53,356 nt of DNA, from the sequence record DRR723986_5841. One strand, given 5' to 3'. The notes under the pieces are model-generated. The model was not told the DNA's origin, ran no database searches, and worked only from the letters and a program-made list of their open reading frames with translations. This document shows, piece by piece, positions 1-53,356 of this stretch. The first letter of the stretch is position 1. Each line of letters starts with the position of its first letter. The position numbers were made by a program, and so were the translations under genes.

Positions 1-57
1 TAGCGCATCTGGTTTGGGACCAGAGGGTCGAGGGTTCGAATCCTTCTGCCCCGACCA
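1..57 (+). tRNA. tRNA-Pro(TGG), 5' end cut by the window edge
   Basis: Anticodon arm TCTGG-TT[TGG]GA-CCAGA, T-loop GGTTCGAATCC, encoded CCA at 55-57. Confidence 0.93.
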
Positions 58-134
58 CCGAATTTAAAGGATGTTCTATCCTTGTCCAGTGGGTGCTTTC
101 TACCCATTCGCGTGTGCGAGTTACAATGCAAATT

Positions 135-211
135 CTGCCCGTAGCTCAGTTGGATAGAGCATCGGCCTTCTAAGCCGAGGGTCGGGGGTTCGAACCCCTC
201 CGGGCAGGCCA
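135..211 (+). tRNA. tRNA-Arg(TCT)
   Basis: Acceptor stem CTGCCCG/CGGGCAG, D-arm TAGCTCAGTTGGATAGAGC, anticodon arm TCGGC-CT[TCT]AA-GCCGA, GGTTCGAACC, CCA end. Confidence 0.96.
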
Positions 212-234
212 AGAATTTAGTACCGGTTTACGGT

Positions 235-311
235 GGCGGTGTTAGCTCAGTTGGTAGAGCAATGGATTGTGATTCCATGGGTCGTGGGTTCGAGCCCCAT
301 ACATCGCCCCA
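235..311 (+). tRNA. tRNA-His(GTG)
   Basis: G-1:C73 pair typical of tRNA-His, acceptor GCGGTGT/ACATCGC, anticodon arm ATGGA-TT[GTG]AT-TCCAT, GGTTCGAGCC, CCA end. Confidence 0.96.
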
Positions 312-320
312 AATAAAATA

Positions 321-356
321 AGGACTTAGCGCGAGTAATCCGCTAGGTCCTTTTTC
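321..356 (+). terminator. Rho-independent terminator of the tRNA operon
   Basis: AGGACTTAGCG...CGCTAGGTCCT hairpin followed by a T-run. Confidence 0.75.
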
Positions 357-400
357 ATTTATGATTTTGTTTCGTGTAGTTTGCAGTACAGGCAGTCATC

Positions 401-589
401 ATGACGAAGCGAAATTCGATGAAACAGGTCGTAAGCCCGGAACAATTGTCAAACCTGGATGAGTTGGTCGTTGACAAACGTTACGACAAGCGTGCAAAAG
501 CCAAAAAAGCTCGACGCAATCGACATTACGAAAAACAGTTTTTGCGCAACGCAGTTACCTCCGGAATTCTTTCTGAAGACCCGACCTGA
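401..589 (+). CDS. Small basic hypothetical protein (62 aa)
   Basis: ATG-started ORF filling the gap after the tRNA terminator; Lys/Arg-rich core DKRAKAKKARRNRHYEKQF. Confidence 0.6.
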   Translation: MTKRNSMKQVVSPEQLSNLDELVVDKRYDKRAKAKKARRNRHYEKQFLRNAVTSGILSEDPT

Positions 590-701
590 GCGATAAGTGA
601 CACGGTCAGTGTCAACATCGTGAGTTTGTGTCAGTTAGTCGACATTGGCAAATTCACACCTGTTCTACACTTTCTGAAACACATAGAAAGTGGAGACAGA
701 G

Positions 702-2981
702 ATGGGACGAACAGCCTCTTGTTTGGTATGGCTTTGTTTGCTTTTCTCCTTGGTGGGTTGCGTCGGTGGCGATGACAACGCCTCGGTGGCTGGAACACGA
801 GTTCAACCCGGGCAAACTGACTCGAGGCTCGATCAATTCAACATTGCCAATCAATGCTTTTCAGTTGCTACCGCCGATGGACGCTTTCTGGAGGTCGGTT
901 CTGGCAGCTATAGCCTCGGCAATGCACCTTCGCCCTTTTTTTTCAAGCCCAGTCGCTTGGGGCAATACTTGTTGTTGGATAGCGATGCAGGTTTTCTCGG
1001 GCTTTCCAATTCAAACCCTTTTAACCAAGCGCAGCTTATCCAGTTTCTCCGAACCGGCACCGATTTTTTGTCTGGTCTTGGTGATCTCGCGGAAGTGATT
1101 GAGCCTTTGAAGCCGGTCAGTGATCGCGTGCGTCAGGCTGGAGAGTCTTTGGGTGAGGCCATCGATCAGCAAAGTGCTGTATCAAGCAGCGATTCAACAC
1201 CCTTTGCACAGGCTGAGCCTGGATTCTTGACGGTGTGGGAAATCATTCCTGCGTCACGACAGAACTCATTTCGGTTTAGGCAACTGGTTACCCAACAGTT
1301 TCTGGCGATTCAAGGTGAGGGGCTTGCCTTGGTGAGTGGCGAGGCAGAGGCTGGCTCGTTTGTGTTACAACCCGCGTCGGGGTGCGCTTTGTTTCCTGAG
1401 GCCGAGTTGAATGCCACTGGTACGCCGTTCAAGGGCACCACTTCGAATGGGGAAGTGGTGGGTTGGGTGGACACGCACATTCACATTGGAGGCAGCGAGG
1501 CCTTGGGGGGCAAGCTCGCGCACGGTCGCCCGTTTCACCCTTTTGGCATTACCAAGGCCTTGAACAGTTGTGAAGCTGACCATGGCCCGCAGGGCACCTT
1601 GGGTGTGTTGGACAACCTGTTGGCCACCGGCAGCCCTGTCAACCAACACGCCACGGACGGTTGGCCCACTTTCAGTTATTGGCCCAACCCCAGGTCTCAA
1701 ACCCATCACCAAACTTATTACATGTGGATGAAGCGCGCATGGATGGGTGGGCAACGCATTATGGTGAATCACTTTGTGGCCAATGAGGTGATTTGCCAGG
1801 TGTGGCCTTTGAAGGAACATGATTGCGATGAAATGGAAAGCGTGAAATTGCAAAGGCAATTGCTGCTGGATCTGGAGGAATATGTTGACGCCCAGGAAGG
1901 TGGTCCCGGAAAGGGATGGTTCAGGATTGTTTACGACAGCGCCACGGCGCGTGACGTGATCGCTGACGGCAAGCTTGCTGTGGTGATGGGTATCGAAAAC
2001 GAAAAACTGTTCAACTGCGGCGAATTCATGGGCATGCCAGAGTGCACAGAGCAGCAAATTCTGGAGCGATTGGATGAGTTTTATGCGCTGGGTATTCGCA
2101 GCGTATTTCCTCTTCATATATTCGACAACGCGTTTGGAGGCACTGAAATTAGTCGCTTCACCAAGGATGCTGCGTTGATGCAGGTCTTCAATGCCGGCAA
2201 TATTTGGGAAACTGGTCACCCATTTGCAAGCACGACCTGTGAAGACATCGACAGTGCTGAACCGGCAACAGTGGACAGCAAGGACTATGGTTTGTTTGAA
2301 TTGGCTTTGCTGCAATTGACCAATACCCCGCCCACTCCCGAAGATGTGCCGGGACGGGAGTGCCAGCGCAATGCCCGTGGCTTGACGAAACTGGGTGATT
2401 TTTTAATCGATGCCTTGGCCAAGAAAGGCGTGATTGTTGAGACAGACCACATGGGCGCTCTGTCGCGCAAGCGGGTATTGGCCATGATGAAGGAACGTGG
2501 CCTGCCGGTGGTGTCCGGACACTCGGGTACCATCAGCGCCGCACGTGATAGCCAGCGCATCGTCGATTCGGGCGGACTAATTTCCAATTTGCCTGACAAA
2601 CCTTCTCCCACTGCCGTGGACTACATTCAAAAATTGAGTGCCTTGTATCCAGCTGGCAAAGCACCTGCGAGCGGATTTGGTTCAGACATCAACGGCATTC
2701 ACCAGCAGGCAGATCCCCGTGCTGACGCGGCTGAAAAGCCCTTGGTGTATCCCTTCAAATCACCGATGGGTGACGTGGTGTTTGAGCGCCAGAGAACCGG
2801 TGAGCGCGTGTATGACCTGAACACCGATGGTGTGGCCCACTACGGCTTGTACCCGGATTACATCGCGGACATGATGATGCAACCCGGCGGTAAGCCGGCT
2901 GTGGCCACTTTGTTCCGGTCGGCTGAGGCTTACTTGCAGTTGTGGGAAAAGGTAGAAAAATTCAGCCGTAGCCGTGACTAG
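702..2981 (+). CDS. Lipoprotein metallo-amidohydrolase (membrane dipeptidase/M19-like; sphingolipid ceramide N-deacylase-like)
   Basis: GGAGA RBS before ATG 702; lipobox LVG-C; amidohydrolase motifs DTHIH, GIE, ETDHM, SGHSG, FGSDING, GVAHYGLYPD. Confidence 0.72.
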   Translation: MGRTASCLVWLCLLFSLVGCVGGDDNASVAGTRVQPGQTDSRLDQFNIANQCFSVATADGRFLEVGSGSYSLGNAPSPFFFKPSRLGQYLLLDSDAGFLGLSNSNPFNQAQLIQFLRTGTDFLSGLGDLAEVIEPLKPVSDRVRQAGESLGEAIDQQSAVSSSDSTPFAQAEPGFLTVWEIIPASRQNSFRFRQLVTQQFLAIQGEGLALVSGEAEAGSFVLQPASGCALFPEAELNATGTPFKGTTSNGEVVGWVDTHIHIGGSEALGGKLAHGRPFHPFGITKALNSCEADHGPQGTLGVLDNLLATGSPVNQHATDGWPTFSYWPNPRSQTHHQTYYMWMKRAWMGGQRIMVNHFVANEVICQVWPLKEHDCDEMESVKLQRQLLLDLEEYVDAQEGGPGKGWFRIVYDSATARDVIADGKLAVVMGIENEKLFNCGEFMGMPECTEQQILERLDEFYALGIRSVFPLHIFDNAFGGTEISRFTKDAALMQVFNAGNIWETGHPFASTTCEDIDSAEPATVDSKDYGLFELALLQLTNTPPTPEDVPGRECQRNARGLTKLGDFLIDALAKKGVIVETDHMGALSRKRVLAMMKERGLPVVSGHSGTISAARDSQRIVDSGGLISNLPDKPSPTAVDYIQKLSALYPAGKAPASGFGSDINGIHQQADPRADAAEKPLVYPFKSPMGDVVFERQRTGERVYDLNTDGVAHYGLYPDYIADMMMQPGGKPAVATLFRSAEAYLQLWEKVEKFSRSRD

Positions 2982-3099
2982 TTTGGACTATGCTGCAACG
3001 GTGTAACCTTTGATCGTTGCTGGCGAACTCTGTTCTGAGCCGCAAGCCAAAACTTCGGTTTCACGAATCCAAACTTTAAAACTTCGCAGGTTTGCGCCA

Positions 3100-5259
3100 A
3101 TGAATTCTCGACTTCAACACATGCCCGCCCAAAGCGAGCACTTTCTTCGCACACCCTGTTTGGCAGGTAGCGACATTGAATCCAAGCGCGGCGAGTTGTT
3201 GCAATACTTTCATGCGAGTTTTGATCGCTATGAGTCGCTTTTTGAGTTGTTGAGCTGTGATGAGGCTTATTACAAAAAGCCGATCAGCTTGCGCCACCCA
3301 CTGATTTTTTACTTTGGCCACACGGCCACTTTTTTTATTAATAAATTTTTGTTGGTGGGGCTGATCGATCAACGAATTGATCCGCGCCTGGAATCCATGT
3401 TCGCAGTGGGTGTGGATGAAATGAGTTGGGATGATCTGGACGATGCCCGCTATGATTGGCCCACTGTTGAAGAGGTGAGGGCCTACCGCAACAAAGCTCG
3501 GGAGGTGATTGACCAGGTGATTCGCCACACGCCGTTTACCCTGCCGATCGGCTGGAATGATCCGTTTTGGGCGGTGGTGATGGGGATTGAGCATGAACAT
3601 ATTCACTTGGAAACCTCGTCGGTGCTGATGCGGCAACACGCCTTGCAATATGTGAAGCCACACCCTGCCTGGCAGCCATGTCAGAAAACCGGCGATGCAC
3701 CGAGAAATGAACTGGTTGGTATACCCGCAGGCCGCGTGGTGTTGGGACGTACGTTGAATGAGCCGATTTACGGCTGGGACAATGAGTATGGTCGTCACCA
3801 AGCCGATGTGCCAGCGTTTCAAACTACTCAATATTTGGTCAGCAACAGTGAGTTTTTGGAATTTGTGAATGCGGGTGGTTACGCCAATACACGCTATTGG
3901 GATGAAGAAGGCGCGAGTTGGAACGAGTTTGCCAAGGCCACGCACCCCACTTTCTGGGTGCGTGATACCGATGCGCAAGAATCTTGGAAACTCAGACTGC
4001 TTACCGAAGAAGTGCCCATGCCCTGGGACTGGCCTGTGGAAACGAACTACCACGAGTCGCGGGCGTTTTGCCGTTGGAAAGCTGAGCAAACTGGCCAGCC
4101 AGTGCGCCTGCCAACCGAGGATGAGTGGAACCGCATTTATGACCATGCACAGCTTGCAGATGTACCAGCCCACGCGCGGGCCAACGCCAATTTGCACCTG
4201 GACCATTGGGCATCAAGCTGCCCGGTAAACCAGTTTGCGCATGGAGACTTGTTCGATGTGGTGGGCAATGTGTGGCAGTGGTGTGAAACCCCCACTTACC
4301 CTTTTGATGGTTTCGATGTGCACCCGATTTACGATGATTTCACAAGCCCCACGTTTGACAATCGCCACAATATCATCAAAGGCGGCAGCTGGATTTCATG
4401 CGGCAATGAAAGTCGTCACGCTTCACGCTATGCCTTTCGGAAACACTTTTTCCAACACGCCGGTTTTCGTTATGTGGTGACCGACACCCCGGCCACCAAT
4501 CCTTTGTCGACTTATGAAAGTGACGCGCTGGTCTCGCAGTACGCTGAATTCCATTACGGCGAAGAATCGTTGGGGGTGCCCAATTTCGCGAAAACCATGG
4601 CTGACTTGGCGATTACTGTTCACCAACAATATGGCAACGGCGCGTTCGGCAAGGCGCTTGACCTGGGTTGCGCCACTGGCCGCTCGAGCTTTGAGTTGGC
4701 CCGCGTGTTTGACAAGGTACTTGGAATTGATTTCTCGACCCTGTTGATTCAGGTCGGCATTCGGCTTAAGGAGACAGGCACCATCCGTTACACCTTGCCA
4801 GACGAAGGCGAATTGCTGAGCTATTACGAGCGCAGGCTTGACACTCTTGACCTGGCTGACACCGCTGGGCGAGTGGAGTTTTGGCAAGGTGACGCTTGCA
4901 ATTTGAAGGATATTTATACCGGCTTTGACCTCATATTGGCGGCCAATTTGATCGACAGGCTGTATGCGCCTCGCCGATTTCTGACTGAGGTAGCGAGTCG
5001 GGTAAATCCCGGCGGTCTGTTGGTATTGGCTTCGCCTTACACCTGGTTGGAGGAATACACCAAACGCGAGGAGTGGATTGGAGGTTTTAAGAAAGACGGT
5101 GAGTCTTACAGCACACTGGATGGCTTGAAGGAAATTTTGAACGGTGCTTTCACGCTGGTGGATACACCGAAGGCTGTGCCATTTGTGATTCGAGAAACCC
5201 GCCGCAAACACCAATACACACTGAGTGAGGTGACAGTTTGGAGGCGGGTAACACACTAA
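3100..5259 (+). CDS. ovoA: 5-histidylcysteine sulfoxide synthase with C-terminal SAM methyltransferase (ovothiol biosynthesis)
   Basis: DinB-like domain (LRHPLIFYFGHT, iron motif HEHIHLE), FGE-sulfatase domain (YGWDNEYG, GNVWQW, RYAFRKHFFQHAGFRY), methyltransferase (LDLGCATGR, FWQGDACNL). Start uncertain (3100 or 3121). Confidence 0.93.
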   Translation: MNSRLQHMPAQSEHFLRTPCLAGSDIESKRGELLQYFHASFDRYESLFELLSCDEAYYKKPISLRHPLIFYFGHTATFFINKFLLVGLIDQRIDPRLESMFAVGVDEMSWDDLDDARYDWPTVEEVRAYRNKAREVIDQVIRHTPFTLPIGWNDPFWAVVMGIEHEHIHLETSSVLMRQHALQYVKPHPAWQPCQKTGDAPRNELVGIPAGRVVLGRTLNEPIYGWDNEYGRHQADVPAFQTTQYLVSNSEFLEFVNAGGYANTRYWDEEGASWNEFAKATHPTFWVRDTDAQESWKLRLLTEEVPMPWDWPVETNYHESRAFCRWKAEQTGQPVRLPTEDEWNRIYDHAQLADVPAHARANANLHLDHWASSCPVNQFAHGDLFDVVGNVWQWCETPTYPFDGFDVHPIYDDFTSPTFDNRHNIIKGGSWISCGNESRHASRYAFRKHFFQHAGFRYVVTDTPATNPLSTYESDALVSQYAEFHYGEESLGVPNFAKTMADLAITVHQQYGNGAFGKALDLGCATGRSSFELARVFDKVLGIDFSTLLIQVGIRLKETGTIRYTLPDEGELLSYYERRLDTLDLADTAGRVEFWQGDACNLKDIYTGFDLILAANLIDRLYAPRRFLTEVASRVNPGGLLVLASPYTWLEEYTKREEWIGGFKKDGESYSTLDGLKEILNGAFTLVDTPKAVPFVIRETRRKHQYTLSEVTVWRRVTH

Positions 5260-5276
5260 AGGAAAGGTAATTCACC

Positions 5277-5309
5277 ACAGGGTTCCAATATTGGCCATTG
5301 GAACCCTGT
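5277..5309. terminator. Inverted repeat between convergent ovoA and subtilase genes
   Basis: ACAGGGTTCCAAT-N7-ATTGGAACCCTGT perfect 13-bp stem. Confidence 0.6.
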
Positions 5310-5318
5310 CTTGGTCGG

Positions 5319-6620
5319 CTATCGACTATAGAGCATCAAATTCAAAGTGTTTCTTGAATCACTCACCACGCCCGAAGTGGCTTCATTTCTCAAGGCAGTG
5401 GCCACATTGCCGGGTGCAATGCCTTTTGAAAGCAGTTTGGCGGCAGCGCCCGCCACATGGGGTGAGGCCATGGATGTGCCGCTCAATACTTGTTGAGCGT
5501 TGTCGTTGTTGATGCCGGCCGAAGTAATTTCGCTGCCCGGTGCGAACAAGTCGACACAACTGCCTATGTTGGAGAAAGAGGAACGTCTGTCGTTGCGGTC
5601 GGTGGATGCCACAGTCAAGGCCAAAGGTTCACGAGCTGGCGAGAATTCGCATGCATCACGCGAATCGTTGCCCGCAGCCACTACAGTGACAATACCTGCG
5701 TTGTGGGCTGCACGAATTGCTTGATCCACTGCGCTGGAAGCTCCACCGCCCAGACTGAGGTTCATTACCGCTGGCTTTACATGGTTTTGAATTACCCAAT
5801 CAATGCCTGCCACCGTTGATGACGAAGTACCTGTGCCCGCGCAATTAACCACACGTACACCGTGGAGAATCACATTTTTTGCCACGCCAAACTGCGTGCC
5901 ACCAATAGTGCCCGCAACGTGGGTGCCATGCCCGTTGCAATCGCTGGGTGTGGATGATGGGTCAAACGGATCCGAAGGATTACCAGAGGAAGGGGGTGGG
6001 GAGCTGGGAGAACCGAACAAGCCCCCAAACAACCCGCCACCACCAAGAAATCCACCGCCCAGAAAACCGCCACCTAACAAGCCGCCCGACGAAGAGCCGA
6101 TTGTGGCGTCAAAACCGTTGCCCACGCGCCCCCGGAATTCAACGTGGCTTGCTCGCAAGCCTGAGTCTACGACGTAGGCATGTACTTGGGCACCTGTGGA
6201 TGAGTAGGTGTATCGCATGTCTCGCGCATTTTCACGAGTGTCCAAACGGTCCAGGCCCCAGGTGGCATTGTTTTGCGTAATTTCGTTGTTCAGTTTGAAT
6301 GTTTGGTCTTGTTCAACATAGGCCACCAAGCCACTTCGGTTCAAGCCGCGAGCAATGTGGTCGGGCAGGTTGACTGCAAAACCCTTGAATACGTTCTTAT
6401 AGCGAAAGTTGATTTGTTGTGCGGGTAAACCCAGTTGGGCTTGTGCTTGATCCAGCAGGTTTTTAACAGGAGTGCCAATAGGCAAATCCAGAATTTGAGT
6501 CAGTGTTGCGGTGTCCTTAAGTACAACAATGTATTGGTTTTGGATGGGTTCGGCTTGGGACAGACTTGCTGTGGCGAACAAGCTTAAGGTTGCAGTGATC
6601 CGAATAAGACGAGAAGGCAT
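5319..6620 (-). CDS. Secreted S8 subtilisin-family serine protease (aqualysin/proteinase K type) with I9 propeptide
   Basis: Signal peptide; catalytic motifs VVDSG, HGTHVAG, GTSMASPHVAG; oxyanion AAGN; TWGLDRLD. Confidence 0.93.
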   Translation of the reverse strand: MPSRLIRITATLSLFATASLSQAEPIQNQYIVVLKDTATLTQILDLPIGTPVKNLLDQAQAQLGLPAQQINFRYKNVFKGFAVNLPDHIARGLNRSGLVAYVEQDQTFKLNNEITQNNATWGLDRLDTRENARDMRYTYSSTGAQVHAYVVDSGLRASHVEFRGRVGNGFDATIGSSSGGLLGGGFLGGGFLGGGGLFGGLFGSPSSPPPSSGNPSDPFDPSSTPSDCNGHGTHVAGTIGGTQFGVAKNVILHGVRVVNCAGTGTSSSTVAGIDWVIQNHVKPAVMNLSLGGGASSAVDQAIRAAHNAGIVTVVAAGNDSRDACEFSPAREPLALTVASTDRNDRRSSFSNIGSCVDLFAPGSEITSAGINNDNAQQVLSGTSMASPHVAGAAAKLLSKGIAPGNVATALRNEATSGVVSDSRNTLNLMLYSR

Positions 6621-6852
6621 GAAAGCTCCGTATAAATAGTAGGCAACACCATTTCATTGATACTTCGCCTGACAAGAATCCGATTCGTATTGAGTGACTA
6701 AATGAATCGTCAAATCAGTGCAATAGACCAAGTCTGCAAACCGTGTGTCTTCACATGATAATTGATGCTTTTTTATGCCTGGTCTGTAAGCACTTTTGAA
6801 GTGCTTCACTGTGGTATGTTGTTAAAAGTTCAAATACAACTTTCACTGGAAT

Positions 6853-7260
6853 ATGAATAACAACAACAGCCACAGTATCGTCATCGGATATATTCTCTGG
6901 ATTTTTGGTTTCATGGGCGCACACCGTTTTTATTACGGGCGGCCCATCTCCGGCATCATCTGGTTTTTCACACTTGGACTTTTTTTGATCGGCTGGATCG
7001 TAGACTTGTTCTTGATACCCAGCATGGACAGAAGCGCCGATCGACGCTTTTTGACTGGTCCGATCAACTACAACATTGCTTGGGTGTTGCTCACATTTCT
7101 GGGTATTTTCGGTATCCACCGCTTTTACCAGCGCAAGTGGATTACTGGTGTGATCTACCTGCTCACCGTGGGCTTATTTGGTATCGGTATTATTTACGAC
7201 TGGTGCACCCTGAATGACCAAATCGATGAACTTCATCGAGATGGTGCATTGAGCCAATAG
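6853..7260 (+). CDS. TM2-domain membrane protein (two TM2 repeats)
   Basis: Two repeats FGFMGAHRFY / LGIFGIHRFY, each followed by a hydrophobic helix ending in W/Y-x-x-D. Confidence 0.88.
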   Translation: MNNNNSHSIVIGYILWIFGFMGAHRFYYGRPISGIIWFFTLGLFLIGWIVDLFLIPSMDRSADRRFLTGPINYNIAWVLLTFLGIFGIHRFYQRKWITGVIYLLTVGLFGIGIIYDWCTLNDQIDELHRDGALSQ

Positions 7261-7263
7261 GGT

Positions 7264-7764
7264 TTACTTCACAGTGCCGAAATGTTTTTCGGTGTCGCGA
7301 ATGAATCCATCGAACAAAGCCAGTTTGGCGGCTGGGCTAATCAGCTTTAAGGGCAAGCCCAGCCCGAAACGCCCGGCCATGGCGAACTTCCATACAAAGC
7401 GGCAGCCTTCATCTGTGGGTGTGACTTCATACAACTCTGCAAACTGTTTGAATGCGGGTGCATTGGCCTGTTCCACATAAAAGGCATGGCGACGTTCTGC
7501 TTCGTCCCAAATGAAAAATCGTTCTTTCAACTTGATGGTGTTGAAGTTTGCTGCCACCTCGCGGGTAGTCCCCACTCGGAAAGGCCGTTCGCTGGTGTAG
7601 CGGCCGTTCAAGGCCTTGCACCATGCCAGTGGCTTGTCAGCCACCAACCCTGCCCATACTTCGTCGGCGGTGGCGCTCAGATGCATTGAATACTCGAAGC
7701 GAAGCGGGGCGGTGTCGAAAAACGATTCGTCAGTGACCTTGTCGAGGTCGAACCAAATGGCCAT
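7264..7764 (-). CDS. SRPBCC/START (polyketide cyclase-like) ligand-binding protein
   Basis: ATADEVW, VGTTREV, ERFFIWDE, YEVTPTDEGCRFVW patterns; GGAGA RBS. Confidence 0.8.
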   Translation of the reverse strand: MAIWFDLDKVTDESFFDTAPLRFEYSMHLSATADEVWAGLVADKPLAWCKALNGRYTSERPFRVGTTREVAANFNTIKLKERFFIWDEAERRHAFYVEQANAPAFKQFAELYEVTPTDEGCRFVWKFAMAGRFGLGLPLKLISPAAKLALFDGFIRDTEKHFGTVK

Positions 7765-7798
7765 TCAAAGTCTCCTTGTCTGTTGAGGGCATCTTTTT

Positions 7799-7875
7799 TT
7801 CATATTGTATTCATCTTTCCGTGGCGCCTTGTTCATGTAACAGCACAGTTTAGGTTAAGGCTCGGCGTTCAAACT
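7799..7875 (+). promoter_or_regulatory. Phased TTCAT-repeat promoter 1 (putative OmpR-family regulator sites)
   Basis: TTCAT at 7799, 7810, 7832; TTAAG at 7855; -10-like CAAACT at 7870. Confidence 0.7.
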
Positions 7876-7931
7876 GATTTTCATGCAGATATGTTCTGCA
7901 CTTGATCGAGAAACCCCAAAGGAGAAATATC

Positions 7932-8297
7932 ATGAAAAAGATTATTGCAGTCTCACTTGCTTTTGGCTTCAGTGGCGCAGTATTGGCCAGTGATTTGACC
8001 TACGGCGATGGTACTTACCACGTTGTTAAAGAATCGAAACCGTCCAGCTTGACCCGCGCTGAAGTGCTGTCCAACACTGAAAGTACCAATGTGGCCAATG
8101 CGCTGGATGGTTCTGTAACACCCAGCTATGCCCCAAATACTATGCTTACTCGCTCGGATGTGATCCGTAAAATGGAAGGTTTCCAGTATGCGGACTTTGG
8201 TGATGCAACTAACCCGACTCCTTGGGTGAAGGTGCGGGACGACAACAGCAACTTTGCGCAGGACGAAAGCAGCAAACCTGCGACAAAAACCAACTGA
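7932..8297 (+). CDS. Small secreted protein with two LTRAEV-type (DUF4148-like) repeats, paralog 1
   Basis: AAGGAG RBS, Sec signal peptide MKKIIAVSLAFGFSGAVLA, repeats LTRAEVL / LTRSDVI; clearly homologous to 8513..8824. Confidence 0.8.
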   Translation: MKKIIAVSLAFGFSGAVLASDLTYGDGTYHVVKESKPSSLTRAEVLSNTESTNVANALDGSVTPSYAPNTMLTRSDVIRKMEGFQYADFGDATNPTPWVKVRDDNSNFAQDESSKPATKTN

Positions 8298-8354
8298 TCT
8301 GTCGGTTTTCGCTTTCTTCATCTCACCCCCTGGGCTGTAAAAAGTCCAATTTCT

Positions 8355-8378
8355 GGCCCGAGCAATCGGGCCTTTTTT
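8355..8378 (+). terminator. Rho-independent terminator
   Basis: GGCCCG-AGCAAT-CGGGCC followed by TTTTTT. Confidence 0.75.
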
Positions 8379-8379
8379 G

Positions 8380-8456
8380 TTCATCAAACATTCATATTCC
8401 AAACCGCACTTGTTCATTGAAGCCTTTGGCTTAGGTTAAGGCGATGCGCTCACACT
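8380..8456 (+). promoter_or_regulatory. Phased TTCAT-repeat promoter 2
   Basis: TTCAT at 8380, 8391, 8413; TTAAG at 8436; -10-like CACACT at 8451. Offsets are identical to promoter 1. Confidence 0.7.
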
Positions 8457-8512
8457 GAGTTCACGCAGACTGATTGCAATAACCGATTACCAACCCGTTT
8501 AGGAGAAATACG

Positions 8513-8824
8513 ATGAAGAAAACGATTGCACTGTCACTGGTCTTTGGACTGAGTGGAACTGCAGTGGCGGCCAGCGACCTGTTTATGGGTGATGGCACCA
8601 ACCATGTTCGTATGGACAGCAAGCCATCTAACTTAACTCGAGCGGAGGTCCTTTCCAAAACAGACAGCAGCAATATCGCGAATTCGCTGGACGGTACGGT
8701 ATTGCCCAGCTACAGGCCAAGTTCGACGTTAACCCGCGCAGAGGTAATACGAAGAATGGAAGGTTACAGGTATGTTGAGTTTGGCGATGGAACCAGCATG
8801 AACCCTTGGGAGAGAATCAAGTAA
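8513..8824 (+). CDS. Small secreted protein with two LTRAEV-type (DUF4148-like) repeats, paralog 2
   Basis: AGGAG RBS, signal peptide MKKTIALSLVFGLSGTAVAA, repeats LTRAEVL / LTRAEVI; shares GDGT, SKPS, LDG, MEG, FGD, PW with paralog 1. Confidence 0.8.
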   Translation: MKKTIALSLVFGLSGTAVAASDLFMGDGTNHVRMDSKPSNLTRAEVLSKTDSSNIANSLDGTVLPSYRPSSTLTRAEVIRRMEGYRYVEFGDGTSMNPWERIK

Positions 8825-8870
8825 TCATGATTTTTCCATTCACTTTGGGGCTTTACAAAGCTCCTTGGTA

Positions 8871-8895
8871 GGGCCTGAATTTCAGGCCTTTTTTT
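8871..8895 (+). terminator. Rho-independent terminator
   Basis: GGCCTGAA-T-TTCAGGCC hairpin followed by a T-run. Confidence 0.7.
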
Positions 8896-8940
8896 CTTCA
8901 TAATGATTTATATTACATTCTAATGTCTGGTCAAAATCCG

Positions 8941-9016
8941 TTCATTTTGCGTTCATTTGTGTTGATGAACTACTTCATTGGAAGTTCAGTGACCGTTCAT
9001 CTTGACCGTTGACAAT
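8941..9016 (+). promoter_or_regulatory. Phased TTCAT-repeat promoter 3 (porin)
   Basis: TTCAT at 8941, 8952, 8974, TTCAG at 8985, TTCAT at 8996 (multiples of 11 bp; another in phase at 8897); -10-like GACAAT at 9011. Confidence 0.75.
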
Positions 9017-9047
9017 GGGGCTCCACATAAAAACCAAGGAGTACCCC

Positions 9048-10154
9048 ATGAAAACCAGTTCCTGTTCCGTGTTGGCGTTGTTGATGCTTGGCGCACTTTC
9101 AACCAATGCGCAGGCAGGCCAGGTAAGAACCGATGGCCAGGACATTATTCTTTCCACCAAAGGTGGATTGAAACTTCAAACGGAAGACAAAAGCGCAGGC
9201 TTTCAAATCGGCGGACGTTTGCAGTGGGATTACACGCAAGATGAGTCCGATACAGCAGCGAACGGCAACGAAACACTGGAAGATTTTGATGCGCGTCGCG
9301 CACGAATTTTCTTGCGTGGTCACTTCAATGATTTCGAAATGAAGGGCGAGTTTAATCTTGCTGAGTCTGGCACCAGCGGTGGCAGTGTCACCGATTTGTA
9401 CCTTAAATACAAAGGTTTCGGCGAAATGGCGAACGTGACGGTGGGCAAGCAGCGCGTTCCATTTGGTTTGGAGGTACTGACCAGTGCGAACGACATTTCC
9501 GCCCTCGAACGTTCTGCCATAACCGAGCTTTATACGCTGGATCGCTCTGCAGGTTTCAAGCTAAGCGGTCGGGGTATGGAAGATCGGTTTACCTACGGCA
9601 TTGGTTTGTTTGAAGCCAATGGTAACGGTACGAACGATTTTCAAGAACAGGCTTTTGCTGGACGTGTAACTTTCGCCCCGATCATAACCAAGAGTAGTCT
9701 TCTGCATTTTGGTGCAGGTTTTCAAACAATTGGTGCAACTGATCCTTTGCAAGAATCCGATACAGCGAACTTTGAAGTGGCAGGAGCCTTTGGTCCAGTT
9801 CATGCGCAAGCCGAATACTTTACTTCTGATGTTGGACCACAAAAATTTGATGGTTATTACGTTCAGGTCGGGTATTTATTGAATGGTGGGCATCGTCCAT
9901 ACACCGACGGCATATTCAAGCGTGTGAAGCCTGTTCAAGGAGGTACGTGGGAACTGGTGACGCGTTTTGAGGAAGGTGACGGTGACTTTGGCGATGTTGG
10001 GCTGGATGAAATCGATGGCCAGCAGACCACGTTCGGCGTGAATTACTACATGAACGATGCGGTTCGAATCGGTTTGAGTTACATGGATGGTGAAAGTAAT
10101 ACTAACAGCGACAGCGGCAATGAGCTGCGTATGCGCTTGCAGTTCACTTACTAA
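9048..10154 (+). CDS. OprO/OprP-family (anion/phosphate-selective type) porin
   Basis: AAGGAG RBS, signal peptide ending AQA, GGRLQWDY, RRARI, GKQRVPFGLE, ALERS, HAQAEY, WELVTRF, GVNYY, C-terminal RLQFTY. Confidence 0.85.
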   Translation: MKTSSCSVLALLMLGALSTNAQAGQVRTDGQDIILSTKGGLKLQTEDKSAGFQIGGRLQWDYTQDESDTAANGNETLEDFDARRARIFLRGHFNDFEMKGEFNLAESGTSGGSVTDLYLKYKGFGEMANVTVGKQRVPFGLEVLTSANDISALERSAITELYTLDRSAGFKLSGRGMEDRFTYGIGLFEANGNGTNDFQEQAFAGRVTFAPIITKSSLLHFGAGFQTIGATDPLQESDTANFEVAGAFGPVHAQAEYFTSDVGPQKFDGYYVQVGYLLNGGHRPYTDGIFKRVKPVQGGTWELVTRFEEGDGDFGDVGLDEIDGQQTTFGVNYYMNDAVRIGLSYMDGESNTNSDSGNELRMRLQFTY

Positions 10155-10168
10155 GTCATTTCGATAAG

Positions 10169-10185
10169 ATGAACGCCAGATTAAC
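10169..10185 (-). promoter_or_regulatory. Inverted copy of the GTTCAT tandem box upstream of the sensor kinase gene
   Basis: Minus strand reads GTTAATCTGGCGTTCAT, 16/17 identical to GTTCATCTGGCGTTCAT at 12598-12614. Confidence 0.65.
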
Positions 10186-10260
10186 AAGCCAAAAAATCTG
10201 GTGTTTATCACCGATAATCCCTAGCATCTGGATGTTGATATGATGCCAAAGGGAATGGTG

Positions 10261-11874
10261 ATGTTTAAGACCCGTATTCTGCTGGCCTTTGTGGCTTTGG
10301 CGCTGGTGGCGGTTGCTCAAGGGGTGATCGGCTACTTCGCCATGGTTACGGCCAGTCAGAATGTTCAAAAAGGCCGAGTCGCCAACGAGCTCTTAGTGGG
10401 TTACATGGACCTGCTTTCCAACAAACAGTTGCTAAGAACCCAACTGACCAACGAGATGACTGGGCTGGAGTCTGATCCCCAGCAAAGTCAGGTTTATTAC
10501 TTCAACATGATCCGCACCCTCGATACGCTGGATCGACTTGCAGAAACCTCGAAAGGTTTGACTCGTGGCGATCCAGAGCTCTTGCCTGAGCATGAAGAGC
10601 GAAGCCAAAGTCTGGTGATATTGCGAAAAGGGGTGAACCAGCTAGGCTCTGTCATGACAGCTTCAGAATGGAAATTTGAAGCGGTGACCCCCCAACAGAA
10701 GCGCCAAAAACTCGATCAGATTTTTGATGTGTCCGATGGGCAGGATTTGAGGGTGGCACTGACCCAGAGCATTGCGCGAGAACGCTTGATTACTGCACGA
10801 GATCGCGCTGCGGCAGACGTGTCGCTGAACTTTATGACCAATGTGGTTGTGATTGCCACGGTTGGCCTGGCTCTCTTCATGGTGATGCTTGCCTTTTATT
10901 TTGTGAGGTCTTTGAGTAAACCAGTTGAGCGTTTGATTAAGGGGGCTGAAGCTCTGCAGGCGGGGAACCTGAGCTATCGTATTCCCGCCTTCGGACGTGA
11001 TGAGTTCTCTCAGGTGGCGCGCAGCATGAATGACATGGCTCGGGAAATTGCACGCCTGCGCGCCAACGACGAACAGGTGCGGGAGCAGCTTGAGGTGCAG
11101 GTGAGTGAGCGAACCAATGAACTACAGGAGGCCTTGCACCGCCTTGAAAAAATCGAGCTTCGCCGCAGGCAGATGTTTGCCGACATCAGTCATGAGTTGA
11201 AAACGCCCACGACAGCCATTCGAGGTGAGGCCGAGATCAGTTTGCGCCACGGTGGCAACAATCCCATCGAGTGCAAGGAAACACTTGAGCGCATTGTTCA
11301 ATACACACAGCAACTGAACTACATTGTGGACGACATGCTGACCTTGGCGCGTAGCGATATTGATGCACTTGTTCTGGATCGCAGGGCAGTGGATGTTTCA
11401 ACGTTGTGCTACGAGTCGATCGCCTATTTCCGACCGCAGATCAGTCAGAAGGGATGTGCAGTCGAAGCGCAAATTCAAAGTGACAGCCTGGTGTTGGGCG
11501 ATGCGCAGCGCTTAAAGCAGGTTCTGAATATTATTTTGGACAATGCGATTCAATACAGCGGCCCGGGGGCGGTGATACGGATCAGTACTGCATCGGTGGA
11601 AGATTCTGAAAACATGCGTCGCTGCGAAGTGACGATTGAAGACAATGGGCCGGGTATTCCTGAAAAGGAGTTGGGAAGGGTTTTTGAGCGTCACTATCGG
11701 GGCACCATGGCCAAGTTGCTAAGGCCTGACGGCAGTGGTTTGGGTCTGCCACTTGCAGCAGCGATTGTGCGAGCACACCACGGCACCATTGACATAAGCA
11801 GTGAAGAAAACAAGGGATGCCGAGTCACGATCAATTTACCGGCATTTGATTCAGTGATTGAGGATGCAGTATGA
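10261..11874 (+). CDS. Sensor histidine kinase (2 TM, periplasmic helical sensor, HAMP, HisKA, HATPase)
   Basis: Two TM segments, HAMP (RDEFSQVARSMNDM), H-box ISHELKTPT, N-box ILDNAIQY, DNGPGI, GSGLGL. Start may be 10240, 10255 or 10261. Confidence 0.92.
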   Translation: MFKTRILLAFVALALVAVAQGVIGYFAMVTASQNVQKGRVANELLVGYMDLLSNKQLLRTQLTNEMTGLESDPQQSQVYYFNMIRTLDTLDRLAETSKGLTRGDPELLPEHEERSQSLVILRKGVNQLGSVMTASEWKFEAVTPQQKRQKLDQIFDVSDGQDLRVALTQSIARERLITARDRAAADVSLNFMTNVVVIATVGLALFMVMLAFYFVRSLSKPVERLIKGAEALQAGNLSYRIPAFGRDEFSQVARSMNDMAREIARLRANDEQVREQLEVQVSERTNELQEALHRLEKIELRRRQMFADISHELKTPTTAIRGEAEISLRHGGNNPIECKETLERIVQYTQQLNYIVDDMLTLARSDIDALVLDRRAVDVSTLCYESIAYFRPQISQKGCAVEAQIQSDSLVLGDAQRLKQVLNIILDNAIQYSGPGAVIRISTASVEDSENMRRCEVTIEDNGPGIPEKELGRVFERHYRGTMAKLLRPDGSGLGLPLAAAIVRAHHGTIDISSEENKGCRVTINLPAFDSVIEDAV

Positions 11875-12596
11875 AAGTGTTGATTGTTGAGGACGATGCG
11901 CGTGTATCAAGTTTTCTGGATCGTGGCTTGAAAGCAGAGGGATATCGCCCCCAAGTGGCACACAATGCCAGCACGGGTATTTCCATGGCCAAGGCCTTGC
12001 AAAAAGAAGTGCGTGAAAACTTTGAAAGTGCGGTGGTGATTCTTGATGTGATGCTGCCTGATGGATCGGGTCTGGATGTGTGCCAAACCTTGCGCGCAGA
12101 AGGATTCGCTTTGCCAGTTTTGATGCTGACTGCATTGAATTCAGTTGAAGATCGGGTGGCAGGTTTGCGCATGGGCGCTGACGATTACCTGGGTAAGCCA
12201 TTTGCATTCGATGAAATTTTGGCTCGAATTGAAGCCCTGGGTCGTAGGATAGGTAACTCTGTTCCCAAGCAAATCAGGAAGAATTTAGAAGTAGCTGACC
12301 TGAATCTTGATCTGGAAAAAATGCGCTTGTCACGTGCTGGGCGAGAAATTCAATTGACTGCGAAAGAGTTGGCACTGGTGGAACTATTGATGAGTGCGCC
12401 AGGTAGACTTTTCAGTAGGGAGCGTATTCTTTCGAATGTATGGAGCGTAAACGAAGACCCGCTAACCAATGTAGTGGATGTTTACATTCGTCGCCTGCGC
12501 GCCAAGATCGATCTTGATGGTTTGCCACCTCTGATCCACACCCAGCGTGGTTTGGGTTACCGGCTGGAGTCTCTGCAGGAGCCAGATTGCCAGTAA
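11871..12596 (+). CDS. OmpR-family response regulator
   Basis: LIVEDD, ILDVMLP, GADDYLGKPF, winged helix NVVDVYIRRLRAKI...TQRGLGY; ATGA overlap with the kinase stop. Confidence 0.94.
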   Translation: MKVLIVEDDARVSSFLDRGLKAEGYRPQVAHNASTGISMAKALQKEVRENFESAVVILDVMLPDGSGLDVCQTLRAEGFALPVLMLTALNSVEDRVAGLRMGADDYLGKPFAFDEILARIEALGRRIGNSVPKQIRKNLEVADLNLDLEKMRLSRAGREIQLTAKELALVELLMSAPGRLFSRERILSNVWSVNEDPLTNVVDVYIRRLRAKIDLDGLPPLIHTQRGLGYRLESLQEPDCQ

Positions 12597-12598
12597 TG

Positions 12599-12675
12599 TT
12601 CATCTGGCGTTCATTTGGGATTCCAGTTTGATTCATCGGGCAAGGAAGTTCTGGTTCATTTTGATCTTTCAGAAT
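12599..12675 (+). promoter_or_regulatory. Phased TTCAT-repeat promoter 4 (carbonic anhydrase operon)
   Basis: TTCAT at 12599, 12610, TTCCA 12621, TTCAT 12632 and 12655; -10-like CAGAAT at 12670. Confidence 0.72.
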
Positions 12676-12729
12676 GATGGTGTGAAAAGCAATGGTTGTT
12701 TTTCGAACCTCAATCTGAAGGAGCATAAG

Positions 12730-13293
12730 ATGAAAAATTCCAGTTTAGTTCGCACCACTTTGGTATCCGCCGGCTTGGTATTCAGCGGTGCCGCTTTCGC
12801 TAATACAGCTGTCGTGAGCAGCAATATCACTGAAGCTGAAGTATTGAAAGCCCAGAAAATGTGGGGCAATGCAGTGGTTCAAGTTTCCAAAGACTTTGAG
12901 GCAGGTGGCTTGGACAAGGCCAAGAAAACTGCCCAGGCAGCACTAGATACCGCCTACGCCTATGACATGGGCCCCGTGTTGTTCAAGCCCACCTTGGCGG
13001 CAATCCCGCAGAATATTCGCAGCACAGAAGAGGGCGCGTTGGCCTACTTCGTAGGTGACAATAAAAAATTCCCAAATGACACCGGCTTTGCCTTGAAAGG
13101 CTGGAGAAATGTAGAGTCCAAAAACTCTGTCATTCACCTGAATGGCAACACAGCCTTGACCATGGGCAACGTCAGCTTTACCGACAAGAATGGCAAGGTG
13201 ACCACAGTCGACAAAACCTGGGGCTATGTGAAAGACAGCGCAGGCAATGTGAAGATTGTGCTGCACCACTCCTCATTGCCATACACCAACTAA
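12730..13293 (+). CDS. Exported iota-class carbonic anhydrase (COG4337-type, NTF2-like fold)
   Basis: AAGGAG RBS; signal peptide ending AFA; motifs VLFKPT, GALAYFVG, GFALKGW, VDKTWGY and the C-terminal HHSSLPY signature of iota-CAs. Confidence 0.8.
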   Translation: MKNSSLVRTTLVSAGLVFSGAAFANTAVVSSNITEAEVLKAQKMWGNAVVQVSKDFEAGGLDKAKKTAQAALDTAYAYDMGPVLFKPTLAAIPQNIRSTEEGALAYFVGDNKKFPNDTGFALKGWRNVESKNSVIHLNGNTALTMGNVSFTDKNGKVTTVDKTWGYVKDSAGNVKIVLHHSSLPYTN

Positions 13294-13353
13294 ATATCCA
13301 GGTGGCCGATGCACAAGTCGGCCATTTATCCTGTTCTCATGGAAGCATTTGTG

Positions 13354-14271
13354 ATGAACCAACAACAATCAAAATGGATAAAAGCCGCAGTGCTGAGCAC
13401 TGCAGTATTTTGTGCCCCGGTTTGGGCAAGCACGGGCAAGCTGGTGTTGACCGGCGGTGTAAGTACCGTAGAGGGTGCTGGCGGTGGCGGTATCACGCCG
13501 TGGGCTTTTATTGGTACACAGGCCACAGAAAATGAACTGGGTTTTGCAACGAACCTGACCCAGGTTGAAACCCAGGATTATTCGCTGACCACTTATGGCG
13601 CCACTGTAGGCTGGAATGAGCGGGTCGAGTTTTCGCTGGGCGAGCAGGTGCTCGATACAGGTATCACCGGAACAGCCCTTACCGGCGCTGGTCTGGATTT
13701 GAAACAGCAAATCGTCGGCGTGAAAGTGCGCGTATTCGGTGATGGTGTATTGGACGCCGACACATGGTACCCGCAGGTGGCGGTGGGTCTGCAGCACAAA
13801 TCGCTGGATGCAGCTGCTTTGGAGCCAACGTTGACCTCACTTGGCGCTGATGACAGCGGAGCCGATTTTTACGTCACTGCGACCAAGCTGTTTTTGAAAC
13901 AAGGCATATTGGTCAACGGCACTTTGCGTGCTACGAAGGCCAATCAGAACGGCTTGTTGGGTTTTGGGTCAAGTACGGATGACAGTTACGAACTGATGCC
14001 CGAAATCTCTGTGGCGAAGCTGTTGAGTCACAACCTTGCGATTGGTGCGGAATATCGAATGATGCCAAACAATCTGGAAGCTGCTGGTCGCAATGCGGGC
14101 CTGAACAGTGGTTTGCGTGCAGACGACTGGATGGACCTATTCGTAGCCTGGGCTCCAACGAAGAACCTGTCGTTGACCGCGGCCTATGTCGACCTTGGTC
14201 GAATTGTACCTGCGACTACAGAGGGTCGCAGCCAGACCGGCTTTTACCTCTCTGCCCAGCTGGCATTTTGA
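13354..14271 (+). CDS. DUF3034-family predicted outer-membrane beta-barrel protein
   Basis: Signal peptide; GKLVLTGGVSTVEGAGGGGITPWA, TKANQNGLLGFG, GAEYR, AYVDLG; terminal Phe. Confidence 0.82.
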   Translation: MNQQQSKWIKAAVLSTAVFCAPVWASTGKLVLTGGVSTVEGAGGGGITPWAFIGTQATENELGFATNLTQVETQDYSLTTYGATVGWNERVEFSLGEQVLDTGITGTALTGAGLDLKQQIVGVKVRVFGDGVLDADTWYPQVAVGLQHKSLDAAALEPTLTSLGADDSGADFYVTATKLFLKQGILVNGTLRATKANQNGLLGFGSSTDDSYELMPEISVAKLLSHNLAIGAEYRMMPNNLEAAGRNAGLNSGLRADDWMDLFVAWAPTKNLSLTAAYVDLGRIVPATTEGRSQTGFYLSAQLAF

Positions 14272-14285
14272 AGGAGTACGTAATA

Positions 14286-14720
14286 ATGAAATCAATTCGA
14301 TCTTTTGTTGCTGCAATCGCGATAATCATGAGCATTCCACTTTCCGCTCAGGCTGGTTCCGAGAAGTCTTTGTATGAACAACTGGGCGGTAAAGAAAGTA
14401 TACGCACTGTCATGGACGACTTCGTAGTTCGTCTGAAGGCTGACCCGCGCATTGGTGATCAGTTTGCGGCTACCAATGCAGACCGACTTGCGTCTCAATT
14501 AACAGATCAAGTTTGTGAGGCAGCAGGTGGGCCTTGCAAGTATGTTGGTTTGGACATGAAAGCAGCTCATGCAGGGATGACGATTACCAAAGCTCATTTC
14601 AATGCACTGGTTGAAGTGCTCCAAGTCAGCATGAATGCGCACAGTGTACCTTTTGATGTTCAACTTGAGGTGTTGAGCATGCTGGCGCCCATGCACAGGG
14701 ATGTCATCACTGTCAGGTGA
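14286..14720 (+). CDS. Exported group I (2/2) truncated hemoglobin
   Basis: Signal peptide ending AQA; SLYEQLGG, ADPRI, GGPCKY, proximal His in MKAAHAGM, HFNALVE. Confidence 0.88.
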   Translation: MKSIRSFVAAIAIIMSIPLSAQAGSEKSLYEQLGGKESIRTVMDDFVVRLKADPRIGDQFAATNADRLASQLTDQVCEAAGGPCKYVGLDMKAAHAGMTITKAHFNALVEVLQVSMNAHSVPFDVQLEVLSMLAPMHRDVITVR

Positions 14721-15258
14721 ACATGAACAAGGCCCCGAGTTTACTGTACTCGGGGTCTTTGCTGGCACCTTGCTCTTGCTGAATCAATTTGACTTGTGCC
14801 ATGACCTTTTCCCAGTTGTTTTCAGTGTCTGGGTTGGAGAGACTGCTGCGTCGAAGGTCGAAGGCTTCGGCGAATACCTCCATACCCGTCCTGATATCGA
14901 TGCCTTCATAGAAACAGCTTTGGATACCTTGCAGGGTGTCGCGGTCTAACACCCGACCGCAAGATGTATCCAGACTGCCCCCAAACACCTCATCAATCCA
15001 GTCAACCGATGCGTCAAAAAACAGATTGATTTGTCGGCCGTTGGCCACGCGGTGTGGATGGCCCGCTGGAACAAACACACCTGTAGATCGGATCCATTGT
15101 CCGTCACAAAAGCATTCCACATCGTTGTTGTCCATGTCGATGGCAATTTGATGTGTCCAGTGGGCGTGATCGCTGGTTGCGCCTGGTACGCCTATAAAAA
15201 CGGCCAAGCCCATGGTGCAGGCGCACTTCTCGTTCAGTACCAAGATTTTATCGGTCAT
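14713..15258 (-). pseudogene. AraC-type N-terminal (cupin-like) domain lacking the HTH; probably a truncated regulator
   Basis: HAHWTHQI and VPAGHPH cupin-like motifs; only 181 aa, ending where the HTH would begin and overlapping the globin stop. Confidence 0.5.
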
Positions 15259-15376
15259 GACATTACCAACGATTCAACAATTTTTAACAGTGTAACGACT
15301 GTTAATCCACTTGTCCTTGAATGTGTCCACTATTACTGAATTGGTTGAACCAAGGAGTGGTTGTCTTTCCGTTGAA

Positions 15377-15880
15377 TCAGTTTTGGTTTGTGTGAACAAC
15401 TTTATAGGCTTCAACAAAGCGGAGTGGTTGTTTTTTGGGGCGACCTGTTTTCATGTCGATACACACCCATTGGGTGTGACCTTGCATCACAGTGGTGTGG
15501 TCGCTTTCGCGTACAAACTGGTACTGGCGAATCATGTCGGCTTTACCATCGTTGTGGCTGATCCAGGTTGCAATCCAGAGCGTGTCGCCAGCGAAGGTGG
15601 GGCGCTTGTATTCCATGTGGTGTTGACGTGCCACGCAGCCATATCCCAGCTCTACAAAGTCTTGAAAGGTAAGGCCGAGTTGAGCAGAGTGCAAAGCCGC
15701 GATGGCTTGCATCCACGCCAGGTAAATGGTGTTGTTGGTGTGCTCGAATTCATCGAGATGTTCGGGTTGTACGGTAAGCTTGCCGATGAATTGTGGGGGG
15801 CAATTCCAAACACTGGGGTCAGTGTCGGTGATTGGGACGGGTTCGAGATCGCTGTCTTTGAAAATGTTTGAGTTGCTCAT
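15377..15880 (-). CDS. Acyl-CoA thioesterase (4HBT/YbgC hot-dog family)
   Basis: HLDEFEHTNNTIYLAW motif, EYKRPTFAGD, TQWVCID..TGRP. Confidence 0.87.
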   Translation of the reverse strand: MSNSNIFKDSDLEPVPITDTDPSVWNCPPQFIGKLTVQPEHLDEFEHTNNTIYLAWMQAIAALHSAQLGLTFQDFVELGYGCVARQHHMEYKRPTFAGDTLWIATWISHNDGKADMIRQYQFVRESDHTTVMQGHTQWVCIDMKTGRPKKQPLRFVEAYKVVHTNQN

Positions 15881-15937
15881 GCGGTTGGGGATGCCATGGA
15901 ATTTTCTTTGCGGTATGGTGATGTTTAAGGAGAGTTT

Positions 15938-16894
15938 ATGGAAACGCTTGGTGAGAGTAAACCTCTGCGCTTGCTGTTTGTGGGCGCCGGTGGAGTGGGC
16001 GCATACTACGCAGCACGTTTGATTGGAGGTGGAAATTCAGTATTGTTGATGGCGCGTGGAAGTCATCTTGAGGCTTTGCGCCAAGATGGATTGCGAGTTG
16101 AGCATAACCATTTCTCATTCCAGGAACCGGTGTGTGCAGTCGATGAGGTGACCCTGCAAAGCGATTACCGATGCGGTGATTTCGATGCTGTTGTGCTCAC
16201 TTTGAAGTCGCAAGACACTGCCAATTGGCTCGGTTCAACCTCTGCTTGGTTGGATAGTGCGTCCACACCGATTTTGTCATTGCAAAATGGAGTTGAAAAC
16301 GAAGGTGTCCTTGCCAATCTGCTTGGTGCACAACGTGTGGTCGGTGGTTTGGCTGTCAGAATCGGTGCGCACATTGTGTCACCCGGATGTGTCAAAGCAC
16401 AGGGTTTGGGTCAAATTGTTCTGGGTGCATGGCCCAATTCGGTTGTCAATGGAGGCTTACAGGGCCTAGTGAAAAGGCTGGCGGACGCTTTCAATGCTTC
16501 AGGAATTCCTACCCGTGCAGTTGCCAATATTCGCCATGAGTTGTGGAAAAAACTTTTGGTGAACAATGGTGTTAATCCGCTGTCGGCTTTGACCAGACGG
16601 GATACTGGTTTTTTAACGAAACATCCACATTACCGGCAAGTCATTTACGCCGCCATGCAAGAGGTTGCAGCGGTTTCAAGCGCTGACGATGTGGTGTTGA
16701 GCCAGTCAGATGTGGATGAGATGTTCAAGTTGATCTGTGAGTTCGATCCGATTAAAACTTCGATGTTGGTCGACCTTGAAAAGGGCCGGCCTTTGGAGTT
16801 GGATGCAATCAGTGGCAGTGTGCTTCGACGTGCTGAACGCTTGGGAATCGATACACCCGTAACAGCATTGATTCATTCGATGCTCAGCAGCTAA
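15938..16894 (+). CDS. Ketopantoate reductase (PanE/ApbA) family oxidoreductase
   Basis: GAGGVG Rossmann motif, LQNGV, WKKLLVN, TSMLVDLEKGRPLELDAISG. Confidence 0.88.
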   Translation: METLGESKPLRLLFVGAGGVGAYYAARLIGGGNSVLLMARGSHLEALRQDGLRVEHNHFSFQEPVCAVDEVTLQSDYRCGDFDAVVLTLKSQDTANWLGSTSAWLDSASTPILSLQNGVENEGVLANLLGAQRVVGGLAVRIGAHIVSPGCVKAQGLGQIVLGAWPNSVVNGGLQGLVKRLADAFNASGIPTRAVANIRHELWKKLLVNNGVNPLSALTRRDTGFLTKHPHYRQVIYAAMQEVAAVSSADDVVLSQSDVDEMFKLICEFDPIKTSMLVDLEKGRPLELDAISGSVLRRAERLGIDTPVTALIHSMLSS

Positions 16895-17605
16895 TTACTT
16901 TCCGAACCTTTCTTTGGGCAGCTTTTGAACCGCGATCAAGGATCGGTTGATGTGCTCCGCCAGAATTTGCGTGGCCAGTTCGCTGTTGCGGTTCAAAGTG
17001 GCGTTCAAAATTTCCTCGTGCTCGGAATGCACATCGCGTGGAATGGGCTTCTCCGAAAGAATCAGCCTGCGATAACGTTCTGACTGCATGTAGAGCAGGT
17101 GCTGAAACTGCTTAAGCCAACGTGAAGGGCAGGCGGAAATGAGCGTGTCGTGAAACAAGCGGTTCTTGCGTTCCCACTCGCTGCGGGTTTCAACGGTTTC
17201 TTCGCCCAAGCGTGACTCTGCTCGGCTCAGCATGTGAAATGCACCCATCACCTCGGCTTCCCATTCATCATCGCCTAGGGCGATGGCTTGGCGCAGGGCC
17301 TCTGTTTCAATCATGACGCGAGTGCGGGTAATGTCCTGAAAATCCTCAGGAGACATCGGGGCGACTGTAAAGCCACGGTGCCCTTGTGCTACCACCAGTC
17401 CGTCATTCAGCAGCAACTGCAGCGCTTCACGCAAAGTGCCCGCACCCACCTCGTAGTCGTCTTTGAGGTGTTCCACCCGCAGCTTGGTACCCGGCTTGTG
17501 CACGCCTTCAATGATGTCGTTGCGCAACTTGCGGTAAGCAGTTTCGGCCAGGGTCAAGCTTTCGCCGTTGGTGACGCTGCCCGGCAATGAGACCACTTCA
17601 TTCAT
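16895..17605 (-). CDS. GntR/FCD-family transcriptional regulator (AphS/PhcS-like), divergent from dmpC
   Basis: wHTH LRNDII..G..PGTKL...LREAL, FCD domain NRLFHDTL...EHEEI. Alternative start at 17638. Confidence 0.9.
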   Translation of the reverse strand: MNEVVSLPGSVTNGESLTLAETAYRKLRNDIIEGVHKPGTKLRVEHLKDDYEVGAGTLREALQLLLNDGLVVAQGHRGFTVAPMSPEDFQDITRTRVMIETEALRQAIALGDDEWEAEVMGAFHMLSRAESRLGEETVETRSEWERKNRLFHDTLISACPSRWLKQFQHLLYMQSERYRRLILSEKPIPRDVHSEHEEILNATLNRNSELATQILAEHINRSLIAVQKLPKERFGK

Positions 17606-17682
17606 ACACACCCCAAAAAATTCTTTCTGTTTCGCCATTGTAGACGAGTTGCGGTGTTAATCAATATTGTCGAAGAAAAATA

Positions 17683-17730
17683 ATTTTCTCGAGAAAATAT
17701 ATTGACGTCGAGAAAAATAAGTTTTATCGT
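17683..17730 (+). promoter_or_regulatory. Operator palindrome and sigma70 promoter of the lower meta operon
   Basis: Perfect 16-bp palindrome ATTTTCTCGAGAAAAT (17683-17698); TTGACG (17702)-17 bp-TATCGT (17725), with a second TCGAGAAAA half-site in the spacer. Confidence 0.65.
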
Positions 17731-17767
17731 TTGTTCATGGTTTAATCGATTGGCAAGGAAGAATGCA

Positions 17768-19222
17768 ATGAAAGAAGTCTTGAACTTCATCAACGGGGAA
17801 TTCGTGGCAACGGGAAACACATTTCCAAAGCACTCGCCCTTGAACAACGCGGTGATTGCGCAGGTGCATGAAGCTGGCCGCGCGCAGGTGAATGATGCTG
17901 TAGCCGCAGCCAAGGCAGCATTGAAAGGCCCATGGGGCAGGATGCCCGTGGCCGACCGTGTGGAAATGTTGTACGCCGTAGCCGATGAAATCAATCGCCG
18001 CTTCGATGACTTTTTGCAGGCTGAGGTTGCCGACACTGGTAAACCGATGAGCCTGGCCAGTCACATTGATATTCCCCGCGGGGCGGCCAATTTCAAAGTA
18101 TTCGCCGACACCATCAAGAATGTGCCCACAGAATGCTTTGAGATGGCCACTCCGGATGGACGTGGTGCGTTGAACTATTCAATTCGTCGCCCGGTTGGTG
18201 TAGTGGGCGTGATTTGTCCCTGGAACCTCCCGTTGTTGTTGATGACCTGGAAAGTGGGCCCTGCGCTGGCCTGTGGCAACACCGTGGTGGTGAAGCCCTC
18301 CGAGGAAACGCCGCAAACTGCTGCACTGTTGGGCGAGGTGATGAACAAGGTGGGCGTACCACCAGGCGTGTACAACGTGGTTCATGGCTTTGGTCCGGAT
18401 TCCGCAGGTGAGTTCGTGACTACCCACCCCGATGTGAATGCAATTACTTTCACTGGCGAAACACGCACCGGCGCAGCCATCATGAAAGCGGCTGCGCAGG
18501 GCGCGCGCCCAGTCAGCCTTGAAATGGGTGGCAAGAATGCCGCCATCGTGTTCGCGGATTGTGACTTTGATGCCGCCATCGAAGGCACCATGCGCTCGGT
18601 GTTTGCCAACAGCGGGCAGGTGTGTTTGGGCACCGAACGCGTATATGTGGAACGCCCGATTTTCGACAAATTTGTGGCCGCCATGAAGAAGGGCGCGGAA
18701 AGCCTAAAGCCTGGACTGCCAGAGCACAACGACACAGGCATTGGCCCAGTGATTTCTCAAGAACACCGCGAGAAAGTGCTGGGCTTTTACCGCAAGGCGG
18801 TAGAGCAGGGTGCAACTGTGGTTACAGGTGGTAATGCGTTTGAGATGCCCGGCGAGTTGAACAACGGCGCCTGGGTGCAACCCACCATCTGGACCGGGCT
18901 GGACGACGACGCAGCGGTGTGTGTGGAGGAAATTTTTGGGCCCTGCTGCCATATTGCCCCCTTTGATTCCGAGGAAGAAGTGGTGGCCCGTGCGAATAAC
19001 AATGTGTATGGCCTATCCACTGCGGTGTGGACCCAGAACCTGGCCAAAGCGCACAGAGTAGCCGCATCGATTGAAGTGGGTTTGGCTTGGGTAAACAGTT
19101 GGTTTCTGCGAGATTTGCGCACACCGTTTGGTGGTGCCAAGCAATCGGGTATTGGCCGCGAAGGGGGTGTGCACTCGCTGGAGTTTTACACCGAGCTGAA
19201 AAACATTTGCGTAAAGCTGTAA
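17768..19222 (+). CDS. dmpC: 2-hydroxymuconic semialdehyde dehydrogenase
   Basis: ALDH motifs PWNLP, FTGETRTG, LEMGGKN, GQVCL, EEIFGP, WFLRDLRTPFGG. Confidence 0.95.
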   Translation: MKEVLNFINGEFVATGNTFPKHSPLNNAVIAQVHEAGRAQVNDAVAAAKAALKGPWGRMPVADRVEMLYAVADEINRRFDDFLQAEVADTGKPMSLASHIDIPRGAANFKVFADTIKNVPTECFEMATPDGRGALNYSIRRPVGVVGVICPWNLPLLLMTWKVGPALACGNTVVVKPSEETPQTAALLGEVMNKVGVPPGVYNVVHGFGPDSAGEFVTTHPDVNAITFTGETRTGAAIMKAAAQGARPVSLEMGGKNAAIVFADCDFDAAIEGTMRSVFANSGQVCLGTERVYVERPIFDKFVAAMKKGAESLKPGLPEHNDTGIGPVISQEHREKVLGFYRKAVEQGATVVTGGNAFEMPGELNNGAWVQPTIWTGLDDDAAVCVEEIFGPCCHIAPFDSEEEVVARANNNVYGLSTAVWTQNLAKAHRVAASIEVGLAWVNSWFLRDLRTPFGGAKQSGIGREGGVHSLEFYTELKNICVKL

Positions 19223-19232
19223 GGAGTCCACG

Positions 19233-20063
19233 ATGAACGCACCCGCTTCACCAGAAATTGGATTGAGCATTGAGGCCAACGGCCTTCAAACGAATTATCA
19301 CGATCAAGGCCAGGGCACCAACCTGATGTTGATTCATGGTTCGGGCCCCGGTGTTTCGGCTTGGGCGAACTGGCGCTTGGTGATACCCGGTTTTGCAAAA
19401 CAATTCCGTGTGGTGGCCCCAGACATGGTGGGCTTCGGTTTCACTGAGCGCCGCCAAGGCTACCAATACAACCTGGACAACTGGGTGGCCCATGCGGTAG
19501 GCGTGATGGATGCACTGAAAATTGAGCAAACAGACCTGATCGGCAATTCCTTTGGTGGTGCTGTTGCTCTGGCACTGGCCATTCGTCACCCAGAGCGTGT
19601 ACGCAAGCTGGTGTTGATGGGTAGTGTAGGCGTGCCATTCCCGATTACTGAGGGACTGGATGCAGTGTGGGGTTACCAGCCGTCATTCGAGAATATGCGT
19701 CGCATTATGGATTACTTCGCCTACGACCGTGGCCTTGTGAACGATGAGCTGGCTCAGTTGCGTTTTCAGGCCAGCATTCGCCCCGGTTTTCAGGAAAGCT
19801 TCTCAGCCATGTTCCCGGCACCACGACAGCGGTGGGTTGATGCCATGGCCAGTCATGAAAGCGATATTCGCGCACTGAAGAAAAGCACTTTGATTGTGCA
19901 TGGCCGGGATGATCAGGTTATTCCCTTGAGCACTTCGCTGTGTTTGCACGAAATGATTGTGGATTCGCAACTGCATGTTTACGGCAAGTGCGGTCACTGG
20001 ACCCAGATTGAACACGCTGCGCGCTTTGAGCGCTTGGTGACCGACTTCCTGCAAGAGGCTTAA
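19233..20063 (+). CDS. dmpD: 2-hydroxymuconic semialdehyde hydrolase
   Basis: HGSGPGVSAWANW, GNSFGG nucleophile, HGRDD, CGHWTQIEH. Confidence 0.95.
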   Translation: MNAPASPEIGLSIEANGLQTNYHDQGQGTNLMLIHGSGPGVSAWANWRLVIPGFAKQFRVVAPDMVGFGFTERRQGYQYNLDNWVAHAVGVMDALKIEQTDLIGNSFGGAVALALAIRHPERVRKLVLMGSVGVPFPITEGLDAVWGYQPSFENMRRIMDYFAYDRGLVNDELAQLRFQASIRPGFQESFSAMFPAPRQRWVDAMASHESDIRALKKSTLIVHGRDDQVIPLSTSLCLHEMIVDSQLHVYGKCGHWTQIEHAARFERLVTDFLQEA

Positions 20064-20068
20064 AGCAA

Positions 20069-20851
20069 ATGAACGCTACTCAAATTCGCGACTTGGGCGA
20101 TGAACTTTACAACGCATTGACCCAACGGCACACCATTGCTCCGCTGACCAGCCGTGGTTTCGATATCACGATTGAAGACGCCTATCACATTCAACAGAGG
20201 ATGATTGCGCGACGCTTGGACAACGGCGAGCACGTGATTGGTAAAAAAATTGGCGTGACCAGTGCCGCCGTGATGAACATGCTGAATGTGCACCAACCCG
20301 ACTTTGGCTACCTGCTCAATGGCATGGTGTACAACGAAGGCGAGGCCATCGAGGCGGCCAGCCTGATTCAACCGCGTGCGGAAGGTGAAATCGCATTCTT
20401 GATGAAACGCGATTTGATGGGCCCCGGAGTAACCGCCGCCGATGTGCTGGCGGCAACAGAAGGCGTGATGGCCTGTTTCGAAATCGTGGATTCACGCATC
20501 GCTGATTGGAAAATCAAGATTCAAGACACCGTGGCCGACAACGCCTCTTGCGGTGCGATTGTGTTGGGTGACCGGGTTGTAGATCCTCGTAAAGTGGACC
20601 TGTTTACTTGCGGAATGGTACTGCAAAAAAATGGCGACATCGTGGGCACTGGTGCTGGCGCTGCTGCACTTGGGCACCCAGTGAATGCGATTGTTTGGCT
20701 GACCAATACGCTGGGTCGTTTGGGCATTGGCCTGAAGGCAGGTGAAATTATTCTGTCAGGTTCTCTGGCAGCACTCATTCCCGTGAAGGCAGGCGATTCG
20801 CTGCACATGTCGATTGGTGGCATTGGTAACTGCTCTGTTCGCTTCGCGTAA
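20069..20851 (+). CDS. dmpE: 2-oxopent-4-enoate hydratase
   Basis: [28 protein letters not shown]; position in the operon. Confidence 0.93.
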
Positions 20852-20880
20852 GTTACAACGCAAAACGCAAAAGGAATTCG

Positions 20881-21798
20881 ATGATGAAAAAGATCAAATG
20901 CGCACTGATTGGTCCCGGCAATATTGGAACCGATCTCTTGATGAAGCTGAAACGCAGCAGTGTGCTGGAGCCTGTGTGGATGGTGGGGATTGACCCCGAA
21001 TCCGACGGCTTGAAACGTGCGCGTGAAATGGGTATTAAAACAACCGCTGAGGGTGTGGATGGTTTGCTGCCGCATGTGGAAGCGGATGGCGTGCAAATCG
21101 CATTCGATGCGACAAGTGCATATGTTCACGCCGAGAACAGTCGCAAGCTGAATGAACTGGGTGTGTTAATGATCGACCTCACGCCCGCAGCAGTTGGACC
21201 TTTTTGTGTGCCCCCGGTTAATTTGAAGGAGCATGTAGGCAAGCGTGAAATGAATGTGAACATGGTGACTTGCGGTGGCCAGGCGACCATACCCATGGTG
21301 TATGCCGTATCGCGTGTTCAACCTGTTAGCTACGGCGAAATCGTGGCCACGGTATCGTCGAAATCCGTAGGCCCGGGTACCCGCAAAAATATTGATGAAT
21401 TCACCCGCACCACAGCTGGTGCTGTTGAAAAAGTGGGCGGAGCAAAAAAAGGCAAAGCCATTATCATCATCAACCCGGCCGAGCCACCTTTGATCATGCG
21501 CGACACCGTGCACTGCCTGGTGGAAGGCACGCCCGATCAGGAAGCAATTACCAAGTCGGTTCACGACATGATCAAGGAAGTACAGAAGTACGTACCTGGT
21601 TACACGCTGGTGAACGGTCCTGTGTTTGATGGCAACCGTGTGTCGGTGTTCATGCAAGTGGAAGGCTTGGGTGACTACCTGCCGAAGTACGCCGGAAACC
21701 TCGACATCATGACGGCTGCGGCAGCCCGCACGGCTGAAATGTTTGCCGAGGAAATTCTGAGCGGCAAATTGATCCTTGAACCTACTGTGAGCGCCTAA
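20881..21798 (+). CDS. dmpF: Acetaldehyde dehydrogenase (acylating)
   Basis: [42 protein letters not shown]. Confidence 0.96.
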
Positions 21799-21808
21799 GG
21801 AGAACCCC

Positions 21809-22837
21809 ATGAGCTTGAAAGGAATTGAAATCAAAGTGCATGACATGACGCTCCGCGATGGCATGCACCCCAAGCGCCACTTGATGAGCCTGGAACAAAT
21901 GCTGAGCATTTCAAAGGGGCTGGACGAGGCAGGTGTGCCACTGATTGAGGTGACCCATGGTGATGGTCTGGGCGGTTCTTCGGTGAACTATGGTTTTCCG
22001 GCGCACAGCGATGAAGCCTATTTAAGCACAGTGATTCCTGCCATGAAGCAGGCCAAGGTGTCCGCCTTGTTGTTGCCTGGTATTGGTACTGTGGATCATT
22101 TGAAAATGGCCAAAGAACTGGGTGTTCACACCATCCGTGTTGCTACGCACTGTACCGAGGCCGATGTGAGCGAGCAGCACATCACTTATGCCCGCAAGCT
22201 GGAAATGGACACCGTGGGTTTCCTGATGATGGCCCACATGGCCAGTGCTGAAAAACTGGTTGAACAAGCCAGGTTGATGGAAGGTTACGGTGCCAATTGT
22301 ATTTATGTGACTGACTCTGCTGGCTACATGCTGCCCGAAGATGTTTACGAAAAAATCAGCGCAGTGCGCGAAGCTTTGAAGCCAGAAACTGAAATTGGTT
22401 TTCATGGGCACCACAACCTGTCGATGGGGGTTTCCAACTCCATCGAAGCCATTCGTGGCGGCGCGCGCCGCATTGATGCAGCAGCAGCTGGCCTGGGTGC
22501 TGGCGCAGGCAACACCCCCATGGAAGTACTGGTAGCGGTGTGTGAACGCATGGGTATCAAGACGGGTGTGGATGTATTCAAGATTTCCGATGTGGCAGAG
22601 GACCTGGTGGTACCGATCATGGATCACCCCATTCGAATTGATCGTGACTCCATGACATTGGGTTACGCCGGTGTGTATTCAAGCTTCCTGTTATTTGCCA
22701 AGCGAGCCGAGAAAAAGTATGGCATCAGCGCCCGTGAAATTTTGGTGGAGCTTGGGCGACGCGGCATGGTGGGTGGTCAGGAAGACATGATTGAAGACAC
22801 TGCTATCACCATGGCTCGCGCAAGGAGTGCAGCATGA
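21809..22837 (+). CDS. dmpG: 4-hydroxy-2-oxovalerate aldolase
   Basis: [47 protein letters not shown]. Confidence 0.96.
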
Positions 22838-23622
22838 AACTCGACAAAAAGACCATTTCTGCATTGGCTGAGCATTTGGAAAGTGCAGAGCTGAACGCGC
22901 GTGATGTTGTGAAAATTACGGATGACCACCCTGACATGGATTGGGATGATGCCTATGCCATTCAGGACGAAATTCGTGCCCGCAAAGAACGCCGTGGCGT
23001 GCGCATTGTGGGTCTGAAAGCCGGTTTGACCTCGCACTCGAAGATGAAGCAAATGGGCGTGGATACACCGGTATTCGGTTTTCTGGCTGATTACTTTAGC
23101 GTGCCGGAGGGTTCGGCTGTGAAGGTGAATGAACTGATTCACCCTAAGGTAGAGCCTGAAATCGCGTTTGTGACTAAGACTGATTTGCGTGGCCCAGGTT
23201 GCAACATTGCCACTGTGCTGGCCGCGACTGATTTTGTAATGCCTGCCATTGAAGTCATTGACTCACGTTACCGCGATTTCAAATTCGATCTGAAAAGCGT
23301 GATTGCAGACAACACGTCAGCGGCACGTTTTGTGGTGGGCGGCACCATGAAACCAGTCGAGAGCATGGACTTGAAAACCACTGGCATTGTGCTGGAAAAA
23401 AATGGTGTACCCGTTGCTTTTGGGGCGGGTGCAGCAGTGGTGGGTCACCCAGCCGCAGCCATTGCCATGTTGGCCAATGAGCTGGCCAAGCGCGATCAGT
23501 TTGTGCCGGCAGGATCGCTGATTCTGTCGGGCGGAATCACCGAGGCCGTGGCTGTGGAAGCGGGCGACAACGTGACCTTGCATGTGCAAGGCCTTGGCCA
23601 GGTCGGCCTGCGTTTTGAATAA
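22834..23622 (+). CDS. dmpH: 4-oxalocrotonate decarboxylase
   Basis: [35 protein letters not shown]. Confidence 0.94.
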
Positions 23623-23634
23623 GGAATTCACACC

Positions 23635-23826
23635 ATGCCATTTGCACAAATCAATTTGATTGAAGGACGCACGGAAGCGCAAAAACGTGCGGTGATTGAG
23701 AAGGTGACCCAGGCCTTGGTTGAGGCTGTGGGCGCACCCATTGAAACGGTGCGGGTTCAGATTATTGAAGTACCCAGCACCAATTGGGGTATTGCAGGCG
23801 TGTCAGCAAAAGACCGGGGGCGATAA
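23635..23826 (+). CDS. dmpI: 4-oxalocrotonate tautomerase
   Basis: 63 aa, catalytic Pro-1 (MPFAQI), EGR, WGIAG. Confidence 0.94.
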   Translation: MPFAQINLIEGRTEAQKRAVIEKVTQALVEAVGAPIETVRVQIIEVPSTNWGIAGVSAKDRGR

Positions 23827-23913
23827 GCCAGTGAGATAAACCGTTCGCATTCCAGCTGCACATAAAAACCACAGCAGCTTTTCATTTGCCAAACAGAGAA
23901 GGCAGGAGACATT

Positions 23914-24918
23914 GTGAATATTCAGTATTCAGAGGCGCCCTTGCGCCTAAAAAAATCAAGTATTGGTTTAGCGCTGTTTGCCATGACCGGTACAGCGCTT
24001 TTGAACGCATGTGCGGACAGTACGGTTCAATCCAGCAGTAATTCAGCTCAGAGGGCAGTCGCGGTAGAGCGCTATGAGGTAGTTCAAACCCTCAGTGCGA
24101 ATGGCGACACGGTGCTGGGCGGTACGCAAACCGGTGTGGTGACAGTGTCTGTCGATGGAGGAAATACCTGGAGCCGCAAGCAGGTATCCACGACCGCATC
24201 TTTTATTGATTCGACGTTTTGCCCTGACGGTAGCGCTGCCATGCTCGATGTGTACAACACGGTGTGGACCTCATCAGGCGATTTTAAAGACTGGCTGCCT
24301 ACCAAATTCGACAAGCCCTCTAGCCCGGTGGCAATTGAGTGCCACAGCAGTGGTTTGTGGGTGCTCGGTTCTGGTTCCAACCTGATCAACTCCACTGACC
24401 AGGGCAAAAGCTGGCGCGTGGTCAGCTTCGATGAAGATGCACAGTTCACCGCTCTGACTTTTACCAGTGATACCCATGGAATTGCTTTTGGTGAGTTCGG
24501 CATGCTGGCGTTTACCGATGATGGGGGCCAAACCTGGCAGCGCGGTGAACCGATCGCCGGTGATTTCTACACCTACGACGCGTTGTTCACTGATCCCTCC
24601 ACAGGCTATGCAAGTGGGCTGGCAGGTCAGGTATTGAAAACCACGGATGGCGGGGTGACCTGGGCGCGCTTGGTGAACAACACAGAGGCGCCGCTGTATC
24701 GCCTGTTTATGCACGCAGGCGTGCCGCACGGTGTGGGTGCCAACGGCACGTTGGCGAAGCTCGAAGCTGATCAATGGGTGCCCGTGGGCTATGAGCGACC
24801 AGTGTTGTCGTACTTGGGTGCCGCTGTATCGGGTAATCAATCCATTGTTGTGGGCGGCCCAGGCGGCTTGCTTCGCACGGTTCAAAGTTCCAATTCAAGT
24901 CAGGCGGACCCATCATGA
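23914..24918 (+). CDS. BNR/Asp-box (YCF48-like) beta-propeller protein, probable lipoprotein
   Basis: Repeated S/T-x-D-G-G-x-T/S-W boxes; GGAGAC RBS before GTG; possible lipobox LNA-C. Confidence 0.82.
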   Translation: MNIQYSEAPLRLKKSSIGLALFAMTGTALLNACADSTVQSSSNSAQRAVAVERYEVVQTLSANGDTVLGGTQTGVVTVSVDGGNTWSRKQVSTTASFIDSTFCPDGSAAMLDVYNTVWTSSGDFKDWLPTKFDKPSSPVAIECHSSGLWVLGSGSNLINSTDQGKSWRVVSFDEDAQFTALTFTSDTHGIAFGEFGMLAFTDDGGQTWQRGEPIAGDFYTYDALFTDPSTGYASGLAGQVLKTTDGGVTWARLVNNTEAPLYRLFMHAGVPHGVGANGTLAKLEADQWVPVGYERPVLSYLGAAVSGNQSIVVGGPGGLLRTVQSSNSSQADPS

Positions 24919-27323
24919 TCAAGTCTTTCGCCGATCGTTTGATCGCACAAATTATTCGTGCCGAGGAGTGGTTGTTTGCCAACCCGAAAATTGTGTTGGG
25001 CATGATCATGCTGGTCACTTTGGGTTTTGCCGCAGCCATTCCGCAGCTGAAGGTGTATTCCGATTTCTCGGACTTGTTACCCCAAAACCATCCCTACATC
25101 AAAACTTACAACCAACTGAAGGAAAACTTCGGTGGCGCCAACATGGTGGTGATGGCGGTGGAGGTGAAAGAGGGCACGATTTTCAATAACGACACTTTAA
25201 GGCTGATTGAGAAAGCCACACAAGGTGTGGACAACTTGCCGAGCGTGAACCACAACTTGGTGAGCAGCTTGACACATCGTTCTTCCCGAAAAATTTATCT
25301 GGATGAAACCGGCGCCTTTCTTTCCGATACGTTCTACGACAGCAACAATGGCGAGTTAAGTGAAGCCCAACTGAAGCAATTGCAGAAAGACGTGACCGCG
25401 AACCCCACTATTTATGGTTTGTTGGTGTCGCCTGATATGAAGGCTGCCCTGATCAAGGCGCAGCTCAACGAAGGCGATATTGATTACGAGAAAACATTCA
25501 GTGCGCTGATGCAATTGCGCAGTGAGTTGACCGACGACAAACACAATTTATACACCACGGGTAACCCTGTGCTAACCGGTTGGGTATACACCTATCTGGA
25601 TCAATTGGTGGCCATCATGGCCTACACACTGGCTTTACTCACACTATTGCTGATTGTGTATTTCCGACGTTTCTACGGCATTGCCTTGCCTTTGTTGGGA
25701 ATCGCTTTGTCATCGATTTGGGGGTTGGGTTTCATGGCCATGGTGGGTATCAACCTTGAGCCATTGTCTTTGCCGATTCCTTTTCTGATCGCCGCGCGTG
25801 CCACTTCGCATGGTGTGCAACTGGTGGTGCGCTATTACGAAGAACTGGCCATTGTAAAGAACGGAAAAAAGGCTGCGCGCAATGCGCTAGAGGCTCTGTT
25901 CCGCCCAGGCTCGCTGGCGATTATTGTGGATGCCTTGGGTATTGCCGTGCTGGTGCTGGGTGCTGCACCGTTCAACTACAAGCTCGGTATCGCAGCCGGC
26001 TTCTGGGGCTTCTCGGTCATTTTCACAGTGCACTTCATGGTGCCACTGGCGCTGACCATTCTTCCTCAACCCAAAAACACCAAGAACGAAAACCAGGGTA
26101 TTCGTGATGCGCTGGGTAGTATCACCAGCAAAACCGTGGCGCGTTTCAATGGTGCACTCACTGTGTTGATCGCCACCGTGGCATTTTCAGCAGCGGGTTT
26201 GTATTACGTGAAAGACGTGCAAATGGGTGAATCTGAACCAGGCTCGCCTATTCTGAACCGTGATCACGACTACAACCTGGGCACCAAAGCGATAAATGAT
26301 TTGTTCCCAGGTTCGGAGGAATTGCATGTGCTGGCGCGCACGGCAGAGAAGGGTGGTATCAAGCGCCCTGAAGTGATGGCAGCGATTGAAAAGTTTCAGG
26401 CACACATGCTAAGCGACCCTGAGCTTGGTGGCACCAAAGCCATCCCCGGCGTGGTTCGAGTGGTGAACCGATTGTTGCACAACGATGATCCCCGTTGGGC
26501 GCAGTTGCCCGACAACGAAGCTGAGGTGGGCGGATTGATGTTCGCCTACCAGGTGTCAAGCCCGATTCCCGGTGCGCTGAAAGAGTTTGTTACGCCCGAC
26601 GAAAACGAAGCCAATATGGTTTTTTACTACAAAGACCACAAGGCCAGCACCATCAACCGCATTGTTGCTTTGGCTGAGGAAGGAAAGCGCATTGCTGAAG
26701 CCGAGGTACCTGGGCTGACCATTGAACTGGGTGGCGGAATTATTGGCGTGACAGCCGCAGCCAACCAGGCTTTGCACACCGACCACATGATTATTATTCC
26801 TGCCGTAATGATCATGGCCTTCACGCTGGTCATGGTGTATTACCGCTCGGTTCATGCCGGCTGGCTAATGATTATGCCAATGCTGTTTGCCACGCTAATG
26901 ACCTACGCCTACATGGGTGCATTTGGTATCGGCATCAGCGTGAATACAGTGCCTGTCATTGCGGTGGGTGTAGGTGTCGGTATCGACTATGCCGTGTATT
27001 TCATGGACCGCATCCGCGAAGAAATGCACGTTGTCAAAAACATCAAACAAGCCGTGATCAATGCCGTGGCATCCACAGGTTATGCCGTCAGCTTCACTGC
27101 CGCCACGCTGATCGCGGGTGTGGTGTTGTGGATTTTCATGTCCGATCTCCGATTCCAGTCTGACGCCGCTGTGCTGCTGAGTTTCATGCTGATTGTGAAT
27201 GCCATCGCCGCCATGTTGATTGTGCCGGCTTGGTGTGTCGTATTCAAACCGAGGTTTGTGATGGGTGAAGTGCGACAAGAGAAAGCACAAGCCGCTGATT
27301 TGAAACTGGCGAAAGCCGCCTGA
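24915..27323 (+). CDS. RND/MMPL-family inner-membrane transporter
   Basis: 802 aa, two repeats of TM + periplasmic domain + 5 TM; FGGAN, GVGVGIDYAVY. Confidence 0.9.
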   Translation: MIKSFADRLIAQIIRAEEWLFANPKIVLGMIMLVTLGFAAAIPQLKVYSDFSDLLPQNHPYIKTYNQLKENFGGANMVVMAVEVKEGTIFNNDTLRLIEKATQGVDNLPSVNHNLVSSLTHRSSRKIYLDETGAFLSDTFYDSNNGELSEAQLKQLQKDVTANPTIYGLLVSPDMKAALIKAQLNEGDIDYEKTFSALMQLRSELTDDKHNLYTTGNPVLTGWVYTYLDQLVAIMAYTLALLTLLLIVYFRRFYGIALPLLGIALSSIWGLGFMAMVGINLEPLSLPIPFLIAARATSHGVQLVVRYYEELAIVKNGKKAARNALEALFRPGSLAIIVDALGIAVLVLGAAPFNYKLGIAAGFWGFSVIFTVHFMVPLALTILPQPKNTKNENQGIRDALGSITSKTVARFNGALTVLIATVAFSAAGLYYVKDVQMGESEPGSPILNRDHDYNLGTKAINDLFPGSEELHVLARTAEKGGIKRPEVMAAIEKFQAHMLSDPELGGTKAIPGVVRVVNRLLHNDDPRWAQLPDNEAEVGGLMFAYQVSSPIPGALKEFVTPDENEANMVFYYKDHKASTINRIVALAEEGKRIAEAEVPGLTIELGGGIIGVTAAANQALHTDHMIIIPAVMIMAFTLVMVYYRSVHAGWLMIMPMLFATLMTYAYMGAFGIGISVNTVPVIAVGVGVGIDYAVYFMDRIREEMHVVKNIKQAVINAVASTGYAVSFTAATLIAGVVLWIFMSDLRFQSDAAVLLSFMLIVNAIAAMLIVPAWCVVFKPRFVMGEVRQEKAQAADLKLAKAA

Positions 27324-27367
27324 AAAATTATCAAGCAGTACAACAGCAACAAAGGAGAAGGGGCAAC

Positions 27368-29290
27368 ATGAAAAAGATGAGACAAAAACCCGCCTTGCGT
27401 TCTGCGGTGTTGGCAGCAGCGGTACTCGGCGCATGGCCGTGTGTTGCAACTGCGGCAACGTTTGAAGGTGAGGATTATGAGGTGGACATGTTCTACGAAA
27501 ACCACTCGGTGTATCGCGGTGAAGACAACACTGGCGAATCGGTGGGCATGGCCAAATTCAGAAATACACTTATTGCGGAAGGTGAAAAGACAGGCAAGAA
27601 CGGATGGCGTTACAACGGCACGTTCCGTGGTACCTACGATGGTGTGTATGACCTGAATAAAGACCAGTTTGGCAAATCGGCGGGTGGCCCGATTCAGCTG
27701 CAAAGTTCGATCGGCCCTGGTGGCAGCGTGCCCCACGGAGGTGGTGTGCCTTTGTTCAATGGCGCAACGTATCCCAATAGCCCCAACGAAGGTTTCCGTG
27801 TGCTGGGCGATCGTTGGCATGGACAAAACGGTGGTGTGGCCTTTGGTGTGCCGGTGCGTCCATGCGACTACGATTCACGGGGTTGCGTCGACTTTGGTGG
27901 TTACGGTGATTTGACGTTGAACGAGTTGCGTCACCCGGAGTTCAACAGCCGCCTCGACTTCATTCGTGAAGCGTATGCAACCAATAGCTTTGCATTGAAA
28001 GATGGAACGGATCTTTTTGTTCGCGTGGGTAAGCAGCAGGTTGTGTGGGGACGCACCGATTTGTTCCGTGTTCTTGACGTGATCAATCCAGTTGATTTTT
28101 CCCGCAACAATATTTACGACGAACTGGAAGATATTCGCATCCCCATGTGGATAGCGCAGGCGGAATGGCGCCTTGGGCCTTCGGAAACCATGCAGGATCG
28201 CAACTTGCAGGTGGTTTGGAATTTCGATAAGTTTCGCCCCAATAATCTGGGTCAGTGCGGTCAACCCAACGTTATTTTGGATGCGGGTTGCCTGTTTCGT
28301 GGTTTGAAAAACCTGTGGGACAACGGTGGTACTGTGGCCAACTTTTTGCCCGATGGTGGGGGTATGCAGACCATTGCTGCCAACTTTGGCCCTGGTCAAA
28401 TTGGCATTCGAAATGTGCATTTGCCCGACTGGAAACTGGACAACACCCAACTGGGTATCAAGTACGAAGGCATCACTGCCAACGGCACAGGCTTTTCTCT
28501 GAATGCACTGACTTATCGTTCGCAGTTGCCATCGTTGCGCGGCATTACCAGTGGCGCTGTGAACGTGGGCACAGGCGCACCACAGGGGCCAGACAACACA
28601 CACCTGATCGCATTTGATTTCGTGTATCCACGTGTGAACCTGGTGGGTGGATCACTCGACTTCCAGATTGAAGCTGCTGCAGCTGCTGTGCGCGTAGAGG
28701 CCGCATTAACCGAAGGTGAAGAGTTTGCCAACACGCTGCAGCCGCAGTTGTACTCTGAGAACAATGTGTTTCGTGCAGTGGTCGGTGTAGACCGCCCAAC
28801 CTTTATCGACTGGATCAACCCACGAATTGCCACACTCATTTCTGGTCAGCTGTTTGTTCAGCATATTTTTGACCATGAAGTAGAGCAACGCCCGCTTGGC
28901 ATTGCAGGAATGCCTGATTGGGAAACCAATGCAATTGGTACTTTGCTGGTGAAAGGTTTCTTGCAGAACGGCCGTGTCAGCCCAACGCTGATCATGGCAC
29001 ACGACTTCAAGGCAGAAGCTACCGCAATTGCGCCATCGGTTGAATGGCTTTACAGCGATAACCTGAAATTTGTGTTCGGTGCCAACTTCAAAGTGGGTGA
29101 GAACAACAAGTACCAGTTTGATGATTGCCGTTCTTGCAACCCATACCCAGGCGTAACTGGTCCACCCGGATCGACACCTGGTTCAGCTGGTTTGGGTGGG
29201 TTTGAACCACTTGGCCGATTCCGCGCAGGCCCGATTGGCGCGGCATTCAAAGAAGACGATCTGTTTGTGCAGATGCGTTACAACTTCTAA
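27368..29290 (+). CDS. DUF1302-family outer-membrane protein
   Basis: Signal peptide, REAY, VGKQQVVWG, DVINPVD, RIP, terminal YNF; sits between RND and DUF1329 genes. Confidence 0.8.
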   Translation: MKKMRQKPALRSAVLAAAVLGAWPCVATAATFEGEDYEVDMFYENHSVYRGEDNTGESVGMAKFRNTLIAEGEKTGKNGWRYNGTFRGTYDGVYDLNKDQFGKSAGGPIQLQSSIGPGGSVPHGGGVPLFNGATYPNSPNEGFRVLGDRWHGQNGGVAFGVPVRPCDYDSRGCVDFGGYGDLTLNELRHPEFNSRLDFIREAYATNSFALKDGTDLFVRVGKQQVVWGRTDLFRVLDVINPVDFSRNNIYDELEDIRIPMWIAQAEWRLGPSETMQDRNLQVVWNFDKFRPNNLGQCGQPNVILDAGCLFRGLKNLWDNGGTVANFLPDGGGMQTIAANFGPGQIGIRNVHLPDWKLDNTQLGIKYEGITANGTGFSLNALTYRSQLPSLRGITSGAVNVGTGAPQGPDNTHLIAFDFVYPRVNLVGGSLDFQIEAAAAAVRVEAALTEGEEFANTLQPQLYSENNVFRAVVGVDRPTFIDWINPRIATLISGQLFVQHIFDHEVEQRPLGIAGMPDWETNAIGTLLVKGFLQNGRVSPTLIMAHDFKAEATAIAPSVEWLYSDNLKFVFGANFKVGENNKYQFDDCRSCNPYPGVTGPPGSTPGSAGLGGFEPLGRFRAGPIGAAFKEDDLFVQMRYNF

Positions 29291-29308
29291 TCAGACAGGA
29301 GACACAAC

Positions 29309-30613
29309 ATGAAACTGAGAACTCTCGCAATTTCCATCGCCGCAGTGGGCACCTTGGGCTCGGCCCAGGCCGCCACCGAAGCTGACTTGCAAAATTCATT
29401 TAACCCTTACAAAAGCGGCGTACCCTCCGTGCCAGGTTTACAGCCCGGCACAGTGGTGAACAAGGCCAACGTGGAGCAATTCAAAGAGGCGCTTGATCCT
29501 GGTATGTACATGACTGTGAAGAATGGTTGGTACGACATCAAGGTTGGAAAAACCACCAGCTTTGACGTGGACAAATTTTATGTGGAAGCTAGCCGCAAGA
29601 ATATGGGCAAAACGAAGTTAGGTCCCAAGAATGGCGATTTGACTGGTTTTGCTGGTGGTCGTCCGTTTCTCGAAGAGCCGGATGCCAAGGATGCACGTGC
29701 GGGCGAGAAGCTGGCCTGGAATTACAAGTACGGCATTAACTGGGGCGATGGCGCCGCAATTTATCCCTTCTACTGGAAGTTCCGTAACCTGCAAACCGGT
29801 CAGCTTGAGCGCACCATCAAGTACAACTTTCACTTTCTGAATTTCAAGCATCGTGTTCAACACTCGCCGACACCTGAGGTAACACCGAATCCTTCAGACT
29901 TTTTCCGTGCAATTTATGTGAAAGTGCTTGAGCCTCAGGATTTGAAAGACACCCAGTTGTTGATTCAACGTTATGACGATGATCAGAAGCTGGACGAAGC
30001 CAACTTGTACCTGGGTTTTCAGCGCCGAGTTCGTCGCTTGGCCACTGGGCAAACCACAGATTCATTCCTGGGTTCTGACCTGATGATTGAGGACTTTGAG
30101 GGTTACAACGGCCGGGTTTCTGACATGAACTGGAGTTTCAAAGGCACAAAGAACATTCTGATGCCGTTTTACAATCACACCGAGATGAAGTTGACAGACG
30201 AGTTCAAGGAAGCTGATGGCTTCAAGTTCATCAACTTCACTGGGCAAGGGCAGTGTTTCCCCGACATTACCTGGCAGTTGCGCAAGGTGTATGTGCTGGA
30301 AGCCAAGCCTGTGAATCCTTCGCACCCCATCGGCAAGCGCGTGATGCATGTAGATGCGCAAACATTCGCAGTGTCAAGAACGCTGGTGTATGACCGCAAG
30401 AACGAGTTGTGGAAAAGCTGGACGATTGGCAAGAGCCATCCTGATTTCCATCACCCCATCAACAAGGGCACAGGTGTGGCGATTGACGACAGTTTCAGCA
30501 TGGTTGACGTTCAAAGCCAGCACTGTACTACAGGCCAGTTCAAGGGCCTGGTTGATCCCAAGTTGACTCCACCAGAAATGATGCGCGTGCAGTTCATGCG
30601 CGGTGGCAATTGA
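29309..30613 (+). CDS. DUF1329-family periplasmic (LolA-like) protein
   Basis: Signal peptide, GRPF, AGEKLAWN, YLGFQRRVRR, FLGSD, HPIGKR, YDRKNELWK. Confidence 0.82.
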   Translation: MKLRTLAISIAAVGTLGSAQAATEADLQNSFNPYKSGVPSVPGLQPGTVVNKANVEQFKEALDPGMYMTVKNGWYDIKVGKTTSFDVDKFYVEASRKNMGKTKLGPKNGDLTGFAGGRPFLEEPDAKDARAGEKLAWNYKYGINWGDGAAIYPFYWKFRNLQTGQLERTIKYNFHFLNFKHRVQHSPTPEVTPNPSDFFRAIYVKVLEPQDLKDTQLLIQRYDDDQKLDEANLYLGFQRRVRRLATGQTTDSFLGSDLMIEDFEGYNGRVSDMNWSFKGTKNILMPFYNHTEMKLTDEFKEADGFKFINFTGQGQCFPDITWQLRKVYVLEAKPVNPSHPIGKRVMHVDAQTFAVSRTLVYDRKNELWKSWTIGKSHPDFHHPINKGTGVAIDDSFSMVDVQSQHCTTGQFKGLVDPKLTPPEMMRVQFMRGGN

Positions 30614-30675
30614 TTTGTTCATCCGCTAGTGTCCGGTAGCGTCTCGCCGGAACTGATCCTCCTCCAGGAGGCTTT

Positions 30676-30713
30676 AAGGCAAATTTCTGATTTTCAGGAA
30701 TTTGCCTTTTTTT
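30676..30713 (+). terminator. Terminator between the convergent lower operon and dmpR
   Basis: AAGGCAAATTTCTGA-TTT-TCAGGAATTTGCCTT followed by a T-run. Confidence 0.75.
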
Positions 30714-30714
30714 A

Positions 30715-32379
30715 TCACTCCAGCGGAATGCCTTCCTTCTTCAGCCGGTAAGCCAGTTGAGGGCGTGTAATACCCAACACCCGTGCAGCTTGAGACAGGT
30801 TACCTTTGGCCTGTTTCAATGCGGTTTGCATCAGCCGGCGTTCCAAGGTGTCTAGTCCCACATTCTTGGTCAAAATTTCGTTGCACAAGTCATCAATAGG
30901 GCGCGTTTCAACTGGTGCCAATTCGCCTTGCGCATTAAGCTGCGATTTTTCTTTGCAAGGCTCGATGCGGTCATCAAACAAGTGGCAGGCCTCCACATAT
31001 CCCCCGTCGGGTGCCAGCACCACAGCGCGTTCAATCAGGTTTTCCAGTTCGCGAATATTGCCGGGCCATTCATAGCTCATCACCTCTTGCATGGCTTTGT
31101 CGGTCAACCCTTGCAGCTTCTTGTTATAGCTTGCGCAGTACTTGGTCATGAAGCGGTTGATCAGTGGCGAAATGTCCGCCTGGCGTTCCCGCAGCGGTGG
31201 AATCTTGATTGGGAAGGTGTTCAGCCTGTAGTACAAATCGATTCGAAACTTGTTTTCGCGAATGGCCTGCTGAAGTTCCACGTTTGTTGCTGCCACAATG
31301 CGCACATTTACTTTTTGTACGCGCTCAGATCCTAACCTTTCGAACTCGCCAGTTTGCAACACGCGCAGTAATTTCACCTGGGTTGACAAGGGCAGGTCGC
31401 CTACTTCATCAAGAAACAGGGTGCCGTGGTCGGCACGTTCGAAGCGGCCTGCGCGCGGCGTGTGTGCACCCGTGTAAGCGCCTTTTTCCACACCAAACAA
31501 CTCTGCTTCAATCAATTCATGCGGAATGGCCGCGCAGTTTACTGCGAGAAACGGACCTTTAGCGCGCGGGCTGTTGTCGTGTAACCAGCGAGCAAACATT
31601 TCCTTGCCCACCCCTGTTTCGCCCAACAGCAGCACGGTGATGCTGCCCTGTGCCGCGCGCTGCAGCAATTCAAACGCATTCATGAAGGCAGGCGATACGC
31701 CTACCAAGTCGTCATTGCTGCGTCGGCGAACCAGGGCCGTATCCAGCTTCTCTGCACCCATGTGGTATTCAATCAATTCTTCGGCAAAGGCCTGTGCCTT
31801 GAAATACTCTTCATATTCTGGGTCGTTCCAGGCCTCTGCGCTTTGACCAATGATCAGGCACTGGGAATCGCCCTGGCTCATGCATTCCATTTCACGGAAC
31901 AGCACCAGCCTGCCCATGAAGGCACTGGTGTAGCCGGAGGCATAGCCAATCATGGTCCAACAGGCTGGTTCATCGCCTTGGCCATAGTCGGCCACGTGAG
32001 CCTCGTCTTCCCACGAGTTCTTCCAGACAAATTCACCGTAAAAGTGTTTGGTTGGCAAATTAATTTCCAAGCTGAGCTTTTCAACCTGCACCATGCCTTC
32101 CAGCGTGTGCAACTGCGGGCCCAGCATGAAAGCTTCTTCAACGGAGCTGCCAGCGCGTCGGTGTTTTAAGGCCACTTGGCCATCACGAATACCCGAGGCA
32201 AAGCCAAGTCGAACCAGCAGACCGCGTGCGCGTTTCAGGCCCAGGGTTTCAAACAGTTCCTTGCGCAGCGCGCCCAGTGCGCGGGCATGCATCAATAGCA
32301 TGCGTTGCTCGTCCAGCCAGATGTGGCCGGATGGCAGATTGAATTTCAACAGGGATTGCAGGTCGGTCACAGTATTCAT
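30715..32379 (-). CDS. dmpR: Phenol-responsive sigma54-dependent activator (DmpR/XylR family)
   Basis: XylR-N/V4R domain (IWLDEQRMLL, GPQLHTLEG, CWTMIGYASGY), AAA+ GETGVGKE and GAYTGA, Fis-type HTH. Confidence 0.93.
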   Translation of the reverse strand: MNTVTDLQSLLKFNLPSGHIWLDEQRMLLMHARALGALRKELFETLGLKRARGLLVRLGFASGIRDGQVALKHRRAGSSVEEAFMLGPQLHTLEGMVQVEKLSLEINLPTKHFYGEFVWKNSWEDEAHVADYGQGDEPACWTMIGYASGYTSAFMGRLVLFREMECMSQGDSQCLIIGQSAEAWNDPEYEEYFKAQAFAEELIEYHMGAEKLDTALVRRRSNDDLVGVSPAFMNAFELLQRAAQGSITVLLLGETGVGKEMFARWLHDNSPRAKGPFLAVNCAAIPHELIEAELFGVEKGAYTGAHTPRAGRFERADHGTLFLDEVGDLPLSTQVKLLRVLQTGEFERLGSERVQKVNVRIVAATNVELQQAIRENKFRIDLYYRLNTFPIKIPPLRERQADISPLINRFMTKYCASYNKKLQGLTDKAMQEVMSYEWPGNIRELENLIERAVVLAPDGGYVEACHLFDDRIEPCKEKSQLNAQGELAPVETRPIDDLCNEILTKNVGLDTLERRLMQTALKQAKGNLSQAARVLGITRPQLAYRLKKEGIPLE

Positions 32380-32440
32380 GTCTCCAATGTGCCTTTGGCT
32401 TTTTTCTTTTGATTATGCCTTGTTTTTCAGCCAAACAATG

Positions 32441-32482
32441 TAAAAAAGCCCAAGCGGGTCGACTACCCCGTTTGGGCTTTTC
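32441..32482 (-). terminator. Terminator downstream of catechol 2,3-dioxygenase
   Basis: AAAAGCCCAAGCGGG...CCCGTTTGGGCTTTT hairpin with flanking A/T runs. Confidence 0.72.
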
Positions 32483-32520
32483 AAGGCCGCAAGAACGGCC
32501 CACCGAAAGCGGTCTGTTGC

Positions 32521-33456
32521 TTAGGTGAATACGCCCAAAAAGTTCTCGTTGAGCTTTCTGTCGTGGTAGAAAATCGCCCGGCCAAGGTCGTCGCTTGTCC
32601 AGGTAATTATTGGCTTGTCCGGGTAGTGGATGTAACCTCCCGCAAACACCTCGTTGCGGTTGCCCGAGGGGTCGAAGAAGTAAATCGTCTCACCACGGGT
32701 AATACCATGGCGTGTGGGTCCAAGGTCGAGTGACACTTTCTTTTTGGAAATGATGTCGGCTGCGCGAAGTACCTCGCCCCAGTTGTCCAGAATAAACGAG
32801 GCATGGTGAAACGCCCCTTTCATCGGCTGTCGAATGAAGGCCACATCGTGCGGCTTGGTGGAACAACTCAAGAATACGCTGATGCGAAAGTCGTGGTTGT
32901 CTTCAGCCACCACTTGTTCAGTGATGTCGAAGCCTAGTACCTCTGTGAACAGTTTCACCACGCCATCCAGATCATCGCCGTACAGCAGGCAATGGTCAAA
33001 GCGGGAGGGGCCCATGCCCTTCAGGTCATCGGGCCAGGGGTCAGGGTTCACCAGAGGCAGGCAGTTGCCCACTTTGTTTTTCTCGGCCAACAATTCCATT
33101 GTGTGGCCAGTGGTTGTGGTGAAGCGAAAGCGTTCACCAGTTTCCAGATGCTCGCCAGCAGGTATCCAGCAGCAGTCGGTGGCAAGGCCACTTTCTTCAA
33201 CCTTTTTGGACAAGTCTTTCAGAGTTTGAATGCTATCCACGCGCCAGCCCATATAGTCCATACCCGCTGCGTCGGCCTCACGCAGCACCACACTGTGGTG
33301 ATCGTGTTCATCCCACGCTTTCAGGTACACGCGACCTTGTTTGTCGCGCCCGGTTTCCAGCAGGCCCAGCACATCGGTGTAGTGCTTCACGGCTGGTTCC
33401 AAATCCAGCACCCGAAGCGCCACGTGGCTTGGCCTTAATACGCCTGTCATTGCCAT
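32521..33456 (-). CDS. dmpB: Catechol 2,3-dioxygenase
   Basis: [41 protein letters not shown]. Confidence 0.96.
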
Positions 33457-33486
33457 GTTGATCTCCTTATCCCTATGGTTTTATAG

Positions 33487-33813
33487 CTATGTGTGCATGG
33501 GTTGCTTGGCGAAATGCTTTGCAATGCACTTTTCCATTTTTCCGATTGCCGACAGTTCAAGGTCGGTCAGCGGAAAACATCTGCAGGCCAGCACCACGCC
33601 CTGGGCTTGTTCTTCAGCAGTAACATGCTGTCGACTCATTTTCAGGGTGCGATATTCGCCCGATTCAATCCGAACACGGCATACGCCGCATCCACCTCCA
33701 CGGCACCCCACCGGGATGCCTTTGCGGTTCAGTTGCTCCATGCCTTTCAGCAGGTTGTCTTCTGAGCTGCAGGTGTACTCTTCCTTGGTGTTCTGAATGG
33801 CCACGCGGTGCAT
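33487..33813 (-). CDS. dmpQ: XylT-type [2Fe-2S] ferredoxin (reactivates catechol 2,3-dioxygenase)
   Basis: GCRGGGCGVC, MSRQHV, LACR. Confidence 0.9.
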   Translation of the reverse strand: MHRVAIQNTKEEYTCSSEDNLLKGMEQLNRKGIPVGCRGGGCGVCRVRIESGEYRTLKMSRQHVTAEEQAQGVVLACRCFPLTDLELSAIGKMEKCIAKHFAKQPMHT

Positions 33814-33828
33814 GTGTGCGGCCCTCCG

Positions 33829-34887
33829 TTACACGTGTTTGAACAGCGGGCTTTTCTTTGCTAATCCCTCTGCATCGGCCGAGGTCAGGAACCGCTCGGT
33901 GTAAATGTCTCGTTCAAATAATTGCCCTTGCATCAGCGTGGCGATGCACGCTTCAATCATGGGCGGTGGTCCGCACATGTAAGCCTTGTGGCCCCGAAAA
34001 TCATTGTTGAAGTGCGCCTTCAACGCCTCGTGCACAAAACCTTTTGCACCGGTCCAACTCGCGCTCACGTCTGCATCCGAGAGGGCAGGAATGTAGGTGA
34101 AGTTGGCGTGTTTGGCTGCAAGCTCCGTGAAGTAGTTGTGGTAGTACAACTCGGCTTCATTGCGTGCCCCTTGCACCAATGTGATGGGCAATGTGCAACC
34201 CTCATTAAACAATTCTTCAATCATGGCTTTCGGGCTGGAAAGGCCAGAACCACCTGCCAGAAAAATCATGGGTAGATTGGCCGATTTGCGTGTGAAAAAG
34301 CGACCCAGCGGGGCGGTGAATTCCAGTGTGTCACCCACCTTCAGTTCGTCATGCAGCCAGGTGGTGGCCGCACCGCCTGGTACTTTTCGAATATGCAATT
34401 CAACCAGGTTTGTGCCCGGGGCATTGCCGATTGAAAATGCACGTTCGCCTTGCACGCCCGGTACTTTCAGCATGACGTACTGCCCAGCTTGAAAGTGAAC
34501 CGGCTCATCGACTTCAAGCCAGATACCGCGAATGGTGGGGGTGAGCATGTCAGCTTTGACCACACGCCCGGAGAAGTCCTGAAGTCCAATGAATTGTGCA
34601 TCCGGGTCTTCGTCCACCTCAGCTTCAATCACGGTGTCGCATTCAACGGTTGCGCAGCACGCCAGAATTTTTCGTTCATCGCGTTCAAAGTCCATCAGCG
34701 CAAACGGCGAGGCTTCCCCATGTTCGAATTCACCTTCCAACACTTGTACCTTGCAAGTGGCGCACAGGCCATGACCACAGGCGTGGGGTAGCCAAACACC
34801 TGCGCGAAGGCAGGCGTCCAGCACGGTTTGCCCTTCCTCGATGTCGATTGTTTGACCAATCGGTTCGATGGTGAGTTGATAGCTCAT
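33829..34887 (-). CDS. dmpP: Phenol hydroxylase reductase P5
   Basis: CGHGLCATC ferredoxin domain, RAFSI, AGGSGLS, CGPPPM. Confidence 0.95.
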   Translation of the reverse strand: MSYQLTIEPIGQTIDIEEGQTVLDACLRAGVWLPHACGHGLCATCKVQVLEGEFEHGEASPFALMDFERDERKILACCATVECDTVIEAEVDEDPDAQFIGLQDFSGRVVKADMLTPTIRGIWLEVDEPVHFQAGQYVMLKVPGVQGERAFSIGNAPGTNLVELHIRKVPGGAATTWLHDELKVGDTLEFTAPLGRFFTRKSANLPMIFLAGGSGLSSPKAMIEELFNEGCTLPITLVQGARNEAELYYHNYFTELAAKHANFTYIPALSDADVSASWTGAKGFVHEALKAHFNNDFRGHKAYMCGPPPMIEACIATLMQGQLFERDIYTERFLTSADAEGLAKKSPLFKHV

Positions 34888-34906
34888 TGCGGGTTCCCCT
34901 TTGCGC

Positions 34907-35269
34907 TTACGCGCCCGAACCAGACAGGCCTGTCAAGCCGGGGGTGGTGAAGCGCAACACCGACTTGTGCGTCAAACCGTTTTCATCCAGCGATTTGCCC
35001 AAGTCGGGAGTGAAGTTTTCACGCCCGTGTTTCCACTGAACGGTACTCCAATCAATTTTTGCAAAGTCGGGGTGACTTCCGTATAGCGAAGGCAGTACCT
35101 CATTCACCAATGCCCCGAAGGGCATGGCGGGTGGCAGTGGCAAGGCCATGGGTGCGCAAAACATCAGGTGGTGTTCCCAGTTCACGAACAACAAGCGGTT
35201 GCCGTGAAAGTTCTCTTCAAGATCGCGTACCACGCCGGTGTAGCCCGGCTGCAATGAAACGAGTGCCAT
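34907..35269 (-). CDS. dmpO: Phenol hydroxylase gamma subunit P4
   Basis: ENFHG, WEHHLMFCAP, HPDFAKIDW, SLDENGLTHK, TPGLTG. Confidence 0.93.
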   Translation of the reverse strand: MALVSLQPGYTGVVRDLEENFHGNRLLFVNWEHHLMFCAPMALPLPPAMPFGALVNEVLPSLYGSHPDFAKIDWSTVQWKHGRENFTPDLGKSLDENGLTHKSVLRFTTPGLTGLSGSGA

Positions 35270-35291
35270 GTTGTTCTCCTCCTTGTTGTTG

Positions 35292-36833
35292 TCAGGCCGC
35301 CGGTGCGTCTTTGTGGTCGCGCCCTGTCCATTGCTCCCAGTTCATCTGGTCCTGACTGCCCATGTACTCGCCGTTGTCCTGGCCGGGCACCAGGTTGTAG
35401 TACTTCAGTACATTGTCCAGTCCTTCGCCGCCGCAGTTACCCTGGAAGATTTGATGCACCGGCAGCCAGCTTTGAACGTACTTCTCGGGCTCGTTCTCGA
35501 AAATGTCTTTACAGCCATCCGAGCAGAAGTGGTACTTCATACCGTGGTAGGTTGTTTCCCGCAGGCAGGTGGTTGTGGGGTCATCGGGTTCCGTGAAAAT
35601 TGTCGGCACTTGGCACAACTGGCACAGCATCGGCAGGCCAGGGTTGCTCCAGCGCTTACCTTCTTTCTGAAGGGCATCCCAGTGCTCAAAACGTGGACGA
35701 TAGTGCTTGTCGAAAGTGTCGGGGTACTTCTCGCTCAACCACTTCAGTTCGCTTTCTTCGGGTACCCAAGTGTGAAATGCAGCGGCATGGCTGAAGTTGT
35801 AGAAAGTAGCCCACACTTCATGGCTCAAACGGCTTTTCTCTTTGCTGGCTACTTCGTGGTACTTGGGCATACGAATACCGTAGCGGCTCAAGTCTTCGAA
35901 CAGTGCGCCACCGTTTTTCTCGAAATAGGTTTCCCATGCTTCCTGCCAGCTCATCACGCGTTTGGGCAGCATGTAGTCCATCATCATCGAAACCAAGGCC
36001 AGCAAGCGGTAACCGCGCCAGAACCACTTGTCGATCCACTTTTGAACGATGTCTTTGTTGCCCGGGTCTTGTTCCAACATAAACTTGACCACCTCAAGAC
36101 CAAGTGTCATGTGGCGGGATTCATCTGATTGGGCGGAAAAGCCGAAAGTAACCGTGGCCATGTCGCCGTTGTAGGCAGCACCGCTCATGAATGGCATAAA
36201 CAACAGGTTGGTCAATACATACTCAAAAGAAAACGAGATGGCTGTAATGAATTCAAAGGGACCTGCAGACTGTGCATCTTCAAAGTAGCTCTTGGGTACG
36301 CTGAGGTACCACACGCGGTCGTGCATGTGGCGGAAGTCGTGCAAGCCGTTGAAAAACTTGTTGTAGTGGCTGATGGTGTGCACCTGGGTTTGTGCATGGC
36401 GCAATTCATCAATGGCCTGCATCTGCGATGCGATTCGTGCACTAACTCCACGGAAAGAACGACCCACGTGGGCGTAGCCACGGTGCGCTGCATATTCCAG
36501 TGGTGATACACCTGTGAGGAATAACTTCAAAGTGTTGATGTAGCGAGCATCCGTTACATTGAACTGACCATTGTTCTGAGCAAACGCGTCAATAATGGCG
36601 TACAGTTTTTTCTCTTTTTCGCCCTGGAATTTCCAGTAGGCGTCCATGGTCAAGCGGAACGGATCTTCCCACTTGTCCCAGTCATGGATTTTGATGCCTT
36701 CAAACTGGTCGTAAGGGAATACATCGTCCATGGCTTGGTAGGTGGTGTCCCAGCCAAGTCCGCGGGTCATCATGCCGTATTTCTCTTTCAGGCCCAGTTT
36801 TTTGTTGCCTGTGTTCTTGGGTACTGCGCTCAT
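35292..36833 (-). CDS. dmpN: Phenol hydroxylase alpha (diiron) subunit P3
   Basis: WEDPFRLT, two DExRH motifs (IDELRH, SDESRH), FSFEYVLTNLLF, FCSDGC. Confidence 0.97.
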   Translation of the reverse strand: MSAVPKNTGNKKLGLKEKYGMMTRGLGWDTTYQAMDDVFPYDQFEGIKIHDWDKWEDPFRLTMDAYWKFQGEKEKKLYAIIDAFAQNNGQFNVTDARYINTLKLFLTGVSPLEYAAHRGYAHVGRSFRGVSARIASQMQAIDELRHAQTQVHTISHYNKFFNGLHDFRHMHDRVWYLSVPKSYFEDAQSAGPFEFITAISFSFEYVLTNLLFMPFMSGAAYNGDMATVTFGFSAQSDESRHMTLGLEVVKFMLEQDPGNKDIVQKWIDKWFWRGYRLLALVSMMMDYMLPKRVMSWQEAWETYFEKNGGALFEDLSRYGIRMPKYHEVASKEKSRLSHEVWATFYNFSHAAAFHTWVPEESELKWLSEKYPDTFDKHYRPRFEHWDALQKEGKRWSNPGLPMLCQLCQVPTIFTEPDDPTTTCLRETTYHGMKYHFCSDGCKDIFENEPEKYVQSWLPVHQIFQGNCGGEGLDNVLKYYNLVPGQDNGEYMGSQDQMNWEQWTGRDHKDAPAA

Positions 36834-36872
36834 GTCTCTACTCCTTCAAGTTGAAAATTTCCGGGACTGGCA

Positions 36873-37175
36873 TTACGCCGCGTGGCCCCAGTACAGTTCA
36901 AATTCATCCTCTGTTTCATTGATGCTGCCCGACAGGGAAATCAGGTTCAGGTGAATTTCCTGAAGATCCCAGTCACGCCCCATCAGGTCGGACACGCTTT
37001 GGCGCTTGACCACCAAACGGCCGGGCGACTCGATCTTGACCATTGCCGGAAACTCCTCGACTGTGGCTTGCGGGTTGTCTTCCCGAATGGCCTCGACAAT
37101 GTTGCGGGTATCGTCGTTGGTGACAAATGCAATAAACACCGGCGTTTTCGTTCGTTCTGGGGTTGGCGGGTTCAT
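36873..37175 (-). CDS. dmpM: Phenol hydroxylase regulatory protein P2
   Basis: IVEAIREDNP, PAMVKI, NLISLSG (MmoB/DmpM family). Confidence 0.94.
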   Translation of the reverse strand: MNPPTPERTKTPVFIAFVTNDDTRNIVEAIREDNPQATVEEFPAMVKIESPGRLVVKRQSVSDLMGRDWDLQEIHLNLISLSGSINETEDEFELYWGHAA

Positions 37176-38185
37176 GCTGCAGCTCCGGGTGTTTTCAAAC
37201 CGATCTTCTTGGCGCGCACCAGCAGGTCTTCCTTAATCTGCATGAAAATGCTGGCGGCTTCTTCTGCAAACAATGAGGTCATCAAAGGCTGCAAAGCGCG
37301 GGTAGTTTCTGTCATCCAGATGTCGAACCAGCGGCTCAGTATTTCCTTGTTCTCTGGTGATTCATCCACTGCGGTTTTGATGGTGGAGTCCACCCAACGT
37401 TGGGTTTCGGCAAACCATTCCTGCATGAAGTTGGTACACATGGAGAAGGTTTGGCCTGCCATTGGATTCAGGCGTGTTTCAAGGTGCTTGTAAAACATGG
37501 GGTACACCAGTCCGTCCATCACAAAATTCTGTGCCAGAAAAACTTCAAACCAGTCTTTTGTGACAAACAGGTTTTCCATGCTGCGGCGAAGTTCTTGCCA
37601 CTCGGGCGTGTGCAGCCAGTGCTGCTTGCCCACTTCCAATGAGTCGCCCGTGTTGCCATCCAGCAGCAAACCAAGGCGGCTGACATATTGCGCGAGGCCC
37701 AAGCGGTCCATGGTGTTGTACATGGTGGCTTGTGTAATTGCGGCGCCGTAACCGAAGCTGGTACAAAAGCAGTTGTTCATGTTGGCGCCCCACTCGTAGT
37801 GGCGAAGCGGCAGCACAGCGAAAATTAAATGTTCTTTGTCTTTCTCGCTCAGGTTGTAGAACACACCACGCTTTTCTGCGAACTCAAACTGCTTCTCGGC
37901 CGCATCCTGTTGCTTGGCACGGTTCATGGTGTACACGCCGTAGTAGTACTGTCGTGGGTCTTTGAAGGTGTACCAATCGGCCATTTTGATGGCTGTACGG
38001 GCAGTGTCGTACAGGTCGTACTGTGGGTCCCAAATGGGGCGGTAGTGGAAGTTGGTGTCCGACTGCATGTCGAACGTGGCTTCCTGATAGCGCGACGCAG
38101 GCTTGTCTGCACCCAACCGGCGGGCCACATTCGAGAATGTGTTGCGAAGTTGTTTGATGTTCGACGTTTTGATGTCGACTTGCAT
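37172..38185 (-). CDS. dmpL: Phenol hydroxylase beta subunit P1
   Basis: RYQEAT, NFHYRPIWDP, DPRQYYY, PLRHYEWGANMNN, DWFE. Confidence 0.95.
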   Translation of the reverse strand: MQVDIKTSNIKQLRNTFSNVARRLGADKPASRYQEATFDMQSDTNFHYRPIWDPQYDLYDTARTAIKMADWYTFKDPRQYYYGVYTMNRAKQQDAAEKQFEFAEKRGVFYNLSEKDKEHLIFAVLPLRHYEWGANMNNCFCTSFGYGAAITQATMYNTMDRLGLAQYVSRLGLLLDGNTGDSLEVGKQHWLHTPEWQELRRSMENLFVTKDWFEVFLAQNFVMDGLVYPMFYKHLETRLNPMAGQTFSMCTNFMQEWFAETQRWVDSTIKTAVDESPENKEILSRWFDIWMTETTRALQPLMTSLFAEEAASIFMQIKEDLLVRAKKIGLKTPGAAA

Positions 38186-38219
38186 GATGTCTTCTCCTTT
38201 CCTCTATTTATTTGGTTTT

Positions 38220-38516
38220 TTATTCGCTGACGCCGGCCTGGCCGAATTGCCACTTCAGGCGTTCGTAGTCCAGCCAGGCGCATTGCTCGGCAGTCAATTC
38301 CACAGCATTGTGTTGTTTGCAAAATTCGCGGAACTGATCGAATTGCATCACCAGTTCCACGCAAAGCTCTGGATCGCCAATCGAAAACTCGAACTCGACA
38401 AAGCGATTGTTCAAGGTGCCGGTGACGCGCACATAACGTGGAATGGACGCCTCCAGAATTCCGTTCAGCTCCGGTGGCGGGGTATCGCTTTTGGATGTTT
38501 TGACTTCTTTGATCAT
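38220..38516 (-). CDS. dmpK: Phenol hydroxylase assembly protein P0
   Basis: YVRVTG...FVEFEFSIGDPELCVEL...F.EFC; AGAGGG RBS before ATG 38516. Confidence 0.9.
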   Translation of the reverse strand: MIKEVKTSKSDTPPPELNGILEASIPRYVRVTGTLNNRFVEFEFSIGDPELCVELVMQFDQFREFCKQHNAVELTAEQCAWLDYERLKWQFGQAGVSE

Positions 38517-38552
38517 TTGGAACCCTCTTGCTTGATTTCCCATGTAAAGGGG

Positions 38553-38567
38553 GCAAGGGGTATGCCA
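38553..38567 (-). promoter_or_regulatory. Sigma54 -24/-12 promoter of the phenol hydroxylase operon
   Basis: Minus strand TGGCATACCCCTTGC = GG-N10-GC. Confidence 0.88.
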
Positions 38568-38574
38568 TGTTATC

Positions 38575-38587
38575 TAAGTGATTGAAA
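38575..38587 (-). promoter_or_regulatory. IHF-like site
   Basis: Minus strand TTTCAATCACTTA, one mismatch to WATCAANNNNTTR, between the UAS and the sigma54 promoter. Confidence 0.55.
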
Positions 38588-38642
38588 TGATGGGAATTAT
38601 AAAAAATAGAGGATGGATTCTAAGAAATTTACGGGTGCTGAA

Positions 38643-38681
38643 AAGATCAATTGCTGCGGTGCAAGTTGATCAAATGGTGAA
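38643..38681. promoter_or_regulatory. Two DmpR/XylR-type upstream activating sequences
   Basis: AAGATCAATTGCTGCG (38643) and TTGATCAAATGGTGAA (38666) resemble the TTGATCAATTGATCAA palindrome. Confidence 0.65.
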
Positions 38682-38724
38682 ACGAGGGCGGGGTGCCCAC
38701 TCATGTGGTTCCCCGCTTCTTTTG

Positions 38725-40596
38725 TCAGGGCTGAGGCACCGGATTATTTCTGCACGGTTGTGAATCCACCGTGCCACATTCGGTCAATCCCGGTTTGACA
38801 TTCGCGTTGGGCAATTCACCCAGCACGATCTTGGACGGATGTTCGGCATCGTGATGCACAGTCACCATTTGTGGCGTCAGGATTGACTGAAAACCCCATA
38901 GTCCGATCATGCTGGGGTTTTCAACATACATACGGATGCTGGAGCCTTTGCGAAACACATGGCTGAAGGGCATCATTTCAACACGCAATAATTCCGGCAC
39001 GCCGGGCGTCATGTCCTTCAGTGATTCAGCGGTGTGCGGGTGGTAGGGTTGTAGCGCGCTTGAACGTTGTTCGTCCAGGGCCCGATGTGATGCACGCAGC
39101 CATCCGCGCTGAACGTATTGTTCTTGTCCATCAGGCCGAACCTCCACCATGGTCACCTGCAGGTCAACATCGTTGGCAGTGGTGGATACCCACAAATCTG
39201 CACTTGAGACGCCGTAGCTGGTGAAGGTGTTCAACAACGGTTTGGTGGTGAATACGGCACGACCCAAGGGATTGTCAGGAGAAACAGTCCATGTGTTGGC
39301 GGTAGCACCGCCAGTTTGCGTGCGGTCAAACACCCCTGTACTGTCAATTACATTGGGTGCGGGAAGCGGGTAGCTGTAGCTGGTGCCGGGCCCTGCTGCT
39401 GCGGTCTCTTTGTCGTTCAGCATCAAGCCACCAGGAGCCAGATGAAACTCCTTTGCTTTTACTTTCACTGGAAGTTTTGGCAGTGTTGTTACGCTATTGG
39501 GAGCCAGGTTGGCTGCGTCGGTTTCATGCCAGATATGCACCTTGGGTGTTTTGTCGAAACCGTTGTCGATTCCTTTCAAGAAGTGATCATAAAACGATTG
39601 AAGTTGGGCCATGATGCCGTGGGAATACTGATGTATGGTGTGGTGGCCATTGCTGGTGATGATCCAGGTTTTGTTGGGATCCAGTTGGTCGTAGAAGTAA
39701 GCACCTCGGCCACCTGTTTGTTCATCTTGCCAGGCCTGGGTCGCAAACACGGGCACATTGATATTGGACACCCAGTTTTTGATGCTGTGCGCGTGGTGCC
39801 AGGCGTCGTCGTTCGGGTGCTGCGGAATTTGAACCGCCAGTGAGTTCAGGTTGTTTTGAGCGGCATGAAGTGCGCCGTGTTGCAAACACTTGTTGTCGCC
39901 AATTTGCAGGGCGTCGCGATAGGCGATGGCCCAGTCGGCATTCAACCCGGCACCCCAAGCGGGTGGAAATGCGGCGTTCAGAATACCCCCCGGAAAACCG
40001 ATGTCCCGGTAGGTGTCCACCACTGGCATACCGGGGCCTACAGCCACCAAGTGTTTAGGCTGCATGCTGGCGACCCACAATTGCATGATGCCTGCATAGG
40101 AATAGCCATACATGGCCACTTTGCCGTTGGCCCAGTGGCGTTGAGCCAGCCAGTCCACCGCAAATGCACCGTCTTGTGCCTGTTGCAGGTTAAACAGCTC
40201 CCAGCTGTCGCTAGAGCACGCTGAGCCGCGCAGGTTCACGCCCACAATCGCATATCCTTTGGCGAGCATGTCATACACGAAAATGTTGGCCGCACGCGAT
40301 GGATCGCTGCCACCAAAATAGCCCTCGTACATCATCAGTACTGGAAAGGGGCCTTCACCTTCGGGTAACCAGGCGGTGTAACGCAGCTCGTTGCCATCGG
40401 GCAACGGAATGTAGCCCCATTCAGTAACTGAGGCTGTGGCTGGGTTGACGGCTACGTCGGATGGCTGCACCTGAGGTGCTGCGGTACCCGAGGGGCTTGT
40501 CCGCGCGGCGCTGTTTTCACCCGATCCACCGCAGCCTGCAAGCAGTGTGAAGCATGTGGTGAGCAGGATGGATGTGAATAAATGATACGTCCTCAA
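38725..40596 (-). CDS. CocE/NonD-family (S15) serine hydrolase, lipoprotein
   Basis: TTG start with GGAGA RBS, lipobox LAG-C, GPFPVL, RGSACS, nucleophile GYSYAG, WQDEQ, C-terminal jelly-roll (GWLRASHR). Confidence 0.87.
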   Translation of the reverse strand: MRTYHLFTSILLTTCFTLLAGCGGSGENSAARTSPSGTAAPQVQPSDVAVNPATASVTEWGYIPLPDGNELRYTAWLPEGEGPFPVLMMYEGYFGGSDPSRAANIFVYDMLAKGYAIVGVNLRGSACSSDSWELFNLQQAQDGAFAVDWLAQRHWANGKVAMYGYSYAGIMQLWVASMQPKHLVAVGPGMPVVDTYRDIGFPGGILNAAFPPAWGAGLNADWAIAYRDALQIGDNKCLQHGALHAAQNNLNSLAVQIPQHPNDDAWHHAHSIKNWVSNINVPVFATQAWQDEQTGGRGAYFYDQLDPNKTWIITSNGHHTIHQYSHGIMAQLQSFYDHFLKGIDNGFDKTPKVHIWHETDAANLAPNSVTTLPKLPVKVKAKEFHLAPGGLMLNDKETAAAGPGTSYSYPLPAPNVIDSTGVFDRTQTGGATANTWTVSPDNPLGRAVFTTKPLLNTFTSYGVSSADLWVSTTANDVDLQVTMVEVRPDGQEQYVQRGWLRASHRALDEQRSSALQPYHPHTAESLKDMTPGVPELLRVEMMPFSHVFRKGSSIRMYVENPSMIGLWGFQSILTPQMVTVHHDAEHPSKIVLGELPNANVKPGLTECGTVDSQPCRNNPVPQP

Positions 40597-40711
40597 AGTC
40601 TGTCTCCGGTATTGATTTCTTTTTGTGTATCTTGTGGTGATACTTCGGAAGCAGAATAGGTGGATGTTGGGCAGTGCGATAGAAGGCAGTTGCTACTTTT
40701 GTATGTACTTG

Positions 40712-41494
40712 CTACGAGTCATCACAAATTTGTAATTCAACCAGCTTGTTGTTTGCAAGGTACGAGGGAGTGAGTGCAAAGTAACGCGTGAAAGTACGGC
40801 TTAGGTGCGAGGAATCAGAGAAGCCGATTTCATGGGCCACCTCAGACAATGTTTTGTTGCGCACAAAAAGCTCTGCCGCGTAACGCATCTTGATCCACAG
40901 CAGGTATTGCCGAATTGAAATGCCCACTTCGTCTGTGAACAGGTGGGCCAGACGGCTCTCCGACAAGCCGCACAGAGCCGACAGCTTTTTTAGTTCAGCA
41001 ACTTGAGGAATGTGGGTGTGAAGCCAGGAGGCGACCATGTCTACACGTCGGTCAAGTGGTGGTGCCCCAATAATTTCCGGAAAAAGCGCCTGAAGAATTA
41101 CCTCGGAACTGTGACGAAGTTCATGGCAAGTGCGTTTGCCCGACATGCTGTCATACGCATGTTGCTGTGCGGTTTCATTCAGTTGTGACTGCAGGTCAAG
41201 AATATCCCTGCCATCCAGAATTTCGCGCAGTTTTCGGGCGTAAGGGTTGATTGGATCCACATTCAAACTGTAAAGACAGGTGTTGTTGGCGCTCAGCGTA
41301 CGGGCCACGTTGGATCCAATCAAAAATGCGCGACCACTGTGCTTGTGGCCTGACGACTCAACTTCAAAGTCGCCATCCGTGCCGATCAGGATGACCGTGG
41401 ATGGACGGCAGCTTTGCTCGCCCAAAAAGTAGGGGGACATGTAGATAAAACGATCTCGCCAGATCGACAGTGATGAGATGTGCGCATGGCTCAT
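40712..41494 (-). CDS. AraC-family transcriptional regulator
   Basis: C-terminal double HTH LSESRLAHLF...VAHEIGFSDSSHLSRTF. Confidence 0.92.
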   Translation of the reverse strand: MSHAHISSLSIWRDRFIYMSPYFLGEQSCRPSTVILIGTDGDFEVESSGHKHSGRAFLIGSNVARTLSANNTCLYSLNVDPINPYARKLREILDGRDILDLQSQLNETAQQHAYDSMSGKRTCHELRHSSEVILQALFPEIIGAPPLDRRVDMVASWLHTHIPQVAELKKLSALCGLSESRLAHLFTDEVGISIRQYLLWIKMRYAAELFVRNKTLSEVAHEIGFSDSSHLSRTFTRYFALTPSYLANNKLVELQICDDS

Positions 41495-41565
41495 CGTTGT
41501 GCCTTGGTTGGGTCAACATATCCTTGATACATGTTTTTTCTGAGAATGGATTGATTCACTCAAAA

Positions 41566-42147
41566 TTAAAGCCCCAATCCTGCCCCAACGCCAAAGAGGG
41601 TGGCCGCACCCAGTGCTGCAAACATCGCAGCAGCTGTTCGGTGCACCAGCTTCATCGGAATTTTTTCAGCCAGCTTGTCGCCAGCAAACACCGCAGGCAC
41701 GTCGGCAATCAGCATGCCCAGTGTAGTGCCCGCAACTACCATGAGCACATCGTTGTAGTGTGCTGACATGGCCACGGTGGCGATTTGGGTTTTGTCGCCC
41801 ATTTCCGCTAAAAAGAAGGTGATGAAGGTGGCGCCGAACACCCCCAGCTTGGTCGCCAGTTGGGTTTCTTCATCTTCGATTTTGTCTGGAATGAGTGTCC
41901 ACACTGCCATGGCGATGAAGGAGGCGCCAAGTACCCAACGCAGAACAGATGGATCCACATTGGCGGTGATCCAGCTACCCACCACGCCAGCCAGGCCGTG
42001 ATTGATCAGGGTGGCCAAAGTAATTCCAATGATGATGGGGACTGGTTTTTTGAAACGTGTGGCCAACAGAAATGCAAGAAGCTGGGTTTTATCCCCAATT
42101 TCAGCAAGTGCAATTACACCGGTGGATACGAGAAGTGCCGAAGACAT
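41566..42147 (-). CDS. UPF0016/TMEM165/GDT1-family Mn2+ exporter (MneA-like)
   Basis: Two E-x-G-D-K-T-Q motifs (AEIGDKTQ, AEMGDKTQ); preceded by a yybP-ykoY riboswitch. Confidence 0.93.
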   Translation of the reverse strand: MSSALLVSTGVIALAEIGDKTQLLAFLLATRFKKPVPIIIGITLATLINHGLAGVVGSWITANVDPSVLRWVLGASFIAMAVWTLIPDKIEDEETQLATKLGVFGATFITFFLAEMGDKTQIATVAMSAHYNDVLMVVAGTTLGMLIADVPAVFAGDKLAEKIPMKLVHRTAAAMFAALGAATLFGVGAGLGL

Positions 42148-42217
42148 TTAAAAGTTCCTGGGCCTGGAAAAACCGAATGACCACGCAGCTTCTCCAGGCC
42201 AATCTGGAAGCCGTGTA

Positions 42218-42330
42218 GTCAAAGGTCTTGCCAAGTTCAAAAACCGCTTACGCCATAGCCTGTATAAGATGTTAGGCCAAGTGTGTTGACGTAAGCCTTT
42301 CCAAGCGGAAAGAGGCTACTCCCCAATGAG
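42218..42330 (-). ncRNA. yybP-ykoY manganese riboswitch
   Basis: Minus strand reads GGGGAGTAGCC...CGTCAACACACTTGG...GGCAAGACCTTTGAC, the conserved aptamer core; a GGCCTGGA/TCCAGGCC hairpin lies between it and the RBS. Confidence 0.9.
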
Positions 42331-42427
42331 TGTGGAGATGATATTTGACGCAAGATGATAAATCAAGGGTGTATGCAGAGAAGTCACACTAATTCATTAC
42401 TTTTTGAAACTGCGATTATTTCCAAAA

Positions 42428-42460
42428 GTTAATTCAGCCTTAATTTTCGAACCCTAACCT
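42428..42460 (+). promoter_or_regulatory. PmrA/QseB-type box with -10 element
   Basis: GTTAAT-TCAGC-CTTAAT (YTTAAK-N5-YTTAAK type), then TAACCT at 42455. Confidence 0.7.
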
Positions 42461-42487
42461 GCACACATCAACAAGCAGGAGTTAGGC

Positions 42488-43081
42488 ATGAAACCGTTTG
42501 AATACCACACCCGTCAGCATCACACCGGGTCGCTGCCAGTGATTCAGGAGCCCTGTGCAGATTCAAAAATTCGTCAGTTCATTGCCGATACATTCATGCA
42601 TCACTACGGCGCCACCATCGAATCCTATTGCGACCGGTTGATTGGTGTTTGCTCGCCGCAAGGCACCATGCTGGCTGCAGCAGGATACAACCTTGCCGAA
42701 GAGGGCCCCCTGTTTCTGGAACAGTACCTTGACTTGCCACTGGAGAAGCAGATTCAGCAGCAACTGGGCATGGACATTACCCGGTCTGAAATTGCCGAAG
42801 TTGGAAACTTGGCTGCGCTTCAAGCTGGTGGTACTCGCATGCTGATTGAGTTGATGACCCAAAGACTGCATCAGCAAGGGCGTCGATGGGTGGCATTCAC
42901 TGCCACCAAAAGCCTGATCAACAGTTTTCATCGCATGGGTTTGTCCCCCGTTATTTTGGCGCCAGCAAGCCCGGCACGTGTCAAAAATCCCAGCGCGTGG
43001 GGCAGCTATTACCAGCAAAACCCGCATGTTGCGATTGGTGATATTCAGCTTGGCCACGCCCGTCTGGGAGGCCAGCAATGA
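42488..43081 (+). CDS. 'Thermostable hemolysin' family protein (GNAT-like acyltransferase fold)
   Basis: PLFLEQYLD, EIAEVGNLA, WVAFTAT, WGSYY..P.V motifs. Confidence 0.85.
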   Translation: MKPFEYHTRQHHTGSLPVIQEPCADSKIRQFIADTFMHHYGATIESYCDRLIGVCSPQGTMLAAAGYNLAEEGPLFLEQYLDLPLEKQIQQQLGMDITRSEIAEVGNLAALQAGGTRMLIELMTQRLHQQGRRWVAFTATKSLINSFHRMGLSPVILAPASPARVKNPSAWGSYYQQNPHVAIGDIQLGHARLGGQQ

Positions 43082-44559
43082 AGTCCAATTCTTTCTATTC
43101 ATTGCTCGAACAGTACACGGGTGAAATCCACGAAGGCCCCAATCGGAAGTTTGATACCAACGCGCTGCGTGGGCAGGTTAAAGCCTGGATTACCCATTTG
43201 TCACAGAACCACCCCCTTGGGCAGGCAGTCGGGATTTTGGCTGACAATAGCCTCGCTTGGATTGCATTGGACTTGGCTTGCGCCAATTTGAACATTGCCT
43301 TGGTGCCATTGCCTGCCTTTTTTACAGATGAGCAACTGAAACACGCCATACGCGAAGCGGGCATCAGCACCTTGGTCACTGACCATGGCCAGCGCGCGCA
43401 GCAACTTGGTTTTCAGTTGACTCCACAAAACCTGGATGCACCCATGCTGATGTTGCGCAGGTTGCAGCTCGACGGATCGACGCCCGCACAGATTCAGAAA
43501 ATCACCTTCACCTCAGGCACTACCGGCGAACCCAAAGGGGTGTGCCTGACTGAGGCCCAGCAGTTGGCTGTGGCCGAGGGTTTAATGCACGCGACCGAAA
43601 GCCTGGGCATAAAACGCCATTTGTGTTTGTTGCCGCTCGGTGTGTTGCTTGAAAACATTGCGGGTGTTTACGCGCCCATGATGGCGGGTGCGGACATTGT
43701 TTGCCCACCGCTGGCGCAAACCGGGTTGAAAGGCGCCGCTTCATTTGATGCGCAGCAATGCCTGGACACCATTGCAAGTTACCAGGCTGAAAGCATCATC
43801 TTGCTGCCCCAAATGCTGATGGCCTTGTTGCAAGCCAGTACACCCGGTGACAGCCGCTGGAAAAGCCTGAAGTTCATTGCGGTGGGCGGTGGCAAGGTGC
43901 CCATGGGCCTGTTGACGTTGGCCAAGTGGTTCAACTTACCGGTTTATGAGGGTTATGGCCTAAGTGAGTGTGCCTCGGTGGTGTGTTTGAACACACCTGA
44001 AAACAACCGTCTCGGTACCGTCGGTAAGCCCATTCAAGGTGTCGAAGTGAAAGTGGACGCCGATCAGGAAATCTGGGTGAAAGGCAGGCACTTCAGTGGT
44101 TACCTTCACGATTTGAAAGCGGGCAAGGGTAATGCGCTTGCACAAGGCGAATGGTTGCCGACTGGAGACCTCGGCAAACTGGATGCAGATGGATACCTGA
44201 CCATTCATGGTCGCAAAAAGAATCTGATCATCACCGGGTTTGGGCGAAACATCAGTCCGGAATGGCCCGAAGGTTTGTTGCTGTCCACTGGTTTGTTTTT
44301 GCAAGCCGCGGTGTTTGGCGAAGGTCAAACAGGCCTGACCGCCATGCTGGTGCTGCGCGATCCACGCGATGTGAACAGGGTGGACGACGCCTTGGCACAG
44401 ATCAACCGCCAACTGCCTGATTACGCGCGTATCTCGGCCCATCTGGTGATCGAGGAACCTTTTTCATTCAACAACGGATTGTGCACAGCCAATGGTCGCA
44501 TACGACGAGACGCCATTTGGCAGGCCTACAACAGTCAACTCAACGGAGAAACAGCATGA
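43078..44559 (+). CDS. AMP-binding adenylate-forming enzyme (acyl-CoA synthetase-like)
   Basis: TFTSGTTGEPKG, YEGYGLSE, TGDLG, GRKKN; the A10 region reads TANGRIRR. Confidence 0.9.
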   Translation: MKSNSFYSLLEQYTGEIHEGPNRKFDTNALRGQVKAWITHLSQNHPLGQAVGILADNSLAWIALDLACANLNIALVPLPAFFTDEQLKHAIREAGISTLVTDHGQRAQQLGFQLTPQNLDAPMLMLRRLQLDGSTPAQIQKITFTSGTTGEPKGVCLTEAQQLAVAEGLMHATESLGIKRHLCLLPLGVLLENIAGVYAPMMAGADIVCPPLAQTGLKGAASFDAQQCLDTIASYQAESIILLPQMLMALLQASTPGDSRWKSLKFIAVGGGKVPMGLLTLAKWFNLPVYEGYGLSECASVVCLNTPENNRLGTVGKPIQGVEVKVDADQEIWVKGRHFSGYLHDLKAGKGNALAQGEWLPTGDLGKLDADGYLTIHGRKKNLIITGFGRNISPEWPEGLLLSTGLFLQAAVFGEGQTGLTAMLVLRDPRDVNRVDDALAQINRQLPDYARISAHLVIEEPFSFNNGLCTANGRIRRDAIWQAYNSQLNGETA

Positions 44560-45242
44560 GTTCATTTTTTCAAACCCTTCAGGCCAGTACGGAAAAAAGC
44601 CGCCAGCAACTGATTCAGTCAGCGATTATTCAGGAGGCACTGCGCGGCGAAGTTACACGCGGGCAGTACCTGGCGTTCCTGGGGCAGGCTTACCACCATG
44701 TTCGCCACACCGTCCCTTTGCTAATGGCTTGTGGCAGCCGTTTGGGTTCGTCGCATGAATGGCTGAAACGGGCGATTACTGAGTATATTGAAGAAGAATA
44801 TGGTCACGAGCAGTGGATTCTGAATGACATCGCCGCTGCGGGTGGCAACCCTGCTGAAGCGGCAGCCTCCAAACCCCACATCTCCACGCAGGCCATGGTG
44901 GCGTACGTGTATCACCAGATCGATCGCAAAAACCCGGTAGGTTTTTTTGGCATGGTGCATGTGCTTGAGGGCACAAGCACGGCATTGGCCACGGTGGCTG
45001 CCGAGAAAATCCAAACCAATTTGGCCCTGCCCGATTCTGCTTTCTCATATTTGACCTCGCACGGCAGCCTTGACCTGGAGCACGTCAAGTTTTTTGAAAC
45101 CTTGATGAACCAGCTTACTTCGCAGGAAGACAAGCAGGCAGTGATCGACACTGCAGATGCCATCTATCACCTGTACGGTGAAATGTTCCGTGCTTTGCCG
45201 CAGGCCAACTCTGACGCTTTGTTTGATGAGGTGGCGGCATGA
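44556..45242 (+). CDS. Heme-oxygenase-like diiron (CADD/TenA/PqqC-fold) redox enzyme
   Basis: Ligand-type motifs EEEYGH, VLEG, HGSLDLEH; ATGA coupling to the upstream gene. Confidence 0.85.
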   Translation: MSSFFQTLQASTEKSRQQLIQSAIIQEALRGEVTRGQYLAFLGQAYHHVRHTVPLLMACGSRLGSSHEWLKRAITEYIEEEYGHEQWILNDIAAAGGNPAEAAASKPHISTQAMVAYVYHQIDRKNPVGFFGMVHVLEGTSTALATVAAEKIQTNLALPDSAFSYLTSHGSLDLEHVKFFETLMNQLTSQEDKQAVIDTADAIYHLYGEMFRALPQANSDALFDEVAA

Positions 45243-46042
45243 GTTCCCAAACACGTTTTCGTGCAGCACTGACTGGCGCAACAGGTGGCATTGGCCGTGC
45301 CATGGCATTCGCCTTGGCACCTCGGTCCGAGTCTCTTTTGTTGATGGGGCGTAGCGTGCAAGCCTTGAATAATTTGAGAATGTCCCTGCAGGTGCGGTTC
45401 CCGAACCTGATCCTCAACTGCCTGGCGGGAGATTTGCTGGACCCGACGTATCTAAAAGAGATATCAGATTACACACGACAAAATGAGGTGAACCTGTTGG
45501 TTAACAACGCGGGTGTCAATCAGTTTGGTGCTGTCAAAAATCTGGACGCCGGTGCGCAGGCTCGAATTGTAGAAACCAATTTATTGGCCCCAATGCAATT
45601 GACTCAGGCCATGCTGCCAACCTTGCTGAGGCAGGGTGATGCCCAAGTTATTCAGGTGGGTTCAATTTTTGGTTACATCGGTTATCCAGGCAATGCTGCT
45701 TACTGTGCCAGTAAATTTGGCTTGCGTGGCTATGCTCAGGCCCTTGCTCGCGAGCTGGCCAATTCCCCCGTCAAAGTCAAATACCTGGCCCCGCGCGCCA
45801 CGGCCACGGCGATCAATGAAGGTGCGGTGGACAACTTGAACAAAGCCTTGGGGGTAGCCAGCGACAGCCCGGAGTTTGTGGCCAGTCAGTTGATTCACCT
45901 CATCGACAGCCCACGATTTGACTTAAAGCTAGGTTTTCCGGAACGCCTGTTTGTGTTCATGAATCAGTTGTTCCCCCGCATTAACGACAACGCCATTCAG
46001 AAACAACTACCCACGATTGAAAAGCATTGGAGTACATCATGA
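45239..46042 (+). CDS. Short-chain dehydrogenase/reductase
   Basis: TGATGGIG, NNAG, catalytic YCASK. Confidence 0.92.
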   Translation: MSSQTRFRAALTGATGGIGRAMAFALAPRSESLLLMGRSVQALNNLRMSLQVRFPNLILNCLAGDLLDPTYLKEISDYTRQNEVNLLVNNAGVNQFGAVKNLDAGAQARIVETNLLAPMQLTQAMLPTLLRQGDAQVIQVGSIFGYIGYPGNAAYCASKFGLRGYAQALARELANSPVKVKYLAPRATATAINEGAVDNLNKALGVASDSPEFVASQLIHLIDSPRFDLKLGFPERLFVFMNQLFPRINDNAIQKQLPTIEKHWSTS

Positions 46043-46680
46043 GAAAGCACATGAACAAGTTTGCCATGGGTTTGTTAACGTTGACACAACTGGCTTGGGC
46101 TGTGACGAGCGAGGAAGTGCAAACGCTGCAAGCCGAATGGGCGCAGGCCATGTACCAGGACGAGGGTAAAAACAAGGAAACCCATTTGGGCAAATTGGCC
46201 GAACAATCGCGTGCTGTGGTCGCCAACAATCCAAAGGATGCAGACGCCCTGATTTGGGAAGGCATTGTGCTGGCCAGCTATGCTGGCAAAGTCGGCGGCT
46301 TGGGTGCACTGAGTTTGGTCAAAGAGGCCAAGGCGGCATTTGAGGCGTCTATCGCGCTGAACCCCAAAGCGCTCGATGGTTCTGCCTACACCAGTTTGGG
46401 GTCCTTGTATTACCAGGTGCCCGGTTGGCCTTTGGGTTTTGGCGATGATGACAAAGCAGAGGAATATTTGAAGAAAGGTTTGGCTATCAACCCTAATGGA
46501 ATCGATCCCAATTACTTTTACGGCGATTTTTTGTTTCGTGAGGGTCGAATCCAGGAGGCTGAAGCGGTACTGAACAAGGCATTGCAGGCACCTGCACGGC
46601 CTGGTCGAGAGTCTGCCGATGCTGGTCGTCGCAAAGAAATTCGTGATCTGCTTGCAAAGATCAAGACAGGGAAAAGTTGA
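46039..46680 (+). CDS. Exported TPR-repeat protein
   Basis: Signal peptide ending AWA, helical repeats, LYYQVPGWPLGFGD, NPNGIDPNYFYG, PARPGR..AD.GR. Confidence 0.83.
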   Translation: MRKHMNKFAMGLLTLTQLAWAVTSEEVQTLQAEWAQAMYQDEGKNKETHLGKLAEQSRAVVANNPKDADALIWEGIVLASYAGKVGGLGALSLVKEAKAAFEASIALNPKALDGSAYTSLGSLYYQVPGWPLGFGDDDKAEEYLKKGLAINPNGIDPNYFYGDFLFREGRIQEAEAVLNKALQAPARPGRESADAGRRKEIRDLLAKIKTGKS

Positions 46681-46724
46681 TCCCGTTACACTGGGAAAAC
46701 TGAATTACTGGACAGGTTGATTAA

Positions 46725-47393
46725 TTGAGAGTGTTGCTCGTCGAAGATGATGAACTCATTGCCAACGGTGTTCGGGAGGCCTTGCGCCGACGTGCGTACC
46801 AAGTGGATTGGGTTAGCAATGGCAGGGATGCCTTGAATGCTGCCATTGACAATCCGTTTGATTTGATCATTCTGGATTTGGGTTTGCCCGGTCTGGATGG
46901 ACTAGACGTGTTGTCTGCCTTACGGCAGCATCAAAAGCGCACGCCTGCTATTGTGCTCAGCGCACGGGGTAGCACCCAGAATCGCATTGATGGACTCAAC
47001 GCGGGGGCAGATGACTATCTGGTCAAGCCATTCGATTTGGAGGAGTTGTTTGCCCGTATTCATGCTGTTGAGCGTCGCACCAGCGGTGCCGCCACCAATG
47101 TTTTGAAAATGGGTGAAATTGAGCTTGACCTGGCTGCCATGAGCGTTTTGTATCAAGGCATTGAAGTGACGCTGCAACGCCGTGAATTCAGTTTGTTGAA
47201 AAAGTTGATGGAAAGTCCCAGACAGGTATTTACGCGGGAGCAACTCGAGGAGTCTTTGTATGGTTGGACCTCTGATCTGGGGAGCAATGCAATAGATGTT
47301 TATGTGCATAACATACGAAAAAAAATGTACAGCGATGTAATCAAAACCCTACGCGGTGTGGGTTATCGAATAGACCCCAATCTTGCAAACTGA
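46725..47393 (+). CDS. PmrA/QseB-like OmpR-family response regulator
   Basis: LLVEDD, LDLGLPG, GADDYLVKPF, SNAIDVYVHNIRKK, TLRGVGY. Confidence 0.93.
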   Translation: MRVLLVEDDELIANGVREALRRRAYQVDWVSNGRDALNAAIDNPFDLIILDLGLPGLDGLDVLSALRQHQKRTPAIVLSARGSTQNRIDGLNAGADDYLVKPFDLEELFARIHAVERRTSGAATNVLKMGEIELDLAAMSVLYQGIEVTLQRREFSLLKKLMESPRQVFTREQLEESLYGWTSDLGSNAIDVYVHNIRKKMYSDVIKTLRGVGYRIDPNLAN

Positions 47394-47400
47394 GCAATCC

Positions 47401-48804
47401 ATGAAATATTCCATGCGCAGGCGTATTTTGATTGCCTTGGTGCTGGCACTGGCGGTCATCATGATCACTGCTGGCGTAATTAGTTATCGAGTTGCACTTC
47501 ACGAAGCGGATGAAATTTTCAGTGCGCGTTTGGCCACTTCTGCACGTGTATTGGAAACACTGCTGGCCCGCCAGGTTGAGCATGCAACCATTGATCAGCC
47601 CGTTGTCATTTCATTGCCCGCAGAATTGAGTGAAGCCGATCCAGACGAGCCCACTGAACTTGGACATCCGTATGAAACCAAACTGGCTTTTCAAGTTTGG
47701 AGCGACACAGGCCGTTTGCTGGTGAGATCTGAATTTGCGCCTGAAGATCGCTTGGGACCGTTGAAAGAGGGTTTCTGGGATCGCGACAGTGGTGGTGTGT
47801 CCTGGCATGTATTCACCCTGAAAAGCGGCGGGGTCTGGATAGAAGTCGCTGAAGAGGTTGGCTTGCGCGGCGAAATTGCCAGCGACGTAGGCGGTACCTT
47901 AATTACTCCGCTGTTGACGGGCTTCGCCCTGTTGATGTTGTTGGTCAACCTGATTGTGATTGTCGGATTCCGACCCCTGGCGAAACTCGCTGAATCAATC
48001 GAGCATCGAGATCCCAAAGACAATTCGCCACTGGACCTAAATAACACCCCGGAAGAGTTATTGCCGGTGGTAAATTCGCTGAACAGTTTACTAAACCGCA
48101 TGTCCGAAACATTGGCAAGGGAGCAACGTTTTACCGATTCAGCCGCGCATGAGCTTCGAACACCTCTTGCTGCGATGAGTGTTCATGCCGAAAACGCCGC
48201 CAATGCGAAAGACGAGGATGAACGAGCCATTTCATTAGCCTACCTGATGACAGGTATGAACCGCACCAAGCATCTAATTGAACAAATGTTGATGTACAGC
48301 CGCATCGGTGTCGATGCGCAGTCCGAGCCTGAGGTGCCTGTTGACTTGATCGAAGAGCTTCAATATTTGGTGAATAGCCAGCGAACGATCATTGAAGGCA
48401 GTGGTCTTCAAGTTCAGCTCAACACACCAACGCGACCAGTTTGGGTGAAGTCGCAGCGGGGGTTACTTGAAATGCTGTTGCGTAATTTGCTAGACAACGC
48501 TTGTAAACACTCCACGAAGCAAGATGTACCTGTCTCTATTGAGCTGACTGTGGAGTTGCCGTCAAACAAGGCGTGTATCCGGTTTCGCAATATGGCCGAA
48601 CCGATCGCCTCCGAGGAAATTTCGCGACTTTTTGAGGCGTACTATCGCCCAGCCAATACGCGTTCGAAAGGTCATGGATTGGGATTGGCGATTGCCCGAG
48701 AGGTGGCAGTTTTACATGGCTGGTCCCTGGAGTTGACTCGCAATTCGGCGCGAGAGGGCATCGAGTTTACCTGTAAGATTCCCGCGATTAATCCAATATC
48801 TTAG
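47401..48804 (+). CDS. PmrB/QseC-like sensor histidine kinase
   Basis: HEADEIF and GHPYETKLAFQVW periplasmic motifs, AAHELRTPL, NLLDNA, GHGLGL. Confidence 0.92.
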   Translation: MKYSMRRRILIALVLALAVIMITAGVISYRVALHEADEIFSARLATSARVLETLLARQVEHATIDQPVVISLPAELSEADPDEPTELGHPYETKLAFQVWSDTGRLLVRSEFAPEDRLGPLKEGFWDRDSGGVSWHVFTLKSGGVWIEVAEEVGLRGEIASDVGGTLITPLLTGFALLMLLVNLIVIVGFRPLAKLAESIEHRDPKDNSPLDLNNTPEELLPVVNSLNSLLNRMSETLAREQRFTDSAAHELRTPLAAMSVHAENAANAKDEDERAISLAYLMTGMNRTKHLIEQMLMYSRIGVDAQSEPEVPVDLIEELQYLVNSQRTIIEGSGLQVQLNTPTRPVWVKSQRGLLEMLLRNLLDNACKHSTKQDVPVSIELTVELPSNKACIRFRNMAEPIASEEISRLFEAYYRPANTRSKGHGLGLAIAREVAVLHGWSLELTRNSAREGIEFTCKIPAINPIS

Positions 48805-48813
48805 GATTCAAGC

Positions 48814-50451
48814 ATGAAGTTAAGGTTGTCTTGGATCACCCCGAACCAACGCATGGTATTGGTGGTTTCATTGTTCATCATGCTCACGGGCAATTACACA
48901 TTTCTAAATCGGGTTGCGGACATCTACTTTGCCGATTCAGGGCATCTGGCTTTTTTTGTTTCGGTGTTTTTTCTGTTTGCCGCTGCCACAGCGTTTCTGT
49001 TGAACTTTCTGGCTTATCGCGGCCTCACTGCGCCGGTTCTGGCTATTTTCCTGTTGATCTCCAGTGCAACAGCATACTTTACGGACAAATATGGCACCGT
49101 ATTGAATGATGAAATGCTGATCAACATGTTACAGACAAATGTATCTGAAGCAGGCGATCTTTTAAGTGTGAGCTTGGTGATTCGCCTGTTGGTGTTTGGG
49201 GTAATACCCGCTGTGTTGCTGGTTCGGTACCGGCCGAATTCTATGGGACCTGTGGCTGAAATCCGCGGAATGTTGTTCTCTGGATTGTTATTGATCCTCT
49301 TTATGGTCTTGTGTATTGCGCCGTTTACGTCGACTTACGCCAGTTTTTTTCGTGAACACAAATCAGTCCGTTTTTACGCCAATCCAACCTATGTGACTTA
49401 TTCCGCCGTGAATTTGGCAGGTCGAATATTCAAAGACCAGGGAAGTCAGAAAATTTCCGCTGTTGCAACAGATGCGAAACCGACCGAAGTACTTGAAAGC
49501 GAAGAGCCACGTGAGTTAATTGTGCTTGTAGTGGGTGAAACAGCAAGAGCAGACCGATTTTCTTTGAACGGGTACGCCCGAGAAACGAATCCGAATCTTC
49601 AAAAAGAGGAGCTAGTCAGCCTGAAAAATGTGACGTCCTGTGGCACCTCCACCGCAGTCTCGGTGCCTTGCATGTTCTCTGATTTGACTGAAACACACTT
49701 TTCACTTGAAAAGGTCGCCAAACTGGAGAATGCACTGGACGTGCTGCAGCGCAATGGTGTTGAAGTGCTGTGGCGTGATAACAATTCGGACAGCAAGGGT
49801 GTGGCACTGAGGGTGGCATACGAAAATTTTCGGACGCCTGAGAAAAACCCGATTTGTGACGAAGAATGCCGCGATGTGGGTATGTTGAAAGGGCTCGAGG
49901 ACTACATAGATCAACGTGCCGGAAAGGATATTTTGATCGTATTGCATCAAATGGGTAATCACGGCCCAGCCTACTACAAGCGCTATCCCAAAGAGTTTGA
50001 GCACTTTACACCCGTGTGTAAAACCAATGAATTGGCCAACTGCACCCGTGAAGAAATTGACAACGCGTATGACAATGCCGTTCGTTACACCGATTATTTT
50101 TTAAGTCAGGTTATTACGTTTCTCAAGAAATATGATGGGTCTCATGAAACTGCGATGTTGTATGTAAGTGATCATGGTGAGTCGCTTGGAGAATATGGCA
50201 TGTACCTGCATGGAGCTCCCAAAGCTTTCGCTCCTGAAGCGCAAACGCATGTTGCTTCCGTGGTGTGGTTCGGTTCTAATTTTGATTACAAGCTTGCTGA
50301 CTTACTCCCCTACGAGAAAGACCACTTGACACACGATGCCTTGTTCTGCACTTTGTTGATGGCTTACGAGTTGGACACGCCCACATGCTCCGAAAGTCGA
50401 AAGACGATTCAAGCGCAGCACAACTCCTCTATTGTGATTGGTCGGCAGTAA
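48814..50451 (+). CDS. eptA: Lipid A phosphoethanolamine transferase (EptA/MCR family)
   Basis: Five N-terminal TMs, VVGETARAD, CGTSTAVSVPCMFS (catalytic Thr), HQMGNHGPAY, SDHGESLGE, YLHG. Confidence 0.93.
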   Translation: MKLRLSWITPNQRMVLVVSLFIMLTGNYTFLNRVADIYFADSGHLAFFVSVFFLFAAATAFLLNFLAYRGLTAPVLAIFLLISSATAYFTDKYGTVLNDEMLINMLQTNVSEAGDLLSVSLVIRLLVFGVIPAVLLVRYRPNSMGPVAEIRGMLFSGLLLILFMVLCIAPFTSTYASFFREHKSVRFYANPTYVTYSAVNLAGRIFKDQGSQKISAVATDAKPTEVLESEEPRELIVLVVGETARADRFSLNGYARETNPNLQKEELVSLKNVTSCGTSTAVSVPCMFSDLTETHFSLEKVAKLENALDVLQRNGVEVLWRDNNSDSKGVALRVAYENFRTPEKNPICDEECRDVGMLKGLEDYIDQRAGKDILIVLHQMGNHGPAYYKRYPKEFEHFTPVCKTNELANCTREEIDNAYDNAVRYTDYFLSQVITFLKKYDGSHETAMLYVSDHGESLGEYGMYLHGAPKAFAPEAQTHVASVVWFGSNFDYKLADLLPYEKDHLTHDALFCTLLMAYELDTPTCSESRKTIQAQHNSSIVIGRQ

Positions 50452-51130
50452 ACTCAGGGCTCCTGAGGTGTTCGCTGCCATAGTAGATCAAGGGTATTGC
50501 CCAGCAGATCCAGGCTGTTGCGAGTACATGGCTGAGAAAATGGGCTCCCTTCGTGATTTGCACCGCCCCTGCCAAAGTCCCAGACAGCAACAGTAAAACT
50601 GCGACTGACTTTCTTTGTTTTCTTAGCCATGGCAAGGGGCTGTACAGCAAGACAATCCACATAAAGGCTGTGGATGCATGTCCACTCGGAAAACATCGGC
50701 CAGGCCCGGTGTTTTGAGTGTCGAATGTTCTTTCAAAAAGACGCAGATAATCAGCTGTGCCCCCATACATGGATAAGTCCCAAGGACAGCTGTGGACAGA
50801 GCTAGATTTCAACATACTAACAATCACCGCAGCCAGCAAGCTGATGGCCAATATCTTTAATATTTCTCGCCGAGCCGCCGCGTCACACTTGGGTAATATT
50901 GCTGCGATGAGTAAGCCTAGCCAAATAAGCACAGTTAGCCAGCGCAAACCGTCATGAAACAACAGTGTCAACGAGTGATTGTCTTTCAGGGGGAATCGAC
51001 TGGTTTCAGCGTCGTAGAACAGGTTGCTCAAGGCAACATCCGAGTTGGTATAGCGGTTCAGGGCAAAGCACACCAAGCCGAGTAAAAGCCACGCGACGAA
51101 GTTTTGCAAATAACGTGATCGTTGACTCAT
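50429..51130 (-). CDS. PAP2-family membrane phosphatase
   Basis: K...SCPWD, CFPSGHAS, GAHFLSH motifs; multiple TMs. Confidence 0.88.
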   Translation of the reverse strand: MSQRSRYLQNFVAWLLLGLVCFALNRYTNSDVALSNLFYDAETSRFPLKDNHSLTLLFHDGLRWLTVLIWLGLLIAAILPKCDAAARREILKILAISLLAAVIVSMLKSSSVHSCPWDLSMYGGTADYLRLFERTFDTQNTGPGRCFPSGHASTAFMWIVLLYSPLPWLRKQRKSVAVLLLLSGTLAGAVQITKGAHFLSHVLATAWICWAIPLIYYGSEHLRSPEFTADQSQ

Positions 51131-51142
51131 GCGATAGTACTT

Positions 51143-52264
51143 TCAGTTTGAGTGACCCAAATCCGACAAAGGGTGCAAGCCCTCAAAGCGAGGTTTCAGG
51201 ATGTCGTGGATCTCGTCTCCAGACAAATCACTTAGGCGAACTGGGTTCCATTTTGGTGATTTGTCTTTGTCCACAAGCAAAGCGCGCACGCCCTCCGGGA
51301 AGTCGTGGTGTACGCAGCAGCCGATGGAGGCCTGATATTCAAGCCGCAATACATCAGCCAAGTCTGCACCCGCATGGCGTTTCATCAATTCATAAGATAA
51401 TAAAGCCGAAGTGGGAGAGCCGTTTACATATGCTTGTGCTGCTTTGGCCAGCCAGGCTACCTCGCTATGTTGCAATGCGCGCAAGGATACGTCGATTTCA
51501 GCCAGATTGTCATGGTTCATTACGGCATCAATTTCTTTTGCGTGTGTATGTAACAAAGGCGTGGGTGCGTTCACTTCAAACTGTTTCAGCAGGGCAGACA
51601 ATTTCACCTTGTCCGTTTGCAGGTCGCTTTGCCAGTTTGTTTTCTCAATTGCGTGCAACACATCTGAAAACTGCGCATGTTCTATCACCGCATCGGCCCA
51701 TTTGCCCAGCAACGCATCACCCGCGTTGATGATTGCGCCAGTCAACGCCAGAAACAAACCTGTGCGCTCGGGCATGCGATGCAAGAACCATGTGCCGGCC
51801 ACATCAGGGTACAAACCAATGTGAATTTCCGGCATTGCAATGCGTGCATTGGGGCTGACCACGCGGTGCGATGCGCCTACCATTAAACCCACGCCACCAC
51901 CCATCACAATGCCGTGTGCCCAACACAAAATGGGTTTGGGGTAGGTGTGTATGCGGTAGTCCAAGCGATACTCACGTTCGAAAAATGCCTCGGCTTCAGG
52001 TGGTACTACGCCTGCCCCTACACGCTTGCTGGCGTGGTGCAAACTCACCACATCACCGCCTGCACAAAAGGCTTTGTCGCCTGCTGCGCTCAACACCACT
52101 CCTGCAATCGAATCGTCTTCCGCCCAGCTTTTTAATTGGGGGTCGAGCAGGTCGATCATGGGCAAGGTGAGTGCATTGAGTGCGGCAGGGTTGTTAAGCA
52201 CGGCGTGGCCAAAACTGTGGCCGCTTGCGGTGATGAAAGTACTGAATGTGACAGGTGCTGACAT
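51143..52264 (-). CDS. Enoyl-CoA hydratase/isomerase family, 3-hydroxyisobutyryl-CoA hydrolase-like
   Basis: ALNAL, AFCAGGD, GIVMGGGVG, AMPEIHIGLYPDV, DFPEGVRALLVDKD. Confidence 0.9.
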   Translation of the reverse strand: MSAPVTFSTFITASGHSFGHAVLNNPAALNALTLPMIDLLDPQLKSWAEDDSIAGVVLSAAGDKAFCAGGDVVSLHHASKRVGAGVVPPEAEAFFEREYRLDYRIHTYPKPILCWAHGIVMGGGVGLMVGASHRVVSPNARIAMPEIHIGLYPDVAGTWFLHRMPERTGLFLALTGAIINAGDALLGKWADAVIEHAQFSDVLHAIEKTNWQSDLQTDKVKLSALLKQFEVNAPTPLLHTHAKEIDAVMNHDNLAEIDVSLRALQHSEVAWLAKAAQAYVNGSPTSALLSYELMKRHAGADLADVLRLEYQASIGCCVHHDFPEGVRALLVDKDKSPKWNPVRLSDLSGDEIHDILKPRFEGLHPLSDLGHSN

Positions 52265-52315
52265 GACTGTATTGGGATGTAAGATTCTCGAATTGAGTGC
52301 AGAAGATACACCAAT

Positions 52316-52350
52316 AAAAAAAGCCCGGTGCTTTCACACCGGGCTTTTTT
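52316..52350. terminator. Rho-independent terminator after katG (bidirectional type)
   Basis: A7-GCCCGGTG-N-CACCGGGC-T6. Confidence 0.85.
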
Positions 52351-52365
52351 CACAGCCAGTTCAAA

Positions 52366-53355
<990 letters not shown>

Positions 53356-53356
53356 G

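What the first reader, a model, noticed from the sequence alone, without database searches (positions are those of the whole stretch)
7799..14720. Candidate undescribed envelope regulon: two-component system, anion porin, exported iota-carbonic anhydrase, DUF3034 barrel, exported globin and two small secreted proteins
Seen: all genes lie on the + strand, every non-regulatory product has a signal peptide, and four separate promoters share one repeat layout (next finding), with an OmpR-family pair in the middle. Known: proteins ending in HHSS with this fold are iota-class carbonic anhydrases; OprO/P porins pass small anions; DUF3034 has no assigned function and often neighbours truncated globins. 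Inference: a sensor-controlled periplasmic module for CO2/bicarbonate or pH handling, with anion entry through the porin, interconversion by the anhydrase and gas binding by the globin. I know of no description of this combination as one regulon.
Basis: partly seen in the sequence, partly recalled or inferred. Interest (0 to 1): 0.85.

Follow-up and report, generated by a model that had tools for sequence, protein, structure and literature searches.

The report
Sensor-controlled periplasmic carbonic anhydrase gene island
A 7-kb accessory island of a Limnobacter genome carries a two-component sensor whose DNA-binding sites precede a secreted metal-free carbonic anhydrase, an anion porin and other envelope proteins, and the sensor, enzyme and binding site recur together in many other bacteria, which points to an undescribed way of regulating inorganic-carbon or pH handling in the cell envelope.

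Summary
All eight + strand genes are there with the stated families. TTCAT-N6-TTCAT occurs 4 times in the window, once at each of four promoters (0.22 expected). The three-box layout occurs 4 times in a 3.2-Mb near-identical genome, all in this cluster.

The cluster is a mosaic.
- The core is HK-RR-iota-carbonic anhydrase. In 40 of 80 loci found with the anhydrase, an orthologous kinase and regulator lie beside it. All 35 exact boxes in those 1.23 Mb lie at this module.
- In one genome the same system and four-box promoter precede the other iota-CA subfamily, COG4875.
- DUF3034 plus exported truncated globin is a separate pair, found in 65 of 65 assessable loci.
- The porin, small proteins and DUF2490 are Limnobacter additions that carry boxes.
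- The 6,979-bp block is missing at the same site in a close relative.

That this is an autoregulated local regulon is well supported. The signal is inferred, not shown. Bicarbonate/CO2 is favoured, because the sensor is a four-helix bundle without conserved metal ligands. pH and metal stress are rivals. My searches found no description in print.

The parts
7765..14743 (.). Accessory island: the whole cluster as one presence/absence block
   Evidence: In G023 the left flank (97% identical) ends 52 bp from the right flank (94% identical), with nothing of the cluster between them. One contig of run X3 joins 7764 to 14744, skipping 6,979 bases (depth 3.7, a single contig).
7799..7836 (+). Promoter 1 box array (TTCAT-N6-TTCAT-N17-TTCAT) upstream of sm1
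7932..8297 (+). sm1: small exported protein with two LTRxxV repeats, DUF4148-like
   Evidence: 18 bits, below the cut-off of 27; a lead only. A terminator-like hairpin follows at 8355-8372.
8380..8417 (+). Promoter 2 box array upstream of sm2
   Evidence: The promoter was duplicated together with the gene (repeat families D1 and D7).
8513..8824 (+). sm2: paralogue of sm1
   Evidence: A terminator-like hairpin follows at 8870-8890.
8940..9000 (+). Promoter 3 box array: GTTCAT at 8940 and 8951, CTTCAT at 8973, GTTCAG at 8984, GTTCAT at 8995, all in 11-bp register
   Evidence: Conserved in L021, L023 and L024.
9048..10154 (+). OprO/P-family porin with signal peptide
   Evidence: PF07396, 149.4 bits. 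A different Porin_O_P gene follows a box in L027. Another lies directly after the iCA gene in L042.
10169..10185 (-). Box pair in reverse orientation (GTTAATCTGGCGTTCAT on the - strand) between porin and kinase: candidate autoregulatory site
   Evidence: The same reversed site precedes the kinase gene in L021, L023, L024, L025 and L026.
10240..11874 (+). Sensor histidine kinase: TM1, about 155-aa helical periplasmic domain, TM2, HAMP, HisKA, HATPase_c
   Evidence: The AF2 model of residues 8-222 is a helical bundle (pLDDT 84.9). The nearest folds are Tsr, Tar, PcaY, MCP2201 and Adeh_2942 ligand-binding domains, with no E-value at or below 0.001.
11871..12596 (+). OmpR/PhoB-family response regulator; its start overlaps the kinase stop
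   Evidence: The best NCBIfam match is TIGR01387, at 209 bits against a cut-off of 279.
12598..12659 (+). Promoter 4 box array (GTTCAT-N5-GTTCAT-N17-TTCAT-N17-GTTCAT) upstream of the iCA gene
   Evidence: The identical GTTCATCTGGCGTTCAT lies upstream of iCA in L054, L077, L086, L090 and L094.
12730..13293 (+). Exported iota-class (COG4337, metal-independent type) carbonic anhydrase homologue
   Evidence: The four residues that are essential in all2909 (Thr106, Tyr124, His197, Ser199) align to identical residues.
13303..13324 (+). Stem-loop (TGGCCGA...TCGGCCA, then TTTAT) between iCA and DUF3034: possible partial terminator or processing site
   Evidence: Read. Not found by the terminator scan. 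Function not tested.
13354..14271 (+). DUF3034: predicted outer-membrane beta-barrel with an invariant glycine-rich N-terminal segment
   Evidence: AF2 pLDDT is 66.4. Foldseek finds FapF at 7e-10, then OmpG and a KdgM-like porin.
14286..14720 (+). Exported group-1 truncated globin, followed by a terminator-like hairpin at 14733-14755

Best explanation
The block is a self-contained, autoregulated two-component regulon on a roughly 7-kb accessory island of a Limnobacter genome.

Proposed mechanism:
- The kinase senses a periplasmic cue with a four-helix-bundle domain and phosphorylates the OmpR-type regulator.
- The regulator binds arrays of (G)TTCAT hexamers spaced 11 bp apart.
- From these sites it drives four transcription units: sm1; sm2; porin-HK-RR; and iCA-DUF3034-globin.

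The ancestral, widely conserved unit is kinase + regulator + exported iota-carbonic anhydrase. Limnobacter has added an OprO/P-type anion porin, outer-membrane barrels (DUF3034, and DUF2490 in sister species), the DUF3034-linked exported globin and small periplasmic proteins.

The most likely cue is the inorganic-carbon state of the periplasm (bicarbonate/CO2, possibly read together with pH). The output would raise anion entry through the outer membrane and CO2/bicarbonate interconversion in the periplasm.

Shown by computation: gene content, box distribution, synteny and box conservation, island polymorphism.
Inferred: regulator binding to the boxes, co-transcription, anhydrase activity, and above all the signal.
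For: (1) Boxes.
- 4 of 4 window matches lie at the four promoters, against 0.22 expected.
- 4 of 4 genome-wide three-box matches lie in the cluster.

(2) Synteny.
- Of 80 loci found with an iCA alignment, 40 have an orthologous regulator (at least 45% identity) and kinase within 2.5 kb.
- Among the 52 loci with at least 3 kb on both sides, 31 do.
- By record title these span Burkholderiales, Alteromonadales-like gammaproteobacteria, Alphaproteobacteria and a Bdellovibrionales MAG.

(3) Footprint.
- There are 35 exact TTCAT-N6-TTCAT matches in 1.23 Mb (both strands) of those loci.
- 27 lie in the 27.7 kb upstream of iCA on its strand. 3 are the other Limnobacter promoters.
- 5 are on the other strand: 4 upstream of, or between, the kinase and iCA genes, and 1 upstream of iCA on a contig with no kinase or regulator found.
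- 22 of 40 loci with the system have an exact match, against 1 of 40 without it.
- 17 of the remaining 18 have 11-bp-phased boxes with 2 or fewer mismatches.

(4) Displacement.
- In G134 the orthologous kinase and regulator are followed by the same four-box layout.
- The gene after it is an exported COG4875-type protein ending in HHHSS (3h51 E 8.4e-34; 29% identical to the window's iCA).

(5) Random sample of the order.
- The sensor domain is in 11 of 301 genomes and iCA in 13 of 301. In 6 genomes both are present and adjacent.

(6) Genus.
- HK-RR-iCA is present in all 10 of 10 loci examined. Boxes are conserved upstream of iCA, the sm genes, porins and DUF2490.

(7) Signal.
- The periplasmic domain has 0 Cys and no conserved His or Met in 34 sequences. 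It has an invariant Lys62 and conserved Arg (RGRVA, GRDLR motifs).
- Its fold class is that of small-ligand four-helix-bundle receptors.
- Sbt_1 bicarbonate-transporter-family genes lie within two genes of the module in 5 of 39 loci. A cyanase gene does so in 1.
- Porin_O_P genes are linked to iCA or to boxes in three contexts.
- No alpha-CA was found in 4 of 4 Limnobacter genomes, so the iCA is the only candidate periplasmic anhydrase found.
Against: - No expression or binding data exist. The RNA-library runs are kept as contigs and cannot show transcription, level or strand.
- The signal rests on indirect hints. Sbt_1 is a neighbour in only 5 of 39 loci, and most neighbours are unrelated housekeeping genes.
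- The link is not obligatory. 5 of 11 sensor-positive genomes in the order sample had no COG4337 iCA (one of these has the COG4875 type beside the kinase). 7 of 13 iCA-positive genomes had no such sensor.
- The kinase and regulator score best against heavy-metal sensor families in NCBIfam, though below their cut-offs.
- The iCA scores below the NF047901 equivalog cut-off.
- Co-transcription of DUF3034 and the globin with the iCA gene is assumed from a 60-bp gap that holds a stem-loop.
- The fold matches of the sensor are not statistically significant (best E 0.05).
Confidence: 0.6

Rival explanations
1. Same regulon, but the kinase reads periplasmic pH (acid or alkaline stress), and the anhydrase serves to buffer the periplasm. 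Helicobacter pylori does this: the acid-sensing ArsRS system controls its periplasmic alpha-carbonic anhydrase.
For: There is a precedent. The ArsR regulon includes hp1186, a periplasmic alpha-CA (passages of PMC2736386). Hirakawa et al. speculate on pH homeostasis for bacterial COG4337 proteins (passage of PMC8132391). The periplasmic domain is rich in charged residues: 22 Asp+Glu and 19 Lys+Arg in 156 residues.
Against: No conserved His exists in the sensor domain (0 to 5 per sequence, none conserved), whereas ArsS sensing involves His94 (title and abstract of PMC2736386). No urease, amidase or other acid-acclimation genes lie nearby. pH and inorganic carbon are chemically coupled, so this rival overlaps the main reading.
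Confidence: 0.2
2. Same regulon, but the cue is metal or envelope stress, or zinc shortage. The metal-independent anhydrase would then stand in for zinc-dependent ones.
For: The best NCBIfam matches are heavy-metal sensor families: TIGR01387 at 209 bits and TIGR01386 at 173.9 bits. The iota-CA of this type works without metal (abstract and passages of PMC8132391). COG0523/CobW-type genes lie within two genes of the module in L079 and L106. sm1 and sm2 resemble DUF4148.
Against: Both NCBIfam scores are below their cut-offs of 279 and 292. The sensor has no Cys and no conserved His or Met. No efflux pump or metal-resistance gene was seen in the island. CobW neighbours occur in 2 of 39 loci, from related genera.
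Confidence: 0.12
3. The exported iota-CA-like protein is not only an output. It is also the kinase's periplasmic co-sensor, binding CO2/bicarbonate and modulating the kinase, as accessory periplasmic proteins do for other kinases.
For: The three-gene unit is tightly conserved in 40 loci. Both iota-CA subfamilies are found beside the same kinase family. A second, unrelated sensor type (CHASE3 hybrid kinase) lies beside iCA in 4 of 4 further loci tested. There is a precedent for a small periplasmic modulator encoded beside its system, DbfQ-DbfRS (abstract in the listing).
Against: The boxes upstream of iCA already explain the linkage as regulator and target. 7 of 13 iCA-positive genomes in the order sample lack the sensor. 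There is no direct evidence of contact.
Confidence: 0.08

Closest known systems
ArsRS control of the periplasmic alpha-carbonic anhydrase HP1186 in Helicobacter pylori
   Same: An OmpR-family two-component system with a periplasm-facing kinase controls an exported carbonic anhydrase (passages of PMC2736386).
   Different: ArsRS is a global acid regulon, and its anhydrase is the zinc alpha class. Here the system is a compact module, physically linked to an iota-class enzyme in 40 of 80 loci. Its sensor is a four-helix bundle without conserved His. Homology of the sensors was not tested.
Iota carbonic anhydrases all2909 (Anabaena) and Bn86287 (Bigelowiella), COG4337
   Same: E-values of 2.8e-60 and 8.6e-83 to the solved chains. 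All four catalytic residues are conserved. A signal peptide is present, as in most bacterial members.
   Different: Activity is untested here. The score is below the NCBIfam equivalog cut-off. Neither a search for 'gene cluster' in the main text of PMC8132391 nor my searches of the paper library for a two-component link found any regulation or gene-neighbourhood account.
PhoB/PmrA-type promoters: hexamer direct repeats with 11-bp period bound by OmpR-family dimers
   Same: Direct repeats of a hexamer with a 5-bp spacer, in register along one face of the DNA and placed just upstream of the core promoter. The PhoB/PmrA box architecture is recalled, not checked here.
   Different: The hexamer is (G)TTCAT. 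Two to six phased boxes occur per promoter. A reversed pair lies upstream of the kinase gene.
CusRS/CopRS/CzcRS heavy-metal two-component systems
   Same: They are the nearest curated families by sequence.
   Different: Scores are below their cut-offs. The periplasmic domain lacks conserved metal ligands. No efflux genes are adjacent.
Mycobacterium tuberculosis HbN (group 1 truncated haemoglobin)
   Same: Best solved relative of the globin (E 1.4e-19). The proximal His is conserved.
   Different: The globin is exported (signal peptide) and has two invariant Cys (68 of 69 each). B10 is Val/Met/Ile in 67 of 69 rather than Tyr. E11 is Leu in 67 of 69 rather than Gln. It is always paired with DUF3034.

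Membership tests
Iota carbonic anhydrase, COG4337 / NF047901 (metal-independent CA) | Full-length homology to the characterised enzymes all2909 and Bn86287 | tested here: met
   7c5v_A E 2.8e-60 over residues 21-186. 7c5x_A E 8.6e-83.
Iota carbonic anhydrase, COG4337 / NF047901 (metal-independent CA) | The four residues whose alanine substitution inactivates all2909 (Thr106, Tyr124, His197, Ser199) | tested here: met
   The alignment places T in FKPT, Y in LAYFVG, and H and S in HHSS at these positions. The residues are taken from passages of PMC8132391. They are invariant in 34 module-linked sequences.
Iota carbonic anhydrase, COG4337 / NF047901 (metal-independent CA) | NCBIfam equivalog score cut-off (350 bits) | tested here: not met
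   240.8 bits. It is therefore filed as a homologue with a conserved active site, not as a curated equivalog.
Iota carbonic anhydrase, COG4337 / NF047901 (metal-independent CA) | CO2 hydration activity without metal | not testable with these tools
   Needs an enzyme assay.
OmpR/PhoB-family two-component system | Regulator with receiver and winged-helix Trans_reg_C domains; kinase with HisKA and HATPase_c | tested here: met
   PF00072 76.5 bits, PF00486 87.2, PF00512 51.6, PF02518 88.3, PF00672 52.8. The H-box His318 and N-box Asn435 are invariant in 34 orthologues.
Heavy-metal sensor systems (TIGR01386 / TIGR01387) | Score above the curated subfamily cut-offs | tested here: not met
   173.9 against 292.55, and 209 against 279.2.
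Heavy-metal sensor systems (TIGR01386 / TIGR01387) | Conserved metal-ligand residues in the periplasmic domain | tested here: not met
   0 Cys, and no conserved His or Met, in 34 sequences.
Phosphate-selective porin O/P (PF07396) | Pfam gathering score | tested here: met
   149.4 bits against 20.9.
Phosphate-selective porin O/P (PF07396) | Channel residues that give phosphate or pyrophosphate selectivity | not tested
   No alignment to OprP or OprO was made. Anion selectivity is assumed from the family.
DUF3034 (PF11231) | Pfam gathering score | tested here: met
   312.7 bits against 25.
Group 1 truncated haemoglobin (trHbN) | Bac_globin domain and proximal His F8 | tested here: met
   PF01152 54.5 bits. 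The His in MKxAH is conserved in at least 90% of 69 sequences.
Group 1 truncated haemoglobin (trHbN) | Distal Tyr B10 / Gln E11 pair as in HbN | tested here: not met
   B10 is Val here (Val 50, Met 15, Ile 2 of 69). E11 is Leu (67 of 69). The helix numbering is assigned from the HbN alignment and from recall.
DUF4148 (PF13663) | Pfam gathering score (27 bits) | tested here: not met
   18 and 25.5 bits. The Atlas hits (0.87-0.88) are leads only.

The most novel reading that the evidence does not exclude
The kinase family defined here is a dedicated periplasmic sensor of dissolved inorganic carbon. It would bind bicarbonate, or be carbamylated at its invariant Lys62, in a four-helix bundle. It would then switch on an exported metal-free carbonic anhydrase and, in Limnobacter, an anion porin. 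That would be the first two-component system whose ligand is CO2/bicarbonate, and it would be present in many freshwater and marine Proteobacteria.
Probability: 0.3. Interest if true: 0.85.

Novelty: new variant of a known kind. Interest (0 to 1): 0.62.

Why it matters
Iota carbonic anhydrases were recognised only recently, and their role in non-photosynthetic bacteria is open. The paper that characterised them offers only a speculation.

A conserved kinase-regulator-operator-enzyme unit turns that question into a direct experiment: which cue switches it on?
- If the cue is bicarbonate/CO2, it gives a long-sought bacterial membrane sensor for inorganic carbon, and a portable CO2-responsive promoter.
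- If the cue is pH or metal, it still assigns a function to a widespread uncharacterised two-component family and defines its operator.

Separately, the invariant pairing of DUF3034 with an exported, disulfide-bearing truncated globin gives a first functional handle on a domain of unknown function.

Tried and rejected
- Complex prediction with the kinase periplasmic domain (two copies) and the mature iCA gave no answer. The score was 0.00, the alignments were not used and the controls were not run. It says nothing either way.
- Profile search of the sensor domain against PDB sequences gave no meaningful hit. The best was a glucose-6-phosphate isomerase at E 0.0021, then HAMP chimeras.
- Foldseek of the sensor model gave no match at E 0.001 or better. 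I use only the fold class.
- hhalign of the sensor alignment against four CHASE3 sensors of other iCA-linked kinases gave probability 5%. No homology is shown.
- RNA evidence. Four RNA-library runs from two studies cover the region, but as contigs only. They cannot show transcription, level, strand or operon ends.
- The other GTTCAT-N6-TTCAT matches in G001. The one on contig C28 lies inside a 377-aa ORF, 1.8 kb from a beta-CA gene, and I judge it chance. The one on C69 was not examined.
- G610, a weak sensor match at class level (E 2.8e-16), has no iCA within about 6 kb. I did not count it as a member.
- The search of earlier findings returned nothing.
- One search failed because the window's own assembly is not held. 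I used G001 instead.
- One search failed on an internal stop in the L054 kinase ORF. L054 and L079 were dropped from alignments A2, A3 and A5. L047, L071, L078, L087, L090, L097 and L105 were also left out of these alignments. L071 was left out because its ORF was short, L097 and L105 because of contig ends, and L047, L078, L087 and L090 to limit near-duplicates.

Full report
**What is there**

The window comes from a Limnobacter genome. Sources name the closest proteins Limnobacter. The best named locus is a Limnobacter record at 99% identity (L031).

Between 7,799 and 14,755 lie eight + strand genes:
- two paralogous small exported proteins, sm1 and sm2, with DUF4148-like matches below threshold;
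- an OprO/P-family porin;
- a histidine kinase and an OmpR-type regulator with overlapping stop and start;
- an iota-class carbonic anhydrase homologue (iCA);
- DUF3034;
- a group-1 truncated globin.

All six non-regulatory products start with a signal-peptide-like segment. I read this; no predictor was run.

The iCA matches the solved metal-independent enzymes (7c5v E 2.8e-60). It keeps the Thr, Tyr, His and Ser that are essential in all2909 (passages of PMC8132391). It scores below the NCBIfam equivalog cut-off (240.8 against 350).

**The repeat layout**

TTCAT-N6-TTCAT occurs four times in the window, once upstream of each of sm1, sm2, the porin and the iCA. The expectation is 0.22, and no shuffle gave more than 1. 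The three-box pattern occurs four times in the 3.2-Mb genome G001, all in this cluster, with no match to the reversed control.

In the porin and iCA promoters the boxes follow GTTCAT-N5-GTTCAT-N17-TTCAT-N16/17-GTTCAT, in 11-bp register. This is the architecture expected of an OmpR/PhoB-family dimer array; that comparison is recalled, not tested.

A reversed box pair lies between the porin and the kinase. It is conserved upstream of the kinase gene in five sister loci. That suggests autoregulation.

**The conserved core**

A scan of one genome per species with an iCA alignment returned 80 loci.
- In 40 of them an orthologous regulator (45-67% identical outside Limnobacter) and kinase (27-42% identical outside Limnobacter) lie within 2.5 kb of the iCA gene. 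Among the 52 loci with at least 3 kb on both sides, 31 do.
- By record title they include many Burkholderiales and several gammaproteobacteria (Rheinheimera, Alishewanella, Arsukibacterium, Cellvibrio). They also include alphaproteobacteria (Paracoccus, Phenylobacterium, Hyphomonas, Agrobacterium) and a Bdellovibrionales MAG. One contig is labelled Acidobacteria, but its kinase starts with the same 30 residues as that of a Caulobacterales contig, so it may be mis-binned.
- The flanking genes vary (142 neighbours of 39 loci). The three genes are therefore the unit.

**The footprint**

In the 1.23 Mb of those loci there are 35 exact TTCAT-N6-TTCAT matches on both strands:
- 27 lie in the 27.7 kb just upstream of iCA, on its strand;
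- 3 are the other Limnobacter promoters;
- 5 are on the opposite strand. Four of them lie upstream of, or between, the kinase and iCA genes. One lies upstream of iCA on a contig where no kinase or regulator was found.

So none lies away from the iCA gene or the module. Exact boxes are present in 22 of 40 loci with the system and in 1 of 40 without it. In 17 of the other 18 loci with the system there are phased boxes with two or fewer mismatches; L049 has none. The 17-mer GTTCATCTGGCGTTCAT is identical in Limnobacter, Roseateles, Hydrogenophaga and Rhizobacter loci.

**Two further tests of the link**

*A random sample of the order.* In 301 genomes drawn evenly from the order, the sensor domain was found in 11 and iCA in 13. 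Six genomes have both, always adjacent. I looked at the five sensor-positive genomes without a COG4337 iCA.
- In G134 the kinase and regulator are followed by the same four-box layout and then by an exported protein of the other iota-CA subfamily. That protein has a CaMKII_AD/SnoaL fold, matches 3h51 at E 8.4e-34, ends in HHHSS and is 29% identical to the window's iCA.
- G237 sits at a contig end, with a box upstream of the kinase gene.
- G070, G214 and G304 show no anhydrase nearby.

Finding the same system and operator in front of two distant iota-CA subfamilies argues for a functional coupling, not inherited synteny.

*Other sensors beside iCA.* iCA loci that lack this system often have another sensor next to them. 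A CHASE3 hybrid kinase lies beside the iCA in 4 of 4 such loci tested. All four also have a single-domain receiver (fused in L033), and a LuxR-type regulator was identified in two (L032, L050).

**The second module**

A metagenome scan with DUF3034 returned 80 loci. Three of them are Limnobacter-like. Of the other 77, 65 have at least 500 bp downstream, and all 65 carry the globin homologue directly downstream on the same strand.

The 69 globins aligned show these features:
- the 30 N-termini printed all look like signal peptides, by eye;
- two Cys are each conserved in 68 of 69;
- the proximal His is conserved;
- the distal positions are apolar, Val/Met/Ile at B10 and Leu at E11.

DUF3034 is predicted as an outer-membrane barrel at modest confidence (pLDDT 66). 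Its nearest folds are FapF, OmpG and KdgM-type porins.

Outside Limnobacter, the metagenome loci L114 and L115 carry an iCA gene (57-58% identical) directly upstream of DUF3034. L115 also has the globin downstream; L114 ends 13 bp after DUF3034. Both upstream regions, and that of L052, have no TTCAT boxes but an inverted repeat, TATGCC-N4-GGCATA. L052 shows an iCA with a partial globin match right after it and no DUF3034 hit.

So the iCA and DUF3034-globin link is not unique to this genus.

**Variation within the genus**

- The kinase was found in 11 of 25 genus genomes and in none of 16 genomes from other families of the order.
- All 10 loci examined keep HK-RR-iCA. Eight have DUF3034 and the globin, and five have this porin.
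- In more distant species, boxes precede a different Porin_O_P gene, DUF2490 genes and an sm homologue. An extra orphan regulator (75-79% identical) lies beside the cluster.
- The recurrent targets are therefore outer-membrane channels and periplasmic proteins.

**Mobility**

In G023 the two flanks (97% and 94% identical) lie 52 bp apart, with no trace of the cluster. One contig of an RNA-library run joins 7764 to 14744. In G022 and G009 the flanking genes lie on contigs other than the one carrying the cluster. No mobility gene was seen in the block. A 16-nt inverted repeat (94% complementary) sits near its two ends.

**The signal**

Nothing here measures it.

The sensor is a helical bundle of about 155 residues (pLDDT 84.9). 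Its nearest folds are ligand-binding domains of Tsr, Tar, PcaY and MCP2201, and of kinases Adeh_2942, KinB and NarQ. None of these matches is significant. The domain has no Cys and no conserved His or Met. It has an invariant Lys and conserved Arg motifs.

This argues against direct metal sensing, even though the nearest NCBIfam families are heavy-metal sensors (below cut-off). It fits a small anion.

Hints towards inorganic carbon:
- Sbt_1-family transporter genes near the module in 5 of 39 loci, and a cyanase gene in one;
- the anion porin link;
- no alpha-CA in 4 of 4 Limnobacter genomes searched, while beta-CAs are present.

Hint towards zinc economy: CobW-type genes near the module in 2 of 39 loci.

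My estimates: the regulon architecture about 0.85; bicarbonate/CO2 as the cue about 0.35-0.4; pH about 0.2; metal or envelope stress about 0.12.

**Literature**

- Searches for DUF3034 (3 papers, none on function) and COG4337 (4 papers) found nothing on this link.
- Searches for iota-carbonic anhydrase with two-component (3 papers, from the listing unrelated to this link) and a five-term search also found nothing.
- A search for a bicarbonate-sensing kinase found no description of this module or of such a kinase.
- I read passages of PMC8132391 and PMC2736386. All the others I saw only as listings. Subscription journals are not covered.
- The closest known case is ArsRS control of the periplasmic alpha-CA of H. 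pylori.
- Periplasmic truncated haemoglobins are mentioned for cable bacteria (listing only).

**Verdict**

What is new is a widely conserved kinase-regulator-operator-iota-CA module, here expanded on an accessory island, and an invariant DUF3034-exported-globin pair.

Noticed in passing
window 13354-14720; loci L114-L190: DUF3034 is followed directly by an exported truncated globin in 65 of 65 metagenome loci that have at least 500 bp downstream. The globins have two near-invariant Cys and an apolar distal pocket. Recurrent neighbours of the pair are an unannotated protein of about 716 aa (22 loci), an anti-sigma RskA_C protein with an ECF sigma factor (15 and 12 loci), a ferritin-like DUF4439 protein (9 loci) and a cytochrome c (6 loci).
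   Followed up: partly
L194 8310-8988 (genome G134): The orthologous kinase and regulator are followed by the same four-box GTTCAT layout. After it comes an exported COG4875-type (CaMKII_AD-like) iota-CA homologue ending in HHHSS, with a possible twin-arginine signal.
   Followed up: partly
L032, L033, L038, L050 (beside the iCA gene): In other lineages (record titles Paraperlucidibaca, Solimonas, Polycyclovorans, Marinobacter) the iCA gene lies beside a CHASE3 hybrid histidine kinase. All four also have a single-domain receiver (fused in L033). A LuxR-type regulator with a weak GAF match was identified in L032 and L050. This is a second, unrelated sensor type linked to iota-CA.
   Followed up: partly
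window 7823-7838 and 14721-14736: A 16-nt inverted repeat (94% complementary) lies near the two ends of the island. Its left arm contains the third box of promoter 1. It may be a trace of how the block was inserted, or an extra regulator site.
   Followed up: no
L027-L029 (genomes G024, G016, G014): In more distant Limnobacter species an orphan regulator 75-79% identical to the window's lies next to the globin. That is closer than the cluster's own regulator there (67-68%). Boxes precede DUF2490 genes and a 494-aa Porin_O_P gene.
   Followed up: partly
L052, L114, L115 (upstream of iCA): Upstream of the iCA gene in these three loci there are no TTCAT boxes. They share an inverted repeat, TATGCC-N4-GGCATA, which suggests a different regulator. 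L114 and L115 have DUF3034 directly downstream of the iCA, and L115 also has the globin. L052 shows only a partial globin match after the iCA.
   Followed up: no
window 12730-13293: Public sources name close relatives of this protein 'phosphoribosyl-AMP cyclohydrolase'. That name does not fit its match to the iota carbonic anhydrases.
   Followed up: no
window 5319-6620 (-) and 14713-15258 (-): A secreted S8-type protease-like ORF with a long Gly/Ser/Pro-rich insert lies upstream of the island. A 181-aa ORF with no Pfam or NCBIfam match converges on the globin gene and overlaps its end by 8 bp.
   Followed up: no

Follow-up and report, generated by a model that had tools for sequence, protein, structure and literature searches.

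A conserved gene cassette headed by a 'thermostable hemolysin' gene: predicted acyltransferase chemistry under a PmrAB/QseBC-type two-component system

Related systems

The BqsRS, PmrAB and QseBC regulons are controlled by OmpR-type pairs with an ExxE-type periplasmic motif, have a TTAA(G/T)-N6 repeat at the -35 position of target promoters and include lipid A modification genes. The speD2-speE2-PA4775-pmrAB operon of P. aeruginosa carries biosynthesis genes ahead of the regulator, in a layout similar to that of the locus described here. Lipid A aminoacylation by AlmEFG uses a dedicated carrier protein and a membrane acyltransferase, and enzymes of the LuxI and FeeM folds draw their acyl chain from acyl-ACP. 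A six-ligand diiron site is found in the heme-oxygenase-like diiron oxidases (HDOs) CADD and MboA as well as in UndA, BesC and SznF. BstC and TatT (TPAT) are periplasmic carriers of hydrophobic ligands, of which BstC is reported to bind sterols (PMC10942540).

The Vibrio delta-VPH/deltaVFH locus (VP1729-VP1735) contains a member of the same Pfam family as the first gene treated here and, in a Vibrio record, has the identical seven-gene order. The literature found treats its first protein as a toxin, and pathway, promoter and partners are not described there; VP1735 is linked in STRING to VP1729 and VP1731 (PMC10469919). In Bacteroides, the N-acyltransferase ChoA, which makes commendamide, is termed haemolytic because of its lipid product (PMC5643525). 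This offers a precedent for PF12261, although ChoA is a single gene of a different GNAT subfamily and the likeness drawn here is one of described phenotype.

Organization of the locus

The locus lies in a 53 kb window of Limnobacter DNA, the whole stretch analysed here, in which eight open reading frames and their families were found at the same positions as in a sequence-only reading. The features are:

42344..51157, no strand: indel block (promoter, five-gene cassette, two-component system, eptA, PAP2) between a Mn riboswitch and an enoyl-CoA hydratase gene
42488..43081, + strand: PF12261 'thermostable hemolysin', predicted LuxI/FeeM-fold acyltransferase, 197 aa (Pfam 186.7 bits, cut-off 27)
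43078..44559, + strand: ANL adenylate-forming enzyme of a distinct subfamily, 493 aa (PF00501, PF23562; LLEN motif; Arg at the A10 lysine position)
44556..45242, + strand: HDO, 228 aa (PF14518, 109.9 bits)
45239..46042, + strand: classical SDR oxidoreductase, PRK09072 family, 267 aa (NF006565, 279.8 bits, cut-off 238)
46039..46680, + strand: exported TPR-like protein with BstC/TatT carrier fold, 213 aa (model pLDDT 97)
46725..47393, + strand: OmpR-family response regulator, PmrA/QseB-like (PF00072, PF00486)
47383..48804, + strand: sensor kinase with 2CSK_N domain (alternative ATG 47401; periplasmic HExxE, as HEADE at residue 40, and GHPYE)
48814..50451, + strand: EptA phosphoethanolamine-lipid A transferase, intact, 46.8% GC (NF028537, 597 bits, cut-off 500)
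50429..51130, - strand: PAP2 membrane phosphatase (PF01569), convergent with eptA

The five cassette genes are coupled by four ATGA stop/start overlaps (43078, 44556, 45239, 46039) and followed on the same strand by the regulator, kinase and eptA genes, with 44 bp between the TPR and regulator genes, regulator and kinase abutting, and 9 bp between kinase and eptA. No carrier-protein gene fits any gap separating the operon genes. The overlaps, the gene order and the lack of a carrier gene had been described in the sequence-only reading, whose observation of an operon with a box at its head is confirmed and whose interpretation of that operon is partly supported. The convergent PAP2 gene, the indel nature of 42344-51157 and the absence of a box before eptA had been overlooked.

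The block is absent from the nearest genome (G001), where 55 bp stand in its place; its flanks are also joined in G407 and G405, and G413 has the cassette and two-component system at the same position without eptA-PAP2. The PAP2 gene travels with eptA, which it adjoins in L033, L034, L037, L068 and L070. Seawater metatranscriptome contigs (X17, X18) span 41609-46632 in pieces; such contigs cannot show transcription, and the long records suggest possible DNA.

Predicted control of the cassette

Two elements precede the first gene:

42429..42444, + strand: direct repeat TTAAT-N6-TTAAT, predicted response-regulator site (TTAATTCAGCCTTAAT)
42455..42460, + strand: predicted -10 element TAACCT, ten bases past the second half-site

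The repeat, described earlier as a PmrA-type box, is indeed present and has the same form as the BqsR box, given as TTAAG(N)6TTAAG in PMC4358008. It is the sole exact match to TTAAK-N6-TTAAK in the window, although seven matches with one mismatch compare with 4.8 expected, so that the box proves little from the window alone. Among family-even loci, 18 of the 20 with a two-component system downstream have an exact box 5' of the first gene, versus 0 of the 17 without one; a family from another class (f6) has the cassette without regulator and box. The TA-N3-T pattern at ten-base spacing is found at 62 distinct sites (T 85%, A 97%, T 98%). A generic promoter/terminator scan returned nothing exceeding chance.

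Kinases encoded near cassettes (n = 79) carry HExxE in 67 and GHxYE in 71 cases. An H/RExxE periplasmic motif and a TTAA(G/T)-N6 repeat at target promoters are thus both present, as in systems of the PmrAB/QseBC/BqsRS type. Unlike these, the pair has its own GHxYE motif, a predicted main target in the five-gene cassette, and scores below the NCBIfam equivalog cut-offs (PmrA 219/330, QseB 210/345, QseC 224/475, PmrB 152/314 bits). The earlier label 'PmrAB-like' stands as to type, with box, -10 element and motifs in its favour, but is weakened by these scores. Taken together, these sequence comparisons support control of the cassette by the adjacent PmrAB/QseBC-type two-component system.

Envelope and iron-uptake neighbours

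EptA falls below all MCR cut-offs and has its catalytic motifs at positions 241, 276, 381, 452 and 464. No box stands in front of eptA itself in the window; elsewhere, the box also precedes eptA (L068, L070), GT2-DedA-ArnT genes (L121, L136, L140) and LTA-synthase genes (L117, L129), and shared regulation of envelope-modification genes with the cassette in several lineages is supported by sequence. The suggested co-induction with lipid A modification is favoured by this common box, but eptA is a loose neighbour, lying near the cassette in 8/156 loci and adjacent to it in 3/11 cassette-bearing genomes of the genus. On these counts, obligate coupling to eptA is rejected. Neighbourhood statistics, which had been recommended for eptA, instead give cupredoxin-FTR1 iron-uptake genes as the commoner cassette partners, in or beside the operon in 17/76 broad-sample loci (8/39 and 9/37). 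In some loci, genes for cytochrome b561 or a dihaem cytochrome c adjoin the operon or sit inside it.

An adenylating enzyme and a transferase under a PmrA-type box, shared with eptA, ArnT and LTA-synthase genes, might also point to direct modification of lipid A or LPS by the cassette, on the pattern of Vibrio AlmEFG and within a single pathway that includes EptA. This is quite improbable: unlike AlmEFG, the cassette has no carrier gene, the GNAT, HDO and SDR have no membrane helix, eptA is near in few loci, and the same core is found in Streptomyces, which is without lipid A.

The first protein of the cassette

The model of the PF12261 protein (pLDDT 86.9) bears out the GNAT-like character assigned to the first gene. 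Foldseek retrieves TofI (E 2.6e-7, TM 0.57), then BjaI, LasI and MesI, and FeeM (2g0b; E 1.4e-4, TM 0.50-0.56), and the ESM Atlas neighbours belong to FeeM (PF21926)/Autoind_synth. The protein is thus a predicted acyltransferase that appears to share the fold of FeeM and the CoA-/ACP-dependent LuxI synthases (TofI, BjaI, RpaI, MesI) and that probably, as they do, uses an activated acyl group to form an amide. In contrast to these enzymes, it has an invariant set of its own (Y80, E104, W171, G172, Y174, P179), a fixed ANL partner, no dedicated ACP and no linked LuxR among the 12 window proteins or 42 recurrent neighbour families scanned. It also lacks the corresponding Pfam matches: in the GNAT alignment, FeeM is hit by 1 of 88 members (E 0.15), none reaching the family, and Autoind_synth by 0 of 88 at E up to 1. 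PDB sequence searches with the protein or its profile gave no match. Because of these missing Pfam matches, TM-scores of 0.5-0.6 to the fold matches and the replacement of the invariant Glu by Gln in 3/4 Streptomyces PKS-cluster GNAT copies, acyl transfer is predicted at the level of the fold. Complex predictions of ANL with GNAT, run without alignments, scored 0.37, 0.00 and 0.30 (mark 0.34) and carry no weight in either direction.

Reports on Vibrio homologues would make the first gene a true protein haemolysin, with the other genes unrelated or merely supporting. For the V. fluvialis homologue, the purified protein is described as secreted and cytotoxic by itself, and the recombinant protein as causing pyroptosis and red-cell lysis and being detected in the supernatant (PMC11033176); haemolytic activity of the V. 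cholerae protein is cited in PMC4046660. The V. fluvialis homologue is also described as binding anionic phospholipids (PMC11033176), which speaks for a lipid pathway. However, the V. fluvialis single knockout is reported as barely affected (PMC11033176), and the acyltransferase fold and near-obligate ATGA coupling to the ANL gene are hard to reconcile with a toxin, as is the lack of a signal peptide, hydrophobic N-terminus or membrane helix in the protein (19-residue hydropathy maximum 0.91). The family is furthermore present in free-living Limnobacter, Polynucleobacter and Massilia, and in Streptomyces clusters, and we regard a protein haemolysin as highly improbable.

Adenylating enzyme, oxidase and reductase

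The ANL enzyme shares the P-loop, GYGxTE, TGD and hinge motifs of the acyl-CoA synthetases FadD, ACSL and MenE (TSGTTGEPK, EGYGLSE, TGDLG and GRKKNL are conserved), but the A10 lysine and A4 histidine of those enzymes are absent. Position 474, which we take to be that of the A10 catalytic lysine, is Arg in 101/110 and Lys in 8/110 sequences, and position 189, presumably that of the A4 histidine, is V, T, L, I or A in 110/110. The enzyme lies under every NCBIfam cut-off shown, with MenE as the best (164/330 bits). NRPS-type amino acid activation is rejected (TIGR01733 92/317 bits, no carrier gene), and the amino-acyl option that had been offered is unlikely for this enzyme.

The HDO has the intact diiron site expected of it, with six ligands (E81, H84, E138, H169, D173, H176), each retained by at least 95% of the 100 sequences compared. 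This site is common to CADD and MboA, which together with 3dde are the nearest solved relatives; the cassette HDO differs from the two enzymes as a separate subfamily that is repeatedly fused to the ANL enzyme. Fusions occur in five loci (L121, L124, L128, L137, L138), a pattern that a quick tree of the HDOs explains with no fewer than four changes. CADD-type 4-aminobenzoate synthesis is rejected (TIGR04305 30.4/200 bits). In the SDR, TGxxGGIG, N114, S142, Y155 and K159 are conserved. PDB searches with the SDR and with TauD, an alternative oxygenase discussed below, returned generic relatives only.

The exported TPR protein

A signal-peptide-like N-terminus is present in 98/102 homologues (the window protein scores 1.79 against a mark of 1.8) and a lipobox in 2/102. 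The best fold matches of the model are periplasmic carriers, with Z 19.9 to 8g52 and BstC (7t1s), 19.5 to 8g53 and 18.7 to TatT (3u64); for BstC/TatT, Z is 18.7-19.9 over 179-189 residues and rmsd 2.6-2.9 over 186-189 residues. Foldseek concurs, and the profile matches BstC at E 1.4e-8 (NF045602, the BstC family, 43/350 bits). Compared to BstC and TatT, the protein is shorter and is not a lipoprotein, and no partner of the BstA/BstB or TRAP kind occurs among the recurrent cassette neighbours. The BstC-fold match covers the helical-repeat fold, a point against the carrier reading. The TPR and GNAT profiles are unrelated.

The TPR model also matches the HusA haemophore fold (Z 16.5). Together with the LuxI fold of the first protein, the cupredoxin-FTR1 and cytochrome genes in or beside the operon and the exporters of TauD-type variants, this would suit a cassette with the same regulation and core chemistry whose product is a small diffusible metabolite (metal-binding, redox-active or a signal), caught by the periplasmic TPR protein, and not an envelope lipid. 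On the other side, the neighbours present in at least three loci include neither an exporter nor a TonB receptor or LuxR, and the top TPR matches are lipid carriers. A diffusible product is unlikely, if well worth weighing.

Distribution, variants and expression

The five-gene set recurs across many unrelated bacteria under the 'thermostable hemolysin' label, as had been stated for proteobacteria: all five genes are present in 124/137 loci with room (63/64, 31/38, 30/35), and the ANL gene follows the PF12261 gene in 145/148 (72/72, 37/39, 36/37). PF12261 was found in 74/401 sampled genomes of the phylum and 39/401 of the class. In some loci, including Streptomyces polyketide clusters, a TauD oxygenase replaces the diiron oxidase, and the ANL motifs in these loci are the same as in HDO-type loci. 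The GNAT-ANL pair with the same motifs and a TauD oxygenase lies within Streptomyces type II PKS clusters; it also adjoins methyltransferases and, in Pantoea, an MFS exporter, as is reported for Serratia (PMC4046660). Such surroundings are biosynthetic settings. No assigned pathway or product for the cassette was found in the literature, in agreement with the earlier statement that none is established, and none of the publications listed in a search supported an N-acyl cyclic lysine as product of the module.

Expression data exist for genes that correspond to the cassette in annotation and gene order. For Pseudomonas AVO110, a series of same-annotation genes including the regulator is reported up 38- to 389-fold together; the authors read the cluster as beta-oxidation and state that its fadD is needed for growth on fungal exudate (PMC8304167). 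The strong induction by fungal exudate, that reading and the enoyl-CoA hydratase gene flanking the block could indicate that the cassette degrades or detoxifies an external lipophilic acid, captured by the TPR protein, activated by ANL, transformed by oxidase and SDR and conjugated by the GNAT. This has a slim chance of being correct, as the GNAT-ANL-oxygenase triad occurs inside polyketide clusters, the two-component control is of the envelope-stress type, there is no importer and the hydratase gene lies outside the indel. In P. putida, moreover, PP_2708-2711 are reported to rise jointly while beta-oxidation genes remain unchanged (PMC5427061). A beta-oxidation role is rejected.

Proposed pathway

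The preferred reading, for which we see an even chance, is a PmrAB/QseBC-type stress regulon in which the five genes make an oxidised N-acyl amide lipid that is handed to a periplasmic carrier; we infer the product and every enzyme step. Sequence comparison and structure prediction give a single string of coupled genes behind a conserved promoter of activator type, a first protein of LuxI/FeeM fold, intact sites in the ANL enzyme, the oxidase and the SDR, and an exported protein of BstC/TatT fold. The ANL-HDO fusions, the biosynthetic settings of the GNAT-ANL pair and the joint rise of the Pseudomonas genes count in favour of this reading; the f6 cassettes, which are without regulator and box, and the beta-oxidation reading of the AVO110 authors count against it. 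The signal for the HExxE/GHxYE kinase would be iron or a related envelope stress, and the regulator would activate the promoter at 42429-42460, with positive feedback on it, since regulator and kinase lie downstream. The PF12261 protein would couple an acyl chain to an amine. The chain may be supplied by the ANL enzyme or by housekeeping acyl-ACP, as with the LuxI and FeeM folds, in which case no carrier gene would be needed. The ANL enzyme would adenylate a carboxylate, which may be that of the fatty acid or of the N-acyl product; its changes at A4 and A10 point to a second half-reaction that departs from the standard one. The diiron oxidase may act next to this step by hydroxylation, desaturation or decarboxylation, the SDR would fix the final redox state and the TPR protein would bind the lipophilic product in the periplasm. 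The cassette has no exporter, a point against a periplasmic lipid pathway. EptA would be a swappable regulon member outside the pathway, its gene being transcribed in this strain by read-through from the cassette, and a heat-stable amphiphile, as in the case of commendamide, may account for the 'thermostable haemolysis'.

A bolder proposal, which we consider possible rather than probable, is that PF12261 and its Arg-A10 adenylating partner form a new carrier-free amide-forming module plugged into varied oxidases. The proteobacterial product would then be an undescribed periplasm-trafficked lipid, made as the central output of an envelope regulon that responds to iron, and its synthase would be the protein known in Vibrio as the 'delta haemolysin' virulence marker.

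Implications

Genome papers tally PF12261 among the virulence haemolysins; should it prove to be the acyltransferase of a lipid pathway induced by stress, this common annotation is wrong and the old question of delta-VPH function becomes directly testable. The pathway would also provide a substrate for a subfamily of diiron oxidases that has gone unstudied, for an unusual subfamily of ANL enzymes and for a new carrier resembling BstC. The conserved promoter shows how the pathway could be turned on, and the cassette product would be switched on together with genes for iron uptake and cell-surface protection.

Organization and genomic setting of the cassette

The window derives from Limnobacter; the closest named record is 100% identical. 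The cassette consists of five genes, encoding a GNAT-type protein ('thermostable hemolysin'), an AMP-binding adenylate-forming enzyme (ANL), a diiron oxidase, an SDR and a TPR protein. The four ATGA overlaps that the sequence-only reading described between these genes are present in the window sequence, as is the box at the cassette head, which is the sole exact match in the window; with one mismatch allowed, the repeat has seven matches versus 4.8 expected, which is chance level. On the same strand, the cassette is followed by genes for a response regulator and a kinase and by eptA, beyond which lies a convergent PAP2 gene. The repeat scan of the window found no box belonging to eptA itself, which would be transcribed there by read-through.

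Features of the window
1-308: three tRNA genes, opening the window
35292-41494: genes within this stretch that are presumably multicomponent phenol hydroxylase-like, recognised from translations; also a 623-aa lipoprotein-like hydrolase and an AraC regulator
41566-42147 (-): GDT1-family cation exporter
42152-42336 (-): yybP-ykoY manganese riboswitch, preceding the exporter
42429-42444: box, TTAAT-N6-TTAAT
42455 (+): predicted -10 hexamer TAACCT, ten bases past the second half-site
42488-46680 (+): five-gene cassette (PF12261, AMP-binding, PF14518 iron-containing redox enzyme, SDR, TPR)

Positions 42344-51157 form an indel, in place of which 55 bp stand in the nearest genome (G001), whose left flank is 99% identical to the window. 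The flanks are joined likewise in two other comparison genomes, G407 and G405, while G413 carries the cassette and the two-component system at the same site without eptA and PAP2. The riboswitch and the GDT1 exporter are divergent from the cassette and lie beyond the indel limits; the 623-aa hydrolase and the AraC regulator are absent at the corresponding site in G407 and G405. Compared with G411, the first four cassette genes are 83-91% identical, whereas the stretch from TPR to PAP2 (46039-51130) is 99-100% identical. This step is a sign of a recombination boundary inside the operon and of recent exchange of the right half of the block. Among the 26 genomes of the genus, an oxidase orthologue (at least 49% identity) is found in 11 and an eptA match in 16, adjacent to the oxidase orthologue in three.

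Distribution and gene order

PF12261 occurs in 74/401 genomes of the phylum and 39/401 of the class, and its profile matches 1976 clusters (50% identity clustering, E 1e-10). Three sets of loci were compared: the best 80 of 290 named matches (set 1), 40 loci selected among the 74 phylum genomes to cover their spread, minus one duplicate (set 2), and 37 of the 39 class matches, the two weakest being omitted (set 3).

Gene order in sets 1, 2 and 3 (loci of up to 20 kb, many incomplete; related loci are counted, so that counts are not independent)
ANL after the GNAT gene, loci with room: 72/72, 37/39, 36/37
Complete five-gene cassette: 63/64, 31/38, 30/35
Regulator and kinase directly 3' of the cassette: 59/64, 10/38, 20/35
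FTR1: 0/80, 8/39, 9/37
ArnT: 0/80, 3/39, 2/37
LTA-synthase family: 1/80, 2/39, 1/37
Cytochrome b561: 7/80, 1/39, 0/37

The proposed wiring to EptA may hold for the window, where eptA lies on the same strand behind the kinase, but eptA is found at just 5/80, 2/39 and 1/37 loci of the three sets. That the cassette modifies lipid A directly is unlikely.

Several loci deviate from the common arrangement. A 237-aa protein (L139:6088-6801; homologues in L129-L142 and L189-L202), which has no Pfam match, is encoded 3' of cupredoxin-FTR1 wherever that pair adjoins the two-component system. Insertions inside the cassette comprise cytochrome b561-dihaem cytochrome c, DUF1924 and dihaem cytochrome c (L205:6559-8717), genes of similar size in L206, and a PNPOx-like and a radical SAM gene (L188:4624-6074); those of L205 and L188 possibly provide electron supply or extra tailoring. 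Extra PF12261 copies without ANL, one a tandem pair, are present at L144:13050-14421 and L147:5764-6408; the genomes concerned belong to family f6 and carry the full cassette as well.

Promoter and two-component system

The exact repeat is found within 330 bases upstream at 53 of the 74 loci where the regulator comes directly after the cassette (a count that includes the window), compared to 8 of the 28 where it does not; in a family-even set, it precedes 18/20 loci with the two-component system and 0/17 without. Family f6, from another class, has the cassette with neither regulator nor box. Most loci missing the exact repeat carry a single-base variant of it or else, in Pseudomonas, TTCAGA-N5-TTCAGA where the repeat would stand (L063, L065, L076, L091, L094, L095, L097, L098, L102 and L103, upstream of the first gene). 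This change of repeat with retention of position suggests that regulator specificity may have been altered in Pseudomonas. Furthermore, a TA-N3-T hexamer lies ten bases past the second half-site (62 distinct sites). The cassette repeat also precedes eptA (L068, L070), GT2-DedA-ArnT (L121, L136, L140) and LTA-synthase genes (L117, L129).

The cassette repeat has the same form as the BqsR site, TTAAG(N)6TTAAG, which overlaps the -35, and the window kinase carries HExxE, described as the PmrB iron motif (PMC4358008). Among kinases near cassettes, HExxE is found in 67/79 and GHxYE in 71/79. The earlier assignment to a PmrAB-like system stands as a predicted functional likeness, in repeat and HExxE, but regulator and kinase score below both the PmrAB and QseBC cut-offs; they would function like PmrAB/QseBC, with membership remaining putative. 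The adjacent two-component system very probably regulates the cassette.

The cassette proteins

The PF12261 protein model (pLDDT 86.9) has TofI, BjaI, LasI, MesI and FeeM as top structural matches, and the ESM Atlas agrees with LuxI/FeeM-type matches when PF12261 is excluded. No PF12261 member tested reaches Pfam Autoind_synth or FeeM, so that, by profile, PF12261 is a branch separate from both. The ANL enzyme retains the ATP motifs and fits no named family at NCBIfam cut-offs. At the A10 position, the lysine is replaced by Arg in 101/110 sequences, and the A4 histidine is absent from the same alignment. The oxidase keeps its six metal ligands; five loci encode it as a fusion with the ANL enzyme, which requires at least four changes in a quick tree without bootstrap. 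The catalytic set of the SDR is complete. A signal-peptide-like start is present in 98/102 homologues of the TPR protein, whose model (pLDDT 97) matches two TPAT proteins, and also BstC and TatT, with Z 18.7-19.9; ordinary TPR proteins score at most 15, and PTPIP51, TTC0263 and HusA rank between. According to PMC10942540, sterols are bound by BstC, and a role in lipid traffic is suspected for TatT.

TauD-type variants

The GNAT-ANL pair also occurs with TauD replacing the diiron oxidase, sharing the motifs LLE(N/Q), PEW-E and T-(N/T)GR.

TauD-type settings of the GNAT-ANL pair
L132: with SDR
L133:5836-12747: with two aminotransferases and an amidase
L154:7908-13343 (Pantoea): with an AurF-like gene and an MFS exporter
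L151:7904-14616: with two methyltransferases and an amidohydrolase
L152, L159, L160, L161 (Streptomyces plasmid PKS clusters): with several ketosynthases, dehydratases, KS III, ester cyclases and dTDP-sugar genes

On the four Streptomyces plasmids examined, of 21 Streptomyces matches, the triads are part of type II PKS clusters that include ACP. In Serratia 39006, PMC4046660 reports a TauD-type operon with a Bcr/CflA exporter as strongly up in an rsmA mutant, its PF12261 gene 184-fold. The GNAT-ANL module is portable, and these PKS, methyltransferase, exporter and Serratia settings argue that the cassette is probably biosynthetic. A diffusible metal-binding or signalling metabolite is a possible but rather doubtful product.

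Possible product and physiological role

The cassette would be an inducible pathway; its product, an oxidised N-acyl amide lipid, would be carried in the periplasm. This reading has about an even chance of being correct; that the product is a lipid, which signal induces the pathway and in what order its steps run are inferences. The main counter-result to it is the V. fluvialis homologue, described as secreted, lipid-binding and cytotoxic, with a single knockout little affected (PMC11033176). An N-acyltransferase precedent exists in which the haemolysin is the enzyme product (PMC5643525). It is very improbable that the first gene encodes a protein haemolysin. STRING ties VP1735 to VP1729 and VP1731 (PMC10469919).

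Pseudomonas expression loci can be equated with the cassette by annotation alone. Similarly annotated, similarly ordered genes are 38- to 389-fold up on fungal exudate, which the authors read as beta-oxidation (PMC8304167); PP_2708-2711 are up with beta-oxidation genes flat (PMC5427061); PP_2713-2714 are labelled QseBC (PMC12112638); and a fadD mutant is named, without a locus tag there (PMC6344628). Detoxification of an outside acid by the cassette is improbable.

No assigned product was found in the literature searched, which mostly excludes subscription journals. The parts of the cassette resemble known families, and for their combination the papers found assign no product. Taken together, the observation is real, the cassette is widespread, and the papers found offer no explanation of it; its conserved promoter makes the pathway open to testing.
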